From IMG/VR virus record IMGVR_UViG_3300023184_000025, positions 248,001 to 312,000 of that record: a stretch of DNA of 64,000 nucleotides, one strand, 5' to 3'. This document shows, piece after piece, positions 1 through 64,000 of the stretch. Position numbers and translations under genes: made by a program. Numbering within the stretch: position 1 is the stretch's first letter; each line of letters opens with the position of its first letter. The notes under the pieces were generated by a model, which searched no databases, was not told where the DNA came from, and saw nothing but the letters and a program-made list of their open reading frames with translations.

Positions 1-1
1 A

Positions 2-559
2 AACACTGATGGTCGAGATGAGAGTCTTGTTGAGTTTTGCTTTGAACCCAATTATTTTGCCATGTACGATTGTTACAGTACCACCTATCCAAACGGAACG
101 TCGTTTCAGGCCTGGCGAGCAGGATTTAGAGAAGGCGTCAAGATGTGCCTGGACAAAGGTCATAAACCATCAGTGGCTGAATTTAGAGATCGTGTACATA
201 AACGTAATTTTGATCATCTTACAATTTGGCATAATGTAGGAACCGATGCTGAAAACGGCGCCTGGGCCATTGCTGGCAGTAGAATGGGTACTTACATGAC
301 TATGCTAACTGATTGGGATTATCGGCTAGTTCAAAATTTTGATGCGTTAGCAACCTTGTGGGATACTGTTAAAGACCACACTCCGGAAATTGTGTTTGAT
401 AGAATTGCCAACGAATTAAATCAACAATTAGATTTACCTGTTATTGTTTTGGGTCGAGAAGAAAGTGAATTTTTTAAACATCATTACCTAAGCAATTGGC
501 ACAATCGCGGCGTTATGGTACGAGAAATTGATGTTATTCGAAGTCAAGAAGGCTGGTAA
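2..559 (+). CDS. C-terminal part of a phage glycosyltransferase-like protein (5' truncated by window edge); paralog of 19799-21430 C-terminus
   Basis: Frame is open from base 2; FQAWRAGFREGVKM resembles YQTWRTAFREVSKL in 19799-21430. Confidence 0.55.
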   Translation, partial: NTDGRDESLVEFCFEPNYFAMYDCYSTTYPNGTSFQAWRAGFREGVKMCLDKGHKPSVAEFRDRVHKRNFDHLTIWHNVGTDAENGAWAIAGSRMGTYMTMLTDWDYRLVQNFDALATLWDTVKDHTPEIVFDRIANELNQQLDLPVIVLGREESEFFKHHYLSNWHNRGVMVREIDVIRSQEGW

Positions 560-1244
560 TAGCGTTGGCCAGGTCTTGATGTGCTTGCGGCCCGTAGTGA
601 AAGTTATCTCTTGCTTTATCTGATTGAGTTAATGGCGGGATTACATTATCTCCTAATACATCGTAGTCAACTGCCTGGTCATGCCAATTTGGGATGAAGC
701 TATGTACTAATTTGATATTTTTAGCTAACAAACATATTTTTTTAAAATTTGTAAACCAATTACTAAAGTTTTCTTCTGAAGAATAAAATGGCTCGCACTC
801 TGTCCGTTCGTCATCAAACCAGGCAGATTCAGGTCGCTCTCTGCGATGACTAAATGTATAATGTACAATTATAGCACTAGGGTGAAACAATGTTAGTAAC
901 TGTTGAAGTTTTCTTGCAATCCAGTCATTACTTGCTCCGTTTAAGCTAAAATTTAAAACTTGATGTGATAGATGTTGCTCAATGAGATCAGCATACCGTT
1001 TGTTATTATTAACACCTAGTCCTAGAGTAAAACTATCACCTAGTACCAGTATTGCATTAGGATTAAAGGTTGAAACATTGTGTGTTCTAAATCCTATTTC
1101 GTTAAATTGATAAGTTACAGATGGATGTTGCTTGAATACTTGACGATTTGGGCAATGTTCTAAACTGTCTAATCCTAGCTCTGTAGCATGCATGCCAGTA
1201 TAAAAAGGAATATTGATATATTGTTTGACAAGATCTGCATACAT
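534..1244 (-). CDS. SGNH/GDSL-like hydrolase/acyltransferase
   Basis: YQFNEIGFR, LGDSFT, GASN and C-terminal ARDNFH motifs; likely start MYADL at 1244. Confidence 0.65.
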   Translation of the reverse strand: MYADLVKQYINIPFYTGMHATELGLDSLEHCPNRQVFKQHPSVTYQFNEIGFRTHNVSTFNPNAILVLGDSFTLGLGVNNNKRYADLIEQHLSHQVLNFSLNGASNDWIARKLQQLLTLFHPSAIIVHYTFSHRRERPESAWFDDERTECEPFYSSEENFSNWFTNFKKICLLAKNIKLVHSFIPNWHDQAVDYDVLGDNVIPPLTQSDKARDNFHYGPQAHQDLANAITSLLDFE

Positions 1245-1258
1245 AAATATTTTTCTCA

Positions 1259-2350
1259 ATGAACGTTCTAATACTTACCCCCGATCGAGTAGGCTCTACT
1301 TTATTACAAAGATTGATAACAATCTACGCTAATGTCAATGAAAATTATGAGCCATTGACTATTAATTTACATGAGTTAACTAATGGCTTAGTGAGATACG
1401 ACCATGAAACATTTAATAGAAAAGTACTGGGCAAAAAAGCTGATGGTTGGGGATACCATCAAACTCTGCAGACTATTTCAGGATTAATTGACAATTGCGG
1501 CCATGATGTAGTAAGCCGTTTAGCTCACTATCATTTAAAAAATCGTAAAGATAACACAAGTGATCAATTGGCATTTTACAAATATCTCAATGAAAATTTT
1601 TATATTATTGCGGCCCGTCGAGAAAATTTATTTGAGCATGCAATGAGCTGGTGCATTGCGGTTGAGTCTAAAAAATTAAATGTATACTCGTTTGATGAAA
1701 AGTTTAAGACCTACAATGATATATTAAAAAATCCAGTTACCGTACAGGCTGAAATGATCAAGAAGTACCTAACACAGTACAGAGAATACATGGACTGGGT
1801 AGACAACCATTTTCAAGTCAACAGTTATTTTGAGTACGAACGTAATTTACCCAATATTGAAGAGTACATATTTAATTTAAGAGTTTTTCAAAAATATACA
1901 AAACCTCTTACCTGGGCCGACCGTTGGGACATATCCTGGAAGGATTGGAATCAAATGCATTACCTGTTAAGCTTAGTGCCGTTTGATCATAAATTTTCTC
2001 CTGACGAAACAAAATTTATGTCTGACAATATTGACTTATACACTCGGTGTAGGATAGACATACAAGACCTACAAGACCTAGGAGTGCTTGTGTCGGGAGT
2101 ACCTATCAAATTGCACACATTGCATCAGAAAACACAGTTAATTGCCAATGCTCCTGAATGTTTATTACACTATAATAATTGGGCACAACAAACCGCTGTG
2201 CCATATGCATTACCTTATACACCTGAACACATGACTCAAGTTGCAAAATTAGAACATGGTTTTTGGACTCAAGACAGTGGTAATCAACTGTCATACAACG
2301 ATATTAGTCACCAAAAATTACTTAACAGTGATCTAAAAGGATTTGAATGA
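1259..2350 (+). CDS. Sulfotransferase-like P-loop protein
   Basis: N-terminal TPDRVGSTLL, LHE, RRENLFEHAMSW resemble PAPS-binding motifs. Confidence 0.5.
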   Translation: MNVLILTPDRVGSTLLQRLITIYANVNENYEPLTINLHELTNGLVRYDHETFNRKVLGKKADGWGYHQTLQTISGLIDNCGHDVVSRLAHYHLKNRKDNTSDQLAFYKYLNENFYIIAARRENLFEHAMSWCIAVESKKLNVYSFDEKFKTYNDILKNPVTVQAEMIKKYLTQYREYMDWVDNHFQVNSYFEYERNLPNIEEYIFNLRVFQKYTKPLTWADRWDISWKDWNQMHYLLSLVPFDHKFSPDETKFMSDNIDLYTRCRIDIQDLQDLGVLVSGVPIKLHTLHQKTQLIANAPECLLHYNNWAQQTAVPYALPYTPEHMTQVAKLEHGFWTQDSGNQLSYNDISHQKLLNSDLKGFE

Positions 2351-4296
2351 TTATTGCATTTTATCCTGGAGCAGGCGGCAACAGGTATGCTCTAGCCCTA
2401 CAACAATCAATGGTGTTTGAGTCAAATCAAACGTATGATCATTTACTGAAGTCTCAAGATTTTGTCTATAGGTATTTAGAATCTGATACCATTGGTTTGA
2501 AAGATCAGGAATTAATACTCACACATTGTTTAAATGTTCCATTATTAAAATTGCATTTTCCTAATCAGACTGACATAGTAGTGATCATATCGGATCTTGA
2601 ATCTAGTTTAAAACGTGAATTTTATCTCGAAGACCAACACAGAGATAAAGACATGACAGACAAGGTTGAACATGCATTAGCACACATTAGCTTCCATTGT
2701 AGGTACTATAAACAATATCCAGTAAACTTAACCGGCGCTAGTTTAGTAATTGACATCAATAAAGACAACAGTGATTTTACCACAATGATGCGTAACGAAA
2801 TTAACAATATAGTTTGTGAAGAATACAACCAGGCCAGTAAACTTTATAATAAGTTACAACCACAAGATAGAGCAGACTTACCCGGGGATAAGATTGTTGA
2901 CGGTTTTAAATCTAAGTTTCTTGACGATGCTGAAAAAATGAGATTAGAACTAGATAAGTTTAGTCCTAGTTTGTGCTTGGCCAAATGGAAACAGGTTAGC
3001 CTGCACTTAGCAACAGGAATGAATAACAGTTGTTATCACCCGCCCTTGCATAAAATACCCATAGAAGAAATTGGACGTAATCCCGGAGCATTACACAATA
3101 CTCCATACAAGAAAGAACAACGTAAAATGATGCTCAACGGCGAGAGGCCCGCCGAATGTAGTTATTGTTGGACCATGGAAGATCTGGGCAAACTCAGTGA
3201 TAGACACTATCGCAGTGGGGAACCATGGGCCGCGATGGATTTTGGAAAAATTGTAAGTTCGGAGTGGAATGATGATTTTGTACCTAGTTATGTTGAAGTT
3301 AATTTTAATCATGCTTGTAATCTATCTTGTAGCTATTGCAGTCCACAATTTAGTAGTACTTGGCAGGCTGAAGTGGAACGCTCAGGTGGCTATCCTACTA
3401 CTACTATCCATAACGATCCTAGTTACTTCACTGGCAATAATCGACCTATACCCGCTAGTCATGAAAATCCTTATGTAGATGCTTTTTGGAAATGGTGGCC
3501 TACACTTTATCCGCAATTAAAACATTTCCGAATGACCGGTGGCGAGCCTTTGATGGATAAAAATACCTACAAGGTATTTGATTATGTATTAGCACTACCT
3601 AACCCTGAGTTGCACCTAAATGTAACCAGCAATTTCAGCGTAGAGCCGCAGTTATGGAACAAGTATTTTGATTATGTTAAAAAATTGTGCGACACTAACA
3701 TTGAACATTTTATGCAGTATGTTAGTTTAGATTCGGGTGTTTCTGAACATGCCGAATACATTCGCCATGGATTAAATTTTCATAGATTAAAAAGTAGAGT
3801 TAATCATTTCTTACACGATATTCCTAGCCGTAACAGTCTTACATTTATTATCACAATGAATAACCTCAGTGTGTTAGGACTAAAAAAACAACTTGAGTGG
3901 ATATTAGAACTACGAAAACAACATAGCAAGACATATCAACGTGTATGGTTTGACACACCATTACTCAGGCAGCCCACGTGGCAGAGCCTACAAATAATGC
4001 CTCCAGCGTATGCAGGCATACTTGAACGTACTGCTGACTGGATGGAACTTAATTTAGAAAACCCTAACGACCCATTTCACGGATTTAAAGACTACGAAGT
4101 ACAACGCCTTCGAAGAGACATTGCCTGGATGAAAGATGGACAGAAGTTGCAACAAGATTATGTTAATAAAAATCGTGCTGATTTCTATAGATTTTTTAAC
4201 GAACACGACGCTCGACGAGGAACAGATTTCTTAAAGACATTTCCAGAAATGTCAGATTGGTGGAAAGAATGCGAGTACCATGCTAGACAAACGTAA
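2347..4296 (+). CDS. Radical SAM enzyme (N-terminal Twitch/SPASM-like Cys cluster) fused to an extra N-terminal ~190-aa domain
   Basis: CNLSCSYC, TGGEP; upstream CLAKW..SCYH..CSYC; N-terminus IAFYPGAGGN. Confidence 0.85.
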   Translation: MIIAFYPGAGGNRYALALQQSMVFESNQTYDHLLKSQDFVYRYLESDTIGLKDQELILTHCLNVPLLKLHFPNQTDIVVIISDLESSLKREFYLEDQHRDKDMTDKVEHALAHISFHCRYYKQYPVNLTGASLVIDINKDNSDFTTMMRNEINNIVCEEYNQASKLYNKLQPQDRADLPGDKIVDGFKSKFLDDAEKMRLELDKFSPSLCLAKWKQVSLHLATGMNNSCYHPPLHKIPIEEIGRNPGALHNTPYKKEQRKMMLNGERPAECSYCWTMEDLGKLSDRHYRSGEPWAAMDFGKIVSSEWNDDFVPSYVEVNFNHACNLSCSYCSPQFSSTWQAEVERSGGYPTTTIHNDPSYFTGNNRPIPASHENPYVDAFWKWWPTLYPQLKHFRMTGGEPLMDKNTYKVFDYVLALPNPELHLNVTSNFSVEPQLWNKYFDYVKKLCDTNIEHFMQYVSLDSGVSEHAEYIRHGLNFHRLKSRVNHFLHDIPSRNSLTFIITMNNLSVLGLKKQLEWILELRKQHSKTYQRVWFDTPLLRQPTWQSLQIMPPAYAGILERTADWMELNLENPNDPFHGFKDYEVQRLRRDIAWMKDGQKLQQDYVNKNRADFYRFFNEHDARRGTDFLKTFPEMSDWWKECEYHARQT

Positions 4297-5422
4297 ACTT
4301 ATTCTAGATACATTTTGCGAAGTCTACGATCAACTACTACCCTGGGAAGATGAGTCTTTTTATGATTTTAGTAATCACACTATTGTTCCGGGTGCAATTT
4401 ATATTATAGGTCGAACACAATTTAATTTGAATAAAGAGAGAATTCGTGAGTTAGTTGAATCTGACACTATACGTGTTGTATTAAGCAATCCAGCTGAAGG
4501 CAGCGAAACGTTAAAAGCACATTGTGAGAGTGTGCATAACATTGCCGATCTTGTTGTGCAAGGGCGTATTTTATTAATTGGTGGTGGAGACATGGAGCCA
4601 GACTGGCCGTGTTTAGTCTATGATAGTTTCTTGCCCAAGATACATGACTATAAACAAAACCTAATAGAGATTAATCGGTCAGAGGCCTTGTACTCCGCGC
4701 CCAACAAGCCTTTTAAATTTTTGTTTTTAAATGGCCGCTTGAGAGGGCATAGAAAATTCCTAATAGAAAAACTTGATTTAATGGGACTGTTAGATCAAAG
4801 TCTGTGGACTAGTCTAGAATCTAGGCAAAGTATGTACTCAAATCTATGTGTGCCATTTAATGGACAGGATCTGATGTTTACTTTGAGAGAACCACACCTG
4901 TTGCCACCTAAATACGAAGTTGATCGTTATTGCAACAACATTGATCTAGTGCCCAAATTAGGCTTTATTAAACACAAGTTGTTTGATCAAGAATGGGGAG
5001 AAATCTATCTCAAAGCAGAACCCTATATTGATACGTATTTTAGTCTAGTTTCTGAAACAGTCTGTGATTATCCGTATAGTTTTAGAACTGAAAAAATTTG
5101 GAAACCTGTGGCCATTGGGCACCCGTGGATAGCGGCAGCCAATCGAGGATACTATCGAGACATGCGCAATCTGGGATTTCAAACATTTTCACATGTGATT
5201 GATGAAAGTTTTGATGAAATTGATAATACACAGGATAGACTCACACGTATTACACAAATAGTTGAAGATTTGTGTAAACAAGATCTTGATGAATTCCTTA
5301 AATCGTGTTATAATGTATGTAAATACAATCAACAACATCTGCTTGAAATGCGCCAAACTGTGCGTAAAGAATTTCCTAGACGATTCCTGCAATTTATTAA
5401 ACAAAGTCACTTTGATGAATGA
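4280..5422 (+). CDS. Glycosyltransferase-like protein (GT-B/GT10-like C-terminus)
   Basis: SLVSET..FRTEKIWKPVAIGHPW..GFQTF..DESFD; paralog family in window. Confidence 0.55.
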   Translation: MLDKRKLILDTFCEVYDQLLPWEDESFYDFSNHTIVPGAIYIIGRTQFNLNKERIRELVESDTIRVVLSNPAEGSETLKAHCESVHNIADLVVQGRILLIGGGDMEPDWPCLVYDSFLPKIHDYKQNLIEINRSEALYSAPNKPFKFLFLNGRLRGHRKFLIEKLDLMGLLDQSLWTSLESRQSMYSNLCVPFNGQDLMFTLREPHLLPPKYEVDRYCNNIDLVPKLGFIKHKLFDQEWGEIYLKAEPYIDTYFSLVSETVCDYPYSFRTEKIWKPVAIGHPWIAAANRGYYRDMRNLGFQTFSHVIDESFDEIDNTQDRLTRITQIVEDLCKQDLDEFLKSCYNVCKYNQQHLLEMRQTVRKEFPRRFLQFIKQSHFDE

Positions 5423-6758
5423 TTTAGAATTCCGCCAACAAATATTAGATACCAAAAGTTCTAGCTTCTGTGCGGCCAAATGGTACAATGCTACTATATG
5501 GCTAGGATCAGGCCAAACGACTAGCTGTCATCATCCGCCGGCACACGCTATTGATGTAGATGATATTAAACGCAACCCATCAGCGTTACATAACACACAG
5601 AGAAAAAAAGCCGATAGAGAAATGATGCAGAAAGGTGAGCGTCCTAGCGGTTGTGAATACTGCTGGAAAATTGAAGACATGGGCCGTGATGCTATTTCGG
5701 ACCGTGTGTACAAATCTCGAATATATCCTATAGAGGCATTACATGAAGCTTTCAATACCCCTGTCCATGAAGACGTTAATCTCAAAACTCTCGAAATTGC
5801 ATTCGATCGCACTTGCCAATTTGCTTGTAGTTATTGTAACCCTGCTTTCAGTAGCACATGGGTTAATGACATCAAAAAGCACGGCGCCTATACCGGCCTG
5901 GTGTCTGATGGGCGCAACCACTTTACTCATACTCACGATAGTTCTCAACTATACACGTTTAATCAAGCCAATCCTTACGTGGATGCGTTCTTTAAATGGT
6001 GGGAAACAGACCTACACCAAACACTACAAGAACTAAGAATCACTGGTGGCGAACCGTTGATGTCGGGTTATACTTGGAAATTGATTGAATGGTTCAAAAC
6101 AAACCAAGGTAAATCAACAACCAAGTTAGCTATCAACAGCAATCTGGGATTTGAACCTAACAAGCTTCAAGAGTTTATTGATGCTATACACACACTTCCG
6201 CATGTGGATCTATACACCAGCATGGAAGCAGTAGACACACAGGCCGAATATATTCGTGACGGACTTGACTATCAGCAATGGATCAACAATGTGCAATTGT
6301 TACTGGAGTCTGACTCCGTAAAGGCTGTGCATGTGATGTGTACCATTAACGCATTGTGCCTGGATAGTTTGCCTCGCTTGTTGTATCAATTGTTAGAATT
6401 CAAACAGATGTACGGCAGAGAGCGTGTGAATTTTACCTTGAATATACTGCGCTTCCCCAGCTTTCAATCACCATTGGTGCTGCCAGACCACCTACGTGCC
6501 CAGTGCAAGAACCAACTGATTGATTTCTTTGCACGTAATATCAACAACCCATATCTTCAAGAGCACGAAATCAATCATATACAACGATTGATTGACTATT
6601 TAGATATAGTTAAAACGCCGCACTCGGACACATTTGAAATGCCGGTGTTGCACAATGATTTCAAACAATTCTATTCGCAGTACGATGTTCGTAGATCGAA
6701 AGACTTTGTCAACACATTCCCCAATTTTAAAGAATGGTATGACTCAATACAAGTATAA
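5415..6758 (+). CDS. Radical SAM enzyme with N-terminal auxiliary Cys cluster
   Basis: CQFACSYC, TGGEP; CAAKW..SCHH..CEYC; start MNDLEF at 5415. Confidence 0.85.
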   Translation: MNDLEFRQQILDTKSSSFCAAKWYNATIWLGSGQTTSCHHPPAHAIDVDDIKRNPSALHNTQRKKADREMMQKGERPSGCEYCWKIEDMGRDAISDRVYKSRIYPIEALHEAFNTPVHEDVNLKTLEIAFDRTCQFACSYCNPAFSSTWVNDIKKHGAYTGLVSDGRNHFTHTHDSSQLYTFNQANPYVDAFFKWWETDLHQTLQELRITGGEPLMSGYTWKLIEWFKTNQGKSTTKLAINSNLGFEPNKLQEFIDAIHTLPHVDLYTSMEAVDTQAEYIRDGLDYQQWINNVQLLLESDSVKAVHVMCTINALCLDSLPRLLYQLLEFKQMYGRERVNFTLNILRFPSFQSPLVLPDHLRAQCKNQLIDFFARNINNPYLQEHEINHIQRLIDYLDIVKTPHSDTFEMPVLHNDFKQFYSQYDVRRSKDFVNTFPNFKEWYDSIQV

Positions 6759-8004
6759 CAGTACAGACCTAGTGCGTCCTACAGAACTCACCGAGCGTGA
6801 GCGTTTTCTATTAGAAGATTCTAAAACGTTCTGCATCTATCCCTGGATACATTTACACGCTTATCCCACCGGAGAAGCATATCCTTGCTGTCATGCTGAA
6901 ATGAAGCCCGGTGTTGTGGGTAATTGTCGCACAAACACACTAGAAGAAATATGGCGCGACAAACCCATGCAGAAACTACGTGCAGACATGTTGAGCGAAA
7001 CTCCACACGCCGCCTGCACACGCTGTTATGAACAAGAAGAGTCTGGATTCTTTAGTGGCCGCAAAAGCGCCAACAAGCATCACGGACATCAGATAAAGAA
7101 ACTGGAAGAAAATCCCTTTGAAATGACTTACTGGGACATTCGCTTTAGCAATTTGTGCAACTTAAAGTGCAGATCATGTGGACACATCTTTAGTTCACAG
7201 TGGTATCAAGACCAGGCCAAACTGGCCGGCGGTGATTGGAAAGATCGTAATACAGTACTAAACTATGCTGGCCGCACAGAAACAGACATGTGGACACAAT
7301 TAGAGCCTCATTTAGATTATGTAGAACAAATCTATTTTGCTGGTGGCGAGCCACTACTAATGGAAGAACACTACCGAATTCTAGATGAACTAGTGCGTCG
7401 CGGCCGCTTTGATGTACGTTTAATCTACAACACAAATTTTACACACACCGACCTTAAAGGTAATAGTGTATTTGAATACTGGAAACAATTTAATTCGGTG
7501 GCAGTTGGCGCAAGTCTAGATGCAATGGGACCACGTGCGGAGTACATACGCAAAGGCACTGATTGGGCAGTGGTAGAACAAAATCGCAGAGACATGATTG
7601 AGATCTGTCCAGGTGTAGATTTTTATATCAGTCCCACATTGAGTATTATGAATGCCATGCATTTAACACAATTCCATCGTGCATGGGTACAACAAGGCCT
7701 ACTAAAACCACAGGATCTTAATGTAAACATTTTACAAGATCCTGTGCATTATAGGATTGATATTGCCCCTGTTGAATACAAAGAGCGACTCACAGCACAG
7801 TATTATGATCATATCGAGTGGCTGACACAAGTAGGTGATCCGTTGGGTCGTGCCACACAAGGTTTTGAAAGTGCAATCACCTTTATGAATGCCATAGATA
7901 ACACACAGTTAATAGATCAATTTTGGCGTAAGACGCATGATTTGGACGGTATTAGAAACGAAAACATCTTGGATATCATCCCGGAACTAACAGCATTAAA
8001 ATGA
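6739..8004 (+). CDS. Radical SAM/SPASM(Twitch) enzyme
   Basis: CIYPW..PCC..CTRC then CNLKCRSC, AGGEP; start MTQYK at 6739. Confidence 0.88.
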   Translation: MTQYKYNSTDLVRPTELTERERFLLEDSKTFCIYPWIHLHAYPTGEAYPCCHAEMKPGVVGNCRTNTLEEIWRDKPMQKLRADMLSETPHAACTRCYEQEESGFFSGRKSANKHHGHQIKKLEENPFEMTYWDIRFSNLCNLKCRSCGHIFSSQWYQDQAKLAGGDWKDRNTVLNYAGRTETDMWTQLEPHLDYVEQIYFAGGEPLLMEEHYRILDELVRRGRFDVRLIYNTNFTHTDLKGNSVFEYWKQFNSVAVGASLDAMGPRAEYIRKGTDWAVVEQNRRDMIEICPGVDFYISPTLSIMNAMHLTQFHRAWVQQGLLKPQDLNVNILQDPVHYRIDIAPVEYKERLTAQYYDHIEWLTQVGDPLGRATQGFESAITFMNAIDNTQLIDQFWRKTHDLDGIRNENILDIIPELTALK

Positions 8005-9206
8005 ATTTACCACAGGATAAATTTTGTGTACTGCCTTGGATCAGCTTAGAAGCTAGTCCCATTGGTACTGTACGCCCTTGCTGTCTTGCTGAAGATGAGA
8101 TAGTTGATAATGCTGGTAATAAATTTGAATTAACCAAAGCTGACTTCGTTGAGATAAGAAATTCAGATTACATGAAAAATCTTAGACAGCAATTCCTAAC
8201 AGGACAAAAACCCGATACCTGTAAGAAGTGTTGGAATGAAGAAGATTCAGGTAGAACAAGTAAACGAATGCACACTATTGATCGATTAAAACATATTGTT
8301 GGCAATCAGTCCTGGAGCGAAGATGAAAAACCAATGATGTTCTTGGATTTAAAACTAGGAAATATCTGTAATCTTAAATGCCGTATATGTGGTTCGTGGT
8401 CATCAAGTTCGTATGCAACAGAAGAAATGATGGCTGTACCACACCAAGATCGTAAAAAAACATTTGCCTATCAGATGCTACGTGCTGGTAGTTGGCCAAG
8501 AGAAAATAAACAATTTTGGCAACAAATTGATCAATGCCTATCTGACATACACTATATAGAATTCACCGGTGGCGAACCTTTTATGATCAGCGAACATTTT
8601 GATATGTTACAAGGAATTGTAGACAGAGGAATTGCTGGACAAGTAGAGATACATTACAATACAAACGGAACCATAGTTCCTGAACGTGCGCCTGACATTT
8701 GGCGACACTTTAAAACAGTTGAAGTTGCATTTAGCATAGATGATATAGGACCACGATTTGAATACCAACGAATGAATGCCAACTGGAAAGACGTTAACAA
8801 AAATATTTCAGAATTTAAACGATTACAATCTACAATGCCAAACCTACAGTTACAATGCTGTAGTACTGTTAATGTTTTTAATGTACTATATCTTGAAGAG
8901 TTGGATGCATGGCACAAATTGGCTAATTTTGATTTTGTCTATTGGAATATGTTGCACGAAGCATATTATTTTAGCATAGGATCATTGCCCGAACTATCAA
9001 AACAATCTGTTAAACAAAAATTAGAAAGTACAGCAATCTCTGGCAGTACAAAACAGGAAGTTGAAAAAATTATTCAATTCATGATGCAAGGAACAAGTCT
9101 TGATGGTTCTTTGCTACGTGAAAAAATTAAAGAAATAGATCTACGAAGAAACCAGGATCTAAATCAACATCATTCAGAATTGTCTGACATAATTGACTAT
9201 GAATAA
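8001..9206 (+). CDS. Radical SAM/SPASM(Twitch) enzyme
   Basis: CVLPW..PCC..CKKC, CNLKCRIC, TGGEP. Confidence 0.88.
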   Translation: MNLPQDKFCVLPWISLEASPIGTVRPCCLAEDEIVDNAGNKFELTKADFVEIRNSDYMKNLRQQFLTGQKPDTCKKCWNEEDSGRTSKRMHTIDRLKHIVGNQSWSEDEKPMMFLDLKLGNICNLKCRICGSWSSSSYATEEMMAVPHQDRKKTFAYQMLRAGSWPRENKQFWQQIDQCLSDIHYIEFTGGEPFMISEHFDMLQGIVDRGIAGQVEIHYNTNGTIVPERAPDIWRHFKTVEVAFSIDDIGPRFEYQRMNANWKDVNKNISEFKRLQSTMPNLQLQCCSTVNVFNVLYLEELDAWHKLANFDFVYWNMLHEAYYFSIGSLPELSKQSVKQKLESTAISGSTKQEVEKIIQFMMQGTSLDGSLLREKIKEIDLRRNQDLNQHHSELSDIIDYE

Positions 9207-10497
9207 GCCCGAATCTTTGTGTATGGCACCATGGGTGCATACGTATTTAAGCCCACAAACAGAGCGCAGAATGTGCTGTGCTAGCCGTGAGCCTGCACAA
9301 AATTTTCAACAGTACATTGACACATCAGCAGGCACAGGAAAGTATATTCCACTCACACTAGATCAACACTGGAATAGTGATCATATGAAAAGTGTTAGAC
9401 AACGTATGATGGCAGGAGAAACTTTACAAGAATGTGACGTTTGTAATAGTAAACTGTTAAATACTGATGTCTATAGAACATATTTCTGGCACCTATTCAA
9501 ACATCGTTATGAAGAGGCCATGGAACAAACACAGCCCGACGGATCCACAACCATGAAACCAATAAGTTGGGATTATAGGTTTAGCAATCTTTGCAATTTC
9601 AAATGCCGTATGTGTGGGGATATGTTGTCTAGTAGTTGGGAAAGCGAAGAACGCCAACACAATCTTATTGACTATTCAGATCCACGAAATAACTGGATGA
9701 AGCCAGCAGTAAGAACAGAAATTAGCAAATTCCAAGACACACAGATTGAACAAGAGTTTGCACAGGCAGTTGAAGAACATCGTGTGGAAGAAGTTTATTG
9801 GGTCGGTGGAGAACCGTTGATGTATGAACAACATTGGCGGTATATGAAACGTATTATTGAATTAAATGATGGAGGCAGAGTATATGCTAGATATAACACT
9901 AATCTTAGCCGTGTTGATTATCGTGGCCGTAATCTCTATAGAGATATATTGGACCATATCAGGGACTGGCAGATATGCGCCAGCCTTGACGGAACAGGAC
10001 CCACGGGAGAATACATCCGCACAGGCTTGGAATATTCCACCTTCCTAAAAAACTTTAAACAGGGAGTTGAGATACAAAAACATCGCAGACAAATGCGAAT
10101 TGATTTTACACTCACATTGCCTGGACTATTCGAAGTAGACAATATACAGCAGTTATCAACCGAACTTGGTGTTGATATATTAGCCAAAGTAATTTTTAGT
10201 TTTAGCCCGGATATTATTATGAGTCCATTGGCATTGCCTCGTGAGTTACTAGACAGTACAGTAGATCGTCTAACAACTAACTTACCTCATGGTGCGTTGA
10301 AGGATGTGTTACTACAATTAAAATCACGACCAACTTTTGCAGAACAGTGGCCGGATACCTGGGAAAAAGGTCTTGCAAGAGGAAAGTTCAGAATGTTACA
10401 ATTAGAATCTATTAGAAATGATAAATTTGGGCTAGACCAAATACTACAACAGGACAATGAAATATATGGCTGGTGGAAAAATATTAGAACAGATTAA
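9193..10497 (+). CDS. Radical SAM/SPASM(Twitch) enzyme
   Basis: CMAPW..MCC..CDVC, CNFKCRMC, VGGEP. Confidence 0.88.
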   Translation: MTMNKPESLCMAPWVHTYLSPQTERRMCCASREPAQNFQQYIDTSAGTGKYIPLTLDQHWNSDHMKSVRQRMMAGETLQECDVCNSKLLNTDVYRTYFWHLFKHRYEEAMEQTQPDGSTTMKPISWDYRFSNLCNFKCRMCGDMLSSSWESEERQHNLIDYSDPRNNWMKPAVRTEISKFQDTQIEQEFAQAVEEHRVEEVYWVGGEPLMYEQHWRYMKRIIELNDGGRVYARYNTNLSRVDYRGRNLYRDILDHIRDWQICASLDGTGPTGEYIRTGLEYSTFLKNFKQGVEIQKHRRQMRIDFTLTLPGLFEVDNIQQLSTELGVDILAKVIFSFSPDIIMSPLALPRELLDSTVDRLTTNLPHGALKDVLLQLKSRPTFAEQWPDTWEKGLARGKFRMLQLESIRNDKFGLDQILQQDNEIYGWWKNIRTD

Positions 10498-11554
10498 AGT
10501 TGAACTTAAAAATAGAAACTTTGATAAACTTCACTCAGTTTATATTGACGTCTATGATAATTCGTTATCTCGTAAATGGTTAAATGCACTAAACGGGTTA
10601 TTAACAAACAACTCTCATTTAGAAAAAAATTTTTGTTTCTTAGGATTTACTCAAAGTCAGCGCAATGGGTGGTACATTCTTGAACAAGTAAACAAATCAA
10701 TAGATGCAATTAACCAGGCAAATATTGGATACGTCATTGATGATTATTTTACAATGGAAAACACTATCACCAATGATCCTGTAGGGTCAAGAACAGTTGG
10801 TAGGAATATGATTCATGAACGTTTAAATTGGTTGCATCGTTACTTTGAAGACCTGCAAGGTGTAAGCGGTAGCATGTCGGTTTATTTTAATCACGCCAGT
10901 GCTGACATACGTTGGCACATAAGACAATTAAATTTACTTTGTCATGAGTTTGAAACATGGGCATTAAGTTATCGTAAAGAAATAGAAGCACCCGAGTGGC
11001 AAAGACCCAGCCAACTAATGTGTTGGTTAAACGCACCAAGATTCACTCTTGACGAAAACGACTATGATTTATTTGGAGTTGAAACAATAAACCGCAGTCT
11101 TGGAGGAGTATTTGTTGGAGTCAACAAGGCAATTGGAAAACATCATTGGGAAGTATTCATGGATGAAGGCCGTGACAGTCGAGTTAGTGAATTAATCACT
11201 ACTTCTATGCGCAGTCAGACTGAAGCCGCTGGAGATTTTGATATTGAGTGGGCAAATAATCCAGGTAACCATAGCTGGCAACAAATTAAACTAGCTGAAT
11301 TTAAAGAGTGGTTACTGGTCAATGGGTTTGACCCCGATGATAAACTATTAACCATTGGACATCCTCAAGTGGGACAAGTAGATTTAAAACGTAGTTTTAA
11401 CACAGAAGATTACCTAACTATTTGGAATCAATTAAATAATAGTCTAGACGTATACAGCGTGAGTACTAGCAATAATTGTGCCGTATACGATTATCACTGG
11501 TCTGATTCAGACTTTATAGACCGTCAAATAAAAATAATTAATCGAAAGAACTAA
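10457..11554 (+). CDS. Hypothetical protein (LNWLHRYFE / LNLLCHEFE, possible metal-binding helices)
   Basis: Long ORF coupled within the operon; two HxxE-like motifs. Confidence 0.6.
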   Translation: MKYMAGGKILEQIKVELKNRNFDKLHSVYIDVYDNSLSRKWLNALNGLLTNNSHLEKNFCFLGFTQSQRNGWYILEQVNKSIDAINQANIGYVIDDYFTMENTITNDPVGSRTVGRNMIHERLNWLHRYFEDLQGVSGSMSVYFNHASADIRWHIRQLNLLCHEFETWALSYRKEIEAPEWQRPSQLMCWLNAPRFTLDENDYDLFGVETINRSLGGVFVGVNKAIGKHHWEVFMDEGRDSRVSELITTSMRSQTEAAGDFDIEWANNPGNHSWQQIKLAEFKEWLLVNGFDPDDKLLTIGHPQVGQVDLKRSFNTEDYLTIWNQLNNSLDVYSVSTSNNCAVYDYHWSDSDFIDRQIKIINRKN

Positions 11555-11555
11555 T

Positions 11556-11657
11556 ATGAACTGGCTAAAAAATTTAATCAAACGAATTCGCATGGACATT
11601 CGTTATCGTAAAAAGCTAAACGAATTGCGTAACAAAAAGCCTTTTATATACTGGTAA
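11556..11657 (+). CDS. 33-aa basic peptide MNWLKNLIKRIRMDIRYRKKLNELRNKKPFIYW (copy A; not in ORF track)
   Basis: Translated by hand; TAATG overlap with next gene; paralog at 12175. Confidence 0.8.
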   Translation: MNWLKNLIKRIRMDIRYRKKLNELRNKKPFIYW

Positions 11658-12178
11658 TGAAACAGCAAATCGAACAAGACATTTGGCAATGGATAACCGA
11701 ATACATAGAAGTCAATCACGAATTCTATGCTCACAAGTTTCCGCCTTGCCCTTATGCACGTGGCGCAAGATTAAAAGGCAGTTTGGATGTTGTTGCCTGG
11801 ACTTCCGGTAATACTAGAATCTTTATTAATACACAAACTGCCGATTTGCTACTGTCTGACAAGACTGTGCGTGTAATGGTATTCCCTCCCAGTTTACGAT
11901 GGAATTGGTTAACACGCTGGCACATTGCAAATCTAAATAAAACTATGATTCCCCAGGACTACTATATACAATATGGCGGAGCTGTGGGAACTACTAGTAG
12001 ATACCCTGGATTGCCTGGTGCGTATGTAATTGTAATTATTAATCAATTGAGCGATGTACTAGCAGGGCACACCGCATTGAAATCTACTCCGTATTATCGC
12101 AACTGGAGCAACACACACTATCACAATGTTGTGGAGCGCAGACAAGATATGTATAATCGTTATAAGGATATAAAATGA
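11657..12178 (+). CDS. Hypothetical protein (PPCPYA motif)
   Basis: Translationally coupled to both flanking peptides. Confidence 0.65.
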   Translation: MKQQIEQDIWQWITEYIEVNHEFYAHKFPPCPYARGARLKGSLDVVAWTSGNTRIFINTQTADLLLSDKTVRVMVFPPSLRWNWLTRWHIANLNKTMIPQDYYIQYGGAVGTTSRYPGLPGAYVIVIINQLSDVLAGHTALKSTPYYRNWSNTHYHNVVERRQDMYNRYKDIK

Positions 12179-12276
12179 ACTGGTTAAAAAACTTAATCAA
12201 TAGAATTAAACTTGAAATAAGATATAGAAAAAAACTCAAAGAGTTGCGTAAACGAGATCCATTTATCTACAAATGA
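12175..12276 (+). CDS. 33-aa basic peptide MNWLKNLINRIKLEIRYRKKLKELRKRDPFIYK (copy B; not in ORF track)
   Basis: ATGA overlaps with both neighbours; paralog of 11556. Confidence 0.85.
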   Translation: MNWLKNLINRIKLEIRYRKKLKELRKRDPFIYK

Positions 12277-13769
12277 AAAAATATTTAGGTATAAGTGCTG
12301 GATTCCATGATGCCGCTGTGTCTGTGATCACGGGTCACGGCGATATTTTATTTGCTGGTCACGCCGAACGCTACAGTAAAAACAAGCATGACCCTCATAT
12401 CAATCAAGACCTAATGGCCGAGGCATTGTTGCATGGTGAGCCGGATGTTGTTGCTTTTTACGAAAAACCTTGGCTTAAAAAGCTGAGAAACTTTTATGCA
12501 GGACAATATAATGAAGCATTGGATTTTACCGATATTACTGTTTGTAAGTATTTGCATAAACATGTACCTATATCTTTTCATAAGAAGCCACTATTTTTAC
12601 ATGCTGGACATCATTTGTCCCATGCTGCCGCAGGATTCCAAACCAGCCCCTTTACCAAGGCCACCGTTGTCGTTATAGATGCTATAGGAGAATGGGATAC
12701 TATTAGCATATGGGCCGCAACATATAATAGCAGTAATCAAGCAACATACAAAAAACTATGGAGTCAGAAGTATCCGCACAGTATTGGATTGTTTTATAGT
12801 GCAATTACTAAACGGATTGGACTACATCCAATGGATGAAGAATATATTACAATGGGTATGTCCGCCTGGGGCCGCTCTGTGTGGTATAATAAAATGAATT
12901 ATGATCTTGTTGCAGACCTTGATAAAATAGAATTTAAAAATAATTTACATCTTGGTCTGGATTCAACGTATTTAGAAGCTGGAACTAACGAAGACATTGC
13001 CGCATCAGCACAAGAATTAGTTGAAGAGTTAATTGGAAATGTAATGAAACTTGCCAGATCTTTTAACTGGAGCAATAATCTTGTTTATATGGGCGGTGTT
13101 GCTCTTAACTGTTTGGCAAATCGTAACCTAGGAGAATATTTTGAAAACATTTGGATTATGCCTAACCCTGGTGATGCTGGTAGTAGTCTCGGCGCTGCCG
13201 CTTATGCCTATCGTGGTAAAATCAATTGGAATAACGCTTATCTTGGCAGTGATATTAGCGGACCTTATCCTGTTAATGATATTATTGATGAGTTACTTTC
13301 TAGACAAATTGTCGGCGTGGCTTCCGGAAGAGCAGAGTTTGGTCCTAGAGCACTTGGCAACCGCAGTCTACTGGCAGACCCAAGAGGTTCCGAAATCAAG
13401 GACAAAGTAAATGAAATTAAACGTAGACAAAAGTTCAGACCATTTGCCCCAGTTATGTTGGAGGAACATGTTGATATGTATTTTGACATGCCTTGCGGTT
13501 TCAGTAACAGTAGGTATATGCAAGTCATCAGTCGCTGTAGGCATCCTGAGTTATTTCCTGCTATCATTCATCGGGATGGGACTAGTCGTGTTCAAACAGT
13601 ACCGCGAGATGGCTCAGGAATTAGACAGCTACTAGAAGCTTGGTATGCAAAGACTGGATGCCCGATGTTGCTTAATACCAGCTTAAATGTTAGAGGAGAG
13701 CCCATGGTAAATGACAGAGTAGACGCTGATCGTTTTGAATACCTTTATGGAGTTAAAGTATGCAGTTGA
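12273..13769 (+). CDS. O-carbamoyltransferase (CmcH/NodU/TobZ family)
   Basis: HDAA, AERY, HHLSHAA, GGVALNC, EFGPRALGNRS, RPFAP, LNTSLN. Confidence 0.95.
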   Translation: MKKYLGISAGFHDAAVSVITGHGDILFAGHAERYSKNKHDPHINQDLMAEALLHGEPDVVAFYEKPWLKKLRNFYAGQYNEALDFTDITVCKYLHKHVPISFHKKPLFLHAGHHLSHAAAGFQTSPFTKATVVVIDAIGEWDTISIWAATYNSSNQATYKKLWSQKYPHSIGLFYSAITKRIGLHPMDEEYITMGMSAWGRSVWYNKMNYDLVADLDKIEFKNNLHLGLDSTYLEAGTNEDIAASAQELVEELIGNVMKLARSFNWSNNLVYMGGVALNCLANRNLGEYFENIWIMPNPGDAGSSLGAAAYAYRGKINWNNAYLGSDISGPYPVNDIIDELLSRQIVGVASGRAEFGPRALGNRSLLADPRGSEIKDKVNEIKRRQKFRPFAPVMLEEHVDMYFDMPCGFSNSRYMQVISRCRHPELFPAIIHRDGTSRVQTVPRDGSGIRQLLEAWYAKTGCPMLLNTSLNVRGEPMVNDRVDADRFEYLYGVKVCS

Positions 13770-15247
13770 CAGATATACCCGTTAAGTTTAATTTTTCTAA
13801 ACATATCTTTGGAAAAAAGTTAGGCAATAAGATTGCACTAATTGACGATAGCAGTTCTATTAGCTACGAAATGCTCGAGCATAGATCTCGAGGATTTGCT
13901 AAAAGTCTCACAGACATGGGATTAACAAGAGAAGATCGTGTATTGATATTGATGCCGGACACTATCGAGTGCGGCATTGCAATACTGGGCTGTATATTAG
14001 GAGGATTTGTTCCAGTTATTGGAAACCCGTGGTCGCCTAAGAACACTATTTGTCATTTCATTGAATCCAGTGCCGCAAAAGTTATTATTTTTGCAAATAA
14101 TAGAACAACACAAAATCAATCCATTGACAGTTACCTTGCCGAAACTACGCATAAGCCCAAGCATGTGTTATCTATTGAACAAGTAAATATACTGAGTACT
14201 CCATCAAGTTTTGATCCTCCAACAACTCTCAGAGACGGCGAAGCATTTTGGTTATTTACTTCGGGTACCACAGGAGAATCTAAATCAGTTGTACATTCTC
14301 ATAAATCAATGATTGGTACAGGGTTAGGTTACGGAATCAATGTAGGTTATAAGTCTGACGATATTGTTTTTGCTACATCAAAATTGTTTTTTAGTTGGGG
14401 AATAAGTAGTGCATTTATATCTCCATTGACAGTGGGTGCCACAACAATATTGCATGGTAAATTACATACCCCTAGTACCGCGGCCAGGATATTTAAAAAA
14501 CACAAACCTACTTTATTTGGATCAGTTCCGTCTTTCTATGTTGGGTTGTTAAATGAAAATTTACCAATTAACTATGGGTCTTTAAGATTGTGTGTAAGTG
14601 CCGGTGAAGCAATAACATCTACTATGCAACAACAATGGCAGGAGTTAACAAAATTACCTATTATCGACGTGTACGGCAGTACAGAATTTCTACCAGTAAT
14701 TGTTTCAGGAAAATTATTACCAGGATTTTCAGGAATGGTAAAAGATGCTAACAATTGTGTTGTACAAAATCAAGTGGGAGAATTGTATATTGATGGTCCG
14801 TCAGTGGCTCTAAGATATCAAAATGAAACCAAAAAGTCCCAAGAAACTTTTATAGGTAAATGGTGTAGAACAGGAGACAAATTTATACAACATGGTGATA
14901 CATATCAATTTGTCGGGCGTTCTAAAGATATGCTAAGAGTAAATGCCAAATGGGTCAGCCCAACAGAAATAGAAAATTTATTAATATCGCACGAATTGGT
15001 ATTTGAAGCTGGTGTGTCGGGTATCGAGAACAGCGATGGGTTAACAGAGATTGTTGCATATATTGTACTAGCGCCCGATGTAGAAATCCCTAAAAATCTT
15101 GATCACCAATTAAAATCAGTGATCAAACACAAATTGGAGTATTTTAAGTGTCCTAAGTACATTCGTGTAACCAAGGAATTACCCAAAAATATCAATGGAA
15201 AAATACAAAGGTACTTGTTAAATGAAACATATGAACAATCAAATTAA
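13760..15247 (+). CDS. Aryl/acyl-CoA ligase (benzoate-CoA ligase-like, ANL family)
   Basis: FWLFTSGTTGESK, SKLFFSWG, SAGEA, YGSTE, TGD, GRSKD, LPKNINGK. Confidence 0.9.
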   Translation: MQLTDIPVKFNFSKHIFGKKLGNKIALIDDSSSISYEMLEHRSRGFAKSLTDMGLTREDRVLILMPDTIECGIAILGCILGGFVPVIGNPWSPKNTICHFIESSAAKVIIFANNRTTQNQSIDSYLAETTHKPKHVLSIEQVNILSTPSSFDPPTTLRDGEAFWLFTSGTTGESKSVVHSHKSMIGTGLGYGINVGYKSDDIVFATSKLFFSWGISSAFISPLTVGATTILHGKLHTPSTAARIFKKHKPTLFGSVPSFYVGLLNENLPINYGSLRLCVSAGEAITSTMQQQWQELTKLPIIDVYGSTEFLPVIVSGKLLPGFSGMVKDANNCVVQNQVGELYIDGPSVALRYQNETKKSQETFIGKWCRTGDKFIQHGDTYQFVGRSKDMLRVNAKWVSPTEIENLLISHELVFEAGVSGIENSDGLTEIVAYIVLAPDVEIPKNLDHQLKSVIKHKLEYFKCPKYIRVTKELPKNINGKIQRYLLNETYEQSN

Positions 15248-16469
15248 ATCCATTGTAGTCGTAGGAGGCGGCACAGCTGGCTGGATGAGTGCATGCTATA
15301 TGGTTAAGCAAGGATTTGATGTAACATTAGTTGAAAGCTCTAATGTTCCTACCATCGGAGTAGGTGAGAGCTGTTTGCCTGCAATAGGTATTTTCTGTGA
15401 TTCTCTCGGATTAAAAGAAGAAGAATGGATGCCCGAATCAAATGCCAGACATAAAATAGGGATCTTCCATTATAATTGGCTCAGAGAAAAAGATACTGTA
15501 TGGAAACACTTCTTCTGCTATGATCGTAACAATTGTAATGGACAATATTATTTAGAGTCAGGAATATTGCCGCCAGTTAAAGAAGGCAAGTATGCTTATC
15601 ATATTGATGCAATAGCGTTTGGACAAATGCTCCGGCGCCGAGTAGCAGAACCTGCTGGAGTAAAATATCTACAAGCACATATTGTTGATATTAAACAATA
15701 TGAAAATGGTTATGTTAGCGGACTTTTATTAGACAACGGGCAAACATTAAGCGCAGACTTTTATATTGATTGCTCGGGACCTACTAGACTTTTTGCAGAT
15801 AAAGTTGGAATTAAATTCAGCAAGTATGGAGATATACTTAATGATCGTGCTATGGTTTGTCCACAAGAACTTGATTCAGGCCCACAACCGCAATATACAA
15901 TTACCTATGCAGGAAAAGCAGGATGGATTTGGGACACAGGATTAGCTCATAGGAGAGGTTGTGGATATACTTACAGCAGTCAGTTTATCACTGACGAACA
16001 AGCGTGTAATGAATACCTAACATATTTTCCTAAAACAAACGTAGACAAACTTCGAGTCATCAAGTATGATAGCATGTATTCGCATAATCCTTTAGAAAAA
16101 AATGTATTAGCAGTTGGGCTGTCATCAGGATTTATAGAACCATTGGAAGCAACCAGCATATATCTTGTACAATACTACCTTGAAGCATTTGCAAGATTTG
16201 TTAACACCGGTCGAGATACAAAAATTTACAACAAAGCAACATTAAATTTAACCAAACAGTTATATGATTTTGTTTTGACCAATTACACATTGACTCAACG
16301 CAACGACACTGAACATTGGCGGTATTATCAAGATCTTGAACGTAAAATAAACACTAAAGAACTAACACGTTTTTGGGCTAACCAGCCGGACGTTGGCGTC
16401 TGGGAACTAACAAGAATGTTTTCACCTTTTAATTGGTGGAGCAAGGCCAAACACTTTGAGTTGTTGTGA
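15222..16469 (+). CDS. Flavin-dependent tryptophan halogenase-like protein
   Basis: GGGTAG, IGVGES, catalytic-Lys region ARHKIGI, IDCSG, GWIWDT, FIEPLEAT. Confidence 0.88.
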   Translation: MKHMNNQIKSIVVVGGGTAGWMSACYMVKQGFDVTLVESSNVPTIGVGESCLPAIGIFCDSLGLKEEEWMPESNARHKIGIFHYNWLREKDTVWKHFFCYDRNNCNGQYYLESGILPPVKEGKYAYHIDAIAFGQMLRRRVAEPAGVKYLQAHIVDIKQYENGYVSGLLLDNGQTLSADFYIDCSGPTRLFADKVGIKFSKYGDILNDRAMVCPQELDSGPQPQYTITYAGKAGWIWDTGLAHRRGCGYTYSSQFITDEQACNEYLTYFPKTNVDKLRVIKYDSMYSHNPLEKNVLAVGLSSGFIEPLEATSIYLVQYYLEAFARFVNTGRDTKIYNKATLNLTKQLYDFVLTNYTLTQRNDTEHWRYYQDLERKINTKELTRFWANQPDVGVWELTRMFSPFNWWSKAKHFELL

Positions 16470-16470
16470 T

Positions 16471-17532
16471 TTATAGATAAGTCTCTAATCCGCCTCGACG
16501 GCGAATGTCTTGAGTACAACAACTGATGCCCCCGTCAAAGAAATATTTGTGTCGCAACTCTGAAATTATTGGTTCAATGTTATGTTTTTTGCAAAAATCA
16601 AAAACCATCTTATTATAAGAACTAAAGATAACATGGTGTTCGTCTAACACCAAACAGTTAACATCAAACACAGTTTCTTTAACATATCCAGTCCACTTGG
16701 TTAGATATGTATCAACAAATTTAGCAAACTCAGTGGTTGGATTCTGACCTTGTACATACCAGCGTCCATTAAAGTTTTCTTGACGAAATTTTCCAACCTC
16801 CATGGCAGCAAAAATACTTGCGTCCCAAATTTTACACACTTCCCATCCAGGAAAATTTTCTTTGTAGTTGATGTCACCATCGTGCATGGTACTTAATATT
16901 ACCCCTGGTTTTAATATAGCAAAAACACTATCCCCGTGCCCATTTGTAACAGCTCTACGAAGTTTATATCGGCTATCTAGTACATTGTCTTGAATCCATT
17001 CCATCTGACCATCAGTTAGCCACTCGCTGTTGTCAAAGAATATGTCTGTGCCTACACGAACAATACAACTGGCAACTGCGTCTACCATAACGTGGGTAGG
17101 GTCATATATGTTATTGCGTGTATCAAAATTTTTATTGTGCGGATCAATTATGCTGCCTGGCTGTTTCTGTTCGTAGTCACGACATATAGTGTTCATTTCC
17201 GCAACATTCAATACTCTTAATAATTTTTCACCTAGAGTAATTTGCCAATCTCTAGGTGTTAGTGGTGGGATTGGGACACCTCGATCTGTTATTTGTAAAC
17301 TTTGCCATTGTTTAATTTTTGGAAGATCTGGTCTTTTAACTACTGCTCCATACGATTCGATTACTTTTTGTAAATTATCTAAATCTTCTGCAGACTCTTC
17401 AAGTATTTTAGTCATTTGACCTTTAACTTGTTCATCCTGGATAAAGTTAAAATATTCTGGCGTATAAACACGACCAACAATTACTTCTTCAAGTGGTTGC
17501 CAACTGGTGTAACTATTAATAATATTAGACAT
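16471..17532 (-). CDS. Amidinotransferase (glycine / inosamine-phosphate amidinotransferase family)
   Basis: NSYTSWQPLEEVIVG, PRD, GHGD, FDVN, DGGISCCTQD. Confidence 0.9.
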   Translation of the reverse strand: MSNIINSYTSWQPLEEVIVGRVYTPEYFNFIQDEQVKGQMTKILEESAEDLDNLQKVIESYGAVVKRPDLPKIKQWQSLQITDRGVPIPPLTPRDWQITLGEKLLRVLNVAEMNTICRDYEQKQPGSIIDPHNKNFDTRNNIYDPTHVMVDAVASCIVRVGTDIFFDNSEWLTDGQMEWIQDNVLDSRYKLRRAVTNGHGDSVFAILKPGVILSTMHDGDINYKENFPGWEVCKIWDASIFAAMEVGKFRQENFNGRWYVQGQNPTTEFAKFVDTYLTKWTGYVKETVFDVNCLVLDEHHVIFSSYNKMVFDFCKKHNIEPIISELRHKYFFDGGISCCTQDIRRRGGLETYL

Positions 17533-18685
17533 TTAATTTTCCTATTATTCTATTTAACTCTTCATATCCTGTGGACAAAAACAATTTCTGGTTGTGTCTG
17601 ACATCTTCTATGCATTGTTGATAAATCAATTCTGGATTAGAATTGATTTGTGTTAGTGTATCGACAATTGCCATCCACCGATTAGTATTATCCTGTATAC
17701 TATCATATTTGTTGTCAATACAATGATCAAAGGTTTTATAACCACGTTCTCTAAGAGTTGCCAGACTATTTGATGAACCAACAATTATAAAAGGTTGACC
17801 AAATTTAATTGCTTTCCATGTTTTTTCTGTTAAAAACGTACCCCCACTTTGGTCAGCATCAAAGTGTGTTTCTAGTATAATATGTATGTAGGATTGTGTA
17901 TATAAACTTGCATTGACAATGTGATGATCGTTGTGTTCTTTTTCTGATTGATTGTCGCAACTATATGGACCATTGTTTACAAAATAATCTAGTTCATTTC
18001 TTATTTTTATATAATCAATTTGAATTGGGTTATCATCAAAGTTATCATCGATGATGCATTTTGTATTGTAACTCCATAAACTGTTTTCTAATAATCCTTT
18101 GCGTTTTAAGTCTGCCAGGCAAGTGGCTCTCCACCACTTGTGAGTCCTACATAGTGCAGTAAATGTATACTGACGTTTTTCTGTGTTTATAGGAACAGCC
18201 ACCTGATCTCTATTGATATAACGAAAGAAAAACTCATGATCAGAAAAGTAATTTTCAGCCGCTGAATTAGCACTTATAAACGTGTAACATTTTATATCAA
18301 TGTTATGTTGATGACACAAGTTGTCTAGTCTTTGTGTTATTCTAGTTGGGTTATCGCCTTCGTGATAATAAAATAAAACATGTATTTCTTTGTCTTTTAT
18401 CTTTTTTAATGTATTAACAGGAATTAAAGAAAAATAATCGCATTGAAAATCAAACCATCCTATTGATATTGGGTATACTGACCCCTGTGGAGAAACCAAT
18501 GCTGAGTGTATGTTATACGGAATTTTGTAATATTGAAAATAATATAAAAGACGCAATGGTACAGTATACGGCCAGTGACTGTCAAATTTTCTCCAACTAG
18601 GAGTATATGGAACTGCGTCAAGAGTTGCTAAGTTTGGATATCCAATACTTGGAGTAGACAACACATCATAACAAAAGTTGATCAT
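17525..18685 (-). CDS. Glycosyltransferase-like protein (GT10-like C-terminus)
   Basis: ILET..FLTEKTWKAIKFGQPF..GYKTF..YD; start MINFC overlapping upstream stop. Confidence 0.55.
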   Translation of the reverse strand: MINFCYDVLSTPSIGYPNLATLDAVPYTPSWRKFDSHWPYTVPLRLLYYFQYYKIPYNIHSALVSPQGSVYPISIGWFDFQCDYFSLIPVNTLKKIKDKEIHVLFYYHEGDNPTRITQRLDNLCHQHNIDIKCYTFISANSAAENYFSDHEFFFRYINRDQVAVPINTEKRQYTFTALCRTHKWWRATCLADLKRKGLLENSLWSYNTKCIIDDNFDDNPIQIDYIKIRNELDYFVNNGPYSCDNQSEKEHNDHHIVNASLYTQSYIHIILETHFDADQSGGTFLTEKTWKAIKFGQPFIIVGSSNSLATLRERGYKTFDHCIDNKYDSIQDNTNRWMAIVDTLTQINSNPELIYQQCIEDVRHNQKLFLSTGYEELNRIIGKLNV

Positions 18686-19800
18686 TAATAAAAATCTTTT
18701 TTTATTTTTTCTAACATACTTTGTGCTTCTTTCCAAAGTATTTCTTCAAAGCCGCCGTTGTAAAAGTGATTCCAGTTGTGCTCTATAACTTCTTGTGCTC
18801 GATTAAACAAATCTTTTTTGCCGCTTGGTGTTAATTCGTCCAGGCTACGTAACAGGCTACTGATACGTTCGATACGAACGCCATCGTTGGCATAGTCATA
18901 GCTCTCGTCCCAGATGCCTTCAAATGTACGAAATCCATAACTGCGTAAGTATTCTAAACTACCCTGAGTACCTACAATAACAAACGGCATGCCCAAGGCA
19001 ATGGGTTTGAATGTTTTTTCAGTTAGATGTAGTCGACGTCCTGTGTACACAGTTTCTGTGACCAAATACAATAAACTATCTGCGGCTTCGTCGAACAAAC
19101 TAAGCCAGCACGAATGCATAGGATGATCAGTTTCGCCAGCAAATTGTATAGGTAAAGGTGTGCAAGCAAACACTGACTCAATGTCAGGATAACGTTCAGC
19201 CAGGGGTTTGATAGCTTCATGTATACTGATATTTTCTACAGGACATATCTCAGGACAACTGATATGATTATCCAACATTTGATTTTTAAATATGTGATAT
19301 AACATTTCCAGTCGGTGTTTGCGTTCACCGGCAATAATACGATTTGGAGCAATAAATGTTTTGGTGATCTTTCTCTTATCAGGTGTAGTAATTAGGAATG
19401 TTTTGTCGTACCCACGATACCAATCCAGTGCCGCCCACCCATGAAAAAAATAATAATAAGATTTCCAATTGTATTTTTTACACAGCTCCTCCACTGACTC
19501 ACTGTTAAACTCACTGGTTACTATTCCGTGGCACCGCCTTGCATCAACATAACTAATATTATCCAATGGATTTCTATCATAAACTTCAGCAAATAAATCG
19601 GCGTATATATCCAAATGAATTGGCTCTTGGTCGTGAAAGAATATATAATTAATCATATCTATGCTATTACCGCCAAAGTGAATCAAACTGTCAGGGTTGG
19701 TATTGCCCGGCGGATCGCAACAATACAATTTTGTATTTGGCACTTGATTTTTTATAAATGGCCAAAAAGTATTACCATAAATTTCGTCAATTCTAATCAT
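18685..19800 (-). CDS. Glycosyltransferase-like protein (GT10-like C-terminus)
   Basis: LVTET..LTEKTFKPIALGMPF..GFRTF..DESYD. Confidence 0.55.
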   Translation of the reverse strand: MIRIDEIYGNTFWPFIKNQVPNTKLYCCDPPGNTNPDSLIHFGGNSIDMINYIFFHDQEPIHLDIYADLFAEVYDRNPLDNISYVDARRCHGIVTSEFNSESVEELCKKYNWKSYYYFFHGWAALDWYRGYDKTFLITTPDKRKITKTFIAPNRIIAGERKHRLEMLYHIFKNQMLDNHISCPEICPVENISIHEAIKPLAERYPDIESVFACTPLPIQFAGETDHPMHSCWLSLFDEAADSLLYLVTETVYTGRRLHLTEKTFKPIALGMPFVIVGTQGSLEYLRSYGFRTFEGIWDESYDYANDGVRIERISSLLRSLDELTPSGKKDLFNRAQEVIEHNWNHFYNGGFEEILWKEAQSMLEKIKKDFY

Positions 19801-21430
19801 GTTTGATATATTCTATATAGGAAAAAAACCAGGGTTATTTGTGCATGAATGTGCAGTAACAAGCACGGAGCAGGCCTGTGAACTGAGTCGCACTCGATAT
19901 TGTTGGGTTGTAAATTACTTATCGAGCTATTCAGAGTTTAATTTTCTTTGGGAGCCGTCGCCCTGGCAAGCAAATCAACAACATGTATTTCCTAGTCAGT
20001 GGCAAAAAGACTCAGGTACATATCTAGTACCAAAAACTGGATTCACAGATATCAATTACCGCACAGACATGGTTGTTCAGACTAGACAATCTAGTGATGT
20101 ATACTTAATAGATCATATGGATAATTCTCTAGAATTGTCATTGAATACTCTGTCAGAAAAAATCACAATTAAAAAAGTGGTTAGATATTTTGACAATTAT
20201 CTTGACACTCTAACACGCATTGCTAAAACAGCCAACAATGACAATCTTGAATACGTTTGGATTTGCTCTACAATTTGTGATTATACTAATTTTGACTTTA
20301 CATGGCATCCTGATCCTTGGCAAAAAGAGTTGTTACATGTATTTCCTAGTAATGAACAAAAGTTTGGTGACACATTTTTAATGCATGTGCCAACGTTTAT
20401 TGAAAGAATCAAGGGTAGAGAATTACTTGAGTGGTATGATTTAAATTTTGTTGATTTACAGATCAAACGTAATCCAGTTCCAATAATTCAACATTCCTGT
20501 GACACACAAGTTACTGCACTAGATCCTGACTCTTTTTATGGTCCAGTAGGATTGTTTACTGTTCAAAATCCTCCAGCGGTGTACCCAACTGTTAATCTAT
20601 GGAGAGAACGAACCAAGACAGTTATTACATTGTCCCCAAACAACGATTGTGCGTTGATTCCACGAACAGCATTGTCTACAATCAACGCACAAGTCTACGA
20701 TTATCCGTACATTGATAAAACTCAGATTAGTCAAGATCTTGCATTGCAAGATATTGTGTTTATTAGCTACGACGAACCCGAAGCTGATGCAAACTATGAA
20801 AAATTGTTAACAAAATTTCCTCGAGCAAAACGTGTGCATGGCGTGGTTGGAATGGAAAATGCTCTGGCCGAAGCCGCTAGAGTTAGTCAAACACCTTGGT
20901 ACTTTGCAGTATTTGGAAAGACAGAGTTACACCCTGATTTTGATTTTACATTCCAACCAGACTATTTCCAACAACCTAAACATTATATCTTTTACAGCGA
21001 GAATCGTGTAAACAAATTGGTCTACGGAGAAATGGCTGTTATTATGTACAATTGCAATCTTATATTAGATAACATTGGCCAGGAATTTGGGTTAGATTAT
21101 ACAATGAGTTTCCCACACGAGGTTGTGCCAGTTATTAGCACCTATGGTAATTTTAACACAAGTCCATATCAAACCTGGAGAACTGCATTCAGAGAAGTCA
21201 GTAAATTATATGATATACAGTCTCGAACGCCAACAATTGAAACTGATTATAGAATTAATATTTGGGAAACAGTCGCCGACGGCAACTATGCTGAGTGGGC
21301 ATTGATAGGAGCCAAAGATGGCCGAGAATTTTATCTAGCATACAAAGATAACTATGAATACAGAAAAAATAGTTTTGACTGGCAATGGTTAAGAAATTAT
21401 TTTTCTGAACGTTACGGCAACGTTAGTTAA
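19799..21430 (+). CDS. Phage glycosyltransferase-like protein with three internal repeats
   Basis: Repeats FNFLWEPSPWQ..HVFPS / FDFTWHPDPWQ..HVFPS / FDFTFQPDYFQ; DIVFISYDEP. Confidence 0.5.
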   Translation: MFDIFYIGKKPGLFVHECAVTSTEQACELSRTRYCWVVNYLSSYSEFNFLWEPSPWQANQQHVFPSQWQKDSGTYLVPKTGFTDINYRTDMVVQTRQSSDVYLIDHMDNSLELSLNTLSEKITIKKVVRYFDNYLDTLTRIAKTANNDNLEYVWICSTICDYTNFDFTWHPDPWQKELLHVFPSNEQKFGDTFLMHVPTFIERIKGRELLEWYDLNFVDLQIKRNPVPIIQHSCDTQVTALDPDSFYGPVGLFTVQNPPAVYPTVNLWRERTKTVITLSPNNDCALIPRTALSTINAQVYDYPYIDKTQISQDLALQDIVFISYDEPEADANYEKLLTKFPRAKRVHGVVGMENALAEAARVSQTPWYFAVFGKTELHPDFDFTFQPDYFQQPKHYIFYSENRVNKLVYGEMAVIMYNCNLILDNIGQEFGLDYTMSFPHEVVPVISTYGNFNTSPYQTWRTAFREVSKLYDIQSRTPTIETDYRINIWETVADGNYAEWALIGAKDGREFYLAYKDNYEYRKNSFDWQWLRNYFSERYGNVS

Positions 21431-22541
21431 AAAAATCCATTACAGCTCTGGCCACAATTTCTGCCTGTGCAGTGGTAATTTGTGCATGCACTGGTAAACT
21501 CAAGCATGAGTCTGCTAGCCTTTCACTATTTGGAAAACTATCTGGGCCTGATACCCTAACATACACTGGTTGTTTATGTAACGCTAATGGAAATTGTATA
21601 CCAGTTTCAATTCCACGACTCAGAAGAAATTCTTTTAATTCATTTCTACGATCTGTTGCAATAACAAATTGATTATACACGTGAGTACTCACATCACTGT
21701 TTACTTTTGGTAATTGTATTTTATCACAACTTGATAAAATATTGTAATAAACAGATGCATTCTCTGTACGTCGTTGATTCCAGGTATCTAAGTGATCTAG
21801 TTTGGCTGATAAAATTGCTGCCTGCATAGAATCTAGTCTTTCATTCCAGCCAATGGTCTCGTGTACGTATTTTTCTTTTCTTCCATGATCTCTAAGCATT
21901 TTAACAATTTTAACTAATTCTTGACGGCCTGTAACTGCACCTGCATCTCCCATGGCACTTAAATTTTTTCCTGGATAAAAACTAAAACATGTTAAATCTG
22001 CTTGGCTGCCAATTGAATTTCCAAGGTATTTACATCCTGAACTCTGAGCCGCATCTTGTATGATTGGAATGCCGTTGGCGATTTTTTTGAGCTTTTTCAT
22101 ATCCACGGTTTGACCATACAGATCCACCACAATAATTGCTTTGGTTTTATTTGTAAGTGTTGATTCAATTTGATCAAGGTCCATGGTATAGTATTGATCA
22201 ATGTCGATAAAACGAGGACGAGCACTTAGTTGACTAGCGCACTCAGCTGACGCAACAAAGCTCATACTTGGAACAAGTACTTCGTCAGCAGGACGAACTC
22301 CTACTGCCCATAGACATAGCATTAACGCACTGGTTCCACTGCTTACACCTGCGCAGTCTTCGGATTGGGTATAGTCTTTCCAGGCAGTTTCAAAATTCAA
22401 AACTTCTTCCCCGCCAATAAATGAACTGTTGGTAATGCAACGTTCAATAGCCTGATCAACAGGAGTTTTTACTTCTAGGTATTCGCTATATAAATTTGCG
22501 TATGGTATTGTTATCGGCATTTTACTGGTCCTTGGTTCCAC
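21423..22541 (-). CDS. DegT/DnrJ/EryC1/StrS PLP sugar aminotransferase (DesV/EryCI-like)
   Basis: SSGTSAL, DAAQS, SFYPGKNLSAMGDAG, NERLDSMQAA. Confidence 0.93.
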   Translation of the reverse strand: MEPRTSKMPITIPYANLYSEYLEVKTPVDQAIERCITNSSFIGGEEVLNFETAWKDYTQSEDCAGVSSGTSALMLCLWAVGVRPADEVLVPSMSFVASAECASQLSARPRFIDIDQYYTMDLDQIESTLTNKTKAIIVVDLYGQTVDMKKLKKIANGIPIIQDAAQSSGCKYLGNSIGSQADLTCFSFYPGKNLSAMGDAGAVTGRQELVKIVKMLRDHGRKEKYVHETIGWNERLDSMQAAILSAKLDHLDTWNQRRTENASVYYNILSSCDKIQLPKVNSDVSTHVYNQFVIATDRRNELKEFLLSRGIETGIQFPLALHKQPVYVRVSGPDSFPNSERLADSCLSLPVHAQITTAQAEIVARAVMDFFN

Positions 22542-23893
22542 GAGATTCCAAATTTTTCATCGTCTCGAGCTTGATTAATTAATCTACTTACCACATGGTC
22601 GAATGCATCTAAGTATCCAACATCAGGTGGTAACGGTCTTATTGTTTTTTTAGAGTTAACAAATTCTTGCACTACAGTCTCTATACTACTATTAACTGTA
22701 TTTCCAATTATGTATCTTTCAGCGCCCGGGCGATCTAAAAATCCACTTTCGTGATATACATATACATCTCCCTTGACATCAACTGCCACAGCCACTTGAG
22801 GGAAGCTAGTTGGCACCATTTCTTTCCAGGAAATCATTGACAATGGTCCTGAATTTTTTCCATGTACCAGCGGTTCTAGTGCATATCCAAAATCCCAATG
22901 TGTAGTAGGCCATTTATTTGTTTTAAAATCTTTAATCAAATCAAAAATATCAACAAGATGCACTCTTTCTTCGTCGCTGATGATGCGAACATTTTGGCTA
23001 AAGTCTTCCCGCAATGTTACAAAATCTACAGGACGCTTGGTCCGTGAATTAATATAGTCAATAATGTTTATTAACTTAACAACATCCTTTGAGTGCCCAG
23101 GAAGTATAATCCAGTTAACTCCCACACGAACGTTGTCCGTTGAATTGATATACTCAATGATATTTTCAACAATACGATGATAGCTTTCAGAATGGCGAGT
23201 CACTTTAAATGCACTTTGTTCATCAACCCCGTACAGACTAAAACGAACAGCATGAAGGTCTTTCATTCCAGGATGTTGTTCTATGTATTTCCGAGTCATC
23301 ATATAGCCGTTGGTGTACAATTGCATTTTGTATCCACGTTCGGCGCCGTAGGTAATAATGTTGCCTAGATACTTGTTAGTCAGCGGCTCTAGACCCCCAC
23401 TAATGCGAAAACGGTCATCCCAGAATGCATCAGTTTTAATATCTTGATCAATGATCTGTTTGAAAATATCAAATCCATACTGCTCAAATTTCTTTTCGTA
23501 TTTGGCCACAGGATTTCGACCGCAGAAGTTGCAGTAAAACATACAGCTCATACCAGTGTACAGTCCAATACGATTTGGGTACATATAACTATGATCAATG
23601 GCCGCATGCAATGATCCGTTTGTTAGCAATGGAGTAATTGTGTTGGTCCAATATTTTGTACCGCCACCGTGATACAATATGTAATTCTGAGCTGGTTGAT
23701 TTTCTCTGAGCCCACTAGATATTATTAGTAGTTCGTTGGCAGATATTGATAGCTGTTTTGCAATTTCTCTTTGACTAATAAACGGATCATCAGCCAGTAA
23801 CTTACACACCTGTTGAGACACTGAGTCTAGGTGTGTAATATCTGCATTTAGCGGAGTAGCGACGTCGCTGTGTGTGTAACCTAATCTTGTCAT
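22511..23893 (-). CDS. desII: DesII-like radical SAM NDP-4-amino-4,6-dideoxyhexose deaminase
   Basis: YWTNTITPL..YP..IGLYTGMSCMFYCNFC, SGGLEPLTN, LYTNG, SLYG, TLREDFS, DVKGDVYVY.ESGF, YLDAFDHVV match DesII as I recall it. Confidence 0.85.
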   Translation of the reverse strand: MTRLGYTHSDVATPLNADITHLDSVSQQVCKLLADDPFISQREIAKQLSISANELLIISSGLRENQPAQNYILYHGGGTKYWTNTITPLLTNGSLHAAIDHSYMYPNRIGLYTGMSCMFYCNFCGRNPVAKYEKKFEQYGFDIFKQIIDQDIKTDAFWDDRFRISGGLEPLTNKYLGNIITYGAERGYKMQLYTNGYMMTRKYIEQHPGMKDLHAVRFSLYGVDEQSAFKVTRHSESYHRIVENIIEYINSTDNVRVGVNWIILPGHSKDVVKLINIIDYINSRTKRPVDFVTLREDFSQNVRIISDEERVHLVDIFDLIKDFKTNKWPTTHWDFGYALEPLVHGKNSGPLSMISWKEMVPTSFPQVAVAVDVKGDVYVYHESGFLDRPGAERYIIGNTVNSSIETVVQEFVNSKKTIRPLPPDVGYLDAFDHVVSRLINQARDDEKFGISWNQGPVKCR

Positions 23894-24993
23894 TTAACTA
23901 TATCAATCAGTTGATCTGCAATGTATTCCACTTCTAAATCTGTCAGCTCGGGGTATATGGGTAAACTCAATACTCGCCTGGCTAATGCACTGGCTTTGGA
24001 AAACATCCCAGGGCCAACAATCGATTCATATAATGGAATTTCGTGCAACGGAAGTTCGTAGTGTACTTTTGTTTCAATTTTTCTAAGCATTAGTTCTTTT
24101 TTAACTTCATTACGATTGTCTACGTCAACAACAAACTTGTGATTACAATGGTCAACATAATTTGATTTGTCAGTTAATGTTCTGATGTTTTGTTTAGAAA
24201 AATGCTCAATCCAATATCCTGCAATTTTACTTCTACGTTGCTGCCATTGATCAATGTATTTTGTTTTAACCATCATAGTAGCACAGTCAACTTCACTCAT
24301 ACGACTATTACTGCCAGTCATGGTATGTCCAGGTTTTCCGTTGTCCCTCCAACCCAACGCATATTCTTGCAACTTTGAATCATCAGTGACCACTGCACCA
24401 CCATTGCCGTAACAACTTAGATTTTTCATTGGATCGAAACTAATAGCTGTTGCATGTCCTATTCGTCGACCACGATCACTCAGCCAATGTTGTGCGGCAT
24501 CTTCAATTATGGTATTTGCCATAAGTTCCCAACCGTTGCGTATAGACGCACCATACAGCCCAACTAACACAATAGCATTGTAATTAACTAATTCAGGTAT
24601 TGCATAGTCTCGATCCATTATTCCATATGCATCTGTATCAACAATAGTAACGTCCCATCCTGAACGCAAAAATGCATTGATGGTAGCTGGATATGTAATT
24701 GCCGGAACTAACACATGGCAACGGTGGCCCCAGTCTCTTGATATGTAGTACTGTGCAATTATTTCCAATGCCTGTGTTCCACTATGACAAGTTATGGCAT
24801 ATTTGCTATTGTTTTTCTTGGCTAACCATGTTTCGAATTCTTTGGTATAGATTCCATTCATGAGATTACCAGATCGTAATACACAATCTGTAGCATCTAG
24901 AATTTCTTCTTTGATGTTGTTATACTGTTTTTGGAGCCCAGTAAAGGGAATTGTTAAGCCAGCTGTAGTAATTTTGAAATCCTTCGTGAACAT
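23890..24993 (-). CDS. DegT/DnrJ/EryC1/StrS PLP sugar aminotransferase
   Basis: HSGTQAL, EDAAQ, SFDPMKNL..GNGG, NSRMSE. Confidence 0.92.
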   Translation of the reverse strand: MFTKDFKITTAGLTIPFTGLQKQYNNIKEEILDATDCVLRSGNLMNGIYTKEFETWLAKKNNSKYAITCHSGTQALEIIAQYYISRDWGHRCHVLVPAITYPATINAFLRSGWDVTIVDTDAYGIMDRDYAIPELVNYNAIVLVGLYGASIRNGWELMANTIIEDAAQHWLSDRGRRIGHATAISFDPMKNLSCYGNGGAVVTDDSKLQEYALGWRDNGKPGHTMTGSNSRMSEVDCATMMVKTKYIDQWQQRRSKIAGYWIEHFSKQNIRTLTDKSNYVDHCNHKFVVDVDNRNEVKKELMLRKIETKVHYELPLHEIPLYESIVGPGMFSKASALARRVLSLPIYPELTDLEVEYIADQLIDIVK

Positions 24994-25888
24994 CGACTTT
25001 GGGATCGTAACCTAACATGGCACGAGCCTGATTAATATTTAACGCACCGCGACTGGGGAAGTCTGCATCTTTATCCCTGCACTCAATCTCGCCGCTGCCT
25101 ACTATACTTACAATCATTTCTGCCGCTTGTAATAAAGACACAGAGTGTGATTTAGTAATGTTAAATGTGTGATTTTTAGCACCGGGCATGGTGGCCGCGG
25201 CAACAATGCCATCGGCGGCATCGTCAACATAGGTAAAGTCTAAGGTTTCGTTGGCACCGTTTACTTTTAATGTGCCACCACGCATGGCAGTAAGCATAAA
25301 TTTAGCAACCACACGATCTTCCACATCCAGGGGTCCATACACAGCACTGGGACGAATGATAACAAATTCCATGCCAGTTCGTCGAGCATAGTCTTTGACC
25401 AACCACTCCCCTGCCAGCTTCATAATACCATACTGTCCCTGAGGGTTGCAGACAGCATCTTCTTCAACTTGATCAGTAAAGTCGCCATATACCATTGAAC
25501 TACTAATGTAAACAAATCGACGAACACCGTGCTTTTTGGCACTCTCAAGCAGATTAATCAAGCCCTCCATCATAACACGACTGCCATTGGCTGGATTGGC
25601 ATTGACAACTTTTTGCCTTGGAAAACTTGCCATGTGTACAACCACTTCGGGTTGTTGCACCTGCATCACATAATCAACTGTGTCTGCAGTCTCAATAGAT
25701 GCATTATAAAAACCAGGATGGGGGATTTTTTTAATACGCTCTTCCATCAAATAGTCCAACTCACTTTGTGGAATAATACCATAGGTTGTTTTGTTATCAA
25801 TGATTGAGGTTGTATGGTCAAGATTTTGTAATCTTGCTATGACGTTGTGACCAATAAGGCCTAACCCACCTGTTACTAGTATTTTCAT
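24920..25888 (-). CDS. NAD-dependent NDP-sugar epimerase/dehydratase (extended SDR)
   Basis: TGGLGLIG, SSSMVYG, YGIMK, VYGP, DFTYVDD. Confidence 0.92.
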   Translation of the reverse strand: MKILVTGGLGLIGHNVIARLQNLDHTTSIIDNKTTYGIIPQSELDYLMEERIKKIPHPGFYNASIETADTVDYVMQVQQPEVVVHMASFPRQKVVNANPANGSRVMMEGLINLLESAKKHGVRRFVYISSSMVYGDFTDQVEEDAVCNPQGQYGIMKLAGEWLVKDYARRTGMEFVIIRPSAVYGPLDVEDRVVAKFMLTAMRGGTLKVNGANETLDFTYVDDAADGIVAAATMPGAKNHTFNITKSHSVSLLQAAEMIVSIVGSGEIECRDKDADFPSRGALNINQARAMLGYDPKVDVHEGFQNYYSWLNNSLYWAPKTV

Positions 25889-25889
25889 T

Positions 25890-27071
25890 TTATATTGCCT
25901 TGTTTGTATTATCTATTTCTGGATTGTAGAACAATCTAGCCAGTGGAACAGCACTCACAGTACTGATCAAACTCATAATCACTACGGCAGCAAACATATT
26001 AACACTAATAATGTTGGCTGTCAATAACATGGTGACTAAAAAGATTTCCATTAGGCCTTTGTTTTGTAGCAAAGCAGTTTTGAAACAAACAACTCTGAGC
26101 CCTTGATCTCTGTAAGCCAACCAAACACCCACAAACTTAGTCCCGACAGCAATGATATACATTACAACTGCGCCTAGTAGGATAGTTTCTAAATCTAAGG
26201 TCCACGATGTCTTCAAACCAGCCCAAATAAAGAATACAGGCATCAACCAGACCATTTGCTGTTCAGCCATTCCTTCGTTCCATTCGATAGTGTGTCGTGG
26301 AGTAATCATACCTGCCAAGAACGCACCCAATACATAGTGCAATCCGGCCCAGTGACTAAAAGCCGCCATACACAATACCATGGCAACTGTTAAATTAGCA
26401 TAGGCATGTTTGCCAGCTAACTCTAAAATCTTTGGCCATGTATAATATAGAACTGTTAGTACTGCAAAGAAGATGCCTGAATAAAGAGCATACTTACCCA
26501 TACTTACAATTACAGCAACAGTGACCCACAAGACCAAATCGTCAAAGGTGACTAGAGCAAGTAATTTACGATACATGTCGCTACCGTACAATCCAACTTC
26601 TTTACAAGCTATGACCAACATCGGCATAGCAGTAATACAGGTAGCCACACCCATGCCCCAGGCATACTGCCAGAAAGGTCGTTCGGTAGTGTGCCAAACA
26701 GGATTGTCAAAGAACAACATGAAAGCACCACCGGCTAACAGGATGGGCACAATGATCACATTGAACGCTTGGCCCCAAATCTTGTTACCTTCTTGTGCTA
26801 TAACTTCTTTGGGTTTAAGTTCGATGCCAGCAATAAAGGCAAAGATTGAAATTGCTAAAATTTGAATAGCATCTAATCCTGTTTTGATTGGCGTAGTAAA
26901 TATTGTGCTAAACAGTTCGGGATAAAACTGTCCCAATGCACTTGGTCCCATGCAGATACCAAAGGCAATCTGCGCCATTGGTAACGGAATCCACTTTTCT
27001 AAACGTGTAATTTTTAAAATTAGCCACGGTACAAATACCATTGCGGCTATAATGAATAGTAAATTTCCCAT
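25890..27071 (-). CDS. Cation:proton antiporter (CPA2 family)
   Basis: Highly hydrophobic; ITAMPML, TFDD, LGAFLAG, PVFF..AGL, KG. Confidence 0.85.
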   Translation of the reverse strand: MGNLLFIIAAMVFVPWLILKITRLEKWIPLPMAQIAFGICMGPSALGQFYPELFSTIFTTPIKTGLDAIQILAISIFAFIAGIELKPKEVIAQEGNKIWGQAFNVIIVPILLAGGAFMLFFDNPVWHTTERPFWQYAWGMGVATCITAMPMLVIACKEVGLYGSDMYRKLLALVTFDDLVLWVTVAVIVSMGKYALYSGIFFAVLTVLYYTWPKILELAGKHAYANLTVAMVLCMAAFSHWAGLHYVLGAFLAGMITPRHTIEWNEGMAEQQMVWLMPVFFIWAGLKTSWTLDLETILLGAVVMYIIAVGTKFVGVWLAYRDQGLRVVCFKTALLQNKGLMEIFLVTMLLTANIISVNMFAAVVIMSLISTVSAVPLARLFYNPEIDNTNKAI

Positions 27072-27072
27072 A

Positions 27073-27333
27073 TTATTTCCCTTGTGTTTTTATCCAGAGT
27101 TCGTAGTAAGGGTCAAATCTCCAGTCCTGCGGCGGATCAAGCGGATCAAACTTCCAGGGATGTGTTTCTGGAGTTTCTGCAGGTATTGGAAATCTTTTTT
27201 GATAGCTAGAAAGAATATAGTCTCGAATCTGCTGATTACTGTATTGATCAGCGTACATTCCATCCACCAAAGGCTCAGGACTTTCAATTGATTTGAAAAA
27301 CCTAAAGATATTTATCCCCATCTGAGTTTCCAA
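27073..27333 (-). CDS. Hypothetical protein
   Basis: ORF in operon; TPETHPWKFDPLDPP. Confidence 0.55.
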   Translation of the reverse strand: METQMGINIFRFFKSIESPEPLVDGMYADQYSNQQIRDYILSSYQKRFPIPAETPETHPWKFDPLDPPQDWRFDPYYELWIKTQGK

Positions 27334-27641
27334 TAAGTTTCGCTTTGCTCGCTGAGTCTGGCTATAATACGATACAAGTGCCCATAACTAGAAATATCTG
27401 CTTGACGAATCCAGTAAGGTTTGTCCACAGCATGTTCCATGATAAACTTACCAGCGTCTGATTCCTGCCACTCATATATAGGTTGTGCCACATACAAATC
27501 AGGATCTTCTACATCGCCCATGCGGATCTCGTGTACACATACATCACGAAACTTTACAGCCCGATCTCTAATGATTTTAACCTGTTCGGGTTGCCATTGC
27601 TTGTATTCTGATTTGTGATCATAGATATCCGACATCGTCAT
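27312..27641 (-). CDS. Hypothetical phage protein (ends YWKLRWG; member of small paralog family)
   Basis: GDVEDPDLY motif; C-terminal family motif. Confidence 0.65.
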   Translation of the reverse strand: MTMSDIYDHKSEYKQWQPEQVKIIRDRAVKFRDVCVHEIRMGDVEDPDLYVAQPIYEWQESDAGKFIMEHAVDKPYWIRQADISSYGHLYRIIARLSEQSETYWKLRWG

Positions 27642-27659
27642 ATTATAACAAGTTTTTAT

Positions 27660-28868
27660 TTAAAGAGCAATGGCAGTAGCTAGTTCTGGAAAAGTATCTT
27701 TGAAATTTTCATTACGTATGACATCTAATGCTTGACTAATAGATAAAAATTTGTCCCAGGCATTTGAGTCAGCAGGTTGATTTATTACATTGATAATATC
27801 GTTGAATTCGGGATCAGTTTGTAATTTTGCAATGACCTTTTCTTTTATTTTATTGGGCATATTTTTAATAAAAAGATGATCTGGATTAACCAACAAATTC
27901 CAAAAAGGAGATTGTGGTAACAGTTTTGTTATCTCTTGTTTTATTTCTGGCAGACTGAATACATTAAACACATTAACTGTGGTAATACAATCAATAAAAA
28001 ATTTGGTGTTTTTTTCTTTAAAATATTTCTGCCATAGTAAAATATTATCAACAACGTCTTTGTATTTGATCCCATGGCGAATATATTCAAATTGTTTATC
28101 AATGCCGTCGATACTTACACCAATTTCAACTTCATTGAATTCATGTATTCTGGGAACTTTGTCAATGAGATTAACACTACCATTGGTGTTGATATATAAA
28201 TTTAATTGTTTGCTATGTCCATTTTCTGCAATTCGATCTAGTAGACCCAGCACTTTTTTATTGTATAACGGCTCGCCACCAAACAACTCTAGTCTTTTTA
28301 AATTTTTAGATAATTCATATATTTCGTCAAGTTGTTCCGTGCTCCAATTTTTTTCTGATACATTGATTGCATAGTGCCCTGGACCTATTGCCTGAGCTAA
28401 CTTATTGGCATCTTCGACCCAGCGACTACTATCTCCTGGATGGCACACACGACATTTAGCATTGCACACATTGCCATTTTTAATAGTTAGTATTTTAGGA
28501 CCTTTTAGATATTCTTTTTGTGCCAGTCCTTCTATCATTTCTTGTACAATGGTAGAATTATTAATAACAGAATAATCGCTGGTTTTGGTTTGAGAATTGT
28601 ATAATCTCAAACGGAGACTTTGTTTGTTGTTGTCTTCTTCATGCCAACATCGTTGACACATGTCGGGTCGTTGGTTATTCAAAAATTGATGTCTTAATGA
28701 CTCTAGATCTGCACTGGCCCATCGTTGCTGAATGGTACCATAATCTTGTGTCCAAGTGGTGCCACCTAGATACGGACACGGACTAAATGATTTCGTGGGA
28801 TGAGTTGTTAACTGTAAGAAAGGTGCTACACAAAAATTTTGTGGTAAGTTAAACATCTGTGTTGGCAA
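27660..28868 (-). CDS. Radical SAM/Twitch enzyme
   Basis: CVAPF..PC..CQRC, CNAKCRVC, FGGEP. Confidence 0.88.
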   Translation of the reverse strand: MPTQMFNLPQNFCVAPFLQLTTHPTKSFSPCPYLGGTTWTQDYGTIQQRWASADLESLRHQFLNNQRPDMCQRCWHEEDNNKQSLRLRLYNSQTKTSDYSVINNSTIVQEMIEGLAQKEYLKGPKILTIKNGNVCNAKCRVCHPGDSSRWVEDANKLAQAIGPGHYAINVSEKNWSTEQLDEIYELSKNLKRLELFGGEPLYNKKVLGLLDRIAENGHSKQLNLYINTNGSVNLIDKVPRIHEFNEVEIGVSIDGIDKQFEYIRHGIKYKDVVDNILLWQKYFKEKNTKFFIDCITTVNVFNVFSLPEIKQEITKLLPQSPFWNLLVNPDHLFIKNMPNKIKEKVIAKLQTDPEFNDIINVINQPADSNAWDKFLSISQALDVIRNENFKDTFPELATAIAL

Positions 28869-29526
28869 CTAATTCCGCCGCCAATGGGAAGATTGCTGTA
28901 ATGGCTTCAGCACAGGCTCGGGCAACTTCTTGGTGTTCTTTTTGTGTACCGTTGGCACTACGCAATTCAATAAAGTGAATCCATGAACGCAAGGTGCCAT
29001 TCATGTATAGTCTGCTTTCAATCAGGCCTTCGGGCAACACAGCTCGAGCTTGTTCTTTTGCAATGCCTTTTTCTATAGCTTCTGCGTAGGTTTGTTTGAC
29101 AGTTTCAATAATGAATTTTTGTTTAGCATCCCACCAGGCAGTTAGTTCTGCATTATTGATTTCTATGCTGTTCTGTCTATTTTTTACGTCTTGGAGTCTA
29201 GCTTCTCTCGTAACAAAATTGAGATCCTTCGTTGGATCAGCATAGCGTTGACTGAACTCTTGAAAGCTGAAACTTCTGTGTCTAAGGATTTGTCTGGCAA
29301 TATCTCTTGTGGTTGTGATTTCCATGCAGGCTGACACCATTTCGAGTGGACTCCAGTGCTGGTGCTTGACCAAGTATCGGATAAGTTTGTCTGATGTATC
29401 TGTGTTGAGCTGATTGGAGGGATTGCTGACACGGGCGCAATACGCAATGAGTTCCTGCGCATCTGCGATTCCCATATCTGCAAATCTCTCTGTTGGCTGT
29501 GAATAGGATAGTAATTGAACATCCAT
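28849..29526 (-). CDS. thyX: FAD-dependent thymidylate synthase
   Basis: HWSPLE, RQILRHRSFSFQEFSQRY, ARAVLP, QKEH. Confidence 0.97.
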   Translation of the reverse strand: MDVQLLSYSQPTERFADMGIADAQELIAYCARVSNPSNQLNTDTSDKLIRYLVKHQHWSPLEMVSACMEITTTRDIARQILRHRSFSFQEFSQRYADPTKDLNFVTREARLQDVKNRQNSIEINNAELTAWWDAKQKFIIETVKQTYAEAIEKGIAKEQARAVLPEGLIESRLYMNGTLRSWIHFIELRSANGTQKEHQEVARACAEAITAIFPLAAELVANTDV

Positions 29527-29531
29527 GATAT

Positions 29532-29834
29532 TTATAAATTGCCTAATAGTTTATCTGTTTCGGGTTGAAGAATATCAGCCACAGCCTCGATGTCAAGAAT
29601 AAAATCCATGTTAACAATGTCATCTTGGTTTTCTTGAATAAAACGTTCAACAACTACATGAATATCATCAATGTTAAGGCCTTGCTTTTTTAATGCTTGA
29701 AAGTTGATGGTTTTTTGCTTTTTATCAACAAGTTTAAAAACCATTTTCTTAACACACTCAAGAGGAATATGATTTAAATCAACATCATTGATAATCGCCT
29801 CCCACTTTTTTAAAAAGTCCTCACCTCGTTGCAT
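29532..29834 (-). CDS. Hypothetical phage protein
   Basis: ORF in operon. Confidence 0.65.
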   Translation of the reverse strand: MQRGEDFLKKWEAIINDVDLNHIPLECVKKMVFKLVDKKQKTINFQALKKQGLNIDDIHVVVERFIQENQDDIVNMDFILDIEAVADILQPETDKLLGNL

Positions 29835-30513
29835 CCGCTACCGCCTTTTTTGTTCTAGTGCGTTTGGTGGTAGTTTTAGTTTGTGGTACTCCTGACATTT
29901 GTGCGGCTTCTGACTTTAATCTGGCACTCTCAGCCAATAAGCCTTGTGCTTCTCTTTCCATGCGATCTGCTTGAGCCAATCGATCCTGGGCAAGCTGTAC
30001 ATCGTCTAGTGCCAGTGCGGCATCAGATCCTGCAACATTTGATCCTCGTTGTAGATTTGATCCTGAACCAACTTCGCGACCAAAGTCGTCTCGACGATTT
30101 ACTTTTCCGGTCATTCCACGATTTTTGTCAAGGTCAGCCATTTCACGAATAGCACTTTCTCCCAACCTCATCTTACGAATGATGCCATTCATTTCTTCAA
30201 GATTGACATGGCTAGATGCACTAGCAGTAACAGTGACCTGTTTTGCCTGCACCTTTTTAATCATGCCTTCTGCATGTAAAGTTTGTAGCATGGGACGACC
30301 ATCAGAAAACAATGTACGGAATAATGCATCCCCGAGATTTTCTGCTGACTGACCCTCCGGTGACTCTAATGTACGCATGATAGAATCATGTAAATGTACT
30401 GCCAGGGTGTCTGGGTAGACAACCAACGCCATGTGCTCTTCACCGGGCACTTCTCTAAAAACAATAGCAACCTTGCGATCACCGTGTTTACCAATATGTT
30501 TAATCATATTCAT
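29821..30513 (-). CDS. Hypothetical phage protein with C-terminal coiled coil and basic tail
   Basis: ORF with RBS; heptad pattern. Confidence 0.7.
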   Translation of the reverse strand: MNMIKHIGKHGDRKVAIVFREVPGEEHMALVVYPDTLAVHLHDSIMRTLESPEGQSAENLGDALFRTLFSDGRPMLQTLHAEGMIKKVQAKQVTVTASASSHVNLEEMNGIIRKMRLGESAIREMADLDKNRGMTGKVNRRDDFGREVGSGSNLQRGSNVAGSDAALALDDVQLAQDRLAQADRMEREAQGLLAESARLKSEAAQMSGVPQTKTTTKRTRTKKAVADATR

Positions 30514-30716
30514 TCTCCTTTGTTGTTTTCTTCTTCGGCAATTGATGCCTCTGCACGTGATATAACTGAGTTTACAAAAATAGCAAGTTTGTCATATACG
30601 TCACCAATTGATTTCATCTCGTCGGCTCTAAAAGCGCCGCGACTACAAGCCAAATCTATGATGTTCTTAATCACAATAAGATCTGTGATTTTAATTTGAT
30701 TGTCGGTATCATCCAT
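30510..30716 (-). CDS. Hypothetical phage protein (IIDLACSRGAF motif)
   Basis: Coupled ORF. Confidence 0.65.
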   Translation of the reverse strand: MDDTDNQIKITDLIVIKNIIDLACSRGAFRADEMKSIGDVYDKLAIFVNSVISRAEASIAEEENNKGE

Positions 30717-30733
30717 ACTGATATTTACTGAAT

Positions 30734-30767
30734 AAAAAACCCGGAAGAATAAAATCCTCCGGGTTTA
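30734..30767 (-). terminator. Intrinsic terminator after vWA gene
   Basis: aaacccgga..tccgggttt stem with U-tract on - strand. Confidence 0.75.
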
Positions 30768-30785
30768 TTACGAGTTTTGGACAAA

Positions 30786-32078
30786 TTAGTCTTGGTCGCC
30801 TTCGCCGTACAATGCCCAAACACCAAATGGTGGATCAGGATTACGGTCACCGTGTATGATCCACAGCGTATCACAGTAGTTGGGATCACCCCAGCTACCA
30901 AACGGATAGCCGTCTGTGAATACCACAAGCTTTTTAGGCTCAATCTCGGCACCCTTGAGGTACTTGAAAATAGCATCAAAGTCTGTGCCACCGCCACCTT
31001 GGATGTCGTATTCAGTAATGTCTTCTAGATTATCGCTGTCATACTGCTGTGGATTGTATGTTTCTGTGTCAAATGTAAACACATGAATACGATACGAGTC
31101 AAACGATTCCATGATACCCTGTATCTCGCTCAGGAAGTCTTTGCATTGTTCAGGGCTAATTGAACCTGACGTGTCAATGGCCACAGCAATGTCAATGGCG
31201 TCATTGGTCTTCATTCCAGGCATCACAGCATCCATATCCCAACCTTTGCGGCTGGTACGCATCCAGGAGTAGTCACTTTTAATAGTGCTCTCTAATTGCA
31301 TACGAAGCATCTCACGCCAGTCCATCTGTGGCTCTGTTAATTCTTGAAGCATACGCTTGACACCTGCGGGTAAATTACCAGCATCGCAGGTTTGTGCGGC
31401 ACTTAAAACAGCAGACTTGATCTCGTCACGAATACGATCTTTTTCTTCTTGCGAAAGTTTTGGTCGTCCTTTGCCTTCTTTGTCGCCATCACCATCACTA
31501 TCACCACTGCCGTCACTCTCATCATCACCATCCATGTGCTCGTCGAGCATTTTGTCAATAAGCTGATCTATATTAAGTTTTTCTGCGTTTTCGTACAAGA
31601 TATCATAGATCTCTTCTGAGCTTTTACCTTCGTATTTTTGATCATACAAACATGGTACGCTGGTGATGAATTCACCTACTTTGTGTTTCTTTAAATCTGC
31701 GTTAACACAATAATCGTTTGCAATATTCCAAAGTTGATGGTCGCGGTTGCCTTTGCGACCAAAGTGATCGTAGACACAATGTAGTACTTCGTGTCCAAAC
31801 AAAAACTCAATTTCTTTGGGTTTAAGCAGTTTAATAAAACGGGTATTGTAATAGAAGTTGCGGCCATCTGTAGCGGCAGTACTGCACCATTCATCTGCGT
31901 TTACTAGTTTTAACCGAGTTGCTAGGTTGCCAAAGAAGCTGGTCCGGAGCAACATGCCAACTCTTGCAGTAACAAGTAATTCACGAACTTCTCTGTCCAA
32001 TTTAGGATCTGTTGGACCAATTAGATTTTTAAACTTTTTAGAAAGTTCTTTTTTGTTTTCGGTAGTTGCGGTACTCAT
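30786..32078 (-). CDS. Metallopeptidase-like (HExxH) + vWA domain protein, MoxR partner
   Basis: TAATDG, GHEVLH, DTSGS MIDAS, GGGTDF, FTDG. Confidence 0.88.
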   Translation of the reverse strand: MSTATTENKKELSKKFKNLIGPTDPKLDREVRELLVTARVGMLLRTSFFGNLATRLKLVNADEWCSTAATDGRNFYYNTRFIKLLKPKEIEFLFGHEVLHCVYDHFGRKGNRDHQLWNIANDYCVNADLKKHKVGEFITSVPCLYDQKYEGKSSEEIYDILYENAEKLNIDQLIDKMLDEHMDGDDESDGSGDSDGDGDKEGKGRPKLSQEEKDRIRDEIKSAVLSAAQTCDAGNLPAGVKRMLQELTEPQMDWREMLRMQLESTIKSDYSWMRTSRKGWDMDAVMPGMKTNDAIDIAVAIDTSGSISPEQCKDFLSEIQGIMESFDSYRIHVFTFDTETYNPQQYDSDNLEDITEYDIQGGGGTDFDAIFKYLKGAEIEPKKLVVFTDGYPFGSWGDPNYCDTLWIIHGDRNPDPPFGVWALYGEGDQD

Positions 32079-32104
32079 TTAGGCTCCTTGTTTAACTATA
32101 CTGT

Positions 32105-32133
32105 ATTATAGCAATTATTGATTTATTGGTCAA
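32105..32133 (-). promoter_or_regulatory. Sigma70-type promoter TTGACC-17-TATAAT
   Basis: Direct match, 17-bp spacer. Confidence 0.75.
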
Positions 32134-32143
32134 CTACAGATTG

Positions 32144-32515
32144 CTACTTGTCATTTGTATGTGCCAGTTGAAAATAGGCCAGTTCTTTGTCTGTGGCCAG
32201 GTAAATTCTGAGATCATTGTAGCAATTGGTCCAGGACCAATGTGGGTTGCATTCAGATGGTAGATCTTTGAAACCTGGTTTAATCCAACCACCCTTGGCT
32301 GCCATCATTGGTACTTTGGTTACTAACCAACTGTGAATCTCTTCATATTGCCTAACTTCGGCACTCCAGCCATAGGCCTTAGTTAGAAATTGCAATGCTT
32401 GATTGTAGGCCAGCGGCCCTTCTCCGTTGCTCATGCGTTGACTAAATCCAACGTAGTATTCAAACCAACTACGGTATCTATAGCGGCCGTCTAATTTGTA
32501 TGTATTGTATTTCAT
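32144..32515 (-). CDS. Hypothetical phage protein
   Basis: Coupled ORF; C-terminal family motif. Confidence 0.65.
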   Translation of the reverse strand: MKYNTYKLDGRYRYRSWFEYYVGFSQRMSNGEGPLAYNQALQFLTKAYGWSAEVRQYEEIHSWLVTKVPMMAAKGGWIKPGFKDLPSECNPHWSWTNCYNDLRIYLATDKELAYFQLAHTNDK

Positions 32516-32748
32516 CTTAGATATTTAAGGCCAAATAAAGTAGCATCGTATGGATCTTTAAAAATAAAATCCACAGTCCAGGTATTAATCAGAGCGTCTA
32601 GATCTAGTACAGGGCTTTGGTAGTACCAACGACTTTTATCTCTGCCAAAATCTTGATAGACTTTTCTCAAAAAAGTCTGGACTTGGTTATGACTGTACGG
32701 ATCAAAACTAATCCGTACAGTAGCATAAGAGGGAGTCCGTTCATGCAT
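32512..32748 (-). CDS. Hypothetical phage protein (FxFxD..A..F.LK family)
   Basis: C-terminal DFIFKDPYDATLFGLKY. Confidence 0.65.
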   Translation of the reverse strand: MHERTPSYATVRISFDPYSHNQVQTFLRKVYQDFGRDKSRWYYQSPVLDLDALINTWTVDFIFKDPYDATLFGLKYLR

Positions 32749-32791
32749 AGCCCTATGCCCTCATCCAAGAAGTTGAACGGACTCCAAACAC

Positions 32792-33892
32792 TTAGCCGTT
32801 AGCCTGCAAGATGTACTTGCCGTAACGTTGATGAAACTCGTCAAAGTTCTTGAGTTTGGTAGGCATGAACGGCAAGTTGTATGTGGTAAGCGCAATACGA
32901 GCACCCATAACAACTAACTCGGTTTCAAAGTTCTTCATCATGTAACCGATAAAGTTATCTGCCATCTCGTGGAACTTCTTGTCATCAACTTTGGCCTCAA
33001 CAGCATCTTTAAGTTCGTAGCACATTGACACTACCAACGAATACATGGCACTTACTTCTTTGACTTTTAGTTCTGTCTCTTTACCACGCAAGATATCTTC
33101 CGGCTTGGGCAGTTTACTAGCAATCTTACGATGAGCCATAAACTTAACAGCAAGTCCTTCACCGACAGAACCTGCAATTAAGTCTGTAAGTGTGGTGTCG
33201 TCTGTGTCCTCGTCTGCCAACAGTTCGCTAACAAAGGTCCACGAACGTGGTGTAGCAAAGGCACGGCTGGAGCTCTTGGCATCAAAGTCGTACAAGTCTT
33301 GTTTGGCAAATGTAATGTAGCCAACAACGTCTTTGTGAATCTGATTGCGAACAGCCCAGTCTTGCCAGCTTGAAAAGTCCACACGCATCTCCACGTGAAC
33401 AAAACGGTTCGCTAATGGAGTAGGCATACGATATGTAACACCTTTGTCGCTTTCACGATTACCTGCGGCAATCATTACAACATTGTCGGGCAATTTATAT
33501 TTGCCAATGCGACGATTCAAAACAAGTTGGTAAGCCGCGGCCTGTACAGCAGGAGCCGCTGAATTCATTTCATCCATGAACAAAACTACAACTGGATACT
33601 TACTGGCCAACTCTTCATCAGGCAAGTCGATGGGAGGTGCCCAATCCATCTTACCAAGTTCTTTGTTATAGAACGGAATACCTCGAATATCTGTAGGATC
33701 CATTTGACCCAAACGAAGGTCGATCATAAAGCCGCCGAGATCTTGGGTAATCTCTGCAACAACGTCGGACTTGCCAATGCCGGGGGGACCCCACAAGAAC
33801 AAGGGACGTTTTTTAGCAAAACATTTTTTAATTGCACGACGAGCACCTTCTGAGGTAACTGTACGGTGATCTGATGCTGATACTTTTGGCAT
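32792..33892 (-). CDS. MoxR-family AAA+ ATPase
   Basis: GPPGIGKS, FMDEMN, AAGN, PLANRF, TPRSW. Confidence 0.92.
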   Translation of the reverse strand: MPKVSASDHRTVTSEGARRAIKKCFAKKRPLFLWGPPGIGKSDVVAEITQDLGGFMIDLRLGQMDPTDIRGIPFYNKELGKMDWAPPIDLPDEELASKYPVVVLFMDEMNSAAPAVQAAAYQLVLNRRIGKYKLPDNVVMIAAGNRESDKGVTYRMPTPLANRFVHVEMRVDFSSWQDWAVRNQIHKDVVGYITFAKQDLYDFDAKSSSRAFATPRSWTFVSELLADEDTDDTTLTDLIAGSVGEGLAVKFMAHRKIASKLPKPEDILRGKETELKVKEVSAMYSLVVSMCYELKDAVEAKVDDKKFHEMADNFIGYMMKNFETELVVMGARIALTTYNLPFMPTKLKNFDEFHQRYGKYILQANG

Positions 33893-33928
33893 AGGGCTAT
33901 TTCTTTCTTAAGTTGTTACAATACTAAT

Positions 33929-33957
33929 ATTATACAAAAATCTGTTTTACTGGTCAA
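33929..33957 (-). promoter_or_regulatory. Sigma70-type promoter TTGACC-17-TATAAT
   Basis: Direct match. Confidence 0.75.
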
Positions 33958-34385
33958 CTGTTTTCTGCAAGTTCTTCTTCTTCATTGTCCCAGTCTGAGT
34001 CACTAGAGGTTTCAATTTCTATATGACCAAACTTGAGCAACCCGGCCTCTGCAGAAACTTCAAACGGGTATTCAAATTCAACGAATGCACCAAGTTCCTG
34101 CAAAAATTCTTCAGAGTATTCTTTGTCACGGATGTCTTCAACACGTATGCAACCAATACTGCCCGAATCCACCGAGTGGCTAGTTCTCATGTTGGAGCCG
34201 TAAGTACCGTCACCGTATGCAGTACCAAAGCTGGCAAAGCGCCGACCATCTTTGAGTGTAAACTCACCTTCTACACCGCGACCAAGTGCGCCAGGCGGAA
34301 AGAACAAACCAACACATTCTCCCCAGGCATCGTGCATGACATAGCACAGATCACCAACATAGTATTTTCCTGCGGGCATTGTCAT
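33954..34385 (-). CDS. Hypothetical phage protein (GDLCY / TAYGDG / VDSGSIG)
   Basis: ORF with RBS. Confidence 0.7.
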   Translation of the reverse strand: MTMPAGKYYVGDLCYVMHDAWGECVGLFFPPGALGRGVEGEFTLKDGRRFASFGTAYGDGTYGSNMRTSHSVDSGSIGCIRVEDIRDKEYSEEFLQELGAFVEFEYPFEVSAEAGLLKFGHIEIETSSDSDWDNEEEELAENS

Positions 34386-34394
34386 ACTAATTCC

Positions 34395-34562
34395 TTAAGA
34401 GTTAACAGTTTGATACGGGCTAAGATCTTCGTCACTGTCTGTGTCAGAAGCTTCATAAACCCAAGTAATCGGCACTTCCAAAATCCTTGCCACAGTCACA
34501 GGCAAATAGCCTTCTTCGAGCAAGTCGTTGATCTCAATTGATAAGTCTGCCATTCTGCTCAT
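34395..34562 (-). CDS. 55-aa protein MSRMADLSIEINDLLEEGYLPVTVARILEVPITWVYE.., HTH-like (not in ORF track)
   Basis: Hand translation; fills gap between neighbours. Confidence 0.65.
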   Translation of the reverse strand: MSRMADLSIEINDLLEEGYLPVTVARILEVPITWVYEASDTDSDEDLSPYQTVNS

Positions 34563-34565
34563 AGT

Positions 34566-34796
34566 TTAACCCCAGTCCTTTTTGTCACCATATTGTTCGT
34601 TCCAGTCGTAACCGGCATTGTATTCTGCAATTTCTTCATCTGACATAGCAGTGACCTTGTCACCGTTGTATGTTCCTTCGGGGAACCAGTGAGGATTACG
34701 GTCACGATGATAGTAAGAATCGGCACTACCACGATCGTACAAGGATCCGTGACGTTGACGATCAAACTGTGGTAGCATCTCAAGTGTAACTGTCAT
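34566..34796 (-). CDS. Hypothetical phage protein (HGSLYDRGSADSYY)
   Basis: ORF with AAGGAG RBS. Confidence 0.75.
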   Translation of the reverse strand: MTVTLEMLPQFDRQRHGSLYDRGSADSYYHRDRNPHWFPEGTYNGDKVTAMSDEEIAEYNAGYDWNEQYGDKKDWG

Positions 34797-34820
34797 TTTT
34801 TACTCCTTTACTATACCTAT

Positions 34821-34849
34821 ATTATAGTAGAATTGGAATTATTGGTCAA
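34821..34849 (-). promoter_or_regulatory. Sigma70-type promoter TTGACC-17-TATAAT
   Basis: Direct match. Confidence 0.75.
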
Positions 34850-35018
34850 GTGGTACAAACAACTTGGTGCCTTCGCCCATGACAACCTTGTATGCTTCTA
34901 TAGTGGACTGAGGCTGTGCCAAGGGATTTTTTTGGATAAATTGCAGGGTTTCCAAAAAGCCCATGCCCAAAAACTCTGACTCTTTTTTTATAACTTTGAT
35001 TGCTGTACGTATTTGCAT
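34839..35018 (-). CDS. 59-aa hypothetical protein MQIRTAIKVIKKESEFLGMG.. (not in ORF track)
   Basis: Hand translation; AAGGAG RBS and own promoter. Confidence 0.7.
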   Translation of the reverse strand: MQIRTAIKVIKKESEFLGMGFLETLQFIQKNPLAQPQSTIEAYKVVMGEGTKLFVPLDQ

Positions 35019-35047
35019 ACTGGCTCCTTTTTGTTAAACTATGCTAT

Positions 35048-35076
35048 ATTATAGCAAATTGGGAAATACCGGTCAA
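35048..35076 (-). promoter_or_regulatory. Sigma70-type promoter TTGACC-17-TATAAT (extended -10 TG)
   Basis: Direct match. Confidence 0.78.
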
Positions 35077-35082
35077 CCAAAA

Positions 35083-35466
35083 TTAAACCCAGCTGTCCAC
35101 CATCAAGACGGGCTTCTTAAGCACTCGTTTTACAAAGTCCTCGGGCTCGTCATCTGCACGTACCAGCACAAAGCCCATGCTCTCTACCAAGTCCACCTCG
35201 CATACTTGCAGGTCCACTGCGGCGGCCTCAAAGGCAATGTTCATCTTGGTCAGGGCATACTTGACGCCTGCTTGGAATGCCTCGTACTCGTTTGCACCCG
35301 TTTCATCAAAGTCAAACTCTGTTTCCATAATGTGCGCAAACTCTTGTCCATCTGCCACAATGAACTTGTTTATCTTCTTCCAGTTGCTCTGCTTCTCACT
35401 GTCAAAGTGGTCACAGCATTCGTTAATGTCAAAACTAGCAAAGTTGTCATAGTTTACTGTAGTCAT
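35083..35466 (-). CDS. Hypothetical acidic phage protein
   Basis: ORF with RBS and promoter. Confidence 0.7.
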   Translation of the reverse strand: MTTVNYDNFASFDINECCDHFDSEKQSNWKKINKFIVADGQEFAHIMETEFDFDETGANEYEAFQAGVKYALTKMNIAFEAAAVDLQVCEVDLVESMGFVLVRADDEPEDFVKRVLKKPVLMVDSWV

Positions 35467-35497
35467 TTCTCGCTCCCTTTTGTGTTAACATGTGTAT

Positions 35498-35602
35498 ATT
35501 ATAGCAAATAGGCAAATTCTGGTCAACCACAAGAATTGTGGTATTTTTGCAACAAAAAACCCTACAAAATGTAGGGTTTTTATGTGTTGTTTTAACGCAA
35601 CA
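35498..35602 (-). promoter_or_regulatory. Sigma70 promoter plus two TGT(T/G)G-N8-CAACA palindromes flanking a hairpin/terminator
   Basis: TTGACC-17-TATAAT 35498-35526; palindromes 35537-35554 and 35585-35602; aaaaaccctaca..tgtagggttttt. Confidence 0.7.
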
Positions 35603-35613
35603 GTTGGTCAGAT

Positions 35614-36783
35614 CTATGCCATTAAATGATCATTTTTTTGTAGATAAAAATGACCGTTTAGCATGCCCACAAATCCATCAAACTTGTTGTCAAAAGTATA
35701 TTTTAAATATTTTTTATCAATATTTTTTTCAATATGTTCTATACCTTTGAACCAACATTGATATTCTTTGGTATTTTTGAACCCTTGGAAAAACCAGTCG
35801 TCCCACTCGCACCAAATTGGGCTGGATGATTTTTGAACTTGAAATGTGTCTAATTTCCAATTTGGATAGATTATACCGCGAGAAATCACTTCATAAGCTT
35901 GCCGACTTGCAAAACCAGGAGTGGGCCAGGTCAATATAGATTTTAACATTGGATTTTGCTCAAACCATGACATGATCATGTGCGATTGTTTAATTATAAT
36001 TTCAGGCAGGTCTGGACTCCAGTAAAATAATACCAACTCTGCATTATCATAGTCTTGATTATTGAGTCCACCTTGGCAATTGTTAACCAGAGTATCTAGA
36101 AAATAAACAGCATATTTGTTGTCCTTGATACACACCCGAGGTTTATCGATACCCACAACAATTGCAGTTTTTAATCCTCGGTCCAGGTTTACCAGTTGCC
36201 CTTTTTCGCGAGTGTTTGAATAACGAGTTACAAAGTGAGGATTAAGATGTTCTCTAGTTGTTTTTAACCACTCTTCTCCGTCGTAGTTTTGAAAACTATC
36301 AACAGTTGCCTGCGACACATCGTAATAGGTTATTTTTGTATTGGGACTGCGAGATCGTATTTGGTCTAGTCCCATACGAGTTGTTAACTCAAATTCTGCT
36401 TCGATGTTTCTTGCATCAGTCACACCACGATTGGCAATAACAGTAGGAGTGTGTGACCGATTCCAGATGGTTACAATTTCATCAATATGACATCCAGCAT
36501 CAAAAAAAGCATCAACTAGAGTTTGGCTGTCACTTCCACCGCTATAATTTACTATAACATAGTCGTATTTTTCTCGTATCTGACGGGCTCGAATCTTATA
36601 CAGGTCCAGTATACTAATCTCTGGTTCGTGTGTCCAATTAGCGGTATTCCAGACATTATCACAAAACTGCCACTGTGGGTAGTTTTTTGTTTTGGTCCCA
36701 GCAATACATGCATCTATTTTGCTTCTGTATTGCTGGGCACCAACTGTATAAAACCCAAGTTTGGGATTGATACCATTGATCAT
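35614..36783 (-). CDS. PP-loop (N-type ATP pyrophosphatase-like) protein
   Basis: RARQIREKYDYVIVNYSGGSDS. Confidence 0.65.
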   Translation of the reverse strand: MINGINPKLGFYTVGAQQYRSKIDACIAGTKTKNYPQWQFCDNVWNTANWTHEPEISILDLYKIRARQIREKYDYVIVNYSGGSDSQTLVDAFFDAGCHIDEIVTIWNRSHTPTVIANRGVTDARNIEAEFELTTRMGLDQIRSRSPNTKITYYDVSQATVDSFQNYDGEEWLKTTREHLNPHFVTRYSNTREKGQLVNLDRGLKTAIVVGIDKPRVCIKDNKYAVYFLDTLVNNCQGGLNNQDYDNAELVLFYWSPDLPEIIIKQSHMIMSWFEQNPMLKSILTWPTPGFASRQAYEVISRGIIYPNWKLDTFQVQKSSSPIWCEWDDWFFQGFKNTKEYQCWFKGIEHIEKNIDKKYLKYTFDNKFDGFVGMLNGHFYLQKNDHLMA

Positions 36784-37715
36784 TGGACTGTTAAATTAAG
36801 CTGTTTAGAAATAATTAAGAATTTTCTTTTCTCTTCTTTTAAGAACTCAGCTGGGGAAAAGTCTTTTGCAGGTGCCATGTATAAAGATTTCAATTCACGT
36901 TGAACTTCTGCAGAACTGGCCACGGTCCTGATATATTGTAAAATTTCAGGATCAGCTCCTCGATTGGCTATCAACACTGACCATCTGTAGTATTGATGAT
37001 CGTTAATTTTGAGTTCTTGAAGAGTGGGAACATTTTTAAAAGCGTCTACTCTGGTAGGACTACCCACAGCCACAGGCACTAGTTTGCCAGAACTGATGTA
37101 CTGGTCAAGCAACATTGCGGATTCGTTAAGATAAGTCAATTGGCCTCCCAACAAATCTGCTATAGCAGGACCTTTGTAAGGCACATGAACAAAATTGCTT
37201 TTGTCGCCGGCAACCAGGGCTGATATAGTATGTCCAGCACCGCCAACGCCTGAGCTTCCGTAGTTTACCTCTCTAGTTTTGGTATAGGTCACAAAGTCCT
37301 GCCAATTCTTTATTCCAGTTTGAGAATTAACCACCACCACTGAGGGCTCTGTTCCTAGATGAGCTACAGTAACAAAATCTGTGCTTGGATCATAAGCGTT
37401 GGTGCTTGGATTTAAAATAGGCAAACTAACCAAAGAAGGTCCAGCAACCAACAGTACAGTTTCCCCAGGAGTTTTTAGTGCAGCCATATGGGCGTGAGCA
37501 ATTCCGCCACCTGCTCCCAGTTTGTATTCAACTTGAACTCGATATCGATTTTTGTCAATAGCTGACTCGATCACACGAGCAACACGGTCAGCACTTCCGC
37601 CAGCGGAGTACTGCACCATAATTTTGATTTCTTTGGGTGGCTGGTTAGCCATGCTGGACATCGAAAGTGTACCTAGCAATAAACCAAAACAAAATGATAA
37701 TGATTTTTTAAACAC
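36780..37715 (-). CDS. Bug/TctC tripartite tricarboxylate transporter substrate-binding protein
   Basis: Signal peptide, YSAGGSAD, KLGAGG, YGSSGVG, VHVPYKG, VPTLQE; GTG start at 37715 with AAGGA RBS. Confidence 0.9.
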   Translation of the reverse strand: MFKKSLSFCFGLLLGTLSMSSMANQPPKEIKIMVQYSAGGSADRVARVIESAIDKNRYRVQVEYKLGAGGGIAHAHMAALKTPGETVLLVAGPSLVSLPILNPSTNAYDPSTDFVTVAHLGTEPSVVVVNSQTGIKNWQDFVTYTKTREVNYGSSGVGGAGHTISALVAGDKSNFVHVPYKGPAIADLLGGQLTYLNESAMLLDQYISSGKLVPVAVGSPTRVDAFKNVPTLQELKINDHQYYRWSVLIANRGADPEILQYIRTVASSAEVQRELKSLYMAPAKDFSPAEFLKEEKRKFLIISKQLNLTVQ

Positions 37716-37885
37716 GTAATATTTCCTTAAAAAGTTGAATTGTAATGCTTGTGGAAGAATTCCACTTACAGTAGGCGTTCTGTTATAGTATAACAGTAAA
37801 GACATCACTATGTCAAGTGTCAATTTGATCTGACGTCGGCCCTTGCCGGCGTTGCAAAATTATTTATAAATTGAAATAACTTGGT

Positions 37886-37917
37886 CAAAAAAAAGCCCAC
37901 CATTGGTGGGCTTTTTA
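37886..37917 (-). terminator. Intrinsic terminator
   Basis: aaaaagcccacc..ggtgggcttttt. Confidence 0.85.
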
Positions 37918-37924
37918 ATATATG

Positions 37925-38824
37925 TTAAGCTACAAACGGAGTGTATTCAATACCTGTTGTGGCCAAGCCAACTAGGCCAATAGTGGTTTCAAATGCTGGC
38001 AACTCACTAGCAATAACTAGCACATCTGCTTGACTTAACTTGTTGTTGGTCATCCAAGTTGTGTATTCTGTTACTTGTGCCAATGTAGCTGTGCTACCAA
38101 ATACGTTTTTATAAACTTGTTTAATAAATGTTTCATCACTAACACCGCCGGCGTCTGCTTTGTAAACATCAGTGGCCAACAATGCTGTGGCCAATTGTTT
38201 GTTTGTCCAGCCTGCGTCAGCAAGATAGATGCCAATGCCTTCATATGCTTTAGTAACATCTGCAACACCAAGTGCGGCTGCCAGCAATGCATATACATCG
38301 CCTGCGCGACCTGCGGCATCATAGGCAATGGCTTTGTTGGTGAACACCACACGCTCATGATCAGCAAGATTGAATTCCATGTTGCTAACTAATGCGCTTG
38401 CCAAAGTTACTTTGCTGGCAGTTTTAGTAATGGTATACTCTGTGCTAGCGCCACCCATTGTGTAAGTGTCAACGCCAGCGGTACCCGTAACATCAACAAC
38501 AATGTCAACAGTACCATCGCCAACACGACCCGTGCCCACCACACCAAATGTAGCGACTTTACCAGCAGTACCAACTGTGGCAACTGTGACAATCAAGTTG
38601 TTTGTACTTGTACCGCCCAACGCTGTGCCCGCAAGGGTGATTGTATCACCTGCCGCATAACCCGAGCCTGCACTGGCTACCAAGCTGTCAAGAACAACGG
38701 AGTATACCCCGTCAGTTTTGGTAACATCAAAAGCGGCGCCAGTGCCTGTACCTCCTGTTAACCCTGTAACATTTTGGTATGTGGCATTAACTGCTTTGTC
38801 TTTGATTGTGATTGTTGTTGTCAT
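37925..38824 (-). CDS. Thr/Gly/Ala-rich surface protein with DUF4214/S-layer-like C-terminus
   Basis: ERVVFTNKAIAYD..AGDVYAL..FIKQVYKNVFG..VGLATTGIEY. Confidence 0.6.
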   Translation of the reverse strand: MTTTITIKDKAVNATYQNVTGLTGGTGTGAAFDVTKTDGVYSVVLDSLVASAGSGYAAGDTITLAGTALGGTSTNNLIVTVATVGTAGKVATFGVVGTGRVGDGTVDIVVDVTGTAGVDTYTMGGASTEYTITKTASKVTLASALVSNMEFNLADHERVVFTNKAIAYDAAGRAGDVYALLAAALGVADVTKAYEGIGIYLADAGWTNKQLATALLATDVYKADAGGVSDETFIKQVYKNVFGSTATLAQVTEYTTWMTNNKLSQADVLVIASELPAFETTIGLVGLATTGIEYTPFVA

Positions 38825-38950
38825 TATTTTTCCTTATAAAATGAATATCAACTAGTATATAGCGTTTTTACTAAGAAGTCTAGAAAAGACCAACTGAACT
38901 TGTGCGTATGCGCACATGTTTGTCACGGAAAAATGATTTTTTGGCAAAAG

Positions 38951-39190
38951 TTATCCGTAAAAATGCTTGTATAACATACCGGCTGTGTAAATGGTCAGCA
39001 ATACAGCATTGGATGTGATCATTGATTTGTGTTTCATTCGTATGCTAACAGCCAACCACAGTCCAGTTTCCAAAAAACACATGATTGCACCCAGCGGATA
39101 AAAGTCCAAAGAAACGCAGACAGCACCAACAATTGAAATTGTGGTAGCAGTCCATTCAACTATTGCTTCTCTGTTCAGCTTCATACCCAA
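38951..39190 (-). CDS. Small 3-TM membrane protein
   Basis: Hydrophobic segments. Confidence 0.65.
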   Translation of the reverse strand: MGMKLNREAIVEWTATTISIVGAVCVSLDFYPLGAIMCFLETGLWLAVSIRMKHKSMITSNAVLLTIYTAGMLYKHFYG

Positions 39191-39223
39191 CTAGTATAAC
39201 ACAGACAAGAATGCACAGTCAAG

Positions 39224-39252
39224 AAAAAGCCCACCAATTAGTGGGCTTGTTT
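39224..39252 (-). terminator. Intrinsic terminator
   Basis: aagcccac..gtgggctt with U-tract. Confidence 0.8.
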
Positions 39253-39270
39253 TATCTAATCTACTAGAAA

Positions 39271-39825
39271 TTAGAAACTACGTGTGTAGAATACATTGTA
39301 ACCATCTTGACGTGAATCACCGGTGATTCGGTCGAAACGGAAACCAACTGCATCCTTCTTGTTGATTGCATAAGTTACGCCAACACGAACTGTATCGGTG
39401 GTGTCTTTGTTTACATTGGCATTGTCTGCCGCTGTACGATAACGGTAAGCAACCTTAGCTGTCAAGCCAGAGCTCAATGGTACAGTAACACCTGGCTCAA
39501 TTGAGTAGTATGTAAACTGACCGCTGGTGCTGTACTTTTGGCCCAATGCCACTTTAGCGTAGCCTTTAACTGGTCCAAACAATGTAGTAGTTGCAGTACC
39601 GCCAACTTCTAAACGTGTGCTAACTGAATTTGTGTTGTCAGTTTGCGTTGATGAAAGTTGTGTGTGTACACCAAATGTATCATTGATACTTTCACTTAGA
39701 GCGAAGTTGGTACTCATTTGGTCATTGCCACCGATGGTGTTTAATTTTGTGCCTTCTACAGTAACTGATCCGGCAAACGCTGTGCTACTAATTGCAATAG
39801 CAATAAATGCTAAGATTTTCTTCAT
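39271..39825 (-). CDS. Outer-membrane beta-barrel protein
   Basis: Sec signal MKKILAF..AFA, alternating strands, C-terminal YTRSF BAM signal. Confidence 0.8.
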   Translation of the reverse strand: MKKILAFIAIAISSTAFAGSVTVEGTKLNTIGGNDQMSTNFALSESINDTFGVHTQLSSTQTDNTNSVSTRLEVGGTATTTLFGPVKGYAKVALGQKYSTSGQFTYYSIEPGVTVPLSSGLTAKVAYRYRTAADNANVNKDTTDTVRVGVTYAINKKDAVGFRFDRITGDSRQDGYNVFYTRSF

Positions 39826-39922
39826 TTTTATTTTCCTTAAAAAAAGAATGAGTTTTAAATCATTCACTATTATGTATCAGTGTTTGCAACAATGTTAATT
39901 AAAATTGGGGGTATTTTGGTCC

Positions 39923-39947
39923 AAAAAAAACCCGCCGAAGCGGGTTC
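39923..39947 (-). terminator. Intrinsic terminator ending the tmRNA
   Basis: aacccgc-ttcg-gcgggtt + U-tract. Confidence 0.9.
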
Positions 39948-39949
39948 TG

Positions 39950-40222
39950 AGTTTCTGTTACGAGGTATGTCTTACCCTAGACGGCTTTTATCAAGCTGCC
40001 AATGCGAACTGTTCGTCGTTTGCGTTTACGTTTTTTGCTTGATTTACGGTCATCGCCTACCGTGCTGTCCACTCTGTTACTCTTTGCCCTGTCAAAACCA
40101 TGCTCACCCCCGACAAGAATATACTAACCTAGTATACTCTTGGTGGAAGTGCCGGGGCTCGAACCCGGGTCCAAGACAACTTTCTCTTCGCCTCTTCCCT
40201 TTCGGGGTTTACAGCAATATTC
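39950..40222 (-). ncRNA. ssrA: tmRNA, circularly permuted (two-piece); tag ANDEQFALAA
   Basis: T-arm/acceptor ..GGGTTCGAGCCCCGGCACTTCCACCA (ends 40141) precedes 5' GGGGGTG (40111); G3:U70 pair; tag ORF 40023-39991. Confidence 0.93.
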
Positions 40223-40855
40223 TTATTTAATCAATCTACGCTTTTGTAAATTCAATTCTGCTATTTTAGCATCGTCTGGCTTTAGATAGTAATTCTTCTC
40301 ACCATCGTTATACCAGTGTCTACCAAACGCATTGTTGTTTTTATTCTTGCGTAGTTGAGTCCATTCAATTGTTGTTATCCAACCTTCTGGAATTTGTTCT
40401 TTATTATACTTTTTGCGTGATGACAAGTCAACCGCATCTTTACCCACACACCAAACTTTTCCAAACTGCGAATTGTTTTCTTTCTGTTGGTGTTGCTTTT
40501 CAGCAAAGGTCTTCTTACGCTTTTCCATTGCTGAGTCAGTGTTTGCCAAATCACACACCTTCTTTTGATGTTCTTTGTTTACAGAAAAATTGTGTTCAGT
40601 GCGAATACCTGTAAATGGATTTGGGTGTAGTTGATGACGCAACTTTCCCGCTTCTCGTTGTCTTATTCTTACTAATTCTTCTTTTGGGCTTAACTTTGCT
40701 AAACCCTGCCACGCAACATAATCTTGCCAACGACCATATTCTTCATATAACTTGCGATGTGCTTCTGCGTGGTCATCAACAGATAATTCTACAAGATTGC
40801 TTGGATCGTCTGTTCCGCCTGCGTGTTTAGGAATAATATGATGTTTGTGGCTCAT
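40223..40855 (-). CDS. HNH homing endonuclease
   Basis: HHIIPKHAGGTDDPSNLVELSVDDHAEAH; C-terminal repeat modules; TATAAATA upstream. Confidence 0.85.
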   Translation of the reverse strand: MSHKHHIIPKHAGGTDDPSNLVELSVDDHAEAHRKLYEEYGRWQDYVAWQGLAKLSPKEELVRIRQREAGKLRHQLHPNPFTGIRTEHNFSVNKEHQKKVCDLANTDSAMEKRKKTFAEKQHQQKENNSQFGKVWCVGKDAVDLSSRKKYNKEQIPEGWITTIEWTQLRKNKNNNAFGRHWYNDGEKNYYLKPDDAKIAELNLQKRRLIK

Positions 40856-40894
40856 ACAAGTATTTATACCTGTCGAACCAAAGTCCAGGATTAG

Positions 40895-41206
40895 TTAAAT
40901 ATTTCCTAATCCTACACGACTATAACCCAACTTGGATTTAATCTCTTTACGGTCTCGATTCTTCTCTGGTTTCCACGCCCGTGGGTCGACGGTTTCACCA
41001 GTTAGTTCATAACGAAAGTCTGGATCGTAAACCATATATCCCAGTTTGTTCCATTTGATTACCCCATCGTCAAATAGAAAAATACAACCACGACACATAC
41101 AGAAACTGGCACCGTTTTCACTCATTACATTACCATTCACCGTGCCAACATATTTGACCACATTACCCTGGTGCATTTCTTTAAGTGCTTCGTAGTAGTC
41201 AATCAT
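40895..41206 (-). CDS. Hypothetical protein
   Basis: Coupled ORF. Confidence 0.6.
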   Translation of the reverse strand: MIDYYEALKEMHQGNVVKYVGTVNGNVMSENGASFCMCRGCIFLFDDGVIKWNKLGYMVYDPDFRYELTGETVDPRAWKPEKNRDRKEIKSKLGYSRVGLGNI

Positions 41207-41433
41207 TCATCAACTCCAAAAACAAACTTGATACGATTGGCAACCACCTTGCCATCATATCGGGTGTCGTTAGCAACATCTAAACATTCATTGATGATTA
41301 GTTCTGCGAATTTTTCTAAACGGATCTTATCCCATTCTTGAATTTTGAATCCATCTTTGGGATCAAATTGGTATATCTTATCAGCAGATAAGTTAGCCTG
41401 TTCAGTAAGTTGTTTTATCTTCTGTTCGTTCAT
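41203..41433 (-). CDS. Hypothetical phage protein (EKFAELIINEC family)
   Basis: MNE.IK.L..QA..EKFAELI..EC pattern. Confidence 0.7.
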   Translation of the reverse strand: MNEQKIKQLTEQANLSADKIYQFDPKDGFKIQEWDKIRLEKFAELIINECLDVANDTRYDGKVVANRIKFVFGVDE

Positions 41434-41459
41434 AGTGGTCTTTGCGGTGTCCTACCCTT

Positions 41460-41502
41460 GCGTCCAGAACACTTTTCTCTTTGCTTCATACAGCAATAAC
41501 TC
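41460..41502 (-). pseudogene. Remnant of a second tmRNA acceptor-piece 5' segment
   Basis: gtcca..tttctctt..acagcaata..ctta aligns with 40169-40225 but breaks at the T-arm. Confidence 0.6.
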
Positions 41503-42147
41503 TTACTTATTGATTATACTGTCAACAAAGTCTAATAGCAATGCATAATGGCTACCTTGATGATATTTGCCCTTCATCCAACTGTAACTATCATACCAAT
41601 GCCGTTCACTTTCAGGATGACACCCTATTAATCCAATTTGGTTTTGAATTATGGCCATTGGATCACCATTGGCATAACGAGCAACAGTTTCGAACTTAGA
41701 CTCGTCTCCAACTAAAGCGCACCCGTCATACCAAAACATGTTTGTGGGAGTGCCGTTCCAGGTTATACTGATATTTTTTGCATGCGGCCTGCGAGTATCA
41801 GTGTCAGGGCGTGTTATATACTGTACTGCATCAACGCCGTCTAGCAAATTAAAATACTCACTGCCAGCCCAGTATGCACCCATACAGATACCAAGGTATG
41901 CTCCACCACGATTAACAAATTCCTGTATCCTAAGTCCGTTTTCTCTAGTTAAAAAATTAAAATTACTGGCATCTCCCAGACCACCGGGAAAACATATCAT
42001 GTCAACATCGTCAAAAAAATCCGCCTCTAATTCCTGGCGGGTGAATATTTTAAATGTGTAGTTTGACGAAAGGGCTTTAATGATACCGTTGCCACTTTGC
42101 ACGGAGCAATATGGTTGGTGCAAAAATAATGCAATGCGACCGTTCAT
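41503..42147 (-). CDS. Class I glutamine amidotransferase-like protein (BPL_N-like)
   Basis: FPGG, YLGICMGAY, HPE. Confidence 0.85.
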   Translation of the reverse strand: MNGRIALFLHQPYCSVQSGNGIIKALSSNYTFKIFTRQELEADFFDDVDMICFPGGLGDASNFNFLTRENGLRIQEFVNRGGAYLGICMGAYWAGSEYFNLLDGVDAVQYITRPDTDTRRPHAKNISITWNGTPTNMFWYDGCALVGDESKFETVARYANGDPMAIIQNQIGLIGCHPESERHWYDSYSWMKGKYHQGSHYALLLDFVDSIINK

Positions 42148-42149
42148 GA

Positions 42150-42281
42150 TTATTTGTGTGGTTTTAAAAAGTCATCGTCTTTTGAATCTTCATCAAATTT
42201 GGACCAATCGTAGGTAGCAACTGAATATATCCAATATCCATACAGTCCAAAAATTAAAATTAATAAAATTAGATTAGACAT
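42150..42281 (-). CDS. 43-aa single-TM protein (not in ORF track)
   Basis: MSNLILLILIFGLYGYWIYSVATYDWSKF.. Confidence 0.55.
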   Translation of the reverse strand: MSNLILLILIFGLYGYWIYSVATYDWSKFDEDSKDDDFLKPHK

Positions 42282-42295
42282 ACTACTCGAGATAT

Positions 42296-42808
42296 TTAGT
42301 CAACAGTTTTATTGACTGTTACCCCGGACTTTTCTAAAAATTTTACCCCTGAATCATCTCGGTATGCTTCTCCGTAAAATACTCTGCGTATTCCGGATTG
42401 ATAAATCAGTTTAGCGCATTCAATGCAGGGAGCATGAGTAACAAACAAATCAGCACCGTCGCCACTTTCTGTGCTCTTGGCCAATTTTGCAATGGCGTTA
42501 GTTTCAGCATGAAGTACCTCTGGTTTAGTTTTTAATCCGTATCTATACTCTTCTTCAGCATCTTCGTTATATTCTGTATACGGATACATCGATTCAAACT
42601 CATCGGGACTAATCCATCCTCCTGCTCCAGAGTCATATACTTTATCTTCGCAATTATTATCCCAACCAGCCGGCATACCATTGTAGCCAATTGAGATGAT
42701 TCTATCATCCTTGACCACAATAGCACCCACATGCAATCTACGAGCATGACTAAGTTTGGCAAATGTTTTAGCAACATCCATATAGGCCTGAATAAATTTC
42801 TGTTTCAT
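42296..42808 (-). CDS. dCMP deaminase
   Basis: GYNG, HAETNAI, PCIEC. Confidence 0.95.
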   Translation of the reverse strand: MKQKFIQAYMDVAKTFAKLSHARRLHVGAIVVKDDRIISIGYNGMPAGWDNNCEDKVYDSGAGGWISPDEFESMYPYTEYNEDAEEEYRYGLKTKPEVLHAETNAIAKLAKSTESGDGADLFVTHAPCIECAKLIYQSGIRRVFYGEAYRDDSGVKFLEKSGVTVNKTVD

Positions 42809-42809
42809 A

Positions 42810-43415
42810 TTAGTCTACACTTGGCCCATTGCCGTTTTTAAAGCCCACCTTTCCACCTTCAGATTCAATGCGTTTGATCACATCTTCGAATAAAATGGGT
42901 GTGTAATCGGTTTGCTCCACGCACACACAGTGATATCGCGGATCAATGTAGTTGCTGTAGATAACTTCTCCAGTATCAGCGTGTGCGCCACGAGGCTTCA
43001 TCACACGGTTAGCGTGAGTGTGTCCGTGAATGTTCACACCAAAGCGACCCAAACTTGCTTCATGCACAGGGATGTGGCTCAAGATCATTCCGTTCATCAC
43101 ATGATATGCTCGCAACTCACGAAAGTATTTGCGATATTCCTCATCACGAAAGATATCGTGATTACCACGGATCAGGACCTTGTCACCATTCAAGCGGGCC
43201 ATTGTTGGTAATGCTTTACGATTGATGACCACATCACCCAAATGATAGACCTTGTCGTTGGGCCGCACACGGTCATTCCAACGACAAATCATTTCTTCAT
43301 CCATTTCCTCAGCCGAGTCCCAGGGACGAAGTTTTGTAACACCATCGTTACGTGTGAAGCGACATACACCAGTATGTCCAAAATGTGTGTCGCTGACTAA
43401 AAATACACTAGGCAT
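42810..43415 (-). CDS. Calcineurin-like metallophosphoesterase
   Basis: SDTHFGH, LGD, GNHD, HGHTH. Confidence 0.92.
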   Translation of the reverse strand: MPSVFLVSDTHFGHTGVCRFTRNDGVTKLRPWDSAEEMDEEMICRWNDRVRPNDKVYHLGDVVINRKALPTMARLNGDKVLIRGNHDIFRDEEYRKYFRELRAYHVMNGMILSHIPVHEASLGRFGVNIHGHTHANRVMKPRGAHADTGEVIYSNYIDPRYHCVCVEQTDYTPILFEDVIKRIESEGGKVGFKNGNGPSVD

Positions 43416-43439
43416 ATATTGCTCCTTTCTTTAACTTAG

Positions 43440-43468
43440 ATTATACAATTGTTTGAGTTACCAGTCAA
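43440..43468 (-). promoter_or_regulatory. Sigma70-type promoter TTGACT-17-TATAAT
   Basis: Direct match. Confidence 0.7.
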
Positions 43469-43485
43469 CTGTTTTTGTAATAAAA

Positions 43486-43687
43486 AATAGTTAAAGGCAC
43501 TACCCTGTGTTTAAAGCATTAGGTTTTATCAACGGTATCAGCGTTGCCGTAACACTCCCATCAGCATGTTCAACCAAGTGCCACTTGGCTCGGCCAGTAT
43601 ATCGGCTACAGTAGGCTATGGGTGATCACTTCCCTGGTAGTTAGGATCTGCTGGCTAAGCTTTCTTTCGCTCACGCCTTTAACTATT
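43486..43687 (-). ncRNA. Candidate ~200-nt structured RNA closed by a 13-bp perfect stem
   Basis: aatagttaaaggc / gcctttaactatt; internal hairpins; no ORF. Confidence 0.55.
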
Positions 43688-43690
43688 ACA

Positions 43691-43939
43691 TTAAAAAACT
43701 TTGTCAGAACGTCTAGGTCGACGGTCTGGATTTTTCACTTCTGTAGGTTTTAACAAATACTCTCTACCCACATGTCCTGCTTCAATTTCCTTAAGAGCAG
43801 TGACTACTGCTCCGTTGGTGGAAGCAATGTGTGAGCGATAACCATTGCGAAGTTCTCTAACTCTGCGAGTTGCAATTAGCACAAGATCAAATCGGTTACC
43901 AACTTGTTCTACTGCGTCTTCTGATGTAATTCTTGCCAT
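43691..43939 (-). CDS. rpoZ: RNA polymerase omega subunit
   Basis: MARITSEDAV..NRFDLVLIATRRVREL..VTALKEIEAG. Confidence 0.92.
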   Translation of the reverse strand: MARITSEDAVEQVGNRFDLVLIATRRVRELRNGYRSHIASTNGAVVTALKEIEAGHVGREYLLKPTEVKNPDRRPRRSDKVF

Positions 43940-43947
43940 GTTAATCC

Positions 43948-45123
43948 TTAAAGGTATTTTTGATGTAGGCGTTGTGAGTCATCGCCTAAGTCTTTTATTA
44001 ATTTAGCATTGTAATAAAAGTGTTCTGTGTGATTGTTGTAATAGTTTTTTAAATCATTAATGCTGTGATCTGCAATTAATTTTTTAATTGATTGTATAGC
44101 CATTGATACCCTGTCATGAAAATCACGCACTCCTTGATACCTGTAATCAATTAAGTCATGCGGAAACCAAAATCCTTGTGCTTCTAAATTGCTTACTGCG
44201 TTATAACAAAGAGGTATAGCTACCAAATGATGCCAGAAAGCTCTCATGGTTTTCTCTGTGAATGCTTGATGTAAATCATTATTTTTTGTTTCTCTAATTA
44301 CCGAAGCAAAGCAACAGCGGTTGTTATTCCATGTAAAACTATCAACAAAACAAAATTGTTGAACTCTTTTTTTAATTGCAGTATTGTTGTTGATATTTTT
44401 TATTTTAACCTCACCATCGCTGTTGACTTTTGTGTCATACAATGATGATATCAAATCAATAGTGTCCTGACTTTTAAAATAAGTGATCTGTTCTGCATAG
44501 TCTAATAACACTTGTTTTGGTGGCAATTTATACAGGCTATCAAATAAACAATGATCTAAAAACTCTAATACTCGCATTGCAATATATGATCTATCATTGT
44601 AGTGTTTTGTACCACCAGCCCAATAACTAAAATGATATTGCATCATTTTATTTTTTTCAGTGACTATGTCTGGGTGACTAACAAATTCACCAGGACTAAA
44701 ACAAGTACGATAAGCACTTTCGCAATAGGCCCAGGACAACTCAACAATTGAAAACGATTTTTCGTGATAAATGTTGCACCATTCTTTCCACCAATTTTTC
44801 ATTCCTAAACTCTGACTTAACACCACAGTGATGTTTTCTATATCAGCACATTTTGTTCGTAACCACTGATGTAGATAAACCATTAACTCTTCGCTGATGT
44901 ATTCTTGGTACAATATAGCCACAGGCTGTGCAAAACTTGTACCAAAATCAAAATGTTGTGTTAATGCATCAAGTTTAGAAAAAACAAACTGTTTTAATTC
45001 AGTAGAATTTAACGTATCAGTGTTGGATATAAGATCGTCGCCAATTCTACAGGCTATTTTGTAGTTTGCTGGTTGTTGATGTGTTCTGATGTACCTAACA
45101 ACATCTTCGTTGGCAACGTTCAT
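43948..45123 (-). CDS. Glycosyltransferase-like protein (GT10-like paralog)
   Basis: VIRET..FTEKTMRAF..GF. Confidence 0.5.
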   Translation of the reverse strand: MNVANEDVVRYIRTHQQPANYKIACRIGDDLISNTDTLNSTELKQFVFSKLDALTQHFDFGTSFAQPVAILYQEYISEELMVYLHQWLRTKCADIENITVVLSQSLGMKNWWKEWCNIYHEKSFSIVELSWAYCESAYRTCFSPGEFVSHPDIVTEKNKMMQYHFSYWAGGTKHYNDRSYIAMRVLEFLDHCLFDSLYKLPPKQVLLDYAEQITYFKSQDTIDLISSLYDTKVNSDGEVKIKNINNNTAIKKRVQQFCFVDSFTWNNNRCCFASVIRETKNNDLHQAFTEKTMRAFWHHLVAIPLCYNAVSNLEAQGFWFPHDLIDYRYQGVRDFHDRVSMAIQSIKKLIADHSINDLKNYYNNHTEHFYYNAKLIKDLGDDSQRLHQKYL

Positions 45124-45554
45124 GAGTATTCGTAATTGACAGTTGAATCGTTGACTCTAAAGGTATTTGCGCCGTTTTTGATGTGAAATTTTCTAGCCAT
45201 TTCAGTGGGTGGACTAAGAGTAACAAATCTTTTAATATTGGGTTTATTTTCTCTTATGTGTCGAACTGCATCAAAGATGAGTTCGCGGCCTGCACCAGGA
45301 GCATAACTCCAGATAGTGTAGAATACTACAATACTAGGATCGTTTACTGGTTCAAATAATTCGCTTTCATCAAGCGGAACAATGTTTTGGTAGCTAGCAC
45401 AAGTGATGGCTTTGGCTTTACCACTTTCGTCACGGAGTACAAATATATCTCTATTTGTGCCTATGCGACTACTGGTTGGGATGTGAGGACGAACTGGATC
45501 TTCTTTGAGCAGTTCAATGATGTTGTCTGAAAATGATTGTACAAAGTGTAGCAT
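45120..45554 (-). CDS. Hypothetical phage protein, possibly GNAT-like
   Basis: EDPVRPHI, FYTIWSYAPGAGREL, VTLSP; true start 45554 (longer ORF overlaps tRNA). Confidence 0.65.
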   Translation of the reverse strand: MLHFVQSFSDNIIELLKEDPVRPHIPTSSRIGTNRDIFVLRDESGKAKAITCASYQNIVPLDESELFEPVNDPSIVVFYTIWSYAPGAGRELIFDAVRHIRENKPNIKRFVTLSPPTEMARKFHIKNGANTFRVNDSTVNYEYS

Positions 45555-45607
45555 GTTAACCTTATATATGACGTTATGTGTGTATTTAATATTAAAGACT
45601 AATATAA

Positions 45608-45682
45608 TGGCCGGTCCTGAGAGGATCGAACTCCCACCCTCTGTTTCGAAGACAGAGATGATATCCATTTCACCAAGGACCG
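45608..45682 (-). tRNA. tRNA-Arg(TCG)
   Basis: Cloverleaf, loop ctTCGaa, CCA encoded. Confidence 0.9.
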
Positions 45683-45685
45683 ATG

Positions 45686-45759
45686 TGGTGCTCTCAACAA
45701 GAATTGAACTTGTGTTTCGCCCTTACCAAGGGCGTGTAATGCCATTATACTATGAGAGC
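45686..45759 (-). tRNA. tRNA-Thr(GGT)
   Basis: Cloverleaf, loop ttGGTaa. Confidence 0.9.
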
Positions 45760-45800
45760 AGAATTTGTAATATTGATAAAGTTTTAATGTAAATAAAAAC

Positions 45801-46526
45801 ATGCCTAATTATGATTCCTTTTATAAAAATCTTGCTAACAAAACTGTAGACTGGTTGCCCATGGACACTGAAGAATTATACAAGAAAAATCTTGACAAAC
45901 GCCACGGTGATCTAGTACTACAGGGCTGGATAGATAATCACTTTACATATGAATTTAACTCACATGGGTTTAGGTGTAAAGAGTTTACCGACAAACCTAG
46001 TATCATGTTTCTTGGATGTAGTTTTACAATGGGTATGGGATTACCTGTAGACTTAATTTGGCCTGAGTTAGTATCAAAGAATCTAAATTTACAATGTGTT
46101 AATCTTGGCATTGCCGGCTCCTCTGCTGATACAGCATTTAGGTTATGCCATGGATGGCTAGATAAAATTAATCCAAACACAGTTATTTTTATGCAACCCC
46201 CGGGCATAAGATGTGAACTGGTAACCGACGATAGTATTAAAAATGTAGATATTGAAGATCCATCAACAAAAGAGTTTATCAAACTTTGGACAGTAGACGA
46301 AAATAATAATTATTTCAACACTGAAAAAAATACATTAGGTATACAAATGCTGTGTACTGCCAAAGGAATCAAGTTTGTTACAGTTAATGCTAACACACTC
46401 ACATCAAGCTACTCTAATTCATTTGGTAGAGACCTTTGCCATCCGGGCATTGACAGGCATCGAGTTTTTGCTGAACGATTGTCAATGAAGCTTGGAGCGG
46501 GTAGAGAGAATCGAACTCTCAACTAA
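45801..46526 (+). CDS. SGNH-like protein (paralog of 534-1244), antisense to tRNA array
   Basis: YEFNSHGFR, LGCSFT, NLGIAGSS, RDLCHPG. Confidence 0.7.
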   Translation: MPNYDSFYKNLANKTVDWLPMDTEELYKKNLDKRHGDLVLQGWIDNHFTYEFNSHGFRCKEFTDKPSIMFLGCSFTMGMGLPVDLIWPELVSKNLNLQCVNLGIAGSSADTAFRLCHGWLDKINPNTVIFMQPPGIRCELVTDDSIKNVDIEDPSTKEFIKLWTVDENNNYFNTEKNTLGIQMLCTAKGIKFVTVNANTLTSSYSNSFGRDLCHPGIDRHRVFAERLSMKLGAGRENRTLN

Positions 46527-46566
46527 ACCTTGGCAAGGTCTCGGGTTACCATTACACCATACCCGC
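46493..46566 (-). tRNA. tRNA-Gly(GCC)
   Basis: Cloverleaf, loop ttGCCaa. Confidence 0.9.
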
Positions 46567-46576
46567 ATTAAATAAC

Positions 46577-47047
46577 TCAAGCTACTTTTAAAGTTTTGAA
46601 ACGATCAGCGGCATAGCTTGCGGCAAATGCGTTGGGTTTAACAAACGGTACAACATTACATGTTCCTTTAATATAGCCAATAGCCTGGCTAATAACACAG
46701 CTAGATCCATACTGATCATCAGGGTTAATGTCCAAGTGGACTTGAACCTGTCTACCTTCAAATACATCTGCTAGCTTTAGGTACAACTCGCTAACTTTAT
46801 ACACTTCGGACATGAGGCGCATTGCTGGCCTATTGACTTTGTGATCGTAATCACGTTCACGTTGTACCTCACCAAATAACTTACAACCGTTATTTCCGTT
46901 AATGTGTACAACAATAGCCAAGACGTAGTCAGCATACCACTGACCGTCAACACGCATACGTTCAGAATCACAGCCTAGATAAATTTTAGTATCTGGCCCT
47001 TGCGCTTCAATAAAGCTCTTGATTTCTTCTAGATTAATTTTTTTCAT
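46577..47047 (-). CDS. RNase H-like YkuK/DUF458 family protein
   Basis: IYLGCDS, RLMSEV, VHLDIN, KPNAFAASYAAD. Confidence 0.85.
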   Translation of the reverse strand: MKKINLEEIKSFIEAQGPDTKIYLGCDSERMRVDGQWYADYVLAIVVHINGNNGCKLFGEVQRERDYDHKVNRPAMRLMSEVYKVSELYLKLADVFEGRQVQVHLDINPDDQYGSSCVISQAIGYIKGTCNVVPFVKPNAFAASYAADRFKTLKVA

Positions 47048-47058
47048 GATTACCTCAG

Positions 47059-47838
47059 TTACGAGCTGGCATCAAGTACATGACTATACATGATGTCCTT
47101 TACTGTAGCAGTCCTTTCATTTTTGTTTTTGCTTCCCAATACCACAATCACGTAGTCTTTGTCTTTTTGTGTCACAAACAAACTCATACACCAACCTGCG
47201 GCATTGGTAAGACCAGTTTTGCTAATCACAATGTTGTTAAATTCAAACAACAATGGTTGATTGGTATTGGTTAAGTTTACAATTTGAGATTTTTTCTTGA
47301 CCTGTGTTTCAATTGAAACAGTTTTCTTAACTGATGCTTCTTTAATAAACCAATAGCCGGATGCTGTTTGCACCATGTTGGCCACGTCATATACTGTGCT
47401 TACATTAAACACACTTAGGCCAGTTGGGTCAATAAATGCAGTATTATTCATTCCCCACACTTTGGCATGTAGGTTCATTTGTTTAACAAATTCGCTTCTT
47501 CCACCAGGATAATCTTCAGCAATAGTTTCGGCCGCGGCGTTGTCACTGCGAACTAGCATTGCATTTAACAGTTCGTATCTGGTGTAATATTGTCGTGGAA
47601 TACTACTTGGAACACGACCACTAAGTAAAAGTTTTCTACCTAGGTCTTTGTTGTAGTCAAGTGTGACCATTGCGGTCATTAATTTAGTAATACTAGCAAT
47701 AGGACGAATTTCTTCACCGTTGTGTACATATTGTGGTTTGTTGGAGACCACATCCAAGACTAATATACTTGAATCACTAGGAAATGCATAAGTGGGTATG
47801 CTAACCAGCATTGCAAGCATTATAAAAAGTCTCTTCAT
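47059..47838 (-). CDS. D-Ala-D-Ala endo/carboxypeptidase (S11, PBP7/PbpG-like)
   Basis: Signal peptide, ASITK, SDN, DPTGL, KTG. Confidence 0.92.
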   Translation of the reverse strand: MKRLFIMLAMLVSIPTYAFPSDSSILVLDVVSNKPQYVHNGEEIRPIASITKLMTAMVTLDYNKDLGRKLLLSGRVPSSIPRQYYTRYELLNAMLVRSDNAAAETIAEDYPGGRSEFVKQMNLHAKVWGMNNTAFIDPTGLSVFNVSTVYDVANMVQTASGYWFIKEASVKKTVSIETQVKKKSQIVNLTNTNQPLLFEFNNIVISKTGLTNAAGWCMSLFVTQKDKDYVIVVLGSKNKNERTATVKDIMYSHVLDASS

Positions 47839-47871
47839 GATGCTTCCTTTGTTCTATTATATATGCTAAAT

Positions 47872-47948
47872 TGGTGCCCCAGAGGAGACTCGAACTCCTA
47901 AAATTTGGCTTCTAAGACCAACACGTATACCAATTCCGTCACCGGGGC
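47872..47948 (-). tRNA. tRNA-Leu(TAG) with short variable loop
   Basis: Loop ctTAGaa; 77 nt, no long V-arm. Confidence 0.85.
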
Positions 47949-48111
47949 TTTAAATACAGTATGATTAATTGTAACACATCTACTGATATATTGTATGAGA
48001 AATTGGCAAAACAGTCTTATATTTCTCCAACTTACCATAGCACACATCGTGTGTTTGTTCCTGATCCACTGCTGAATACACCCAAACCTAAGTTTATTCC
48101 TGATCCATTAT

Positions 48112-48187
48112 TGGTACCAAGAGACGGGATCGAACCGTCCACACCCGGATTTTCAGTCCGGTGCTCTACCAACTGAGCTATCTTGGC
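48112..48187 (-). tRNA. tRNA-Phe(GAA)
   Basis: Cloverleaf. Confidence 0.93.
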
Positions 48188-48189
48188 AT

Positions 48190-48265
48190 TGGGGTAACTA
48201 ATGGGAATCGAACCCATATTAACGGAATCACAATCCGTGGTGTTAACCTTTACACTATAGTCACC
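48190..48265 (-). tRNA. tRNA-His(GTG)
   Basis: Cloverleaf, G-1:C73. Confidence 0.92.
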
Positions 48266-48270
48266 ATAGA

Positions 48271-48555
48271 TTAATCTTGGTCAGGCGGTAATCCATTACT
48301 GCGTCGATCACGAAGAGTATCAGTGTTCTGAAACATTCGTTTCTCTTGCTGTGTCAACTCTTTAAACGTTTTCCTGGGATTACCGCACATTACACAATTT
48401 GGGTTGCCACAGTTCATAGCATGATGCTTGGCAAACTTATGTGGTTCTTCAACTGGTATCCCAAATTCTTTGGCAATCTTTACCTGCTTGTTAATAGCAT
48501 TATCATCTTTAAGCAATCGCTTGCTATGTTTGAATTTATCGTTTTCGTCTGACAT
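48271..48555 (-). CDS. Basic protein with CGNPNCVMCGNPRK Cys cluster
   Basis: AGGAG RBS, Cys motif. Confidence 0.75.
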   Translation of the reverse strand: MSDENDKFKHSKRLLKDDNAINKQVKIAKEFGIPVEEPHKFAKHHAMNCGNPNCVMCGNPRKTFKELTQQEKRMFQNTDTLRDRRSNGLPPDQD

Positions 48556-48569
48556 TGAATACTCCTATA

Positions 48570-48659
48570 TGGTGGAAGCGGTGAGATTCGAACTCACGGA
48601 CCCTTGCGAGCCGACAGTTTTCAAGACTGTTGCCATAAACCTGACTCGACCACACTTCC
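48570..48659 (-). tRNA. tRNA-Ser(TGA)
   Basis: Long V-arm, loop ctTGAaa. Confidence 0.92.
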
Positions 48660-48662
48660 TGA

Positions 48663-49100
48663 TTATTCTACTTCAGGGGCAGGTTTAACTTTCCCCCATT
48701 CAATAAAATTAAATACTCTCTCTACAATAAAGAAAAAAGTCATATTTGTCAATGCCTGTGCTATTGCAAATAGCACAGCGTCGGACCCACTGCTTTTAAT
48801 AATGAATATGGCTATGAGATATCCAACAAACATAGTTATTGCACGATAGATAATGGTTTTAATTACACTACGTTTGATATTGTCAACTCCTGAATTGTTT
48901 CTTGCCCAACCAGTAAGCAACCACAACCTGTCATGCACATAATAAATTGCTGTGCCTACTACAATTATAATTAAGCCAACCATACCAGCTGACGACATGC
49001 TGGCGCCAACCAGCAGTGATAACAACATGGCAGCTACCACAGAGAAAAATCTGTATATAACTGCTTTTACTATTGTTCTTGTTTGTGTTTCTTTTATCAT
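48663..49100 (-). CDS. Tandem DUF2061-like membrane protein
   Basis: ET..RTIVKAVIYR..YYVHDRLW repeated as RSVIKTIIYR..FFIVERVF. Confidence 0.75.
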   Translation of the reverse strand: MIKETQTRTIVKAVIYRFFSVVAAMLLSLLVGASMSSAGMVGLIIIVVGTAIYYVHDRLWLLTGWARNNSGVDNIKRSVIKTIIYRAITMFVGYLIAIFIIKSSGSDAVLFAIAQALTNMTFFFIVERVFNFIEWGKVKPAPEVE

Positions 49101-49122
49101 ATTACTTCCTTATATTTAATAC

Positions 49123-49196
49123 TGGCGTACCCACTAGGACTCGAACCTAGACTGACGGTTTTGGAGACCGCGATGCTGCCATTACACTATGGATAC
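49123..49196 (-). tRNA. tRNA-Trp(CCA)
   Basis: Cloverleaf. Confidence 0.92.
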
Positions 49197-49200
49197 AAAT

Positions 49201-49278
49201 TGGAACAACGGGTGAGATTTGAACTCACGACTTTACGGATTTGCAATCCGTTGCTTTTGACCACTCAGCCACCGTTGC
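49201..49278 (-). tRNA. tRNA-Cys(GCA)
   Basis: Cloverleaf, U73. Confidence 0.9.
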
Positions 49279-49283
49279 ATAAT

Positions 49284-49360
49284 TGGTCGGAATAGTAGGA
49301 TTCGAACCTACGACCTCCTGGTCCCAAACCAGGCGCACTACCAGGCTGTGCTACACTCCG
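49284..49360 (-). tRNA. tRNA-Pro(TGG)
   Basis: Cloverleaf. Confidence 0.93.
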
Positions 49361-49366
49361 AATAAC

Positions 49367-49441
49367 TGGTGGGTGATGAGAGGATCGAACTCCCGACAAA
49401 CTGCGTGTAAGGCAGCGACTCTACCGCTGAGCTAATCACCC
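49367..49441 (-). tRNA. tRNA-Val(TAC)
   Basis: Cloverleaf. Confidence 0.93.
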
Positions 49442-49447
49442 TAAACA

Positions 49448-49521
49448 TGGAGCGGGGTAAGAGAATCGAACTCTCAGCATTAGCTTGGAAGGCTAAGGTA
49501 TTACCACTATACGAACCCCGC
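49448..49521 (-). tRNA. tRNA-Gly(TCC)
   Basis: Cloverleaf. Confidence 0.93.
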
Positions 49522-49539
49522 ATTGTAATTTACTTATAT

Positions 49540-49614
49540 TGGTAGCCATGGACAGTTTCGAAATGTCGACCCCGACCTTATCAAGATCGTGCTCTTCCTC
49601 TGAGCTACACGGCT
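49540..49614 (-). tRNA. tRNA-Ile(GAT)
   Basis: Loop ttGATaa; T-stem closes with T-A. Confidence 0.88.
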
Positions 49615-49620
49615 AAAATC

Positions 49621-49697
49621 TGGCAGGAGATATAGGATTCGAACCTATGCGTGTCGGAATCAAAATCCGATGCCTTAACCAACTTGGCGAATCTCCA
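49621..49697 (-). tRNA. tRNA-Gln(TTG)
   Basis: Cloverleaf. Confidence 0.92.
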
Positions 49698-49705
49698 ACA
49701 AAGCC

Positions 49706-49781
49706 TGGTGGTAATGGCTGGACTCGAACCAGCGATAGACTGCGTATGAAGCAGTTGCATTGGCCACTATGCTACATTACC
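49706..49781 (-). tRNA. tRNA-Met(CAT), elongator (Ile2 not excluded)
   Basis: Loop ttCATac. Confidence 0.8.
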
Positions 49782-49896
49782 ATATAGAGGCACTCTCAAC
49801 AGCAGGCCTAGGAGGCAATCTGGTTGCTGAAACTTTTGCATCTGCAGATACTCAGTTTCTTCTCCTGCTTTGACTTACGCCAAGAATGCTTTTATA

Positions 49897-49972
49897 TGGT
49901 AGGACGTATTGGATTCGAACCAATGACCAATAGATTAAAAGTCTACTGCTCTACCAACTGAGCTAACGTCCC
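49897..49972 (-). tRNA. tRNA-Lys(TTT)
   Basis: Cloverleaf. Confidence 0.93.
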
Positions 49973-50023
49973 ACTAATCTTCTCACTCTTATCACTGTCC
50001 ATGTGGACTCTCCTTAAAAACTA

Positions 50024-50099
50024 TGGTGGAGGATACAGGGATCGAACCTGCGACCTACTGGTTGCAAACCAGTCGCTCTCCCAACTGAGCTAATCCCCC
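50024..50099 (-). tRNA. tRNA-Ala(TGC)
   Basis: Cloverleaf, G3:U70. Confidence 0.93.
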
Positions 50100-50105
50100 A
50101 AATAC

Positions 50106-50182
50106 TGGTACCACCTGAGCGAGTTGAACGCCCTACCCCCAAGTTCGTAGCCTGGTGCTCTATCCAAATGAGCTAAGGTGGT
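50106..50182 (-). tRNA. tRNA-Arg(ACG)
   Basis: Cloverleaf. Confidence 0.9.
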
Positions 50183-50188
50183 ATAAAA

Positions 50189-50264
<76 letters not shown>

Positions 50265-50269
50265 TTGTT

Positions 50270-50345
50270 TGGCTCCTCGACCTGGGCTCGAACCAGGGAC
50301 AACTTGATTAACAGTCAAGTGCTCTACCAACTGAGCTATCAAGGA
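50270..50345 (-). tRNA. tRNA-Asn(GTT)
   Basis: Cloverleaf. Confidence 0.93.
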
Positions 50346-50534
50346 ATAAAATAGTTAACACACTCCGAGGAATGTGTGTATTAAAGCACTCTAAAATACT
50401 TAGGCTGCCTGTTCTTAAAGAATGCTTTAATACGCTGTAATTTTTCCCTACACAAGAGTAGTTCCATCCTACAGGCCGCCCATTTGCCCATGTTTAGAGT
50501 GCAGGCTAGGATCTCGTTTCCTATAACACTTTGG

Positions 50535-50708
50535 CTAATTTACACTAAACGTTGACAATTTGGTCAACGCTTCGTGATGTTTTCTAGCACGTTCAAACTT
50601 ATCTTGAATAAGTTTTTGAAGCTGTTCTTTGGACATCTCTCCGAGAGCAGTTTCATAAGCTTGTTCTACGATTCGTTCGTTTAATTTTTTGTAATCTATC
50701 TGTTTCAT
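50535..50708 (-). CDS. 57-aa helical protein MKQIDYKKLNERIVEQAYE.. (not in ORF track)
   Basis: AAGGA RBS right after the attenuator terminator. Confidence 0.65.
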   Translation of the reverse strand: MKQIDYKKLNERIVEQAYETALGEMSKEQLQKLIQDKFERARKHHEALTKLSTFSVN

Positions 50709-50720
50709 TTTTTCCTTTGT

Positions 50721-50760
50721 AAAAACAAAAAACCCCAGGGTGTTTAGTCCTAGGGTCCTT
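50721..50760 (-). terminator. Intrinsic terminator of attenuator 2
   Basis: GGACCCUAGG..CCUGGGGUUU + U-tract. Confidence 0.8.
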
Positions 50761-50781
50761 TTAGAATTTGATGTATTTTTA

Positions 50782-50913
50782 TTACATCTTGTCTCCTACG
50801 GACCCTTGATTTTCTGGAATTGTAATTGCACAGTTAAAATTAAAACCGCGTGACCAGGCAGATGCTGTCTGGAGCATAACGGGTTTTAACGATAACATGT
50901 AATGTTTGTTCAT
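50782..50913 (-). CDS. 43-aa putative attenuator leader peptide MNKHYMLSLKPVMLQTASAWSRGFNFNCAITIPENQGSVGDKM
   Basis: Directly after promoter 50924-50952; contains AGGGUCC complementary to terminator 5' arm. Confidence 0.7.
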   Translation of the reverse strand: MNKHYMLSLKPVMLQTASAWSRGFNFNCAITIPENQGSVGDKM

Positions 50914-50923
50914 CTTAGTTTCT

Positions 50924-50990
50924 ATTGTACTTTATTTATATCTTAAAGTCAACCTTTAAGGTAAAAATGTTGTGTTGTATAGATACAACA
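50924..50990 (-). promoter_or_regulatory. Promoter TTGACT-17-TACAAT with embedded TATAAATA and upstream TGTTG-N8-CAACA
   Basis: Direct motif matches. Confidence 0.75.
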
Positions 50991-50999
50991 CTCCTGAGT

Positions 51000-51074
51000 T
51001 GGTTGCGGGGGAAGGATTCGAACCTCCGTCTTCCGGGTTATGAGCCCGATAGTCTACCACTGACGTACCCCGCG
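51000..51074 (-). tRNA. tRNA-fMet(CAT)
   Basis: C1:A72 mismatch, three G-C pairs in anticodon stem. Confidence 0.92.
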
Positions 51075-51096
51075 GTAAAAGTTAGAGTTTTTATAT

Positions 51097-51172
51097 TGGC
51101 GGTCTTAGGGGGTAACGATCCCCACTCTTACGGCGTGACAAGCCGTCGTGCGTCCATGAACACTTTAAGACC
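51097..51172 (-). tRNA. tRNA-Asp(GTC), atypical T-loop ATCGTTA
   Basis: Loop ttGTCac, G73. Confidence 0.85.
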
Positions 51173-51175
51173 AAA

Positions 51176-51605
51176 TTTTTATAGTCAAGCACCGAGTATG
51201 CCAATTTAGGAGTCCGGTGCTTCCGTTCCAAAGCCGATGCAGTTATATCAGGATCCGCCTCCGGCCGATGGGACCCGAATAGTGTATGCGTCCATACACG
51301 ATACCTTATCGATGCTTGACTATAAAAACATATTGAAACACACTAACTACCTTGGTATGTACTAAAGTTCATAGAACCGCTACGACCCTATCTTTAATGT
51401 GCTTCAATATGCTCTGCATCCCCCGGCGGTAATTATAGAGTATCAAGATACGACGCTATCGTACCCATCACACACTCCTTCCACCCGCTTCCCGACAGGG
51501 ACCGTTCTCGCATTGCTAGCGGCCTTTTGGTTCGAAGACTACCACCCGTACATGTCACTGTACTTCTCATCGTGTGGGTCACACTATCCGGAGACACCCG
51601 GAACG
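51176..51605 (-). ncRNA. Cluster of candidate structured RNAs (stem-closed 51176-51328 and 51329-51411; GC-rich 51412-51605)
   Basis: 16-bp and ~18-bp terminal stems; no credible ORF. Confidence 0.5.
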
Positions 51606-51608
51606 TTC

Positions 51609-51695
51609 TGGTGGATGAGGTTGGACTTGAACCAACAATGCCATTACGACGGAAGATTTACAGTCTCCTGGGGTTACCAATTTTCCTACACATCC
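51609..51695 (-). tRNA. tRNA-Tyr(GTA)
   Basis: Long V-arm, loop ctGTAaa. Confidence 0.9.
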
Positions 51696-51887
51696 AAAAT
51701 TAGGATAAGCTACTTGTTTTCCAAACAAGCCCTTAATTGAGCGGTTACTCTGTCCATCTCTTTTATTCTAATGTCTGTGTGCAGAGAGATACTGCCTATC
51801 AGATTCTGGATTGCTCCGCTAACGGTCTTCTGCCACCGGACCTCTATCGCTAGTCAAGCGCCATTTTAACGAAAATAGTAACGGGAT

Positions 51888-51963
51888 TTGGTACTGGGTA
51901 CGGGAATCGAACCCGTCTTACAAACGTGAAAGGCTTGTGTCCTAACCGATAGACGAACCCAGC
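51888..51963 (-). tRNA. tRNA-Glu(TTC)
   Basis: Loop ctTTCac. Confidence 0.9.
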
Positions 51964-52088
51964 ATAAAGAAAAACCCTATAGCAGTCCAGTTAAGCAACC
52001 GAACAGGGCCGTGTTAAAGAGAGAAGCCACGGTTGCAGGACCTAGTGCTCTTGCGAGGAAGTATCCAGGCGATGTGGCTTCAAAAACT

Positions 52089-52178
52089 TGGCGGAGCGAC
52101 TGGGAGTCGAACCCAGTCAACGCTTTAACACGTTGTACGGATTAGCAATCCGCTGCCTTACCGTTCGGCCACCGCTCC
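52089..52178 (-). tRNA. tRNA-Ser(GCT)
   Basis: Long V-arm, loop ttGCTaa. Confidence 0.92.
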
Positions 52179-52187
52179 AAAAAAAAT

Positions 52188-52425
52188 GCTATATTAAAAT
52201 ACACTAAAGGAACCATTGTGCATCTATGTCTACACTATACGAACGTCTCGTATAGGCCTGCACGGTCATTACTGCCTACATACTCCGCCGCTTCTCTGGG
52301 ATTAGTTCCGTATCATCTAAACGGACCCCGGTTTCATAGACTGTAAGATTGCGTAGGGCGGCCCCTGTGCTCGCGTCTTACAGTCCCTAACGGTGTAGGT
52401 AACCTTTAATACATTTTAATATAGT
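52188..52425 (-). ncRNA. Candidate ~240-nt RNA closed by a ~22-bp stem
   Basis: ctatattaaaatgtattaaagg / cctttagtgtattttaatatag with G-U pairs. Confidence 0.55.
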
Positions 52426-52460
52426 AACCCTTGCGGGTTACTACATAAAAACTCTAAAAT

Positions 52461-52554
52461 TTTTAAAGAACATTGTTGATTTCTCAACGTATGCATCAAT
52501 TATATGACACTTTGCGATTTTTGTCAACTACTTGTTTGTTGTATTTTTACAACA
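52461..52554 (-). promoter_or_regulatory. Consensus promoter TTGACA-17-TATAAT, upstream TGTTG-N8-CAACA, downstream rrn-like boxA TGTTCTTTAAAA
   Basis: Promoter 52499-52527; palindrome 52537-52554; boxA 52461-52472. Confidence 0.78.
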
Positions 52555-52624
52555 CTCTGTTGTTGTCCGGAATTGCTTCCTTCATGTTTCTATTGTACTA
52601 GATCTGCCAATTTTGGTCTACCTA

Positions 52625-52657
52625 TAAAAAGAAAACCCGCCTAGTTGGCGGGTCTTT
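52625..52657 (-). terminator. Intrinsic terminator of attenuator 1
   Basis: AAAGACCCGCC-aacua-GGCGGGUUUUCUUUUU. Confidence 0.88.
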
Positions 52658-52675
52658 GTTGATAGTACTTTCTAG

Positions 52676-52780
52676 TTATCTAGATTTCTCAAGACCCGCA
52701 TCAGACATGTGTTCATAGTCATAACTCACAAAATCTCGTGTGTTACTATTAGTGTGCATAGACAATGGTTGATAGTTCAT
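52676..52780 (-). CDS. 34-aa putative attenuator leader peptide MNYQPLSMHTNSNTRDFVSYDYEHMSDAGLEKSR
   Basis: TATAAT 6 nt before ATG (leaderless); GCGGGUCUU is a perfect 9-nt complement of terminator 5' arm. Confidence 0.7.
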   Translation of the reverse strand: MNYQPLSMHTNSNTRDFVSYDYEHMSDAGLEKSR

Positions 52781-52883
52781 AGTACTATTATATATCCATA
52801 ATCTTTAAAAATTAATTTTTTCCTAGTTTTTTTACCAAAGCAACTACCCGGGTCCAAATAAATAAATTTTTAAAAAGTATCAA

Positions 52884-53588
52884 ATGATCAATACTAATAC
52901 AGATAAAATAATAATTATATGTTATTCTAGTTTTAGCGGCGGAAAATTTTTAGTTAACAGTCTAGGGTTAAGCAATAAAATTGTATTACAAGATATCAAC
53001 TTGGCAACACAGCAAGCAAATGGAAATTTCTCAAAACAGGAAAAGTTTGAATATTTTGTTACAAAATTAAACGAAAATGGACCCACTAAAGAATGGAACG
53101 ATCTTGGACTAGGGTGTTTTCAGTTTTTTGGTGTTCTTGACAAGGAATACTTGCAAAACAAAGTCACTGTAGAAAGATTTGACAACAAAATTTCAAATAT
53201 CATTGACAATGATCTAACATTTTTTCTAGTTGCACATAATTACATTTTTTTGCCAAAATATTTAGAGGTATGGAAGAATGCAAAAATTATAGTGTTTGAA
53301 AACTCTGATTTGTTTATTAAATGGAGAACAAACGGAAAACAGACTGACAATGGTGCGTTTTCAAGAGAGAAATTTTTAGATAAAAATGTAATACACTATT
53401 TTGACAATAATAATTATTTTTCAAAAATCAAGACCCTAGACGAGATTGAAAAAATGCATCAGGTATTAGACTTACCTGACTTTGATAAAGAGTTAGTATC
53501 AAACTACTATGATTTATGGATGAGCAAGTTACTAGAAAATAAAATATACTGGGAAAAAAGTAATAAATCTGGCAGAATCAATTTTTAA
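52884..53588 (+). CDS. Hypothetical protein (sulfotransferase-like N-terminus ICYSSFSGGKFL)
   Basis: AT-rich ORF; N-terminus resembles that of 2347. Confidence 0.55.
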   Translation: MINTNTDKIIIICYSSFSGGKFLVNSLGLSNKIVLQDINLATQQANGNFSKQEKFEYFVTKLNENGPTKEWNDLGLGCFQFFGVLDKEYLQNKVTVERFDNKISNIIDNDLTFFLVAHNYIFLPKYLEVWKNAKIIVFENSDLFIKWRTNGKQTDNGAFSREKFLDKNVIHYFDNNNYFSKIKTLDEIEKMHQVLDLPDFDKELVSNYYDLWMSKLLENKIYWEKSNKSGRINF

Positions 53589-53669
53589 GTATGTTTATTT
53601 CCTTTTTGTATCATTGGTTTAAATATTATATAAATCAAAGCCGTAGCTGGCATCATAAAGGAGTAATCA

Positions 53670-54404
53670 ATGGTTACCAAGAAAGCACCAGTCAGAAAGG
53701 CACCTGTCAAGAAAGTAGTTGCTAAAAAAACACCTGTTAAAAAGGCACCCGTTAAAAAGACAACCACAGCACCAATTGTGATTGATGTCAGTAGCACTAC
53801 TAAATCAGCATCATCCATGTTGGACAAGGCCATAGACCTAATCAAGTGGGTGGACACACCGTTCAAACTGTTTGAAGTTATCTTGTTGGCCAGCGTGTTC
53901 TTTTTTGGCTATTTCGCCTGGGACAGCAGAACTGTTATTTTAAATGCAATAACACAAAGCAGTCATATAACAAATCTCAAAGAAGTAAATCATCTTATAC
54001 CAGTTGCTGTTGGTCTACAAAAAGACTTGGATGCGGTATCTGTAGTAGTACACAAAGCCAGTTTAGTTACCAACACCCGAACAACCATGTTAGCTTTTGG
54101 TCCTAAGGGCAGAGATAATGCATTAGACGGGTTGGTTTCCAGTTTGTTCAACAAAGATCCCATACGCAATGCCGCTATCATTGGCATGCTCAACGGTGAA
54201 GTTGTTTGCGATAAGTTAGAAGTAACAGGCAAGACTTCAGAATGGGAAGTCAAGCAAGGCGCCACATTTATCTGTCGTGGTGGTATTCCTCCAGAAGTGG
54301 GAGATTTTGATGGATACGTGTCAGTTGGATTCAAAACAGAACCAACAGAACTAACTGTGGTTAAAACTAGAATTAATCTAGCCACATCTGAGATGTCGCA
54401 ATGA
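53670..54404 (+). CDS. Single-TM protein with KKAPV repeats and periplasmic domain; possible T4 T-type holin
   Basis: Basic repeat tail, one TMD, two Cys in C-domain, AAGGAG RBS. Confidence 0.5.
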   Translation: MVTKKAPVRKAPVKKVVAKKTPVKKAPVKKTTTAPIVIDVSSTTKSASSMLDKAIDLIKWVDTPFKLFEVILLASVFFFGYFAWDSRTVILNAITQSSHITNLKEVNHLIPVAVGLQKDLDAVSVVVHKASLVTNTRTTMLAFGPKGRDNALDGLVSSLFNKDPIRNAAIIGMLNGEVVCDKLEVTGKTSEWEVKQGATFICRGGIPPEVGDFDGYVSVGFKTEPTELTVVKTRINLATSEMSQ

Positions 54405-54745
54405 AATGGCTAATAGTATTTTTATTACTGCTAATTTCATGTATACCAAGTTCAAGTCAGCCGTGTGATGATTGTATAGGTGGAGTTGTTGCTACAGATA
54501 CTAACACTTGTTTGGTATCTAATTTTTATAAAATTGCTTATTCAATTCATGACCCTGGTTTACGACACCAACAGTTATCATCGTGGTTAACAACCAACGG
54601 AAACAAATGTGACAGCAAACAACTTGTTATAATTTGGAATCGTCTTGCTGAATGGGGTGGCGCCGCCGACTCAGCAGAATTGCGAGGCAAACTACTTTAT
54701 TATTTTTCTAGAGCCGAAGAGAGGGAACGCAAGGAAAAATCATAA
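54401..54745 (+). CDS. Secreted Cys-containing protein
   Basis: Signal peptide; coupled to previous gene. Confidence 0.6.
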   Translation: MKWLIVFLLLLISCIPSSSQPCDDCIGGVVATDTNTCLVSNFYKIAYSIHDPGLRHQQLSSWLTTNGNKCDSKQLVIIWNRLAEWGGAADSAELRGKLLYYFSRAEERERKEKS

Positions 54746-54978
54746 TGGATGCAATCAGATGGTTCCCAATAGTGCAACCAAGTTACGCAAATGTAGATGG
54801 TATTTTAGCCGATGTTCACGCAAGAAAAAATGAAGAACGCTGGGCTGAATACAACAAAGAGTTAGTTGAAAAAATACATTTCAGGGACTATTTGTATGAT
54901 TTGTATTTGAAAAGAGCACACGAAAATCACATACGCATGGAAATATTCAACGTGAGTACCATAGATTATTATGTTTAA
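54745..54978 (+). CDS. Hypothetical protein
   Basis: Coupled ORF. Confidence 0.55.
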   Translation: MDAIRWFPIVQPSYANVDGILADVHARKNEERWAEYNKELVEKIHFRDYLYDLYLKRAHENHIRMEIFNVSTIDYYV

Positions 54979-54987
54979 TTAAAATTG

Positions 54988-56076
54988 TTATATAACTTTA
55001 TCAGCGGTATTAACTAGGTCGTCAAACTGTTTAATTTGCCATTGATGCTTTTTGGCAAGATTGAGAATATTATCAACATTATTGCAAGCTAATTTTATTA
55101 AATTTTGATGATTGTGTTTGATATCGTTAATTAAATCATTCTCCAAGGCACCGATGTTATTAACTAAAAATTCCACGTTTTCAACAATTGCATTTAATCG
55201 TTGTTCGTGGTCAAGTATGTTGTCATATTTGATAGGCAAATATTCTTCAAAGGTTTTGAATCCCATAATTGATAGTTGTTTGAGTACTCCGGGAATTCCA
55301 GCAATTATAAAAGCATGATTATTTAATATTGGAATCCAGGTTTTTTCTGTGAAAAAAACAGCATCAACCGAATTTGTATTATTAAAAATAGTTTCGGGCA
55401 CAATTGAAAAACCTGTGTTATCATAAAGTTTAACGTCGTAAGGTACCGGAAGAAAAAAATAAGAGTAACCAAACGGTTTAAATTTAACACTATCTGGTTG
55501 ACGTTGATATTTGTTTGTAAAATCAATGTATTCGTCAACTGTTATTTCAGGCACAGTTGAATGTTCTTGATTAATTTTATCTTTAATTGGATAAAACGAC
55601 CATATGCTGTTTTCTAACAAATTCTTTTGTTGTAACTTATATAGCAATCGAGTTCTGTTGAGTTTAGATGGTTTGCCGGTCAAGAATAAAAATGTATTTT
55701 TTACATTGGGTATTTTTTTAAAATCGCATAGTTTTTTAACTACAACTTCGTTGTAGATTCTTACTAAAAAATAATCTATTAGTAGAACATCATCAACAGC
55801 TGGATCCAACAGGTCTTGGTAATAAGGTTGATACCAGGAATCAAGTATAACAAAAATTCTTCCTTTCAATTTTCTCTTTGCTGTTTGCACTAGCGTTTTA
55901 TACCCTTGTCTCCAGTTAGTAGACATTTTATAATAAGGTACTTCCCATACACTAGCTAAAATAGTATCACAGTCTGTGTTGTACTCTTTAAGAAAATTTT
56001 CAGCCTGCTCAACGGAAAAAGTATCTCCTTGGAAGATATATTCTTCACATCTGATAACTTGAAACTTATTGTTCAT
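54988..56076 (-). CDS. Glycosyltransferase-like protein (GT10-like paralog)
   Basis: FLFLTGK..R, SIVPET..FFTEKTWIPILNNHAF..GFKTF..YD. Confidence 0.55.
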   Translation of the reverse strand: MNNKFQVIRCEEYIFQGDTFSVEQAENFLKEYNTDCDTILASVWEVPYYKMSTNWRQGYKTLVQTAKRKLKGRIFVILDSWYQPYYQDLLDPAVDDVLLIDYFLVRIYNEVVVKKLCDFKKIPNVKNTFLFLTGKPSKLNRTRLLYKLQQKNLLENSIWSFYPIKDKINQEHSTVPEITVDEYIDFTNKYQRQPDSVKFKPFGYSYFFLPVPYDVKLYDNTGFSIVPETIFNNTNSVDAVFFTEKTWIPILNNHAFIIAGIPGVLKQLSIMGFKTFEEYLPIKYDNILDHEQRLNAIVENVEFLVNNIGALENDLINDIKHNHQNLIKLACNNVDNILNLAKKHQWQIKQFDDLVNTADKVI

Positions 56077-56094
56077 ACTCTATTTAAACTTGTT

Positions 56095-56119
56095 AAAAAG
56101 CCCGGTTGCCCGGGCTTTT
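56095..56119 (-). terminator. Intrinsic terminator after groEL
   Basis: aaaagcccgg..ccgggctttt. Confidence 0.88.
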
Positions 56120-56122
56120 AGA

Positions 56123-58041
<1,919 letters not shown>

Positions 58042-58151
58042 ATTTTTCTCCTTTAAAGTAAGCAAGATTTTATTCATGACCCGCGAACGGCATCACGAAT
58101 CAATATTTATAATTCGTTATTTTATACTATACAAAAAATATTTGCAACCAA

Positions 58152-58508
58152 TTAGGTAAAAGATAACTCAGCTGTGATTTTGTGCAAGCGATCAAATCTG
58201 AAACTACGCCATTCTTCTTTTTCCAAGTCATATACACGCACAACATCCTCTGTGGGTTCTTTGCGTTCTTTCTTGGGAAGTGCCGATTCTGTTACAGCTT
58301 CCCATTTGATTAAGTCATTATTAAGAGTACATTTCATTTGTCGAATTGTACCATCAGCTTTGACAAACTCAATGCTGACAGAGCCTGCTTGTAGTAAGCC
58401 ACGTACCCAATCTCGTATGACAATTTTCTGCGTGTCATCTGCTTCTTGATATTGTGTGCCTGGCGCACTTTTAAGAAGACGAACCATTTCTTGTTTAGAC
58501 CAATCCAT
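58152..58508 (-). CDS. WYL-like/SH3 beta-barrel phage protein
   Basis: FVKADGTIRQMKCTL..VYDLEKEEWRSFR. Confidence 0.75.
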   Translation of the reverse strand: MDWSKQEMVRLLKSAPGTQYQEADDTQKIVIRDWVRGLLQAGSVSIEFVKADGTIRQMKCTLNNDLIKWEAVTESALPKKERKEPTEDVVRVYDLEKEEWRSFRFDRLHKITAELSFT

Positions 58509-58515
58509 AATTACC

Positions 58516-58740
58516 TCACTTGTGTTTTAATGCAAACCAACTGGCAGTTGCATTGTTATAAAAGAAAAAAATTGTATATTTAGGGTTCATTTGATGTCCA
58601 TTTATTGCATCAAACTTGGGAGGATAATATTGAAAGTCAAAGTCTGAACCTTGCCGAAGACCGCTGTCTCTCAACTCTTGTACTATTTCCATAACACGAG
58701 TTGGGTTGTGTCCTTCGAGCGTTACTTCAATCATGCCCAC
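58516..58740 (-). CDS. Hypothetical phage protein (F.F...A..F.LK family)
   Basis: C-terminal IFFFYNNATASWFALKH. Confidence 0.65.
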   Translation of the reverse strand: MGMIEVTLEGHNPTRVMEIVQELRDSGLRQGSDFDFQYYPPKFDAINGHQMNPKYTIFFFYNNATASWFALKHK

Positions 58741-58949
58741 CTCAGTAAGAACAATGTTAACATTTTTTCATCTCTAAACTCAAATACACCTTCTCCAATG
58801 AATCTCCAACCATCTATTGCAGTATTTCCAAATTGTTCTTTGCACCATTCTATACATGGCGTCCAGCCCACATACACATGTTTAGAAACACTACCGTTTA
58901 CAGGAGGCATAATACTGGCCACATACCACCCTGATAAACTGTTAATCAT
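58731..58949 (-). CDS. Hypothetical phage protein (WC..FG..W..FEFRD..F.LRW family)
   Basis: Start likely 58949; family motif. Confidence 0.65.
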   Translation of the reverse strand: MINSLSGWYVASIMPPVNGSVSKHVYVGWTPCIEWCKEQFGNTAIDGWRFIGEGVFEFRDEKMLTLFLLRWA

Positions 58950-59493
58950 CTTCCCATTCAACAGGTGCCCATCCAAGTTTACGTAGATCTTCCCGGATCT
59001 CTTGGGTGACCACACCTTCGGGCACATAGTCACGTCCGTCTGGATCAGTAGTGGGCTCATAATGATCTAAACCAAAACCGGATTCTTTGTTACCAATGCC
59101 AGAACAGTACCAATCAATGTAATCGCCTTTTTCCTGCATGTCAGCAACAATGCCTCCGCTGTGCCGCCAACTGCAACTCCAACGTTGGTTTTTTAAGATA
59201 GGCCAGGTTTCCAATTTTTGAAACTGCATGTTGCACATGGCCGCATACAAGTTCTGTGCATAATTGTCGCTGGCTTTTACTTTGTCACAGATCCATTCAG
59301 TGCCACGGAGATCGTATTCCATATTGTCTTTTTGCCATTCTGGATCTGCAACATTAGCTTCATCCTGCTCACGCCAAGTTTTATACATTTCTATATAGTC
59401 AGGATTGGGCAACTTGCCTTGTTCCTCACAGCGTTTAACATATCCTTCCTTTTGAAAGGTATGTCGTTCTGGACTGCTGTTTATCTTGGTCAT
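58942..59493 (-). CDS. Hypothetical phage protein (YAQNLYAAMCN, WSCSWR, GDYIDWYCSG)
   Basis: Coupled ORF. Confidence 0.75.
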   Translation of the reverse strand: MTKINSSPERHTFQKEGYVKRCEEQGKLPNPDYIEMYKTWREQDEANVADPEWQKDNMEYDLRGTEWICDKVKASDNYAQNLYAAMCNMQFQKLETWPILKNQRWSCSWRHSGGIVADMQEKGDYIDWYCSGIGNKESGFGLDHYEPTTDPDGRDYVPEGVVTQEIREDLRKLGWAPVEWEDD

Positions 59494-59735
59494 TGTAGTT
59501 TTCTTGTGGATTCTTCGTCAAAACTGTTTAACAGTTTTTCTGCCAACGCAGGATCTTCTTCCATGAGTTCTTCAAAGTCAACAGGACGACTTTGTTCTGC
59601 TAATTCTTCTGGTGTTAGATTAGAAAACATCTCAATAAGCTCTTTCTGCAGAGCATCAAGTTCTTCTTGTGTTCCATCAAAATCATCAAATGCACCAGGT
59701 GCAAACTCTACTTTTGATTTCTGCGAATTAGTCAT
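59490..59735 (-). CDS. Acidic hypothetical protein
   Basis: RBS, coupled. Confidence 0.7.
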   Translation of the reverse strand: MTNSQKSKVEFAPGAFDDFDGTQEELDALQKELIEMFSNLTPEELAEQSRPVDFEELMEEDPALAEKLLNSFDEESTRKLQ

Positions 59736-59750
59736 TGTGAATCCTTGTTA

Positions 59751-59825
59751 TGGTCCGGCCTACAGGAATCGAACCTGTATTGATAGCTTAGAAGGCTACT
59801 GTTCTATCCATTGAACTAAGGCCAG
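59751..59825 (-). tRNA. tRNA-Arg(TCT)
   Basis: Cloverleaf. Confidence 0.92.
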
Positions 59826-59830
59826 GTTGT

Positions 59831-59916
59831 TGGTGCGACTGGCCGGAATCGAACCGGCACGCCATTACAGCGAGAGATTTTAAGTCTCTTGTGTCTACCT
59901 ATTTCACCACAGTCGC
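59831..59916 (-). tRNA. tRNA-Leu(TAA)
   Basis: Long V-arm. Confidence 0.93.
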
Positions 59917-59917
59917 T

Positions 59918-59992
59918 TGGTGGGCCCACTTGGAATTGAACCAAGACTCGACCGATTATGAGTCGGTTGCTTTACCATTAAGCTATAAGCCC
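59918..59992 (-). tRNA. tRNA-Ile2(CAT, lysidine type)
   Basis: GGGC acceptor, loop ctCATaa. Confidence 0.8.
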
Positions 59993-60008
59993 AGTACGAG
60001 TAATTATA

Positions 60009-60545
60009 CTAAAATTTGTTTTCAACTTCGTTCAACTTGTGTTGCGCAATGGCTTCTGTGAGTGCTTGCACAACAAACTGATTGAATGTTACATCTTGCT
60101 CATGTGCAAGTTTCATGTATTTTAACAGCTCTTCATCACTAAAGTCAAGTGGCACTTGCACACGAGTATCATACACCTCGCCTGCCTTGATAGCCAAACA
60201 CTTCTGAATAAAGTCGTCATCCACTTCTAGATCCACATAGTCAACATTGTCCCAGGCTTGGTTCAGCATTTCGCCGCGAGTCTTGGCTTCTTTGTTGTAC
60301 TTTTTAACATAGTCAGAATTGATCATGCGATATGCACGATTGTTTGTGTAGTCGCAGACTGCCACTTCATAGACCTTTTGACTCTTAGTGCTGAATACAA
60401 CATTGAAACTCCAACCGCCTTCATCGTGAACACCGTTCCAGCTACTCAACTGATAACTATTTGATCCGTAACAGTTCCAACCAAAATCACCACCTTCGGT
60501 GATTTTATAGTCAACTAATTCCATCCATTCTTTCATTGTGATCAT
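60009..60545 (-). CDS. Hypothetical protein with C-terminal ribbon-helix-helix-like segment
   Basis: AGGAG RBS; LAHEQDVTFNQFVVQAL. Confidence 0.7.
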   Translation of the reverse strand: MITMKEWMELVDYKITEGGDFGWNCYGSNSYQLSSWNGVHDEGGWSFNVVFSTKSQKVYEVAVCDYTNNRAYRMINSDYVKKYNKEAKTRGEMLNQAWDNVDYVDLEVDDDFIQKCLAIKAGEVYDTRVQVPLDFSDEELLKYMKLAHEQDVTFNQFVVQALTEAIAQHKLNEVENKF

Positions 60546-60579
60546 ATGATATACTCCTGATTAGATACTAATTATACAC

Positions 60580-60732
60580 TTATACAATTTTAAAGTCAAC
60601 GGCACAACAACATGTTTGATGTTTTTCACGTCGTTGGTATGCCGTTTTCAATTCTTCTTTGCGCATGCGATATTTTGGTGTGCGCAAATCTTTGGCAACA
60701 AGGTTTTTGGGTTTGAGTTGTTTAATTTTCAT
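60580..60732 (-). CDS. 50-aa ArfA-like basic peptide (not in ORF track)
   Basis: KNLVAKDLRTPKYRMR..AYQRREKH. Confidence 0.55.
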   Translation of the reverse strand: MKIKQLKPKNLVAKDLRTPKYRMRKEELKTAYQRREKHQTCCCAVDFKIV

Positions 60733-60741
60733 ACTGCACCA

Positions 60742-61083
60742 TTAAAAGTTAACTCCACGAACATCAGTATTTAAGTTGGGCTTCATGCTACGGATCAAAT
60801 CACGTTCAAAATTGTGAGCTTCTGTCTTGCCACGTACCACAGCCATCACACGAACAGTGAATGTGTCAGTACCACGCTCACGCATGGTCTCGTACAACAT
60901 CCAGGATTTGTCTTCTGAACGCATACGATAAACGTGTTTGTTGCAACGAACCAACACACTTTTCTTAACAGTACTCATTGTTTTAGCTGTGACACCAATG
61001 TAGAAGTCTGTACCGCTTTCAATCATATAAATGATGTGAGTGCGGTCTGTACGCTTTTTACGGGTTACTGTTTTTGTGTTCAT
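60742..61083 (-). CDS. GIY-YIG-like endonuclease
   Basis: IYMI..FYIGVT..R..H..E..LN; start 61083 behind promoter 61090-61118. Confidence 0.7.
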   Translation of the reverse strand: MNTKTVTRKKRTDRTHIIYMIESGTDFYIGVTAKTMSTVKKSVLVRCNKHVYRMRSEDKSWMLYETMRERGTDTFTVRVMAVVRGKTEAHNFERDLIRSMKPNLNTDVRGVNF

Positions 61084-61089
61084 GTATAT

Positions 61090-61146
61090 ATTATAGCAAA
61101 ATGGGCATTTCCAGTCAACCAAAACCAGTGTTGTTTTTATACAACA
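61090..61146 (-). promoter_or_regulatory. Promoter TTGACT-17-TATAAT with upstream TGTTG-N8-CAACA
   Basis: Direct motif matches. Confidence 0.75.
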
Positions 61147-61264
61147 TGCTGGAATATACACTGGATTAAGCTGGATTAATATTAGATAATCCAATAATAT
61201 TATCGGGGATTATTGATAATATTAACTCTATATTCACTTATTATAGCAAAATGGTAATTATTGG

Positions 61265-61624
61265 TCAACCTGAATAATTATCGAGAAACTTTTGTAAATC
61301 CCCGTACAAAGTTGCCAGCATTGCTTCTTTACTGGAAAACATAACTATTTGTTTATTTTTTAAATCAATATAATAAGGAAAAGTCAACTTACGATCTAAC
61401 GCCAGTAATCCTTTCTTATTGAGATTTTTTTTAATCTCAATTGCAACAGTCCAACTTTCAATTTCTAAAAATTGAAAAGCCTTATATCCGTTGTCAGTGA
61501 GCCTTAACCCACCACTGGATCGGATATTGCAGTACCAAGTTTTAAGTGCTTTTTCTGTGGTTACAGACAATGAATTGGGTAACAATTCAACTAACGTTTG
61601 CGTTAGTTCATTTTTGTTTACCAT
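61265..61624 (-). CDS. Hypothetical phage protein (GGLRLTD.G, PYY)
   Basis: Coupled ORF. Confidence 0.7.
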   Translation of the reverse strand: MVNKNELTQTLVELLPNSLSVTTEKALKTWYCNIRSSGGLRLTDNGYKAFQFLEIESWTVAIEIKKNLNKKGLLALDRKLTFPYYIDLKNKQIVMFSSKEAMLATLYGDLQKFLDNYSG

Positions 61625-61910
61625 CTGGAAAAATCTGGGGGCCTTGCTTTAACAACACCACTGAGAATTTGTCAGTCTTAAATTGTGTGTTAAGTTTTTT
61701 TGCTAGATTAATTGCATGACCGCTATTGGAAAAACTAACCTTCTTGTACTTTGGACCGGGGTATTGAACTAGCATGTTTGATGTTTTAAGATTGATAGGT
61801 AGCCCGTCAAAGAACACAGCCCAGATCCCTTCAGCCGCAAGTACCTGCTCAGTCTTGTAATTGACTTTGTTGGTTAGTTCTACTAGAACTTTAGGTTTTG
61901 GTCTGCTCAT
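61608..61910 (-). CDS. Hypothetical basic phage protein (MSRPKP.., KYKKVSFSN.GHA)
   Basis: AGGAG RBS. Confidence 0.75.
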   Translation of the reverse strand: MSRPKPKVLVELTNKVNYKTEQVLAAEGIWAVFFDGLPINLKTSNMLVQYPGPKYKKVSFSNSGHAINLAKKLNTQFKTDKFSVVLLKQGPQIFPDGKQK

Positions 61911-61963
61911 TGTTAAACTCCTACTTTTATTTATCCCGTTATGTAGGTAGTTTTTAGGTAGTT

Positions 61964-62170
61964 TTAGAATGAGCCGCCGGCGACCTCAATGCTGGTTATA
62001 GGTTCTACAGGGGTTGCAGTAGACTGTTCACGTAGTACTTGAAGACTTAACAATAATTTTGTAATATCCCCATGCAAGTCTCTGGCTTCGTTGACAGTCA
62101 TGATCAAGTCACGTTGACTTCTGCTTTCTGCTGCCTTGACTCGATCAATGAATTTGTTGATGTGTAACAT
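61964..62170 (-). CDS. Hypothetical phage protein
   Basis: Coupled ORF. Confidence 0.65.
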   Translation of the reverse strand: MLHINKFIDRVKAAESRSQRDLIMTVNEARDLHGDITKLLLSLQVLREQSTATPVEPITSIEVAGGSF

Positions 62171-62535
62171 TATGTTCTTTTTAGATAAGGTGCTAGATTA
62201 GGAGGAGTCCACCCCACTGGCTTTAACACCTTACCATCTTCACGTTTGCGCACCTTGCCAGTTAACCGGTCAATTTTAGCAAAGTTTGTTGACATAACTT
62301 GTTTCCAAGCGCCTTCACCGTCGAACCCAGCAGATTGAATAGCACCAATGGTAACAACTAAAATATCAATTAATGCATCCAGTGCTTCAGCATCATCAGC
62401 AATGCCTGCTTTGAGCTCGTTGTATTCTTCGTCGATTAGATCTAAATACATTGTGTATTGATCGTTATTGCGTACACCCACTGTTTGGTCGCAGGCTCGC
62501 ATGAATTTTTCTTGATCTCTAAACGGATTTGTCAC
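62170..62535 (-). CDS. MazG-like NTP pyrophosphohydrolase
   Basis: IDEEYNEL, DALIDILVV, TNFAK, REDGKVLKP; GTG start 62535. Confidence 0.85.
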   Translation of the reverse strand: MTNPFRDQEKFMRACDQTVGVRNNDQYTMYLDLIDEEYNELKAGIADDAEALDALIDILVVTIGAIQSAGFDGEGAWKQVMSTNFAKIDRLTGKVRKREDGKVLKPVGWTPPNLAPYLKRT

Positions 62536-62965
62536 AGGCTTCTTCCTCGGTATAAAATGGTCCAGTGTATGAATAACGCTGAAGTGTAATAAGTTTTGGA
62601 CATTGCACAACATCCCAGACTCGTCCTGTCTTTAGCCGATACCATCCTGCGGCAAACCACGACTTGGATTTTTCTTCCTGTGTCCAAATGGGTAGTTGGC
62701 GCTTGACATCAAAAATTGGATTATATGGATGGTCTGTGGTTGGATATCCATGTACTTGGTTAGGTTCAGGTACAGATCTTTGTTTAATAGGTTCAAAGTC
62801 AATGCCAATACGTTGTTGCACCATACTCAGTGTTTTAAAACACGTGGTTAGATCTTTTATTTTAACAGAAAATCCGTCAGGTCCAGATTCAATGTTACCA
62901 ATCTTACGATCGTTTTCTTTCAAGATCCAATATTGATTTGGAATAACTGCTTTAGCTATGATCAT
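62519..62965 (-). CDS. Hypothetical phage protein
   Basis: Coupled ORF. Confidence 0.7.
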   Translation of the reverse strand: MIIAKAVIPNQYWILKENDRKIGNIESGPDGFSVKIKDLTTCFKTLSMVQQRIGIDFEPIKQRSVPEPNQVHGYPTTDHPYNPIFDVKRQLPIWTQEEKSKSWFAAGWYRLKTGRVWDVVQCPKLITLQRYSYTGPFYTEEEACDKSV

Positions 62966-63959
62966 TTAATACTCCTTGATATGTTGCGTTTAGCCAGCGA
63001 GCAAACTGTTCGGGGTTTTCGCTGATACGACTGAGCTCGTACTTGCCACAAAACTTCATAAATCTGACACCAACTTGTCCAATGTCTCGATGGCTGATCT
63101 GTTCATGTATTGCTTGATCAACTTGTTGTTTAATTTCTTCTGGCTGTTCGCCAAGATCAATCAAATGTCGATTGCGTTCGTAGTCATCTAACACACGATG
63201 TTCTAGACCGTTGTGGTCTGTCCAACGCTGAAGCATCATATTATTCCAAGCATATCCTTTTTTATTCATATCTTCGAATGCTTCTTGTAGGCCAATTTTA
63301 TTTTTAGTTCCTTTAAGGCGTACCCCAGGATAGGCACTAAAAACATTATCGGATGTATCACCACGCATACATTTTTCAAATAGAAGCCATTTTGGATTTG
63401 GAATAGTTTTAGGTTGTTTTGTTTTTTTATCAATTACAGGTTTACCTTTGGCATCAAATATGCCATTGATTGTAAGTAGCTCATCAGTTATGCCATTGTA
63501 CTGTTGCACATTGTTGGCCAGTAACTGCACAAAATCTGTGTCACTCGAAATAATAATATGATTGTCTTGTGGGTGCAGAGCAGTCCAACGTGCAATTACA
63601 TCATCTGCTTCTGCATTGGGTTGTCGGATTACTGAACAGTTTGTTTGCTCTAGCAAATATTTAGTCAGATTATCATAGGTTTCCCAGAACAATTTGTCTT
63701 CTTCTTGCTCTTTTTCTGACATGGCCGCACGTGATTCTGCACGGTTTGCTTTGTAGGGCTTGTAAAAATCCTTACGCCAGCTACGACCTTCGAGTGCAAA
63801 TACCACATGGTCTGCATTAAATTGTCGTGCTACTTTGTTAATTGACGCCAGCGTAATGTGCAATGCATATCCAATTTTTTCCCAAGCATCCTCTGCCCTG
63901 TAGGCCACATGCCTAGCACGAAAAAACATGTTAGAAGTATCGATTAAAAGATATTGCAT
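62952..63959 (-). CDS. rnh: 5'-3' exonuclease / T4-type RNase H (FEN family)
   Basis: LIDTSN, WRK..YKANR, EADD, SSDTDF.QL, GDTSDNV. Confidence 0.92.
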   Translation of the reverse strand: MQYLLIDTSNMFFRARHVAYRAEDAWEKIGYALHITLASINKVARQFNADHVVFALEGRSWRKDFYKPYKANRAESRAAMSEKEQEEDKLFWETYDNLTKYLLEQTNCSVIRQPNAEADDVIARWTALHPQDNHIIISSDTDFVQLLANNVQQYNGITDELLTINGIFDAKGKPVIDKKTKQPKTIPNPKWLLFEKCMRGDTSDNVFSAYPGVRLKGTKNKIGLQEAFEDMNKKGYAWNNMMLQRWTDHNGLEHRVLDDYERNRHLIDLGEQPEEIKQQVDQAIHEQISHRDIGQVGVRFMKFCGKYELSRISENPEQFARWLNATYQGVLNDHS

Positions 63960-64000
63960 GTTGACTCAAATCAAATGGTTACTAATAACATATTGTAGCA

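What the first reader, a model, noticed from the sequence alone, without database searches (positions are those of the whole stretch)
21423..25888. Phage-encoded desosamine-like deoxyamino-sugar pathway with a DesII homolog
Seen: four overlapping genes in the order SDR epimerase/dehydratase, DegT aminotransferase, DesII-like radical SAM, second DegT aminotransferase. Established: in TDP-desosamine synthesis a 4,6-dehydratase, DesI (C4 transaminase), DesII (radical C4 deamination to a 3-keto-4,6-dideoxy sugar) and DesV (C3 transaminase) act in this order; DesII is mainly known from actinomycete macrolide clusters. No DesVI N,N-dimethyltransferase is visible in the window. Inference: the phage makes an NDP-3-amino-3,4,6-trideoxyhexose whose amine may instead be amidinated, carbamoylated or acylated by neighbouring enzymes.
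Basis: partly seen in the sequence, partly recalled or inferred. Interest (0 to 1): 0.8.

Follow-up and report, generated by a model that had tools for sequence, protein, structure and literature searches.

The report
Jumbo-phage amino-deoxy-sugar operon with DesII-like enzyme
A giant freshwater bacteriophage carries a conserved four-gene operon built like the antibiotic-sugar (desosamine) pathway, with a radical enzyme between two aminotransferases; its parts are different versions of the known enzymes, and its neighbours would decorate the resulting amino sugar and transfer it to an unknown target.

Summary
Four overlapping minus-strand genes at 21423-25888 encode an extended SDR, a DegT aminotransferase, a DesII-family radical SAM enzyme and a second DegT. 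The window is a freshwater jumbo phage.

- The SDR has an invariant S-S-M/YxxxK site, not the T-D-E of 4,6-dehydratases, so 6-deoxygenation is unsupported.
- The first DegT is not DesI-like. Both DegTs group with a DesV (C3) ortholog.
- The radical SAM enzyme keeps every DesII SAM/cluster motif and the E408/D456 equivalents. It scores below the DesII equivalog cut-off (341 vs 450 bits) and lies outside the macrolide DesII branch, among members mostly fused to GFO/IDH/MocA oxidoreductases.

The DegT–radical SAM–DegT sandwich is conserved in divergent freshwater and marine phage contigs. It sits next to virus-only GT-B-like transferases, a repeat protein, an amidinotransferase and a carbamoyltransferase.

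Best reading (about 0.45): a desosamine-like transaminate, radical deaminate, transaminate route to an NDP-3-amino-3,4-dideoxyhexose, 6-OH probably kept, then amidinated or carbamoylated and transferred to an unknown acceptor. No DesII homolog was found in cultured phages. I rate it a new variant of a known kind.

The parts
24920..25888 (-). Extended SDR (322 aa). It has an NAD-binding TGGLGLIG, a catalytic S-S-S-M (129-132) and Y153-x3-K157. It is epimerase/oxidoreductase-like, not dehydratase-like.
   Evidence: Pfam PF01370 E 1.4e-44. Best PDB hits are UDP-hexose and UDP-GlcA 4-epimerases and UXS. The motif is invariant in phage orthologs. TIGR01181 scores 117 bits against a cut-off of 365.
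23890..24993 (-). DegT1: a PLP sugar aminotransferase (367 aa) on a fast-evolving branch of the DesV/QdtB type. The PLP lysine is present (SFDPMKNL).
   Evidence: PF01041 E 4.5e-58. PDB hits are 7B0D, QdtB, DesV and WbpE; no DesI hit at E<1e-10. It is 30% identical to DegT2. See the tree. An ortholog (55%) occupies the same position in marine locus L040.
22511..23893 (-). DesII-family radical SAM enzyme (460 aa). It has C117/C121/C124, the GGE motif G166-G167-E169, the ribose motif R217/S219/Y221, and D297. E382 matches DesII E408 and D429 matches DesII D456.
   Evidence: TIGR04426 E 9.6e-102, 341 bits against a cut-off of 450. PDB 8HZV E 3e-68. Residue roles are from PMC11434129. Invariance is shown. 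Tree placement is shown.
21423..22541 (-). DegT2: a DesV-like sugar 3-aminotransferase type (372 aa from GTG 22541; the likely ATG start is at 22520).
   Evidence: PF01041 E 4.9e-97. PDB hits: DesV 2OGA 261 bits, QdtB 232, WbpE 213, DesI 2PO3 81. It forms a clade with a DesV ortholog.
19799..21430 (+). u543: a virus-only protein with three internal 'FDFxWxPxPW...HxF' repeats. It is always convergent with DegT2. It is a candidate GT-A-like transferase (weak evidence).
   Evidence: Conserved next to the cassette in all phage variants. No Pfam, PHROG or PDB sequence hit. The AF2 model is poor (pLDDT 58.7) and gives weak GT-A/nucleotidyltransferase-fold hits. The atlas lead to GT2/GT92 scores 0.82-0.87.
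18685..19800 (-). u371: a virus-only GT-B-fold glycosyltransferase-like protein, paralogous to u403 and u380.
   Evidence: AF2 model pLDDT 78.6, pTM 0.79. Foldseek hits are all GT-B glycosyltransferases (BshA, SenB, TarM, OtsA, FucT13; GT1 and fucosyltransferase clusters), with modest TM of 0.35-0.69. The shared motif is E...TEKxxKxIxxGxP.
17525..18736 (-). u403: a second GT-B-like paralog.
   Evidence: Alignment A3. Conserved synteny.
16471..17532 (-). u353: an amidinotransferase of the AGAT/StrB1/SxtG/HsvA family. Its C-terminal GGISCCTQDIRRRG aligns with the catalytic-Cys motif of AGAT.
   Evidence: Profile search against PDB: AGAT E 8.7e-19, StrB1 8.8e-15, SxtG and HsvA. It is 59-65% identical in L008, L038 and L040.
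12273..13769 (+). Carbamoyltransferase of the NodU/CmcH type, conserved in most phage variants of the island.
   Evidence: PF02543 and PF16861. NodU model 130 bits. Synteny.
2347..10497 (+). Array of five N-terminal-twitch radical SAM paralogs (2347-4296, 5262-6758, 6634-8004, 8001-9206, 9193-10497) plus the GT-B-like paralog u380 (4280-5422). A sixth radical SAM paralog lies at 27660-28868 (-).
   Evidence: NF033640 scores 291-392 bits, above its cut-off of 170. The array is conserved beside the cassette in L005-L009.
13760..16469 (+). Accessory genes found only in the window-type phages: a benzoate-CoA-ligase-like adenylating enzyme (13760-15247) and a flavin-dependent halogenase (15222-16469).
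   Evidence: PF00501, with TIGR02262 at 362 bits. PF04820 E 4.5e-91. Present in L001-L004 only.

Best explanation
The four genes are the core of a conserved jumbo-phage sugar-tailoring operon. It uses the logic of desosamine synthesis (put an amine on one carbon, remove it by radical chemistry to leave a deoxy-keto sugar, transaminate the new ketone), but with differently derived parts.

Proposed steps (all inferred; none shown):
1. The SDR, which has an epimerase-type Ser/Tyr/Lys site and no dehydratase acid/base pair, oxidises C4 of a host NDP-hexose without 4,6-dehydration. Alternatively the host supplies the keto-sugar.
2. DegT1 aminates that ketone.
3. The DesII-family radical SAM enzyme abstracts the neighbouring carbinol hydrogen and eliminates ammonia, giving a 3-keto-4-deoxy sugar.
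4. DegT2, which is DesV-like, aminates C3.

The product would be an NDP-3-amino-3,4-dideoxyhexose with the 6-OH probably retained. The adjacent amidinotransferase and carbamoyltransferase would then decorate it. The virus-specific GT-B-like proteins (u371, u403, u380) and the repeat protein u543 would transfer it to a soluble acceptor that remains unknown: a virion protein, DNA or a small molecule.
For: - The gene order and overlaps are tight.
- The DesII family assignment is strong, with every SAM/cluster motif and the E408/D456 equivalents conserved.
- An aminotransferase gene overlaps the start of the radical SAM gene here, in the other phage loci read upstream of it (L008, L009, L038/L039, L040, L042) and in a genuine desosamine-type locus, L036.
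- The DegT1–radical SAM–DegT2 sandwich is kept in freshwater lineages at 60-81% identity and in a marine lineage at 51% identity of the radical SAM enzyme.
- DegT2 is DesV-like. Both DegTs keep the PLP lysine.
- According to PMC11434129, whether DesII deaminates or dehydrogenates is set mainly by the C4 substituent of the substrate. An upstream aminotransferase therefore argues for deamination.
- The SDR motif S-S-M/YxxxK is invariant.
- The conserved neighbours are GT-B-like transferases, an amidinotransferase and a carbamoyltransferase.
- None of the biosynthetic proteins has a predicted membrane segment.
Against: - The radical SAM enzyme scores below the DesII equivalog cut-off. It lies outside the branch holding the bona fide DesII ortholog, and most of its family is fused to or adjacent to GFO/IDH/MocA oxidoreductases without aminotransferases.
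- It keeps N260 and H433. These are near-invariant in the family but replaced in DesII-type sequences, which hints at a different substrate or leaving group.
- DegT1 is of the 3-aminotransferase type by homology, not the DesI type.
- One phage lineage (L038, L039, L042) has lost DegT1 and keeps only the DegT2 ortholog.
- An epimerase-type SDR normally does not release its 4-keto intermediate.
- Marine locus L040 has no SDR gene in the 1.5 kb available upstream.
- No sugar-1-phosphate nucleotidyltransferase was found in the window.
- No activity has been measured.
Confidence: 0.45

Rival explanations
1. The SDR is an NDP-glucose 4,6-dehydratase, DegT1 stands in for DesI, the radical SAM enzyme for DesII and DegT2 for DesV. 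The product is an NDP-3-amino-3,4,6-trideoxyhexose (N-desmethyl-desosamine). A variant has the host RmlB supply dTDP-4-keto-6-deoxyglucose.
For: The gene order matches the desosamine pathway. The best NCBIfam model for the SDR is nominally dTDP-glucose 4,6-dehydratase. Marine variant L040 has no SDR gene in the 1.5 kb available upstream of the cassette, which would fit a host-supplied keto-sugar.
Against: - The SDR has S-S-M where 4,6-dehydratases have T-D-E, and this is invariant in orthologs.
- It scores 117 bits against a cut-off of 365.
- Its best solved relatives are 4-epimerases and UXS.
- DegT1 scores 67 bits against 650 for the DesI model and clusters with DesV-type enzymes.
- If the host supplied the keto-sugar, the conserved, translationally coupled SDR would have no role.
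Confidence: 0.15
2. The radical SAM enzyme acts directly on a hydroxylated sugar, as most of its family probably does. It would be either a C4 dehydratase or a C3 dehydrogenase; DesII itself dehydrogenates TDP-quinovose and partly dehydrates TDP-fucose. The SDR is a plain 4-epimerase that sets the C4 configuration. DegT2 aminates the resulting 3-ketone. DegT1 installs a separate amine or is partly redundant.
For: - The SDR site is epimerase-type.
- Family members fused to or beside GFO/IDH/MocA reductases lack adjacent aminotransferases.
- The phage enzyme shares N260 and H433 with those members, not with DesII-type sequences.
- The L038/L042 lineage works with only SDR, the DegT2 ortholog and the radical SAM enzyme.
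- Alternative DesII chemistries are documented in PMC11434129.
Against: A DegT gene overlapping the start of the radical SAM gene is conserved across the phage lineages read upstream, and in true desosamine loci. Two flanking aminotransferases are ancestral in the phage clades. A second amination would need another oxidation step that is not encoded in the cassette.
Confidence: 0.25
3. The enzymes do not tailor a free NDP-sugar. They tailor a sugar already attached to an acceptor, as in aminoglycoside or nucleoside-antibiotic tailoring. The island would then make a cationic small molecule decorated with guanidino, carbamoyl and (in this phage) halogenated aroyl groups.
For: - The enzyme set resembles an aminoglycoside tool-kit: a StrB1-type amidinotransferase, a NodU/TobZ-type carbamoyltransferase, twitch radical SAM enzymes and DegT enzymes.
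- The window adds an adenylating enzyme, a halogenase and a CPA2-type membrane transporter next to the cassette.
- All enzymes are soluble.
- A cultured cyanophage with DegT, radical SAM and amidinotransferase genes has been described as carrying 'antibiotic synthesis genes' (PMC12801897).
Against: - No cyclitol synthase, core scaffold enzyme, carrier protein or acyltransferase was detected in the window.
- The adenylating enzyme, halogenase and transporter are not conserved among related phages.
- DesII, DesV, QdtB and WbpE, the nearest characterised relatives, all act on NDP-sugars.
Confidence: 0.15

Closest known systems
TDP-desosamine pathway of Streptomyces venezuelae (DesIV 4,6-dehydratase, DesI, DesII, DesV, DesVI)
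   Same: Both have a radical SAM enzyme of the DesII family flanked by DegT aminotransferases. The aminotransferase gene upstream overlaps the radical SAM gene, as in the desosamine-type locus L036. The downstream aminotransferase is DesV-like. All DesII SAM-binding motifs and the E408/D456 equivalents are kept.
   Different: - The SDR lacks the dehydratase Asp/Glu pair.
- The first aminotransferase is DesV-type, not DesI-type.
- The radical SAM enzyme is only about 31% identical to a DesII ortholog, scores below the equivalog cut-off and sits on another branch.
- There is no N,N-dimethyltransferase, no EryCIII-type glycosyltransferase and no nucleotidyltransferase.
- The element is a phage, not an actinomycete macrolide cluster.
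GFO/IDH/MocA–DesII-like fusion proteins and gene pairs in glycan loci of Thaumarchaeota, Pelagibacteraceae, Acidobacteria and others (uncharacterised)
   Same: These are the nearest cellular relatives in the tree. They share N260 and H433 and all catalytic residues with the phage enzyme.
   Different: They are coupled to an NAD(P) oxidoreductase rather than to aminotransferases. They probably perform radical dehydration or oxidation followed by ketoreduction. Their function is untested.
AprD4/AprD3 (radical SAM dehydratase plus reductase for 3'-deoxygenation in apramycin); named from my own knowledge and from its mention in PMC11434129
   Same: A radical SAM lyase creates a deoxy-keto sugar that a second enzyme then processes.
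   Different: It belongs to a different radical SAM family, acts on a pseudodisaccharide rather than an NDP-sugar, and eliminates water rather than ammonia. Homology was not tested here.
WbpB/WbpE and QdtA/QdtB routes to 3-amino sugars
   Same: DegT2, and more weakly DegT1, are closest to these 3-aminotransferases.
   Different: Those pathways make the 3-ketone with an NAD-dependent oxidase or a 3,4-ketoisomerase, not a radical SAM enzyme. They do not deoxygenate C4.
Virus-encoded amino-sugar pathways (Mimivirus UDP-viosamine and bacillosamine; named from my own knowledge) and the 'antibiotic synthesis genes' of cyanophage S-SCSM2R (PMC12801897)
   Same: A large virus carries its own sugar aminotransferases and glycosyltransferases. 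S-SCSM2R has DegT-family, radical SAM and amidinotransferase genes, and its amidinotransferase is a distant homolog of u353.
   Different: No DesII-family enzyme is present in S-SCSM2R or any other record of the cultured-phage collection. The Mimivirus pathway uses a true 4,6-dehydratase and no radical chemistry.

Membership tests
DesII (TIGR04426, dTDP-4-amino-4,6-dideoxy-D-glucose ammonia-lyase) | Radical SAM core: CX3CX2C cluster motif, GGE motif, ribose motif (R/S/Y) and the beta-6 Asp | tested here: met
   C117/C121/C124, G166-G167-x-E169, R217/S219/Y221 and D297 align to DesII C141/C145/C148, G187-E190, R238/S240/Y242 and D323.
DesII (TIGR04426, dTDP-4-amino-4,6-dideoxy-D-glucose ammonia-lyase) | Active-site carboxylates E408 and D456 (the D456A mutant is inactive) | tested here: met
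   E382 and D429 align to them. D429 is conserved in all 45 family sequences examined and E382 in 42 of 45, so they do not separate deaminases from other members.
DesII (TIGR04426, dTDP-4-amino-4,6-dideoxy-D-glucose ammonia-lyase) | Score at or above the curated equivalog cut-off | tested here: not met
   341.1 bits against a cut-off of 450.
DesII (TIGR04426, dTDP-4-amino-4,6-dideoxy-D-glucose ammonia-lyase) | Placement in the branch that holds enzymes from desosamine-type loci | tested here: not met
   The phage clade (99*) nests in a 100*-supported clade with thaumarchaeal and marine sequences. The DesII ortholog P0155 (locus L036) sits elsewhere, sister to a GFO fusion. This was a quick IQ-TREE search and deep nodes are partly unresolved.
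DesII (TIGR04426, dTDP-4-amino-4,6-dideoxy-D-glucose ammonia-lyase) | SAM-dependent deamination of an NDP-4-amino sugar | not testable with these tools
   This needs an anaerobic enzyme assay.
NDP-glucose 4,6-dehydratase (RmlB/DesIV, TIGR01181) | Catalytic Thr-Asp-Glu before the VYG turn, plus YxxxK | tested here: not met
   The sequence is Y-I-S-S-S-M-V-Y-G with Y153-G-I-M-K157. It has no Asp/Glu and is invariant in five phage orthologs. The T-D-E signature is from established knowledge of RmlB.
NDP-glucose 4,6-dehydratase (RmlB/DesIV, TIGR01181) | Score at or above the curated cut-off | tested here: not met
   117.3 bits against 365.1.
DesI (TIGR04427, C4 aminotransferase) | Score at or above the cut-off, or grouping with a DesI ortholog | tested here: not met
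   DegT1 scores 67 bits against 650. It scores 39 bits to the L036 DesI ortholog but 122 bits to the DesV ortholog. The tree places it with DesV-type enzymes at 96/95*.
DesV/QdtB-type sugar 3-aminotransferases (DegT family) | PLP lysine, and closest relatives are characterised 3-aminotransferases | tested here: met
   DegT2 scores DesV 261, QdtB 232 and WbpE 213 bits. DegT1 scores 7B0D 145, QdtB 135 and DesV 129 bits. The lysine in SF(Y/D)PxKNL is present in both. Regiochemistry itself was not tested.
Amidinotransferase (AGAT/StrB1/SxtG/HsvA) | Profile similarity over both halves, and the C-terminal catalytic Cys motif | tested here: met
   E 8.7e-19 to AGAT. GGISCCTQDIRRRG aligns to GGFHCWTCDVRRRG.
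GT-B glycosyltransferases (for u371, u403 and u380) | Two-Rossmann-domain GT-B fold | tested here: inconclusive
   The model has pLDDT 78.6. All top Foldseek hits are GT-B enzymes with probability about 1.0, but TM is 0.35-0.69 and the best E-value against PDB is 3.7e-4. There was no sequence-level hit.

The most novel reading that the evidence does not exclude
A clade of uncultivated freshwater and marine jumbo phages encodes a complete, virus-specific route to a cationic 3-amino-3,4-dideoxy sugar that is guanidinylated and carbamoylated. The route uses a DesII-family radical enzyme recruited independently of actinomycete antibiotic pathways. The phages would attach this sugar, through glycosyltransferase families found only in viruses, to a phage macromolecule (virion surface or DNA), or release it as an aminoglycoside-like compound. 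Either outcome would be a previously unknown type of viral glycan, hypermodification or metabolite.
Probability: 0.3. Interest if true: 0.85.

Novelty: new variant of a known kind. Interest (0 to 1): 0.62.

Why it matters
DesII chemistry has been studied almost only in macrolide antibiotic clusters. Three points follow from finding it here.

- **Family breadth.** A conserved, differently assembled version in a widespread group of lake and ocean jumbo phages, plus a large unstudied set of GFO-fused relatives in abundant marine bacteria and archaea, shows that radical sugar deoxygenation is far broader than the literature suggests.
- **Phage biology.** The island is about 27 kb and holds sugar tailoring genes, three virus-only transferase paralogs, an amidinotransferase, a carbamoyltransferase and six twitch radical SAM enzymes. 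It is one of the larger biosynthetic investments seen in a phage. It points to a virus-made cationic glycan or metabolite whose target is unknown. That target could bear on host recognition, defence evasion or DNA packaging.
- **Enzymology.** The operon offers a natural test of what decides deamination versus dehydration or dehydrogenation in this family. Positions N260 and H433 are candidates.

Tried and rejected
- Nucleotide and protein searches of the cassette and of the DesII-like protein against the cultured-phage collection gave no match. The same was true for the GT-B-like u371. A megablast of 30-54 kb hit only tRNA genes.
- Literature searches for DesII plus phage, and for jumbo phage plus radical SAM plus glycosyltransferase, found nothing relevant. 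Two searches for the PDB codes 8VR2 and 7B0D returned unrelated papers. The functions of those two solved relatives therefore remain unknown to me.
- u543 could not be identified. It has no Pfam, PHROG or PDB profile hit. Its AF2 model is too poor to trust (pLDDT 58.7, pTM 0.29). The GT-A-like hits are only a lead.
- I first inferred from L038/L039 that DegT1 is a late addition. I rejected this after the marine locus L040 showed a DegT1 ortholog in the same position. Loss in one lineage is the better reading.
- DNA hypermodification as the target was considered because the island always sits beside ThyX or ThyA+DHFR and dCMP deaminase. ThyX and ThyA+DHFR replace each other at the same position, which argues for ordinary thymidylate synthesis. 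No hydroxymethylase was seen in the window. The idea is not supported and not excluded.
- The genome-contig scan used narrow peptide patterns and so missed actinomycete DesII genes. A bona fide ortholog was instead recognised by its locus context.
- No solved or characterised BlsE-type sequence was available through the tools, so the relation to that enzyme was not tested.

Full report
**1. The observation**

The stated region holds four contiguous minus-strand ORFs: 25888-24920 (322 aa), 24993-23890 (367 aa), 23893-22511 (460 aa) and 22541-21423 (372 aa). They overlap by 74, 4 and 31 nt. The last ORF more likely starts at the ATG at 22520, which leaves a 10-nt overlap.

Pfam and NCBIfam assign them as follows:
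- an extended SDR (PF01370, E 1.4e-44)
- a DegT aminotransferase (PF01041, E 4.5e-58)
- a radical SAM protein whose only strong model is TIGR04426 rSAM_desII (E 9.6e-102)
- a second DegT (E 4.9e-97)

**2. The element**

The segment is 100% identical to IMG/VR contigs of 262 and 345 kb, and 96% and 80-81% relatives exist on other viral contigs.

The window holds 28 tRNA genes and a permuted, beta-type tmRNA. It also holds ThyX, a CobS-like ATPase with a VWA partner, GroEL, an exonuclease, dCMP deaminase, MazG and homing endonucleases, all matching phage families.

The cassette DNA is found in lake, river and freshwater metagenomes from nine studies. It is a freshwater jumbo phage. No DesII homolog exists in the collection of cultured phage genomes.

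**3. The radical SAM enzyme**

It matches solved DesII (8HZV) at E 3e-68. I compared the alignment with the residue roles in the DesII structure paper (PMC11434129). The correspondences are:

| Phage enzyme | DesII | Role |
|---|---|---|
| C117/C121/C124 | C141/C145/C148 | cluster cysteines |
| G166-G167-x-E169 | G187-E190 | GGE motif |
| R217/S219/Y221 | R238/S240/Y242 | ribose motif |
| D297 | D323 | beta-6 Asp |
| E382 | E408 | proposed base |
| D429 | D456 | D456A is inactive |

It is therefore a competent member of the DesII family. Four results argue against calling it DesII itself:
- It scores 341 bits against the equivalog cut-off of 450.
- It is about 31% identical to a bona fide ortholog. 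I recognised that ortholog by its locus, L036, which holds a methyltransferase, a DegT overlapping DesII, an EryCIII-type GT, a second DegT and a nucleotidyltransferase.
- An exhaustive search found only 52 cluster representatives at E<1e-30. Most are C-terminal domains of about 850-aa proteins whose N-terminal half is a GFO/IDH/MocA oxidoreductase. Others sit next to a separate GFO gene in glycan loci of Thaumarchaeota and other bacteria. A genome scan found family members in Pelagibacteraceae, Thaumarchaeota, Acidobacteria, Elusimicrobia, Omnitrophota and others.
- In the tree the phage proteins form a 99*-supported clade. That clade nests in a 100*-supported group with thaumarchaeal and marine sequences. 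The true DesII ortholog lies elsewhere, sister to a GFO fusion.

E382 and D429 are conserved across the whole family (E382 in 42 of 45 sequences, D429 in all 45), so they do not discriminate function. Two near-invariant positions do differ. N260 (44/45) and H433 (43/45) are replaced only in DesII-type sequences, and the phage enzyme keeps them.

**4. The SDR**

Its best solved relatives are UDP-hexose and UDP-glucuronate 4-epimerases and UDP-xylose synthase. The alignments show Y-I-S-S-S-M-V-Y-G followed by Y153-G-I-M-K157.

From established knowledge of RmlB and DesIV, 4,6-dehydratases have Thr-Asp-Glu at the position of S-S-M, and decarboxylases have a Glu there. The S-S-M motif is invariant in five divergent phage orthologs. 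TIGR01181 scores 117 bits against a cut-off of 365.

The dehydratase signature was tested and is not met. Nothing in the window encodes 6-deoxygenation.

**5. The aminotransferases**

Both keep the PLP lysine.
- DegT2 matches DesV (2OGA) at 261 bits, QdtB at 232 and WbpE at 213, but DesI (2PO3) at only 81.
- DegT1's best solved relatives are also 3-aminotransferases: 7B0D 145, QdtB 135 and DesV 129 bits. DesI is not reached at E<1e-10.
- Against the L036 pair, DegT1 scores 122 bits to the DesV ortholog and 39 to the DesI ortholog.
- In a careful tree, the DegT1 clade, the DegT2 clade and the DesV ortholog form one group (96/95*), with the DesI ortholog outside. DegT1 sits on a long branch.

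**6. Conservation and neighbours**

The cassette recurs in contigs whose radical SAM enzyme is 44-81% identical.
- The marine locus L040 has a DegT1 ortholog (55%), the radical SAM enzyme (51%) and a DegT2 ortholog (43%) in the same order. The sandwich is therefore ancestral.
- One lineage (L038, L039, L042) has SDR, a DegT2 ortholog and the radical SAM enzyme only.

The following genes are always or usually adjacent:
- **u543 (19799-21430).** A virus-only protein with three internal repeats, convergent with DegT2. Its model is poor, and only weak GT-A/nucleotidyltransferase-like leads exist.
- **u371 and u403, plus the paralog u380.** Virus-only proteins. The u371 model (pLDDT 78.6) hits only GT-B glycosyltransferases.
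- **u353.** A clear amidinotransferase: E 8.7e-19 to AGAT, with the catalytic Cys motif aligned.
- **A NodU-type carbamoyltransferase**.
- **An array of N-terminal-twitch radical SAM paralogs.** The window has six.

The adenylating enzyme, the halogenase and the CPA2-type transporter are confined to the window-type phages. None of the biosynthetic proteins has a predicted membrane segment, so the acceptor is probably soluble. The island always sits beside ThyX or ThyA+DHFR. These replace one another at the same position, which I read as ordinary thymidylate synthesis and shared genome architecture rather than as evidence for DNA modification.

**7. Mechanism**

The structure paper concludes that whether DesII deaminates or dehydrogenates depends mainly on whether C4 carries an ammonium or a hydroxyl. 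What feeds the enzyme therefore matters most.

A DegT gene overlaps the start of the radical SAM gene in every phage locus where the upstream side is available, and in the true desosamine locus. A second DegT follows in most. I therefore favour a transaminate, radical deaminate, transaminate route (confidence 0.45). The 4-ketone would come from the SDR acting as a non-dehydrating oxidase, or from the host. The product would be an NDP-3-amino-3,4-dideoxyhexose that probably keeps its 6-OH, a plausible site for the conserved O-carbamoyltransferase type. The amine is a plausible amidination site. All steps are inferred.

The rivals are:
- direct action on a hydroxylated sugar, with the SDR as a plain epimerase (0.25)
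- tailoring of an already attached sugar in an aminoglycoside-like product (0.15)

**8. Comparison and novelty**

It works like the desosamine pathway. It fails membership of DesII sensu stricto, of DesI and of the 4,6-dehydratases. Its DegT2 fits the DesV type.

I found no report of a DesII-family enzyme in a phage. A cultured cyanophage, S-SCSM2R, has DegT, radical SAM and amidinotransferase genes that its authors called antibiotic synthesis genes (PMC12801897). It has no DesII homolog and only a distant amidinotransferase homolog.

I rate this a new variant of a known kind, with interest about 0.6. The product, the acceptor and the biological role are open.

Noticed in passing
window 45608-52178 and 59751-59992; tmRNA at 39900-40233 (-): There are 28 tRNA genes covering all 20 amino acids (three tRNA-Met type), plus a permuted two-piece tmRNA of the betaproteobacterial type with tag ANDEQFALAA. 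This is a large translation tool-kit for a phage and a hint to a betaproteobacterial host.
   Followed up: partly
window 2347-10497 (+) and 27660-28868 (-): Six paralogous radical SAM enzymes carry an N-terminal twitch/SPASM domain (NF033640, 291-392 bits). Five lie in tandem and are conserved beside the sugar cassette in related phages. Their function is unknown. Only very distant homologs occur in cultured jumbo phages (Vibrio K566/K567, Ralstonia RsoM2USA).
   Followed up: partly
window 13760-16469 (+): A benzoate-CoA-ligase-like adenylating enzyme and a flavin-dependent (Trp-halogenase family) halogenase sit inside the island. They occur only in the window-type phages. The 96% relatives L003 and L004 carry a second halogenase paralog.
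   Followed up: partly
window 25890-27071 (-): A CPA2-type Na+/H+-exchanger-like membrane protein (8 predicted hydrophobic segments) is inserted directly upstream of the SDR. It is absent at this position in all other related loci.
   Followed up: partly
window 36780-37823 (-): A TctC (tripartite tricarboxylate transporter receptor, 'Bug') family protein is encoded by the phage. The family is expanded in Betaproteobacteria.
   Followed up: no
proteins P0122-P0149; loci L010 and L037: Most cellular members of the DesII family are fusions of GFO/IDH/MocA (N-terminal) with a DesII-like domain (C-terminal), or adjacent gene pairs, in glycan loci. I know of no characterisation of this enzyme type. 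It probably performs radical dehydration or oxidation followed by ketoreduction.
   Followed up: partly
window 22511-23893 (-), residues N260 and H433: These two positions are near-invariant across the DesII family (44/45 and 43/45). They are replaced only in DesII-type sequences: S or A at 260 and Q at 433. They are candidate determinants of substrate or leaving-group specificity.
   Followed up: partly
window 19799-21430 (+): u543 contains three internal repeats of an 'FDFxWxPxPW....HxF' motif. It belongs to a large virus-only family (atlas clusters of 50-370 members) that also occurs in longer forms (738-864 aa) in related loci.
   Followed up: partly
window 56123-57742 (-), 42296-42808 (-), 41503-42147 (-), 62170-62613 (-): The phage encodes a GroEL chaperonin, a dCMP deaminase, a class-I glutamine-amidotransferase-like protein and a MazG pyrophosphohydrolase.
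   Followed up: no
L042 19742-20497 (-): A related phage locus carries a truncated-looking UDP-glucose/GDP-mannose dehydrogenase family gene (251 aa) next to the carbamoyltransferase. The pathway might therefore start from a UDP-hexuronic acid in some lineages.
   Followed up: no

What the first reader, a model, noticed from the sequence alone, without database searches (positions are those of the whole stretch)
40169..41502. Fossil of tmRNA replacement: broken tmRNA pieces flank an HNH-linked insertion
Seen: 41460-41502 is a diverged copy of the first ~45 nt of the acceptor piece and stops at the T-arm (..CTGGACGC). Two small ORFs follow, then GGACTTTGGTTCGACAGG (~40868-40886), which resembles the tmRNA 5' D-loop segment, fused to a TATAAATA box. 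Next come the HNH gene and the intact tmRNA. Both acceptor copies start right after an upstream stop codon. Inference: a free-standing homing endonuclease targets tmRNA and delivers a resistant replacement allele.
Basis: partly seen in the sequence, partly recalled or inferred. Interest (0 to 1): 0.6.

Follow-up and report, generated by a model that had tools for sequence, protein, structure and literature searches.

The report
Homing endonuclease scars beside phage tmRNA
A selfish nuclease gene in a giant freshwater phage sits inside what used to be the phage's own tmRNA gene, with two dead fragments of the old gene upstream and a hybrid working copy downstream, a pattern that recurs in more than a dozen related phage contigs.

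Summary
Window 41497-41462 (minus strand) is a 36-nt copy of the 5' part of a two-piece tmRNA acceptor piece. It is the only significant partial acceptor match in the 345-kb genome. It is not the diverged copy: it is letter-perfect for the canonical allele carried by at least 76 other phage contigs, and the window's working acceptor (40218-40141) is the variant.

In orthologous loci, complete acceptor copies cut in the T-loop abut the same HNH promoter.

An HNH-less relative (L127, 342 kb) has an intact canonical tmRNA at the homologous place. There it follows the dCMP deaminase gene, not the BPL_N-like gene. Against L127, 1420 nt of the window (cargo ORFs, HNH, new acceptor, 5' half of the coding piece) replace 215 nt. 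The crossover lies inside the tmRNA, at 40041-40000.

Truncated acceptor copies occur in 18 of 29 HNH loci and in 0 of 43 HNH-free loci.

Best reading: a free-standing homing endonuclease with a linked tmRNA allele entered by gene conversion. Cleavage and resistance of the linked allele are untested. This is a new variant of intronless homing.

The parts
41528..42298 (-). Separate insertion relative to the HNH-less relative L127: a 43-aa ORF (42281-42150) and the BPL_N/GATase-like gene (42147-41503). GTTGAC lies at both junctions.
   Evidence: blastn to L127 stops at 42299 and resumes at 41527. Pfam BPL_N E 1.2e-11. Junction sequences.
41498..41527 (-). Conserved 5' flank of the resident tmRNA gene. 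It holds a sigma-70-like -10 box, TATAAT, at 41518-41513, and overlaps the last codons of the BPL_N-like ORF.
   Evidence: 98.5% identity over 41527-41461 to L127 3455-3520. Promoter-like match 10/12, but the number of such matches in the region is not above chance.
41462..41497 (-). Fossil 1, 5' part: 36 nt identical to the canonical 5' part of the acceptor piece (ATTGCTGTA...TTCTGGAC).
   Evidence: Acceptor profile positions 1-39, E 2.6e-6 genome-wide. The same 26-mer is followed by an intact T-arm and CCACCA in 73 loci by the automatic call and 3 more by eye, out of 80. Shuffle tests.
41435..41461 (-). Fossil 1, remainder: degenerate T-arm and 3' end (GCAAGGGTAGGACACCGCAAAGACCAC). The TTCGA loop is destroyed. 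The same junction occurs in L083, L084, L088, L089 and L095.
   Evidence: 23 of 5000 shuffles reach the alignment score to canonical T-arm and 3' ends. Junction listing.
41203..41433 (-). Cargo ORF of 76 aa, member of a multi-copy small-protein family with the motif EKFAELIV(R/K)EC.
   Evidence: ORF list. Paralogues in cassettes of L083, L106 and L112. No Pfam or PHROG hit.
40895..41206 (-). Cargo ORF of 103 aa, function unknown. It is 87-94% identical in the cassettes of L083, L087 and L110-L112.
   Evidence: Very deep in metagenome contigs compared with the HNH gene. Weak Atlas lead to Tad2-like at 0.82, a lead only.
40872..40888 (-). Fossil 2: CTGGAC + TTTGG + TTCGAC, the end of the P2 strand plus the 5' T-stem and T-loop of an acceptor piece, cut within the T-loop.
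   Evidence: Same distance from the HNH start codon as the T-arm of complete acceptor copies (profile 1-45 to 1-48) in L085, L086 and L089; L087 has a 1-50 copy about 40 nt upstream of its start codon. An X5 contig joins 41461 to 40879 with 2 nt between. Weak by profile alone.
40856..40871 (-). Conserved 5' flank of the HNH ORF (AGGTATAAATACTTGT), promoter-like. It travels with the HNH gene.
   Evidence: Conserved upstream of the forward-type HNH ORFs of L083-L086, L088, L089 and L095; L087 has a different flank. GGTTCGAC...TAAATA occurs once in the 345-kb genome and TATAAATAC once in the window.
40223..40855 (-). Free-standing HNH homing endonuclease gene, 210 aa. Residues 1-55 are the HNH catalytic domain. 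Residues 63-191 are shared with Seg-like GIY-YIG enzymes that also sit upstream of tmRNA genes.
   Evidence: Single copy in the genome. Absent from the genome that holds L127.
40141..40218 (-). Working acceptor piece, a variant allele. It has a 14-nt hairpin insertion and TCTTGGAC in place of TTCTGGAC. The T-arm is CCGGG/TTCGAGC/CCCGG and the piece ends in CCA.
   Evidence: Profile positions 1-65, E 9.5e-16. Rfam alignment. Alignment with L084, L116 and L127.
40112..40140 (-). Intervening segment between the acceptor piece and the coding piece.
   Evidence: Rfam alignment. Sequence.
39923..40111 (-). Coding piece: 5' acceptor strand GGGGGTG (G3:U pair), PK1, tag ORF 40023-39988 (ANDEQFALAA), terminator hairpin. 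The recombination breakpoint lies between 40041 and 40000.
   Evidence: At informative columns the window matches L084 151 times in a row, then L127 in 27 of 35.

Best explanation
The locus is the footprint of a free-standing HNH homing endonuclease cassette that lives at the 5' side of phage-encoded two-piece tmRNA genes.

Shown:
- The backbone of this jumbo phage is that of the HNH-less relative L127: dCMP deaminase, canonical tmRNA, OMP-like gene.
- In the window, the stretch from just after the acceptor's 5' part to the middle of the coding piece has been exchanged. The incoming segment carries a ruined old acceptor (fossil 1), two cargo ORFs, a T-loop-truncated acceptor relic (fossil 2), the HNH gene, a variant acceptor piece and the 5' half of the coding piece.
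- The left crossover lies in or just before the invariant 36-nt 5' part. The right crossover lies inside the tmRNA at 40041-40000. The working tmRNA is therefore a chimera.

Inferred:
- The HNH enzyme cuts canonical tmRNA genes of co-infecting relatives in or near the T-loop of the acceptor piece.
- Recombinational repair copies the cassette and the adjoining tmRNA sequence (co-conversion).
- The truncated acceptor copy upstream of the HNH gene gives the cassette a left homology arm inside the target gene, so it can move between genomes whose neighbouring genes differ.
- The linked variant allele (TCTTGGAC, altered 5' part) escapes cutting while keeping the P2 pairing through G-U pairs.
For: 1. 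Empty site. L127 and L167 show the same gene order at 78-91% aa identity, with a canonical tmRNA and no HNH. Window 41527-41461 is 98.5% identical to L127, and homology resumes at 40040.
2. Chimera. The window is L084-like at 151 consecutive informative columns and then L127-like at 27 of 35.
3. Recurrence. The fossil-HNH-tmRNA order recurs in both HNH orientations. Fossils end at profile position 45-50, within the T-loop, directly at the HNH promoter (L085, L086, L089; in L087 about 40 nt upstream of the start codon) or at the HNH stop codon (L098, L101, L105, L106, L109-L112).
4. Association. Fossils occur in 18 of 29 HNH loci against 0 of 43 HNH-free loci chosen by the tag sequence alone (Fisher p 8e-10).
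5. The working allele next to an endonuclease gene is canonical at TTCTGGAC in 1 of 17 cases, against 30 of 43 without one (p 6e-6).
6. L116, which has no adjacent HNH, differs from the window allele almost only in the first 48 nt.
7. Turnover. L179 keeps a fossil and only the last 11 HNH codons in front of a canonical tmRNA. An X5 metagenome contig shows a form without the cargo ORFs.
8. Seg-like GIY-YIG genes that share the HNH enzyme's C-terminal region sit at the same side of tmRNA genes.
9. Precedent. T4/T6 SegB cuts tRNA genes and prefers the motif RAWTSGAAC. By my reading this motif is the reverse complement of T-loop DNA. SegB drives homing and segmental amplification (PMC2330249, PMC13096335).
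Against: - No cleavage data exist. The cut site and the resistance of the linked allele are inferences.
- The loci are not phylogenetically independent, so the Fisher values overstate the support.
- L100 and L179 have canonical 5' parts next to an HNH gene or HNH remnant, so the TTCTGGAC idea cannot be the whole story.
- Fossil 2's T-stem (TTTGG) does not match any working allele seen. It is shared by all close HNH relatives, so it was inherited with the cassette rather than made in this genome.
- The type-39 junction of fossil 1 is shared with loci of other contexts. Fossil 1 may therefore have come in with the donor segment rather than being the resident gene's remains.
- Plain homologous recombination between co-infecting phages, without any cut, would give the same chimera.
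Confidence: 0.68

Rival explanations
1. Passenger model. The region is a hyperplastic hot spot where ordinary homologous and microhomology-mediated recombination shuffles modules. The tmRNA fragments are by-products of such exchanges, and the HNH gene is one more cargo gene that neither cuts nor targets the tmRNA gene.
For: The flanks are highly mosaic. The 80 BPL_N loci show many different downstream neighbours. BPL_N itself is an insertion with GTTGAC at both junctions. The cargo between fossil 1 and fossil 2 differs in every locus.
Against: Truncated acceptor copies are found only where an endonuclease gene is present (18/29 against 0/43). They end at the same place in the T-loop and abut the HNH gene in both orientations. 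Two further endonuclease architectures (reverse-type HNH, GIY-YIG) occupy the same side of the gene.
Confidence: 0.15
2. Amplification-and-collapse model. The endonuclease cuts T-loop-like DNA in its own genome. Recombinational repair makes tandem duplications of the tmRNA-HNH segment, as SegB does with tRNA-Tyr. Later deletions leave partial copies. The fossils are then remnants of duplication in cis, not of invasion from another genome.
For: SegB-dependent tandem repeats with microhomology junctions are documented (PMC13096335). All copies in the window are direct repeats. The breakpoints lie in the T-loop.
Against: The working allele and the fossils are different alleles, not decayed copies of one. 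The window's tmRNA is a chimera of two lineages, with an HNH-less relative as the backbone. That requires exchange between genomes.
Confidence: 0.1
3. Functional-element model. The 36-nt 5' part with its promoter is kept because it still does something. It could be a leader or promoter for the cargo ORFs, an RNA that pairs with the coding piece, or a boundary repeat for cassette shuffling like the promoter-stem-loop elements of T4-type phages (own knowledge).
For: The 5' part has 0-2 mismatches in most fossils, while the neighbouring HNH genes are only about 66-80% identical in DNA. It keeps the upstream promoter-like flank. Contigs from an RNA library (X15) cover the cargo ORFs (this may be DNA carry-over).
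Against: The working canonical allele is itself almost invariant across more than 70 contigs, so recent capture explains the identity. The T-arm and acceptor 3' strand are ruined. No covariation or transcript ends are available. This model is compatible with the main explanation rather than opposed to it.
Confidence: 0.07

Closest known systems
Free-standing homing endonucleases of T4-type phages (intronless homing; SegB in the tRNA gene cluster, HNH-type MobE): PMC2330249, PMC2790892, PMC2988022, PMC13096335
   Same: An endonuclease gene between genes, present or absent among relatives. It lies next to a conserved target gene, and flanking markers are co-converted, giving chimeric alleles. 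SegB cuts tRNA genes and prefers a motif that, by my reading, equals T-loop DNA. The HNH N-domain here is related to T4-type and cyanophage homing endonucleases.
   Different: The target gene is a phage-encoded two-piece tmRNA. The cassette is flanked upstream by truncated copies of the target, so both homology arms can lie within one small RNA gene. HNH and GIY-YIG enzymes share a C-terminal module at this site. tmRNA is not mentioned in the SegB work.
Group I introns, some with LAGLIDADG endonuclease genes, in the T-loop of tmRNA genes (PMC11915505)
   Same: The same gene and the same small region. The main intron site lies between loop nucleotides 6 and 7. The fossils here end after loop nucleotides 5-7.
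   Different: There is no ribozyme (no Rfam intron hit). No 3' exon follows the insert; a complete second acceptor does. The endonuclease family is HNH or GIY-YIG, not LAGLIDADG. The gene form is permuted and phage-borne.
Genomic islands integrated into tmRNA genes by tyrosine integrases (Islander, PMC4383910)
   Same: The insertion splits the gene. The element carries sequence that restores a working gene. A displaced fragment marks the boundary.
   Different: No integrase is present. The displaced fragment is the 5' part lying upstream, not the 3' part at the far end. The restored part is a divergent allele, not an attachment-site copy. The host is a lytic-type jumbo phage.
Mobile endonuclease ORF that brings a replacement gene end and leaves the old end as a pseudogene
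   Same: The endonuclease-linked element carries its own copy of the gene part it displaces. The old part remains as a fossil.
   Different: That case concerns the 3' end of a protein gene in a mitochondrion. This one concerns the 5' part of a structured RNA gene in a phage.

Membership tests
Permuted two-piece tmRNA gene (for 40218-39923) | Covariance-model score above the curated threshold | tested here: met
   RF01850 scores 120.4 bits (threshold 84) and RF04321 111.8 bits (threshold 47). ARAGORN calls a permuted tmRNA.
Permuted two-piece tmRNA gene (for 40218-39923) | Acceptor piece with T-arm and CCA placed before the coding piece; acceptor stem with a G3:U pair; tag ORF ending in ALAA | tested here: met
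   CCGGG/TTCGAGC/CCCGG, then CACTTCCACCA pairing with GGGGGTG. Tag ANDEQFALAA followed by two stop codons.
Permuted two-piece tmRNA gene (for fossil 1, 41497-41435) | Intact T-arm and an acceptor 3' strand able to pair with a coding piece | tested here: not met
   The profile match ends at position 39. The loop reads TAGGAC, not TTCGA. No Rfam hit even at E 10.
HNH homing endonuclease, free-standing | HNH catalytic motif | tested here: met
   PF01844 scores 24.7 bits (cut-off 21.4). PHROG 655 E 3.4e-11. The motif aligns with the group II intron maturase HNH of 6me0.
HNH homing endonuclease, free-standing | Presence/absence polymorphism at one site among related genomes | tested here: met
   The window and L082 carry it. 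The syntenic L127 genome (95% complete) lacks any homologue. L179 keeps only an 11-codon remnant.
HNH homing endonuclease, free-standing | Co-conversion of flanking target sequence | tested here: met
   Chimeric tmRNA with the breakpoint at 40041-40000.
HNH homing endonuclease, free-standing | Site-specific cutting of the endonuclease-less allele and immunity of the own allele | not testable with these tools
   Only an allele association is available.
Group I intron in the tmRNA T-loop | Ribozyme core, and the 3' exon continuing directly after the insert | tested here: not met
   No intron family among the Rfam matches up to E 10 in 39800-41700. The insert is followed by a complete acceptor copy whose 3' T-stem is not complementary to the fossil's 5' T-stem.
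Integrase-borne island in a tmRNA gene | A tyrosine integrase gene and a displaced 3' fragment at the far end | tested here: not met
   The ORFs between the copies are the HNH gene and two small unknown ORFs. The displaced fragments are 5' parts lying upstream.
SegB-type segmental amplification | Tandem, near-identical repeat units that contain the endonuclease gene and the RNA gene | tested here: not met
   Only partial acceptor copies of different alleles are present. The HNH gene is single-copy.
Transposon with target-site duplication | Short exact direct repeats and a transposase | tested here: not met
   The repeats are 17-63 nt and belong to different alleles. No transposase domain was found.

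The most novel reading that the evidence does not exclude
Truncated acceptor copies are more than scars. Together with the tmRNA gene they may form a portable landing pad, with both homology arms inside one conserved 300-nt RNA gene. Endonuclease cassettes and their changing cargo ORFs could then home between jumbo phages that share no synteny around the tmRNA. At least three endonuclease architectures, built by domain swapping, exploit this pad: HNH with C-domain A, HNH with C-domain B, and GIY-YIG with C-domain A. The result would be an arms race written into the acceptor's P2/T-arm junction.
Probability: 0.3. Interest if true: 0.75.

Novelty: new variant of a known kind. Interest (0 to 1): 0.6.

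Why it matters
- It would add a new target class to phage homing endonucleases: a phage-borne two-piece tmRNA gene.
- It shows how a selfish nuclease can invade a structured RNA gene without an intron. It is linked to a working replacement allele, and the old 5' part stays behind as an upstream arm.
- It explains orphan tmRNA fragments that confuse annotation of large aquatic phages.
- It gives natural allele series for mapping which acceptor nucleotides tolerate change.
- It points to enzymes that may recognise T-loop DNA.
- It offers a natural system, with many variants in public metagenomes, for studying the invasion, decay and loss of endonuclease genes.

Tried and rejected
- Near-identity and protein searches of the GenBank phage collection with the locus and with BPL_N found nothing.
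- The 80 BPL_N-related loci were examined for a tmRNA directly downstream.
- Group I intron: no Rfam hit.
- T4-type late promoter. TATAAATAC occurs once in the 64-kb window, no more than chance. GGTTCGAC...TAAATA occurs once in the genome. It is a cassette-specific flank, not a general promoter motif.
- D-loop reading of 40888-40872: the coding-piece profile gives E 4.9 and the acceptor profile E 0.65. The reading is not excluded, but it is less supported than the T-arm reading.
- Cyanophage homologues of the HNH N-domain (S-SKS1, RB11-B) have no RNA gene annotated within 2.5 kb; tmRNA was not searched for there.
- Host tmRNA as the source or target. The canonical 23-mer occurs in only one 887-bp MAG contig among 185,579 species genomes.
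- Function of the two cargo ORFs: no Pfam or PHROG hit even at E 10. The only lead is a weak Atlas match to Tad2-like.
- Papers: four searches found no report of a free-standing endonuclease at a phage tmRNA gene.
Full report
**Setting.** The window is bases 248001-312000 of a 345-kb IMG/VR virus record that CheckV rates 99% complete. It is a jumbo phage with 28 tRNA genes and one tmRNA gene in the window. Everything discussed lies on the minus strand. In reading order the features are:
- dCMP deaminase, 42808-42296
- a 43-aa ORF, 42281-42150
- a BPL_N/GATase-like gene, 42147-41503
- the first tmRNA-like piece
- ORFs of 76 aa and 103 aa
- the second tmRNA-like piece
- an HNH gene, 40855-40223
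- the tmRNA gene, 40218-39923
- an outer-membrane-barrel-like gene

**The intact gene.** ARAGORN calls a permuted tmRNA with the tag ANDEQFALAA. Rfam gives 120 bits for the beta-type model and 112 bits for the permuted model. The acceptor piece is 40218-40141. Its T-arm is CCGGG/TTCGAGC/CCCGG, and its CACTTCC-ACCA end pairs with GGGGGTG at the start of the coding piece (40111), giving a G3:U pair. The tag ORF is 40023-39988, and a terminator hairpin ends at 39923.

**Checking piece 1.** The stretch 41525-41434 aligns colinearly with the 3' end of the HNH ORF plus the acceptor piece. Under four scoring schemes, no shuffle of 3000 and no random 92-mer of 2980 from the same genome reaches the observed score. 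I built a 65-position profile from 25 intact acceptor pieces of related phages. It matches 41497-41460 at positions 1-39. Against the whole genome, both strands, the E-value is 2.6e-6. It is the only partial hit there besides the T-arms of tRNA genes. So the piece is real.

The next 27 nt (41461-41435) still align to a canonical T-arm and 3' end. Only 23 of 5000 shuffles do as well. The TTCGA loop, however, reads TAGGAC, and the 3' strand cannot pair with a coding piece. Piece 1 is best described as a whole acceptor piece with a ruined 3' half.

**Which copy is the odd one.** In the 80 loci returned, the 26-mer is followed by an intact, covarying T-arm and CCACCA in 73 by my automatic call and in 3 more by eye. 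The fossil therefore carries the canonical, almost invariant allele. The window's working acceptor is the variant: it has a 14-nt hairpin insertion and GTTGTCTTGGAC in place of GTGTTCTGGAC. The canonical sequence is phage-specific. Among one genome each of 185,579 prokaryote species it occurs in only one 887-bp MAG contig.

**Checking piece 2.** CTGGACTTTGGTTCGAC (40888-40872) lies directly in front of AGGTATAAATACTTGT and the HNH start codon. On its own it is weak. The acceptor profile gives E 0.65 at positions 15-48, and a profile of coding-piece 5' ends gives E 4.9. The decisive evidence is orthology. In front of the orthologous HNH genes of L085, L086 and L089, at the same distance from the start codon, a complete 5' part runs without a break into GGAC, a 5-nt stem and the T-loop, and then stops (profile positions 1-45 to 1-48). 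L087 has a 1-50 copy about 40 nt upstream of its start codon. A contig of metagenome run X5 joins window 41461 to 40879 with two letters between. That reads as the 5' part, GGAC, GGGGG and TTCGAC directly on the window-type HNH promoter. Piece 2 is therefore the T-stem and T-loop of an acceptor piece, not the D-loop segment of the coding piece. The 11 nt GGTTCGACAGG also resemble the coding-piece start, so a hybrid junction cannot be excluded.

**The HNH gene.**
- Pfam HNH scores above its cut-off, and PHROG 655 'homing endonuclease' gives E 3e-11.
- The N-terminal 71 residues are 62% identical to an annotated homing endonuclease of cyanophage S-SKS1. More distant matches lie in T4-type phages.
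- It is the only copy in the genome.
- Residues 63-191 are homologous (E 1e-11) to the C-terminal half of a Seg-like GIY-YIG enzyme that sits directly upstream of a tmRNA acceptor in L284. Similar GIY-YIG genes precede the tmRNA in L253 and L309.
- A second HNH type, found in reverse orientation, shares only residues 1-55.

The enzymes at this site are therefore modular.

**The empty site.** L127 (a 342-kb contig, 95% complete) and L167 have the gene order Metallophos, dCMP deaminase, tmRNA, OMP-like gene, orf79, DUF4214. Amino-acid identity to the window is 78-91%. The L127 genome has no homologue of the HNH gene. By blastn:
- window 42900-42299 matches L127 at 86-90%;
- 41527-41461 matches at 98.5%;
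- 40040-39200 matches at 85%.

Two things follow. First, the 43-aa ORF and the BPL_N-like gene are a separate insertion between the deaminase stop codon and the tmRNA flank, with GTTGAC at both junctions. This explains why none of the 80 BPL_N-related loci has a tmRNA downstream. Second, window 41460-40041 (1420 nt) stands where L127 has 215 nt.

**The chimera.** I aligned the tmRNA genes of the window, L084 and L083 (HNH 94-95% identical), L116 (no adjacent HNH) and L127. At columns where L084 and L127 differ, the window agrees with L084 151 times in a row, from the acceptor start to 40041. From 40000 on it agrees with L127 in 27 of 35 columns (gap columns are counted, so the run length is inflated, but the switch is plain to the eye). 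The right crossover thus lies within the tag region of the tmRNA. L116 has the same T-arm, intervening segment and coding 5' half as the window but the canonical 5' part. The HNH-linked allele therefore differs from a free allele almost only in its first 48 nt.

**Recurrence.** Thirty-three IMG/VR loci encode relatives of the HNH gene. In most of those with enough flanking sequence, a tmRNA gene lies within about 100 nt. The architecture is always fossil, HNH in either orientation, sometimes cargo ORFs, then an intact tmRNA. Fossils fall into two classes:
- One class ends within the T-loop (profile positions 45-50). These lie at or just upstream of the HNH promoter in forward loci and directly abut the HNH stop codon in reverse loci.
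- The other class has the GGACGC|AAGGGTAG junction of the window's piece 1. It is shared by L083, L084, L088, L089 and L095, and each has different cargo behind it.

As a control I drew loci by the tag sequence alone. Of the 45 loci with at least 1.2 kb of sequence upstream (or an endonuclease gene within 1.5 kb of the acceptor), 43 have neither an endonuclease homologue nor a fossil.
- Fossils: 18 of 29 HNH loci against 0 of 43 (Fisher p 8e-10).
- Canonical junction 8-mer TTCTGGAC: 1 of 17 endonuclease-adjacent working alleles against 30 of 43 free ones (p 6e-6).

These loci are related to one another, so the p-values are upper bounds on the real support. TCTTGGAC keeps the P2 pairing with AGGG through G-U pairs. 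That is the kind of change expected of an immunity substitution, but this is inference.

**Turnover.** L179 has a T-loop-truncated fossil, a methionine-aminopeptidase-like ORF, only the last 11 codons of the HNH gene, and then a canonical L127-like tmRNA. Metagenome contigs show three further forms: one without the cargo ORFs, much deeper canonical forms, and a form with the HNH promoter region joined to the orf76 start on opposite strands. Contigs from an RNA library (X15) cover parts of the HNH gene and the cargo ORFs. DNA carry-over cannot be excluded, so I do not claim transcription.

**Mechanism.** The exchange, the chimera, the empty site and the association are shown. What follows is inferred. 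The enzyme cuts canonical tmRNA DNA near the T-loop. Repair copies the cassette and part of the donor's tmRNA gene. The upstream fossil, which carries the invariant 36 nt of the target, serves as the left homology arm. This would explain how the cassette moves among genomes with unrelated neighbours. The fossil 5' parts are nearly perfect although the HNH genes are only about 66-80% identical in DNA, and the same reasoning could explain that too.

SegB of T4 and T6 is the closest precedent. It lies among tRNA genes and cuts them. Its preferred motif is RAWTSGAAC, which by my reading is the reverse complement of T-loop DNA. It drives both homing and recombination-dependent duplication with microhomology junctions (PMC2330249; PMC13096335). 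tmRNA is not mentioned in that work. Group I introns, a few of them with LAGLIDADG genes, occupy the tmRNA T-loop, mainly between loop nucleotides 6 and 7 (PMC11915505). The fossils here end after loop nucleotides 5-7, but no ribozyme is present. Two-piece tmRNA genes in aquatic phages are known (PMC9004378).

**Verdict.** The finding is real, and its main inference holds at the comparative level. The details need correcting: which copy is diverged, what piece 2 is, and what the relatives look like. It is a new variant of intronless homing rather than a new kind of system. I found no report of free-standing endonucleases at phage tmRNA genes, nor of target-derived upstream fossils of this sort.

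Noticed in passing
window 41528-42298: Relative to the syntenic relative L127, the 43-aa ORF and the BPL_N/GATase-like gene are an insertion between the dCMP deaminase stop codon and the tmRNA flank. GTTGAC lies at both junctions. BPL_N homologues sit in many different contexts in other phages.
   Followed up: partly
L127 3560-3685; also L143, L150, L151, L153, L154, L158, L178, L188, L191, L197: Many canonical phage two-piece tmRNA genes have a ribosome-binding site and an ATG right after the acceptor's CCA. Small ORFs therefore lie inside the intervening segment. In L127 a 41-aa hydrophobic ORF runs into the start of the coding piece.
   Followed up: no
L284 11169-11927; L253, L309: Seg-like GIY-YIG endonuclease genes lie directly upstream of tmRNA acceptors. 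Their C-terminal half is homologous to residues 63-191 of the window's HNH protein. In L309, and seemingly in L253, the fossil upstream includes the 5' end of an old coding piece; in L309 an old acceptor 3' end and intervening segment precede it.
   Followed up: partly
L179 3679-4640 (oriented with the tmRNA forward): A T-loop-truncated acceptor fossil is followed by a methionine-aminopeptidase-like ORF, then only the last 11 codons of the HNH gene, then a canonical tmRNA. This looks like an endonuclease gene that has been lost.
   Followed up: partly
L003 3420-3495, L004, L005, L006, L007, L083 5546-5620, L112 325-400: ARAGORN reports tRNA genes with a CUA anticodon (amber-suppressor-like, labelled Pyl) near the tmRNA or BPL_N-like gene in several relatives. 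The window has 28 tRNA genes but none of this kind.
   Followed up: no
window 41203-41433 and cassettes of L083, L106, L110-L112: The 76-aa ORF belongs to a family of small proteins with the motif EKFAELIV(R/K)EC. The family occurs in several paralogous copies per cassette.
   Followed up: no
window 40895-41206: The 103-aa cargo ORF is far deeper in lake metagenome contigs than the HNH gene (summed contig depths of about 400-770 against 15 in run X4). It is therefore widespread among co-occurring phages. The only functional lead is a weak Atlas match to a Tad2-like family.
   Followed up: partly
L094, L101, L109, L110-L112 (between the reverse-type HNH gene and the next gene): Reverse-type cassettes carry two inverted copies of GGTTTCGAC. 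One lies just upstream of the HNH start codon and one in the spacer of a TTGACA/TATAAT promoter that faces the other way. This could be an operator or a target relic.
   Followed up: no

What the first reader, a model, noticed from the sequence alone, without database searches (positions are those of the whole stretch)
50721..52800. Two codon-matched leader-peptide attenuators heading the phage tRNA operons: a candidate tRNA-starvation sensor
Seen: two unannotated minus-strand units of unrelated sequence share one layout. Each has a promoter, a short ORF, a GC-rich word in the last ~7-8 codons complementary to the 5' arm of an intrinsic terminator ~20 nt past the stop, and then tRNA genes. The codon content of the two leaders is partitioned like the tRNAs. 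Leader 1 is rich in Ser/Tyr/Asp/Glu/Met and precedes tRNA-Ser(GCT), Glu, Tyr, Asp and fMet. Leader 2 samples essentially every amino acid and precedes the block Asn-Thr-Arg-Ala-Lys-Met-Gln-Ile-Gly-Val-Pro-Cys-Trp-Ser-His-Phe-Leu. Established: ribosome-mediated attenuation (his/trp/thr leaders) uses this logic, and phage tRNAs can offset host tRNA depletion or anticodon-nuclease defence. Inference: a ribosome reaching the stop masks the antiterminator and transcription terminates. Stalling for lack of a charged tRNA frees the antiterminator and turns on the phage's own tRNA genes. I know of no described attenuators controlling phage tRNA arrays.
Basis: partly seen in the sequence, partly recalled or inferred. 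Interest (0 to 1): 0.92.

Follow-up and report, generated by a model that had tools for sequence, protein, structure and literature searches.

The report
Translation-sensing attenuators before phage tRNA arrays
A freshwater giant phage and about 40 relatives place a short translated reading frame, whose end can pair with a transcription stop signal, in front of their tRNA gene arrays. This looks like a switch that lets the tRNA genes be transcribed when ribosomes lag, but the claimed match between leader codons and nearby tRNAs does not hold up.

Summary
Of 11 strong terminators in the window, only these two have an upstream complement to their 5' arm plus a short ORF.

**Unit 2** (50952-50721, minus strand) belongs to a family found in about 40 distinct IMG/VR phage contigs.
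- All have a sigma-70 promoter and an ORF of 35-51 codons that is always open.
- The 'word' pairs with the terminator's 5' arm, and this pairing is kept by compensatory changes.
- The stop codon sits in an apical mini-hairpin.
- After the terminator come a conserved 57-aa gene, a conserved ~190-nt RNA and the tRNA array.

Naked RNA folds into the antiterminator in 41 of 41 cases. The likely logic is that a ribosome reaching the stop melts the antiterminator and transcription terminates. A slow or absent ribosome gives read-through.

**Unit 1** (52792-52626) has the same layout but unrelated sequence. It occurs in only two lineages, and a consensus promoter lies between it and its tRNAs.

Codon matching is weak for leader 1 (p = 0.04, not kept in its relative) and absent across the family. 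No termination, translation or stalling was measured. I found no published description of such an element.

The parts
52787..52804 (-). Unit 1 promoter core: a conserved block AGATTATGGATATATAAT with the -10 box TATAAT at 52792-52787, 6 nt before the ATG (a probably leaderless mRNA)
   Evidence: Sequence. Conservation with L004 starts exactly at this block, and the sequence upstream of it is unrelated. No good -35 box at the correct spacing; the site is not listed by the promoter scan.
52676..52780 (-). Leader ORF 1, 34 codons plus stop (MNYQPLSMHTNSNTRDFVSYDYEHMSDAGLEKSR)
   Evidence: The ORF is open and the same length in the only relative (L003-L006/L206), with 5 synonymous and 10 non-synonymous codon changes.
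52691..52699 (-). Unit 1 antiterminator word GCGGGTCTT, which pairs with 52656-52648
   Evidence: Exact 9-nt complement. Duplex z = -4.8 against shuffles. Eight of 10 arm nucleotides pair with it before the 3' arm exists. Invariant in L004.
52672..52683 (-). Unit 1 mini-hairpin CTAG-ATAA-CTAG holding the stop codon TAA (52678-52676)
   Evidence: Invariant in L004. Same arrangement as in the unit 2 family.
52626..52656 (-). Terminator 1: AAGACCCGCC-AACTA-GGCGGGTTTT plus a T-run
   Evidence: 10 pairs, 6 G-C. Present in the MFE fold. Invariant in L004.
52499..52620 (-). Two promoter-like sites between terminator 1 and the tRNAs: TAGACC-17-TACAAT (52620-52592) and the consensus TTGACA-17-TATAAT (52527-52499)
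   Evidence: 9/12 and 12/12 matches. 95% conserved in L003-L006 and similar to promoter modules of relatives. Homologous arrangement in L019.
51000..52178 (-). tRNA block 1: Ser(GCT), Glu, Tyr, Asp, Met, with large structured spacers; it ends at the hairpin and T-run at 50991-50972
50924..50952 (-). Unit 2 promoter TTGACT-17-TACAAT; the ATG lies 10 nt after the -10 box
   Evidence: A sigma-70-like promoter is present upstream of the leader in 40 of 40 family members.
50782..50913 (-). Leader ORF 2, 43 codons plus stop; the Trp codon at 50856-50854 is invariant in the family
   Evidence: The ORF is open in 40 of 40 members, while the other two frames carry 3.1 and 4.4 stops on average and are never open. 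Codon-position differences are 62/51/85 and pN/pS is 0.44. Trp is invariant in 40 of 40.
50794..50806 (-). Unit 2 antiterminator 5' strand: the word AGGGTCC (50806-50800) plus TAGGA (50798-50794)
   Evidence: It pairs with GGACCCT (50758-50752) and TTCTA (50766-50762) in the MFE fold. Family covariation is shown. The word is read in different frames in different members.
50771..50787 (-). Apical mini-hairpin ATGTA-ATAAAAA-TACAT containing the stop codon (50784-50782)
   Evidence: The stop lies inside such a hairpin in 38 of 40 members, with a mean z of -2.9.
50721..50758 (-). Terminator 2: GGACCCTAGG-ACTAAACAC-CCTGGGGTT plus TTTTTTGTTTTT
   Evidence: In the family the terminator is 96.9% paired, with 13 cells changed on both sides.
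50535..50708 (-). ORF57: a conserved 57-aa two-helix protein, the first gene after the attenuator
   Evidence: Function unknown.
50346..50534 (-). Conserved structured RNA ('post57') between ORF57 and the first tRNA
   Evidence: Conserved in 46 loci. Fold z = -3.1. In L019 it follows the terminator directly, with no ORF57.
47872..50345 (-). Main tRNA array: Asn, Thr, Arg, Ala, Lys, Met, Gln, Ile, Gly, Val, Pro, Cys, Trp, Ser, His, Phe, Leu

Best explanation
Unit 2 is a ribosome-mediated (leader-ORF) transcription attenuator of a previously undescribed family. Unit 1 is probably an independent, analogous one.

**Proposed mechanism**
1. A host-type sigma-70 promoter starts an mRNA whose first element is a translated ORF of 35-51 codons.
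2. The 3' end of that ORF forms the 5' strand of a long hairpin, the antiterminator. It consists of the word paired with the terminator's 5' arm, a GGAG:CTTC extension, and an apical mini-hairpin that holds the stop codon.
3. On naked RNA this hairpin forms before the terminator's 3' arm is made and is about as stable as the terminator. Without a ribosome, the polymerase therefore reads through.
4. A ribosome that keeps pace with the polymerase and reaches the stop codon unwinds the 5' strand. It does not cover the 5' arm, which begins 18-39 nt after the stop. The arm is then free to pair with the 3' arm, and transcription stops at the U-run.
5. Slow, stalled or missing ribosomes therefore switch on ORF57, the conserved RNA and the tRNA array.

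**Shown:** the anatomy, its conservation, the covariation of both helices, the coding signature and the folding energetics.

**Inferred:** that the terminator terminates, that the ORF is translated, the direction of the switch, and the physiological signal. The signal is probably general translation capacity, which could include tRNA depletion, rather than specific matched codons.
For: **Family and position**
- ORF57 has 46 relatives in IMG/VR and always heads the tRNA array.
- The 330 nt upstream of it show one conserved module.
- A profile built without the window row finds unit 2 at E = 3.6e-18.

**Translation**
- The ORF is open in 40 of 40 members, against 0 of 80 for the alternative frames.
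- There is an excess of third-position changes (62/51/85, p = 0.01) and pN/pS is 0.44.
- A start codon follows either a purine-rich, weakly Shine-Dalgarno-like stretch (GAGAAAC) or lies 6-10 nt after the -10 box.

**Antiterminator**
- The word-arm duplex scores z below -2.8 against shuffles in 35 of 38 members and below -3.5 in 34.
- Pairs are formed in 84.7% of cells, with 15 cells changed on both sides and 0 of 500 shuffles as high.
- RNAalifold predicts this helix on its own, with covariation also in the extension.
- The A-U to G-C pair changes at least 10 times on a tree built from flanking sequence. The two sides move together in 4.6 of 5 independent comparisons and never in opposite directions.
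- The same swap separates the window (AGGGTCC/GGACCCT) from its closest relative L003 (GGGGTCC/GGACCCC).
- The word is read in different frames in different members, so it is conserved as RNA.

**Terminator:** 96.9% of cells are paired, with 13 double changes.

**Switch**
- Before the 3' arm exists, the arm pairs with the word in 41 of 41 sequences.
- The antiterminator persists in the full-length MFE fold in 32 of 41.
- The two states are nearly isoenergetic (-27.9 versus -29.2 kcal/mol).

**Geometry:** the stop codon always lies between the word and the arm, and inside an apical hairpin in 38 of 40 members.

**Specificity:** of 291 terminator contexts in 128 loci, 31 score z below -3.5, and 29 of those have a short ORF. 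Of the 39 contexts at z below -2.8, 31 lie directly before ORF57.

**Unit 1**
- The layout is the same.
- There are 0 changes in the 46 stem and loop positions, against about 20% divergence in the 5' part of the ORF, when compared with L004.
- In L019 the equivalent position, before the sp1 spacer and the first tRNA block, holds a family-type attenuator.
Against: - No experiment supports the model. The metatranscriptome contigs come from relatives and show neither 3' ends at the U-run nor any coverage of unit 1.
- The leader also contains conserved helices inside the ORF (P1, and P2 joining TTGG...GCGATT with GATCGY...CCAG). Part of the 'peptide' conservation, including the invariant Trp codon, may therefore be RNA constraint.
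- The terminator loop is long (8-9 nt).
- In most members a ribosome at the stop reaches only the 3' edge of the word, which ends 14-17 nt before the stop. The melting of the helix is inferred, not shown.
- L088 and L091 have weak antiterminators.
- Unit 1 has only one relative, with no informative substitutions, and a consensus promoter downstream of its terminator.
- The phage may also use a polymerase of its own.
Confidence: 0.65

Rival explanations
1. The leader is an RNA-only sensor: a riboswitch-like element, or one that binds a protein or a tRNA. Its conserved helices bind a ligand or factor that chooses between antiterminator and terminator. The ORF is secondary or only tunes the switch.
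For: - There are conserved helices P1 and P2 inside the ORF, and a conserved 5' stem-loop.
- The word is conserved as RNA regardless of reading frame.
- pN/pS is only moderately low (0.44).
- The terminator loop ATTAAAAAC is conserved.
Against: - The ORF is open in 40 of 40 members, against 0 of 80 alternative frames.
- There is an excess of third-position changes.
- Start signals are kept in two different forms: behind a purine-rich, weakly SD-like stretch, and leaderless.
- The stop codon is always placed inside the antiterminator.
- There is no Rfam match, including T-box.
- P1 and P2 are absent or different in the leaderless subgroup, which includes the window.
Confidence: 0.12
2. A nascent-peptide arrest sensor. 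The conserved Trp...Asp-Arg-Thr/Leu-Pro-Glu motif stalls the ribosome, as in TnaC or SecM, in response to a small molecule or factor. The stall lies just upstream of the word, so the antiterminator can form.
For: - Trp is invariant in 40 of 40 members and DR(T/L)PE is present in most.
- In many members Pro lies 12 residues after Trp. From my own knowledge, TnaC has W12 and P24 at that spacing.
- The Pro codon lies about 12 nt before the word, so a ribosome stalled there would abut the word without covering it (sequence).
Against: - The Trp-Pro spacing varies between 12 and 14 residues, and the motif is missing in the window subgroup and in L017, which has no Trp at all.
- The motif's codons also form helix P2.
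- Leader 1 has no Trp.
Confidence: 0.08
3. These are ordinary small genes, or small-RNA genes, each with its own promoter and terminator. The tRNA operons have their own promoters, and the upstream complement has a function unrelated to termination control, such as RNA stability, processing or a trans-acting attenuator-derived sRNA.
For: - A consensus promoter lies downstream of terminator 1, and arrays in relatives have internal promoters.
- Metatranscriptome contig depth over the leader 2 region is 6-100 times higher than over ORF57. This is biased by which parts are conserved among relatives.
- Attenuator-derived sRNAs are known (rnTrpL, PMC6614838).
Against: - The antiterminator and terminator are mutually exclusive, isoenergetic and both kept by covariation.
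- ORF57's ribosome-binding site directly follows the U-run, with no promoter in between, in all relatives.
- The module always sits at the head of the array.
- The leader peptides are poorly conserved for functional proteins.
Confidence: 0.08
4. One reading: each leader senses shortage of exactly those charged tRNAs that are encoded just downstream, through matched 'hungry' codons.
For: - At the amino-acid level, leader 1 is enriched in Ser, Glu, Tyr, Asp and Met (rank 21 of 15,504 possible five-residue sets). At the codon level it has 12 of 33 matched codons against a 22% background (p = 0.044). Leader 1 differs from leader 2 at Fisher p = 0.03.
- L017's leader ends in ...SLYEFAFEYHDFRDF and precedes Tyr, Glu, Phe and Leu tRNAs.
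- A pairing permutation gives 0.197 against 0.182.
Against: - Three of the 5 Ser codons in leader 1 are TCT, which tRNA-Ser(GCT) does not read.
- The enrichment falls to 10 of 33 (p = 0.17) in the only relative, where two Ser become Cys and two Asp become Asn.
- About 5% of random 33-codon windows of phage genes score as high.
- There are no codon runs.
- The family effect is less than one codon per leader, is confounded by relatedness, and is smaller than for the ORF57 control (0.244).
- 'Leader 2 samples every amino acid' makes no testable prediction.
Confidence: 0.07

Closest known systems
Leader-peptide transcription attenuators of amino-acid operons (trp, his, thr, leu, pheA; Rfam leader families)
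   Same: - A promoter-proximal short translated ORF is followed by an intrinsic terminator.
- The terminator's 5' arm can instead pair with a segment at the end of the ORF.
- A ribosome reaching the stop favours the terminator, and a ribosome held upstream favours the antiterminator.
   Different: - There is no run of regulatory codons.
- There is no dominant 1:2 anti-antiterminator, so untranslated RNA folds into the read-through form. From my own knowledge, trp and his leaders instead show 'superattenuation' when untranslated.
- The stop codon sits in the apex of the antiterminator.
- The regulated genes are a small protein, an RNA and tRNAs of a phage, not biosynthetic enzymes.
- The only Rfam similarity is a sub-threshold Trp_leader hit on unit 1 (21.8 bits against a gathering score of 41, E = 0.27).
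uORF attenuators that sense general translation stress (vmlR: PMC9226507; topAI-yjhQ: PMC12121999; msrD: 10.1101/2021.11.29.470318; leaderless polycysteine uORFs of mycobacteria: 10.1101/834739)
   Same: - A short uORF reports ribosome stalling and opens downstream expression.
- Some of these uORFs are leaderless, like unit 1 and 9 of the 40 family leaders.
- The response is to translation state rather than to one biosynthetic end product.
   Different: - Those systems control resistance factors, toxin-antitoxin genes or cysteine genes in cellular genomes.
- There is no sequence relationship.
- Here the output would itself raise translation capacity (tRNAs), closing a feedback loop.
Anabaena trn operon (26 tRNA genes), de-repressed under translational stress by the RHH repressor TrcR (PMC10272220)
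   Same: An accessory array of tRNA genes is kept low and switched on when translation is stressed.
   Different: The mechanism there is a DNA-binding repressor at the promoter, on a cyanobacterial megaplasmid. Here it is a cis-acting leader ORF with a terminator and antiterminator, in phages.
T-box riboswitches
   Same: A terminator/antiterminator choice that reports tRNA status.
   Different: T-boxes have no leader ORF and read uncharged tRNA directly through a specifier loop and a T-box bulge. There is no Rfam T-box match here, and an ORF is conserved.

Membership tests
Ribosome-mediated leader-peptide transcription attenuator (general class) | A short translated ORF between the promoter and the regulated genes | tested here: met
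   The ORF is open in 40 of 40 family members, against 0 of 80 alternative frames. Codon-position differences are 62/51/85 and pN/pS is 0.44. Start signals are conserved. Translation itself was not measured. Unit 1: the ORF is kept in its one relative.
Ribosome-mediated leader-peptide transcription attenuator (general class) | An intrinsic terminator between the leader ORF and the regulated genes | tested here: met
   A G+C-rich stem with a U-run is found in both units. The family stem is 96.9% paired with 13 double changes. Termination activity was not measured.
Ribosome-mediated leader-peptide transcription attenuator (general class) | An antiterminator that excludes the terminator and whose 5' strand lies where the translating ribosome can reach it | tested here: met
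   See for covariation; for formation in 41 of 41 sequences and near-equal energies; and for the stop codon lying between the two strands.
Ribosome-mediated leader-peptide transcription attenuator (general class) | Read-through responds to ribosome position on the leader | not testable with these tools
   This needs coupled transcription-translation, reporter fusions, Term-seq or Ribo-seq. The metatranscriptome contigs were uninformative.
Amino-acid operon leaders (trp/his/thr/pheA type) | A cluster or run of codons for the sensed amino acid in the leader | tested here: not met
   There are no runs in either leader. Codon tracking is absent in the family and marginal for leader 1.
Amino-acid operon leaders (trp/his/thr/pheA type) | A four-segment topology with 1:2 pairing, so that an untranslated leader terminates | tested here: not met
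   Whole-leader folds keep the arm paired to the word in 41 of 41 sequences. The terminator is absent from the full-length MFE fold in 32 of 41. A 1:2-like pairing appears only in one fold of unit 1.
Amino-acid operon leaders (trp/his/thr/pheA type) | A match to a curated Rfam leader model | tested here: not met
   There are no matches at the gathering threshold. The only hit is Trp_leader at 21.8 bits against a cutoff of 41, E = 0.27, on unit 1.
The phage 'ORF57-head' attenuator family defined here | Sequence similarity to the family profile, and a position directly before ORF57 or the post57 RNA and the tRNA array | tested here: met
   Unit 2 is found by nhmmer at E = 3.6e-18 with a profile that excludes the window, and synteny is shown. 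Unit 1 is not detected (E above 10), so it is an analogue and not a member.
T-box riboswitch | Stem I with a specifier loop, a T-box antiterminator bulge, and no leader ORF | tested here: not met
   There is no RF00230 match even at E up to 1, and an ORF is conserved.

The most novel reading that the evidence does not exclude
Phage tRNA arrays are under a built-in feedback loop. A leader ORF measures how well host ribosomes are translating, and it opens transcription of the phage's own tRNAs, together with a conserved small protein and RNA, only when translation falters. Faltering could follow tRNA cleavage by host anticodon-nuclease defences, starvation, or codon-demand overload late in infection. 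This would be the first cis-acting sensor shown to control viral tRNA genes. It would be a conditional counter-defence circuit.
Probability: 0.4. Interest if true: 0.9.

Novelty: new variant of a known kind. Interest (0 to 1): 0.78.

Why it matters
Phage tRNAs are now seen as tools against host tRNA-targeting immunity and host shut-off (for example PMC12409363), but how their expression is controlled is largely unknown. A conserved leader-ORF switch at the head of tRNA arrays would show that some phages express their tRNAs conditionally, in response to translation state.

It would also give a compact element driven by a sigma-70 promoter that can be tested directly in laboratory bacteria. It extends ribosome-mediated attenuation to viruses and to genes for the translation machinery itself. 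Its simplified two-state design reads through by default and needs a ribosome to terminate.

Tried and rejected
- **GenBank phages.** Near and distant searches found only tRNA matches and no relative.
- **L001 and L002.** They are identical to the window and useless for comparison.
- **Leader peptides as queries.** They are too short for the search for related loci. tblastn with them found nothing beyond the window's own contigs. Homology only became visible through synteny with ORF57.
- **More relatives of unit 1.** A word-plus-arm pattern scan of IMG/VR gave 104 loci, but only the same two lineages are related.
- **RNA evidence.** Four metatranscriptomes hold only contigs of relatives (mostly 90-95% alike). 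There is no coverage of unit 1, and at least one contig crosses terminator 2 in a relative. The data say nothing either way about attenuation.
- **Rfam.** There are no family matches. The Trp_leader hit is sub-threshold and is treated as a resemblance of shape only.
- **Identity of ORF57.** Pfam, PHROGs, PDB sequence search and Foldseek on a model with pLDDT 80 all gave nothing. A Gp5.5-like hit occurs in 1 of 36 members and is taken as chance.
- **T-box and simple small-gene readings.** Both were considered and rejected (see the rival explanations and membership tests).


Full report
**What the window is.** The 64-kb window matches, at 100% identity, a 345-kb IMG/VR contig from a freshwater metagenome. 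It carries 28 tRNA genes and a betaproteobacterial-type tmRNA. GenBank phages hold no close relative.

**Checking the observation.**
- Unit 1 has TATAAT at 52792-52787, six bases before the ATG of a 34-codon ORF (52780-52676). The word GCGGGTCTT (52699-52691) is the exact complement of AAGACCCGC in the 5' arm of a 10-bp terminator (52656-52632, followed by a T-run).
- Unit 2 has the promoter TTGACT-17-TACAAT (50952-50924) and a 43-codon ORF (50913-50782). Its word AGGGTCC (50806-50800) is complementary to GGACCCT (50758-50752) of the terminator at 50758-50731, which is followed by TTTTTTGTTTTT.
- I scanned all strong terminator-like sites in the window and scored how well the 60 nt upstream can pair with the 5' arm, compared with shuffles. 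These two are the top outliers of 11 (z = -4.8 and -4.1; the others range from -2.8 to +1.1). They are also the only two with a short ORF ending just before the arm.
- The layout is therefore real and not chance.

**Three corrections to the observation.**
- tRNAs do not follow immediately. Terminator 1 is followed by two promoter-like sites, including the best sigma-70 match in 9 kb (TTGACA-17-TATAAT, 12/12, at 52527-52499), and then a 260-nt structured spacer. Terminator 2 is followed by a 57-codon gene with a good ribosome-binding site and a 189-nt RNA.
- The -35 box named for unit 1 is 40 nt from the -10 box.
- The codon partition is marginal (see the codon-matching section below).

**Relatives.** The leader peptides are too short to search with. 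The 57-aa gene after terminator 2 (ORF57) has 46 relatives in IMG/VR at 55-100% identity. In every one it is the gene that heads a tRNA array, with the first tRNA 330-500 nt after its start (up to about 1,100 nt in two loci). Only the window phage has five tRNAs upstream of it.

The 330 nt upstream of ORF57 form one conserved module. In order, it contains:
- a sigma-70 promoter, present in 40 of 40 members;
- either a small 5' stem-loop with a purine-rich stretch (GAGAAAC) before the ATG, or an ATG 6-10 nt after the -10 box (9 of the 40 leaders are near-leaderless);
- an ORF of 35-51 codons;
- the word;
- a GGAG-like stretch;
- a small hairpin containing the stop codon;
- the terminator;
- the ORF57 ribosome-binding site.

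A nucleotide profile built without the window's row finds window unit 2 at E = 3.6e-18 but does not find unit 1.

**Is the leader translated?**
- The ORF is open in all 40 distinct sequences. The other two frames carry on average 3.1 and 4.4 stops and are never open.
- Over 16 phylogenetically independent pairs, differences by codon position are 62/51/85 (p = 0.01) and pN/pS is 0.44.
- One Trp is invariant in 40 of 40, and most members have DR(T/L)PE.
- The word itself is read in different frames in different members (QGS versus RVR), so it is conserved as RNA and not as peptide.
- RNAalifold also finds conserved helices inside the ORF, including one that pairs the Trp codon region with the Pro codon region. 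Part of the peptide conservation may therefore be RNA constraint.
- Translation is strongly suggested but was not measured.

**Is the antiterminator real?**
- The word-arm duplex scores z below -2.8 against shuffles in 35 of 38 distinct sequences, and below -3.5 in 34.
- It exists in many compensated versions: AGGGTCC/GGACCCT, GGGGTCC/GGACCCC, GGGTTCC/GGAACCC, AGGGGTTTC/GAAACCCCT, GGGGTT/AACCCC and GGGGTTCCG/CGGGACCCC.
- On a plain MAFFT alignment the helix is 84.7% paired, with 15 cells changed on both sides. None of 500 shuffles reaches this, and sliding the partner columns collapses the pairing.
- One pair is A-U in 23 sequences and G-C in 9. The terminator's own partner for that arm base stays G throughout, so the change in the word follows the arm and serves only the antiterminator pairing.
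- RNAalifold, left to itself, predicts this helix rather than the terminator. It adds a covarying GGAG:CTTC extension.
- On a tree built from ORF57 plus the downstream RNA, leaving the leader out, that pair changes state at least 10 times. In independent comparisons the two sides move together in 4.6 of 5 and never in opposite directions.
- The window and its closest relative L003 differ by exactly this double change.
- The terminator stem is 96.9% paired, with 13 double changes.

**How the switch should work.**
- When each leader is folded up to the end of the terminator loop, the 5' arm is paired with the word region in 41 of 41 sequences (40 family members plus window unit 1). In the MFE fold of the full-length RNA the antiterminator still wins in 32 of 41.
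- The two states are nearly isoenergetic (-27.9 versus -29.2 kcal/mol on average).
- Naked RNA is therefore in the read-through form. This differs from trp and his leaders, where, from my own knowledge, an untranslated leader terminates.
- The stop codon always lies between the two strands of the antiterminator. The word ends 2-29 nt before the stop (median 15), and the arm starts 18-39 nt after it (median 27). In 38 of 40 members the stop sits in an apical mini-hairpin whose sequence varies but whose pairing is kept.
- A ribosome that reaches the stop must have unwound the whole 5' strand. It does not cover the arm, which can then pair with the 3' arm.
- The inferred logic is that prompt translation gives termination, while slow, stalled or absent ribosomes give read-through into ORF57, the conserved RNA and the tRNAs. 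The direction of this switch is an inference from geometry and folding.

**Codon matching.**
- Nine codons are read by the five block-1 tRNAs (AGY, GAR, TAY, GAY, ATG). They make up 22% of the phage's long ORFs and 12 of 33 codons in leader 1 (p = 0.044). About 5% of random 33-codon windows of phage genes score as high.
- Three of leader 1's five Ser codons are TCT, which tRNA-Ser(GCT) does not read.
- In the only relative, two Ser become Cys and two Asp become Asn, and the count falls to 10 of 33 (p = 0.17).
- Across 32 loci, the fraction of leader codons read by the first five tRNAs of the same array is 0.197, against 0.182 for shuffled pairings. That difference is less than one codon, is confounded by relatedness, and is smaller than the value for the ORF57 control (0.244).
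- An anecdote in the other direction: L017's leader ends in ...SLYEFAFEYHDFRDF and precedes Tyr, Glu, Phe and Leu tRNAs.
- Overall the codon-matching claim is not supported. A general sensor of translation speed fits the data better.

**Unit 1.**
- It is found only in the window lineage and in one lineage that is 88% identical.
- The ORF stays open with 5 synonymous and 10 non-synonymous codon changes. The word, mini-hairpin, arm, loop and 3' arm show 0 changes in 46 positions, against about 20% divergence in the 5' part of the ORF. The RNA elements are therefore the constrained part.
- There is no covariation to test.
- In contig L019 the equivalent position holds a family-type attenuator followed by an ORF57 paralogue. 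That position lies before homologous promoters, the homologous spacer RNA and the first tRNA block. A second attenuator in L019 precedes the post57 RNA directly, with no ORF57.
- An attenuator at the head of each tRNA block is thus a recurring arrangement, and ORF57 is optional.
- The consensus promoter between terminator 1 and the tRNAs is conserved too. Unit 1 can therefore only add to tRNA transcription and cannot gate it.

**Comparison with known systems.**
- The element works like a leader-peptide attenuator. It meets that class's structural criteria, but it lacks codon runs and the four-segment topology, and it matches no Rfam leader model. The only hit is a sub-threshold Trp_leader match at 21.8 bits against a cutoff of 41.
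- In logic it is closest to uORF attenuators that sense general translation stress (PMC9226507, PMC12121999), including leaderless ones (10.1101/834739).
- In outcome it is closest to the Anabaena tRNA operon, which is de-repressed under translational stress by a protein repressor (PMC10272220).
- Three literature searches for attenuators or leader ORFs in front of phage tRNA genes found nothing.

**Limits.**
- The metatranscriptome contigs were uninformative.
- The host is unknown. The only cellular-genome hit is a 6-kb contig binned with a Polynucleobacter MAG.
- The functions of ORF57 and of the conserved RNAs are unknown.

Noticed in passing
window 50346-50534 (minus strand): A ~190-nt structured RNA lies between ORF57 and the first tRNA. 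It is conserved at 72-91% in 46 loci, its fold z is -3.1, and it has no Rfam match. In L019 it directly follows the attenuator.
   Followed up: partly
window 51173-51608, 51696-51888, 52179-52440 (minus strand): There are large G+C-rich spacers between the tRNAs of block 1. The first 200 nt of the 436-nt spacer are conserved at 72-90% in a dozen other contigs. Metatranscriptome contig depth over 51340-51840 reaches about 3,700 in one run. These look like abundant stable RNAs of unknown kind, with no Rfam match.
   Followed up: partly
window 50535-50708 (minus strand): ORF57 is a 54-59-aa two-helix protein with 78% mean column identity across 36 relatives. It always comes first after the attenuator. 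It has no match in Pfam, PHROGs, PDB or Foldseek. Paralogues sit after other attenuators in L019 (8545-8703) and L017 (11916 onward).
   Followed up: partly
L017:11680-11900: A third leader type occurs here: 40 codons, no Trp, and the stop directly after the word. It has a family-type terminator and lies right after the GroEL-like gene, ahead of an ORF57-like gene and the Tyr-Glu-Phe-Leu tRNAs.
   Followed up: partly
L129:5686-5935 (JBBAKF010000113.1): The only match to the attenuator core among 185,579 species genomes is a 6.2-kb contig binned in a Polynucleobacter MAG. Together with the betaproteobacterial-type tmRNA at window 39925-40269, this hints at the host group.
   Followed up: no
window 52592-52603 and 50918-50929; many loci: The -10 context TACAATAGA(A/T)AC recurs at promoters of this phage group. 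Nine of the 40 leaders, plus unit 1, start 6-10 nt after the -10 box, so the mRNAs are leaderless or nearly so.
   Followed up: partly
window 52532-52585 (minus strand): Between terminator 1 and the consensus promoter there is a 12-codon mini-ORF (MKEAIPDNNRVL), followed by the hairpin GTGTTGTA-AAAA-TACAACA. The same hairpin arms form the terminator after tRNA-Met at 50991-50972.
   Followed up: no
window 56123-57742 (minus strand): A GroEL-type chaperonin gene (Pfam Cpn60_TCP1, E = 2.5e-77) has more than 580 relatives in IMG/VR. This makes it a useful marker for this phage group.
   Followed up: no
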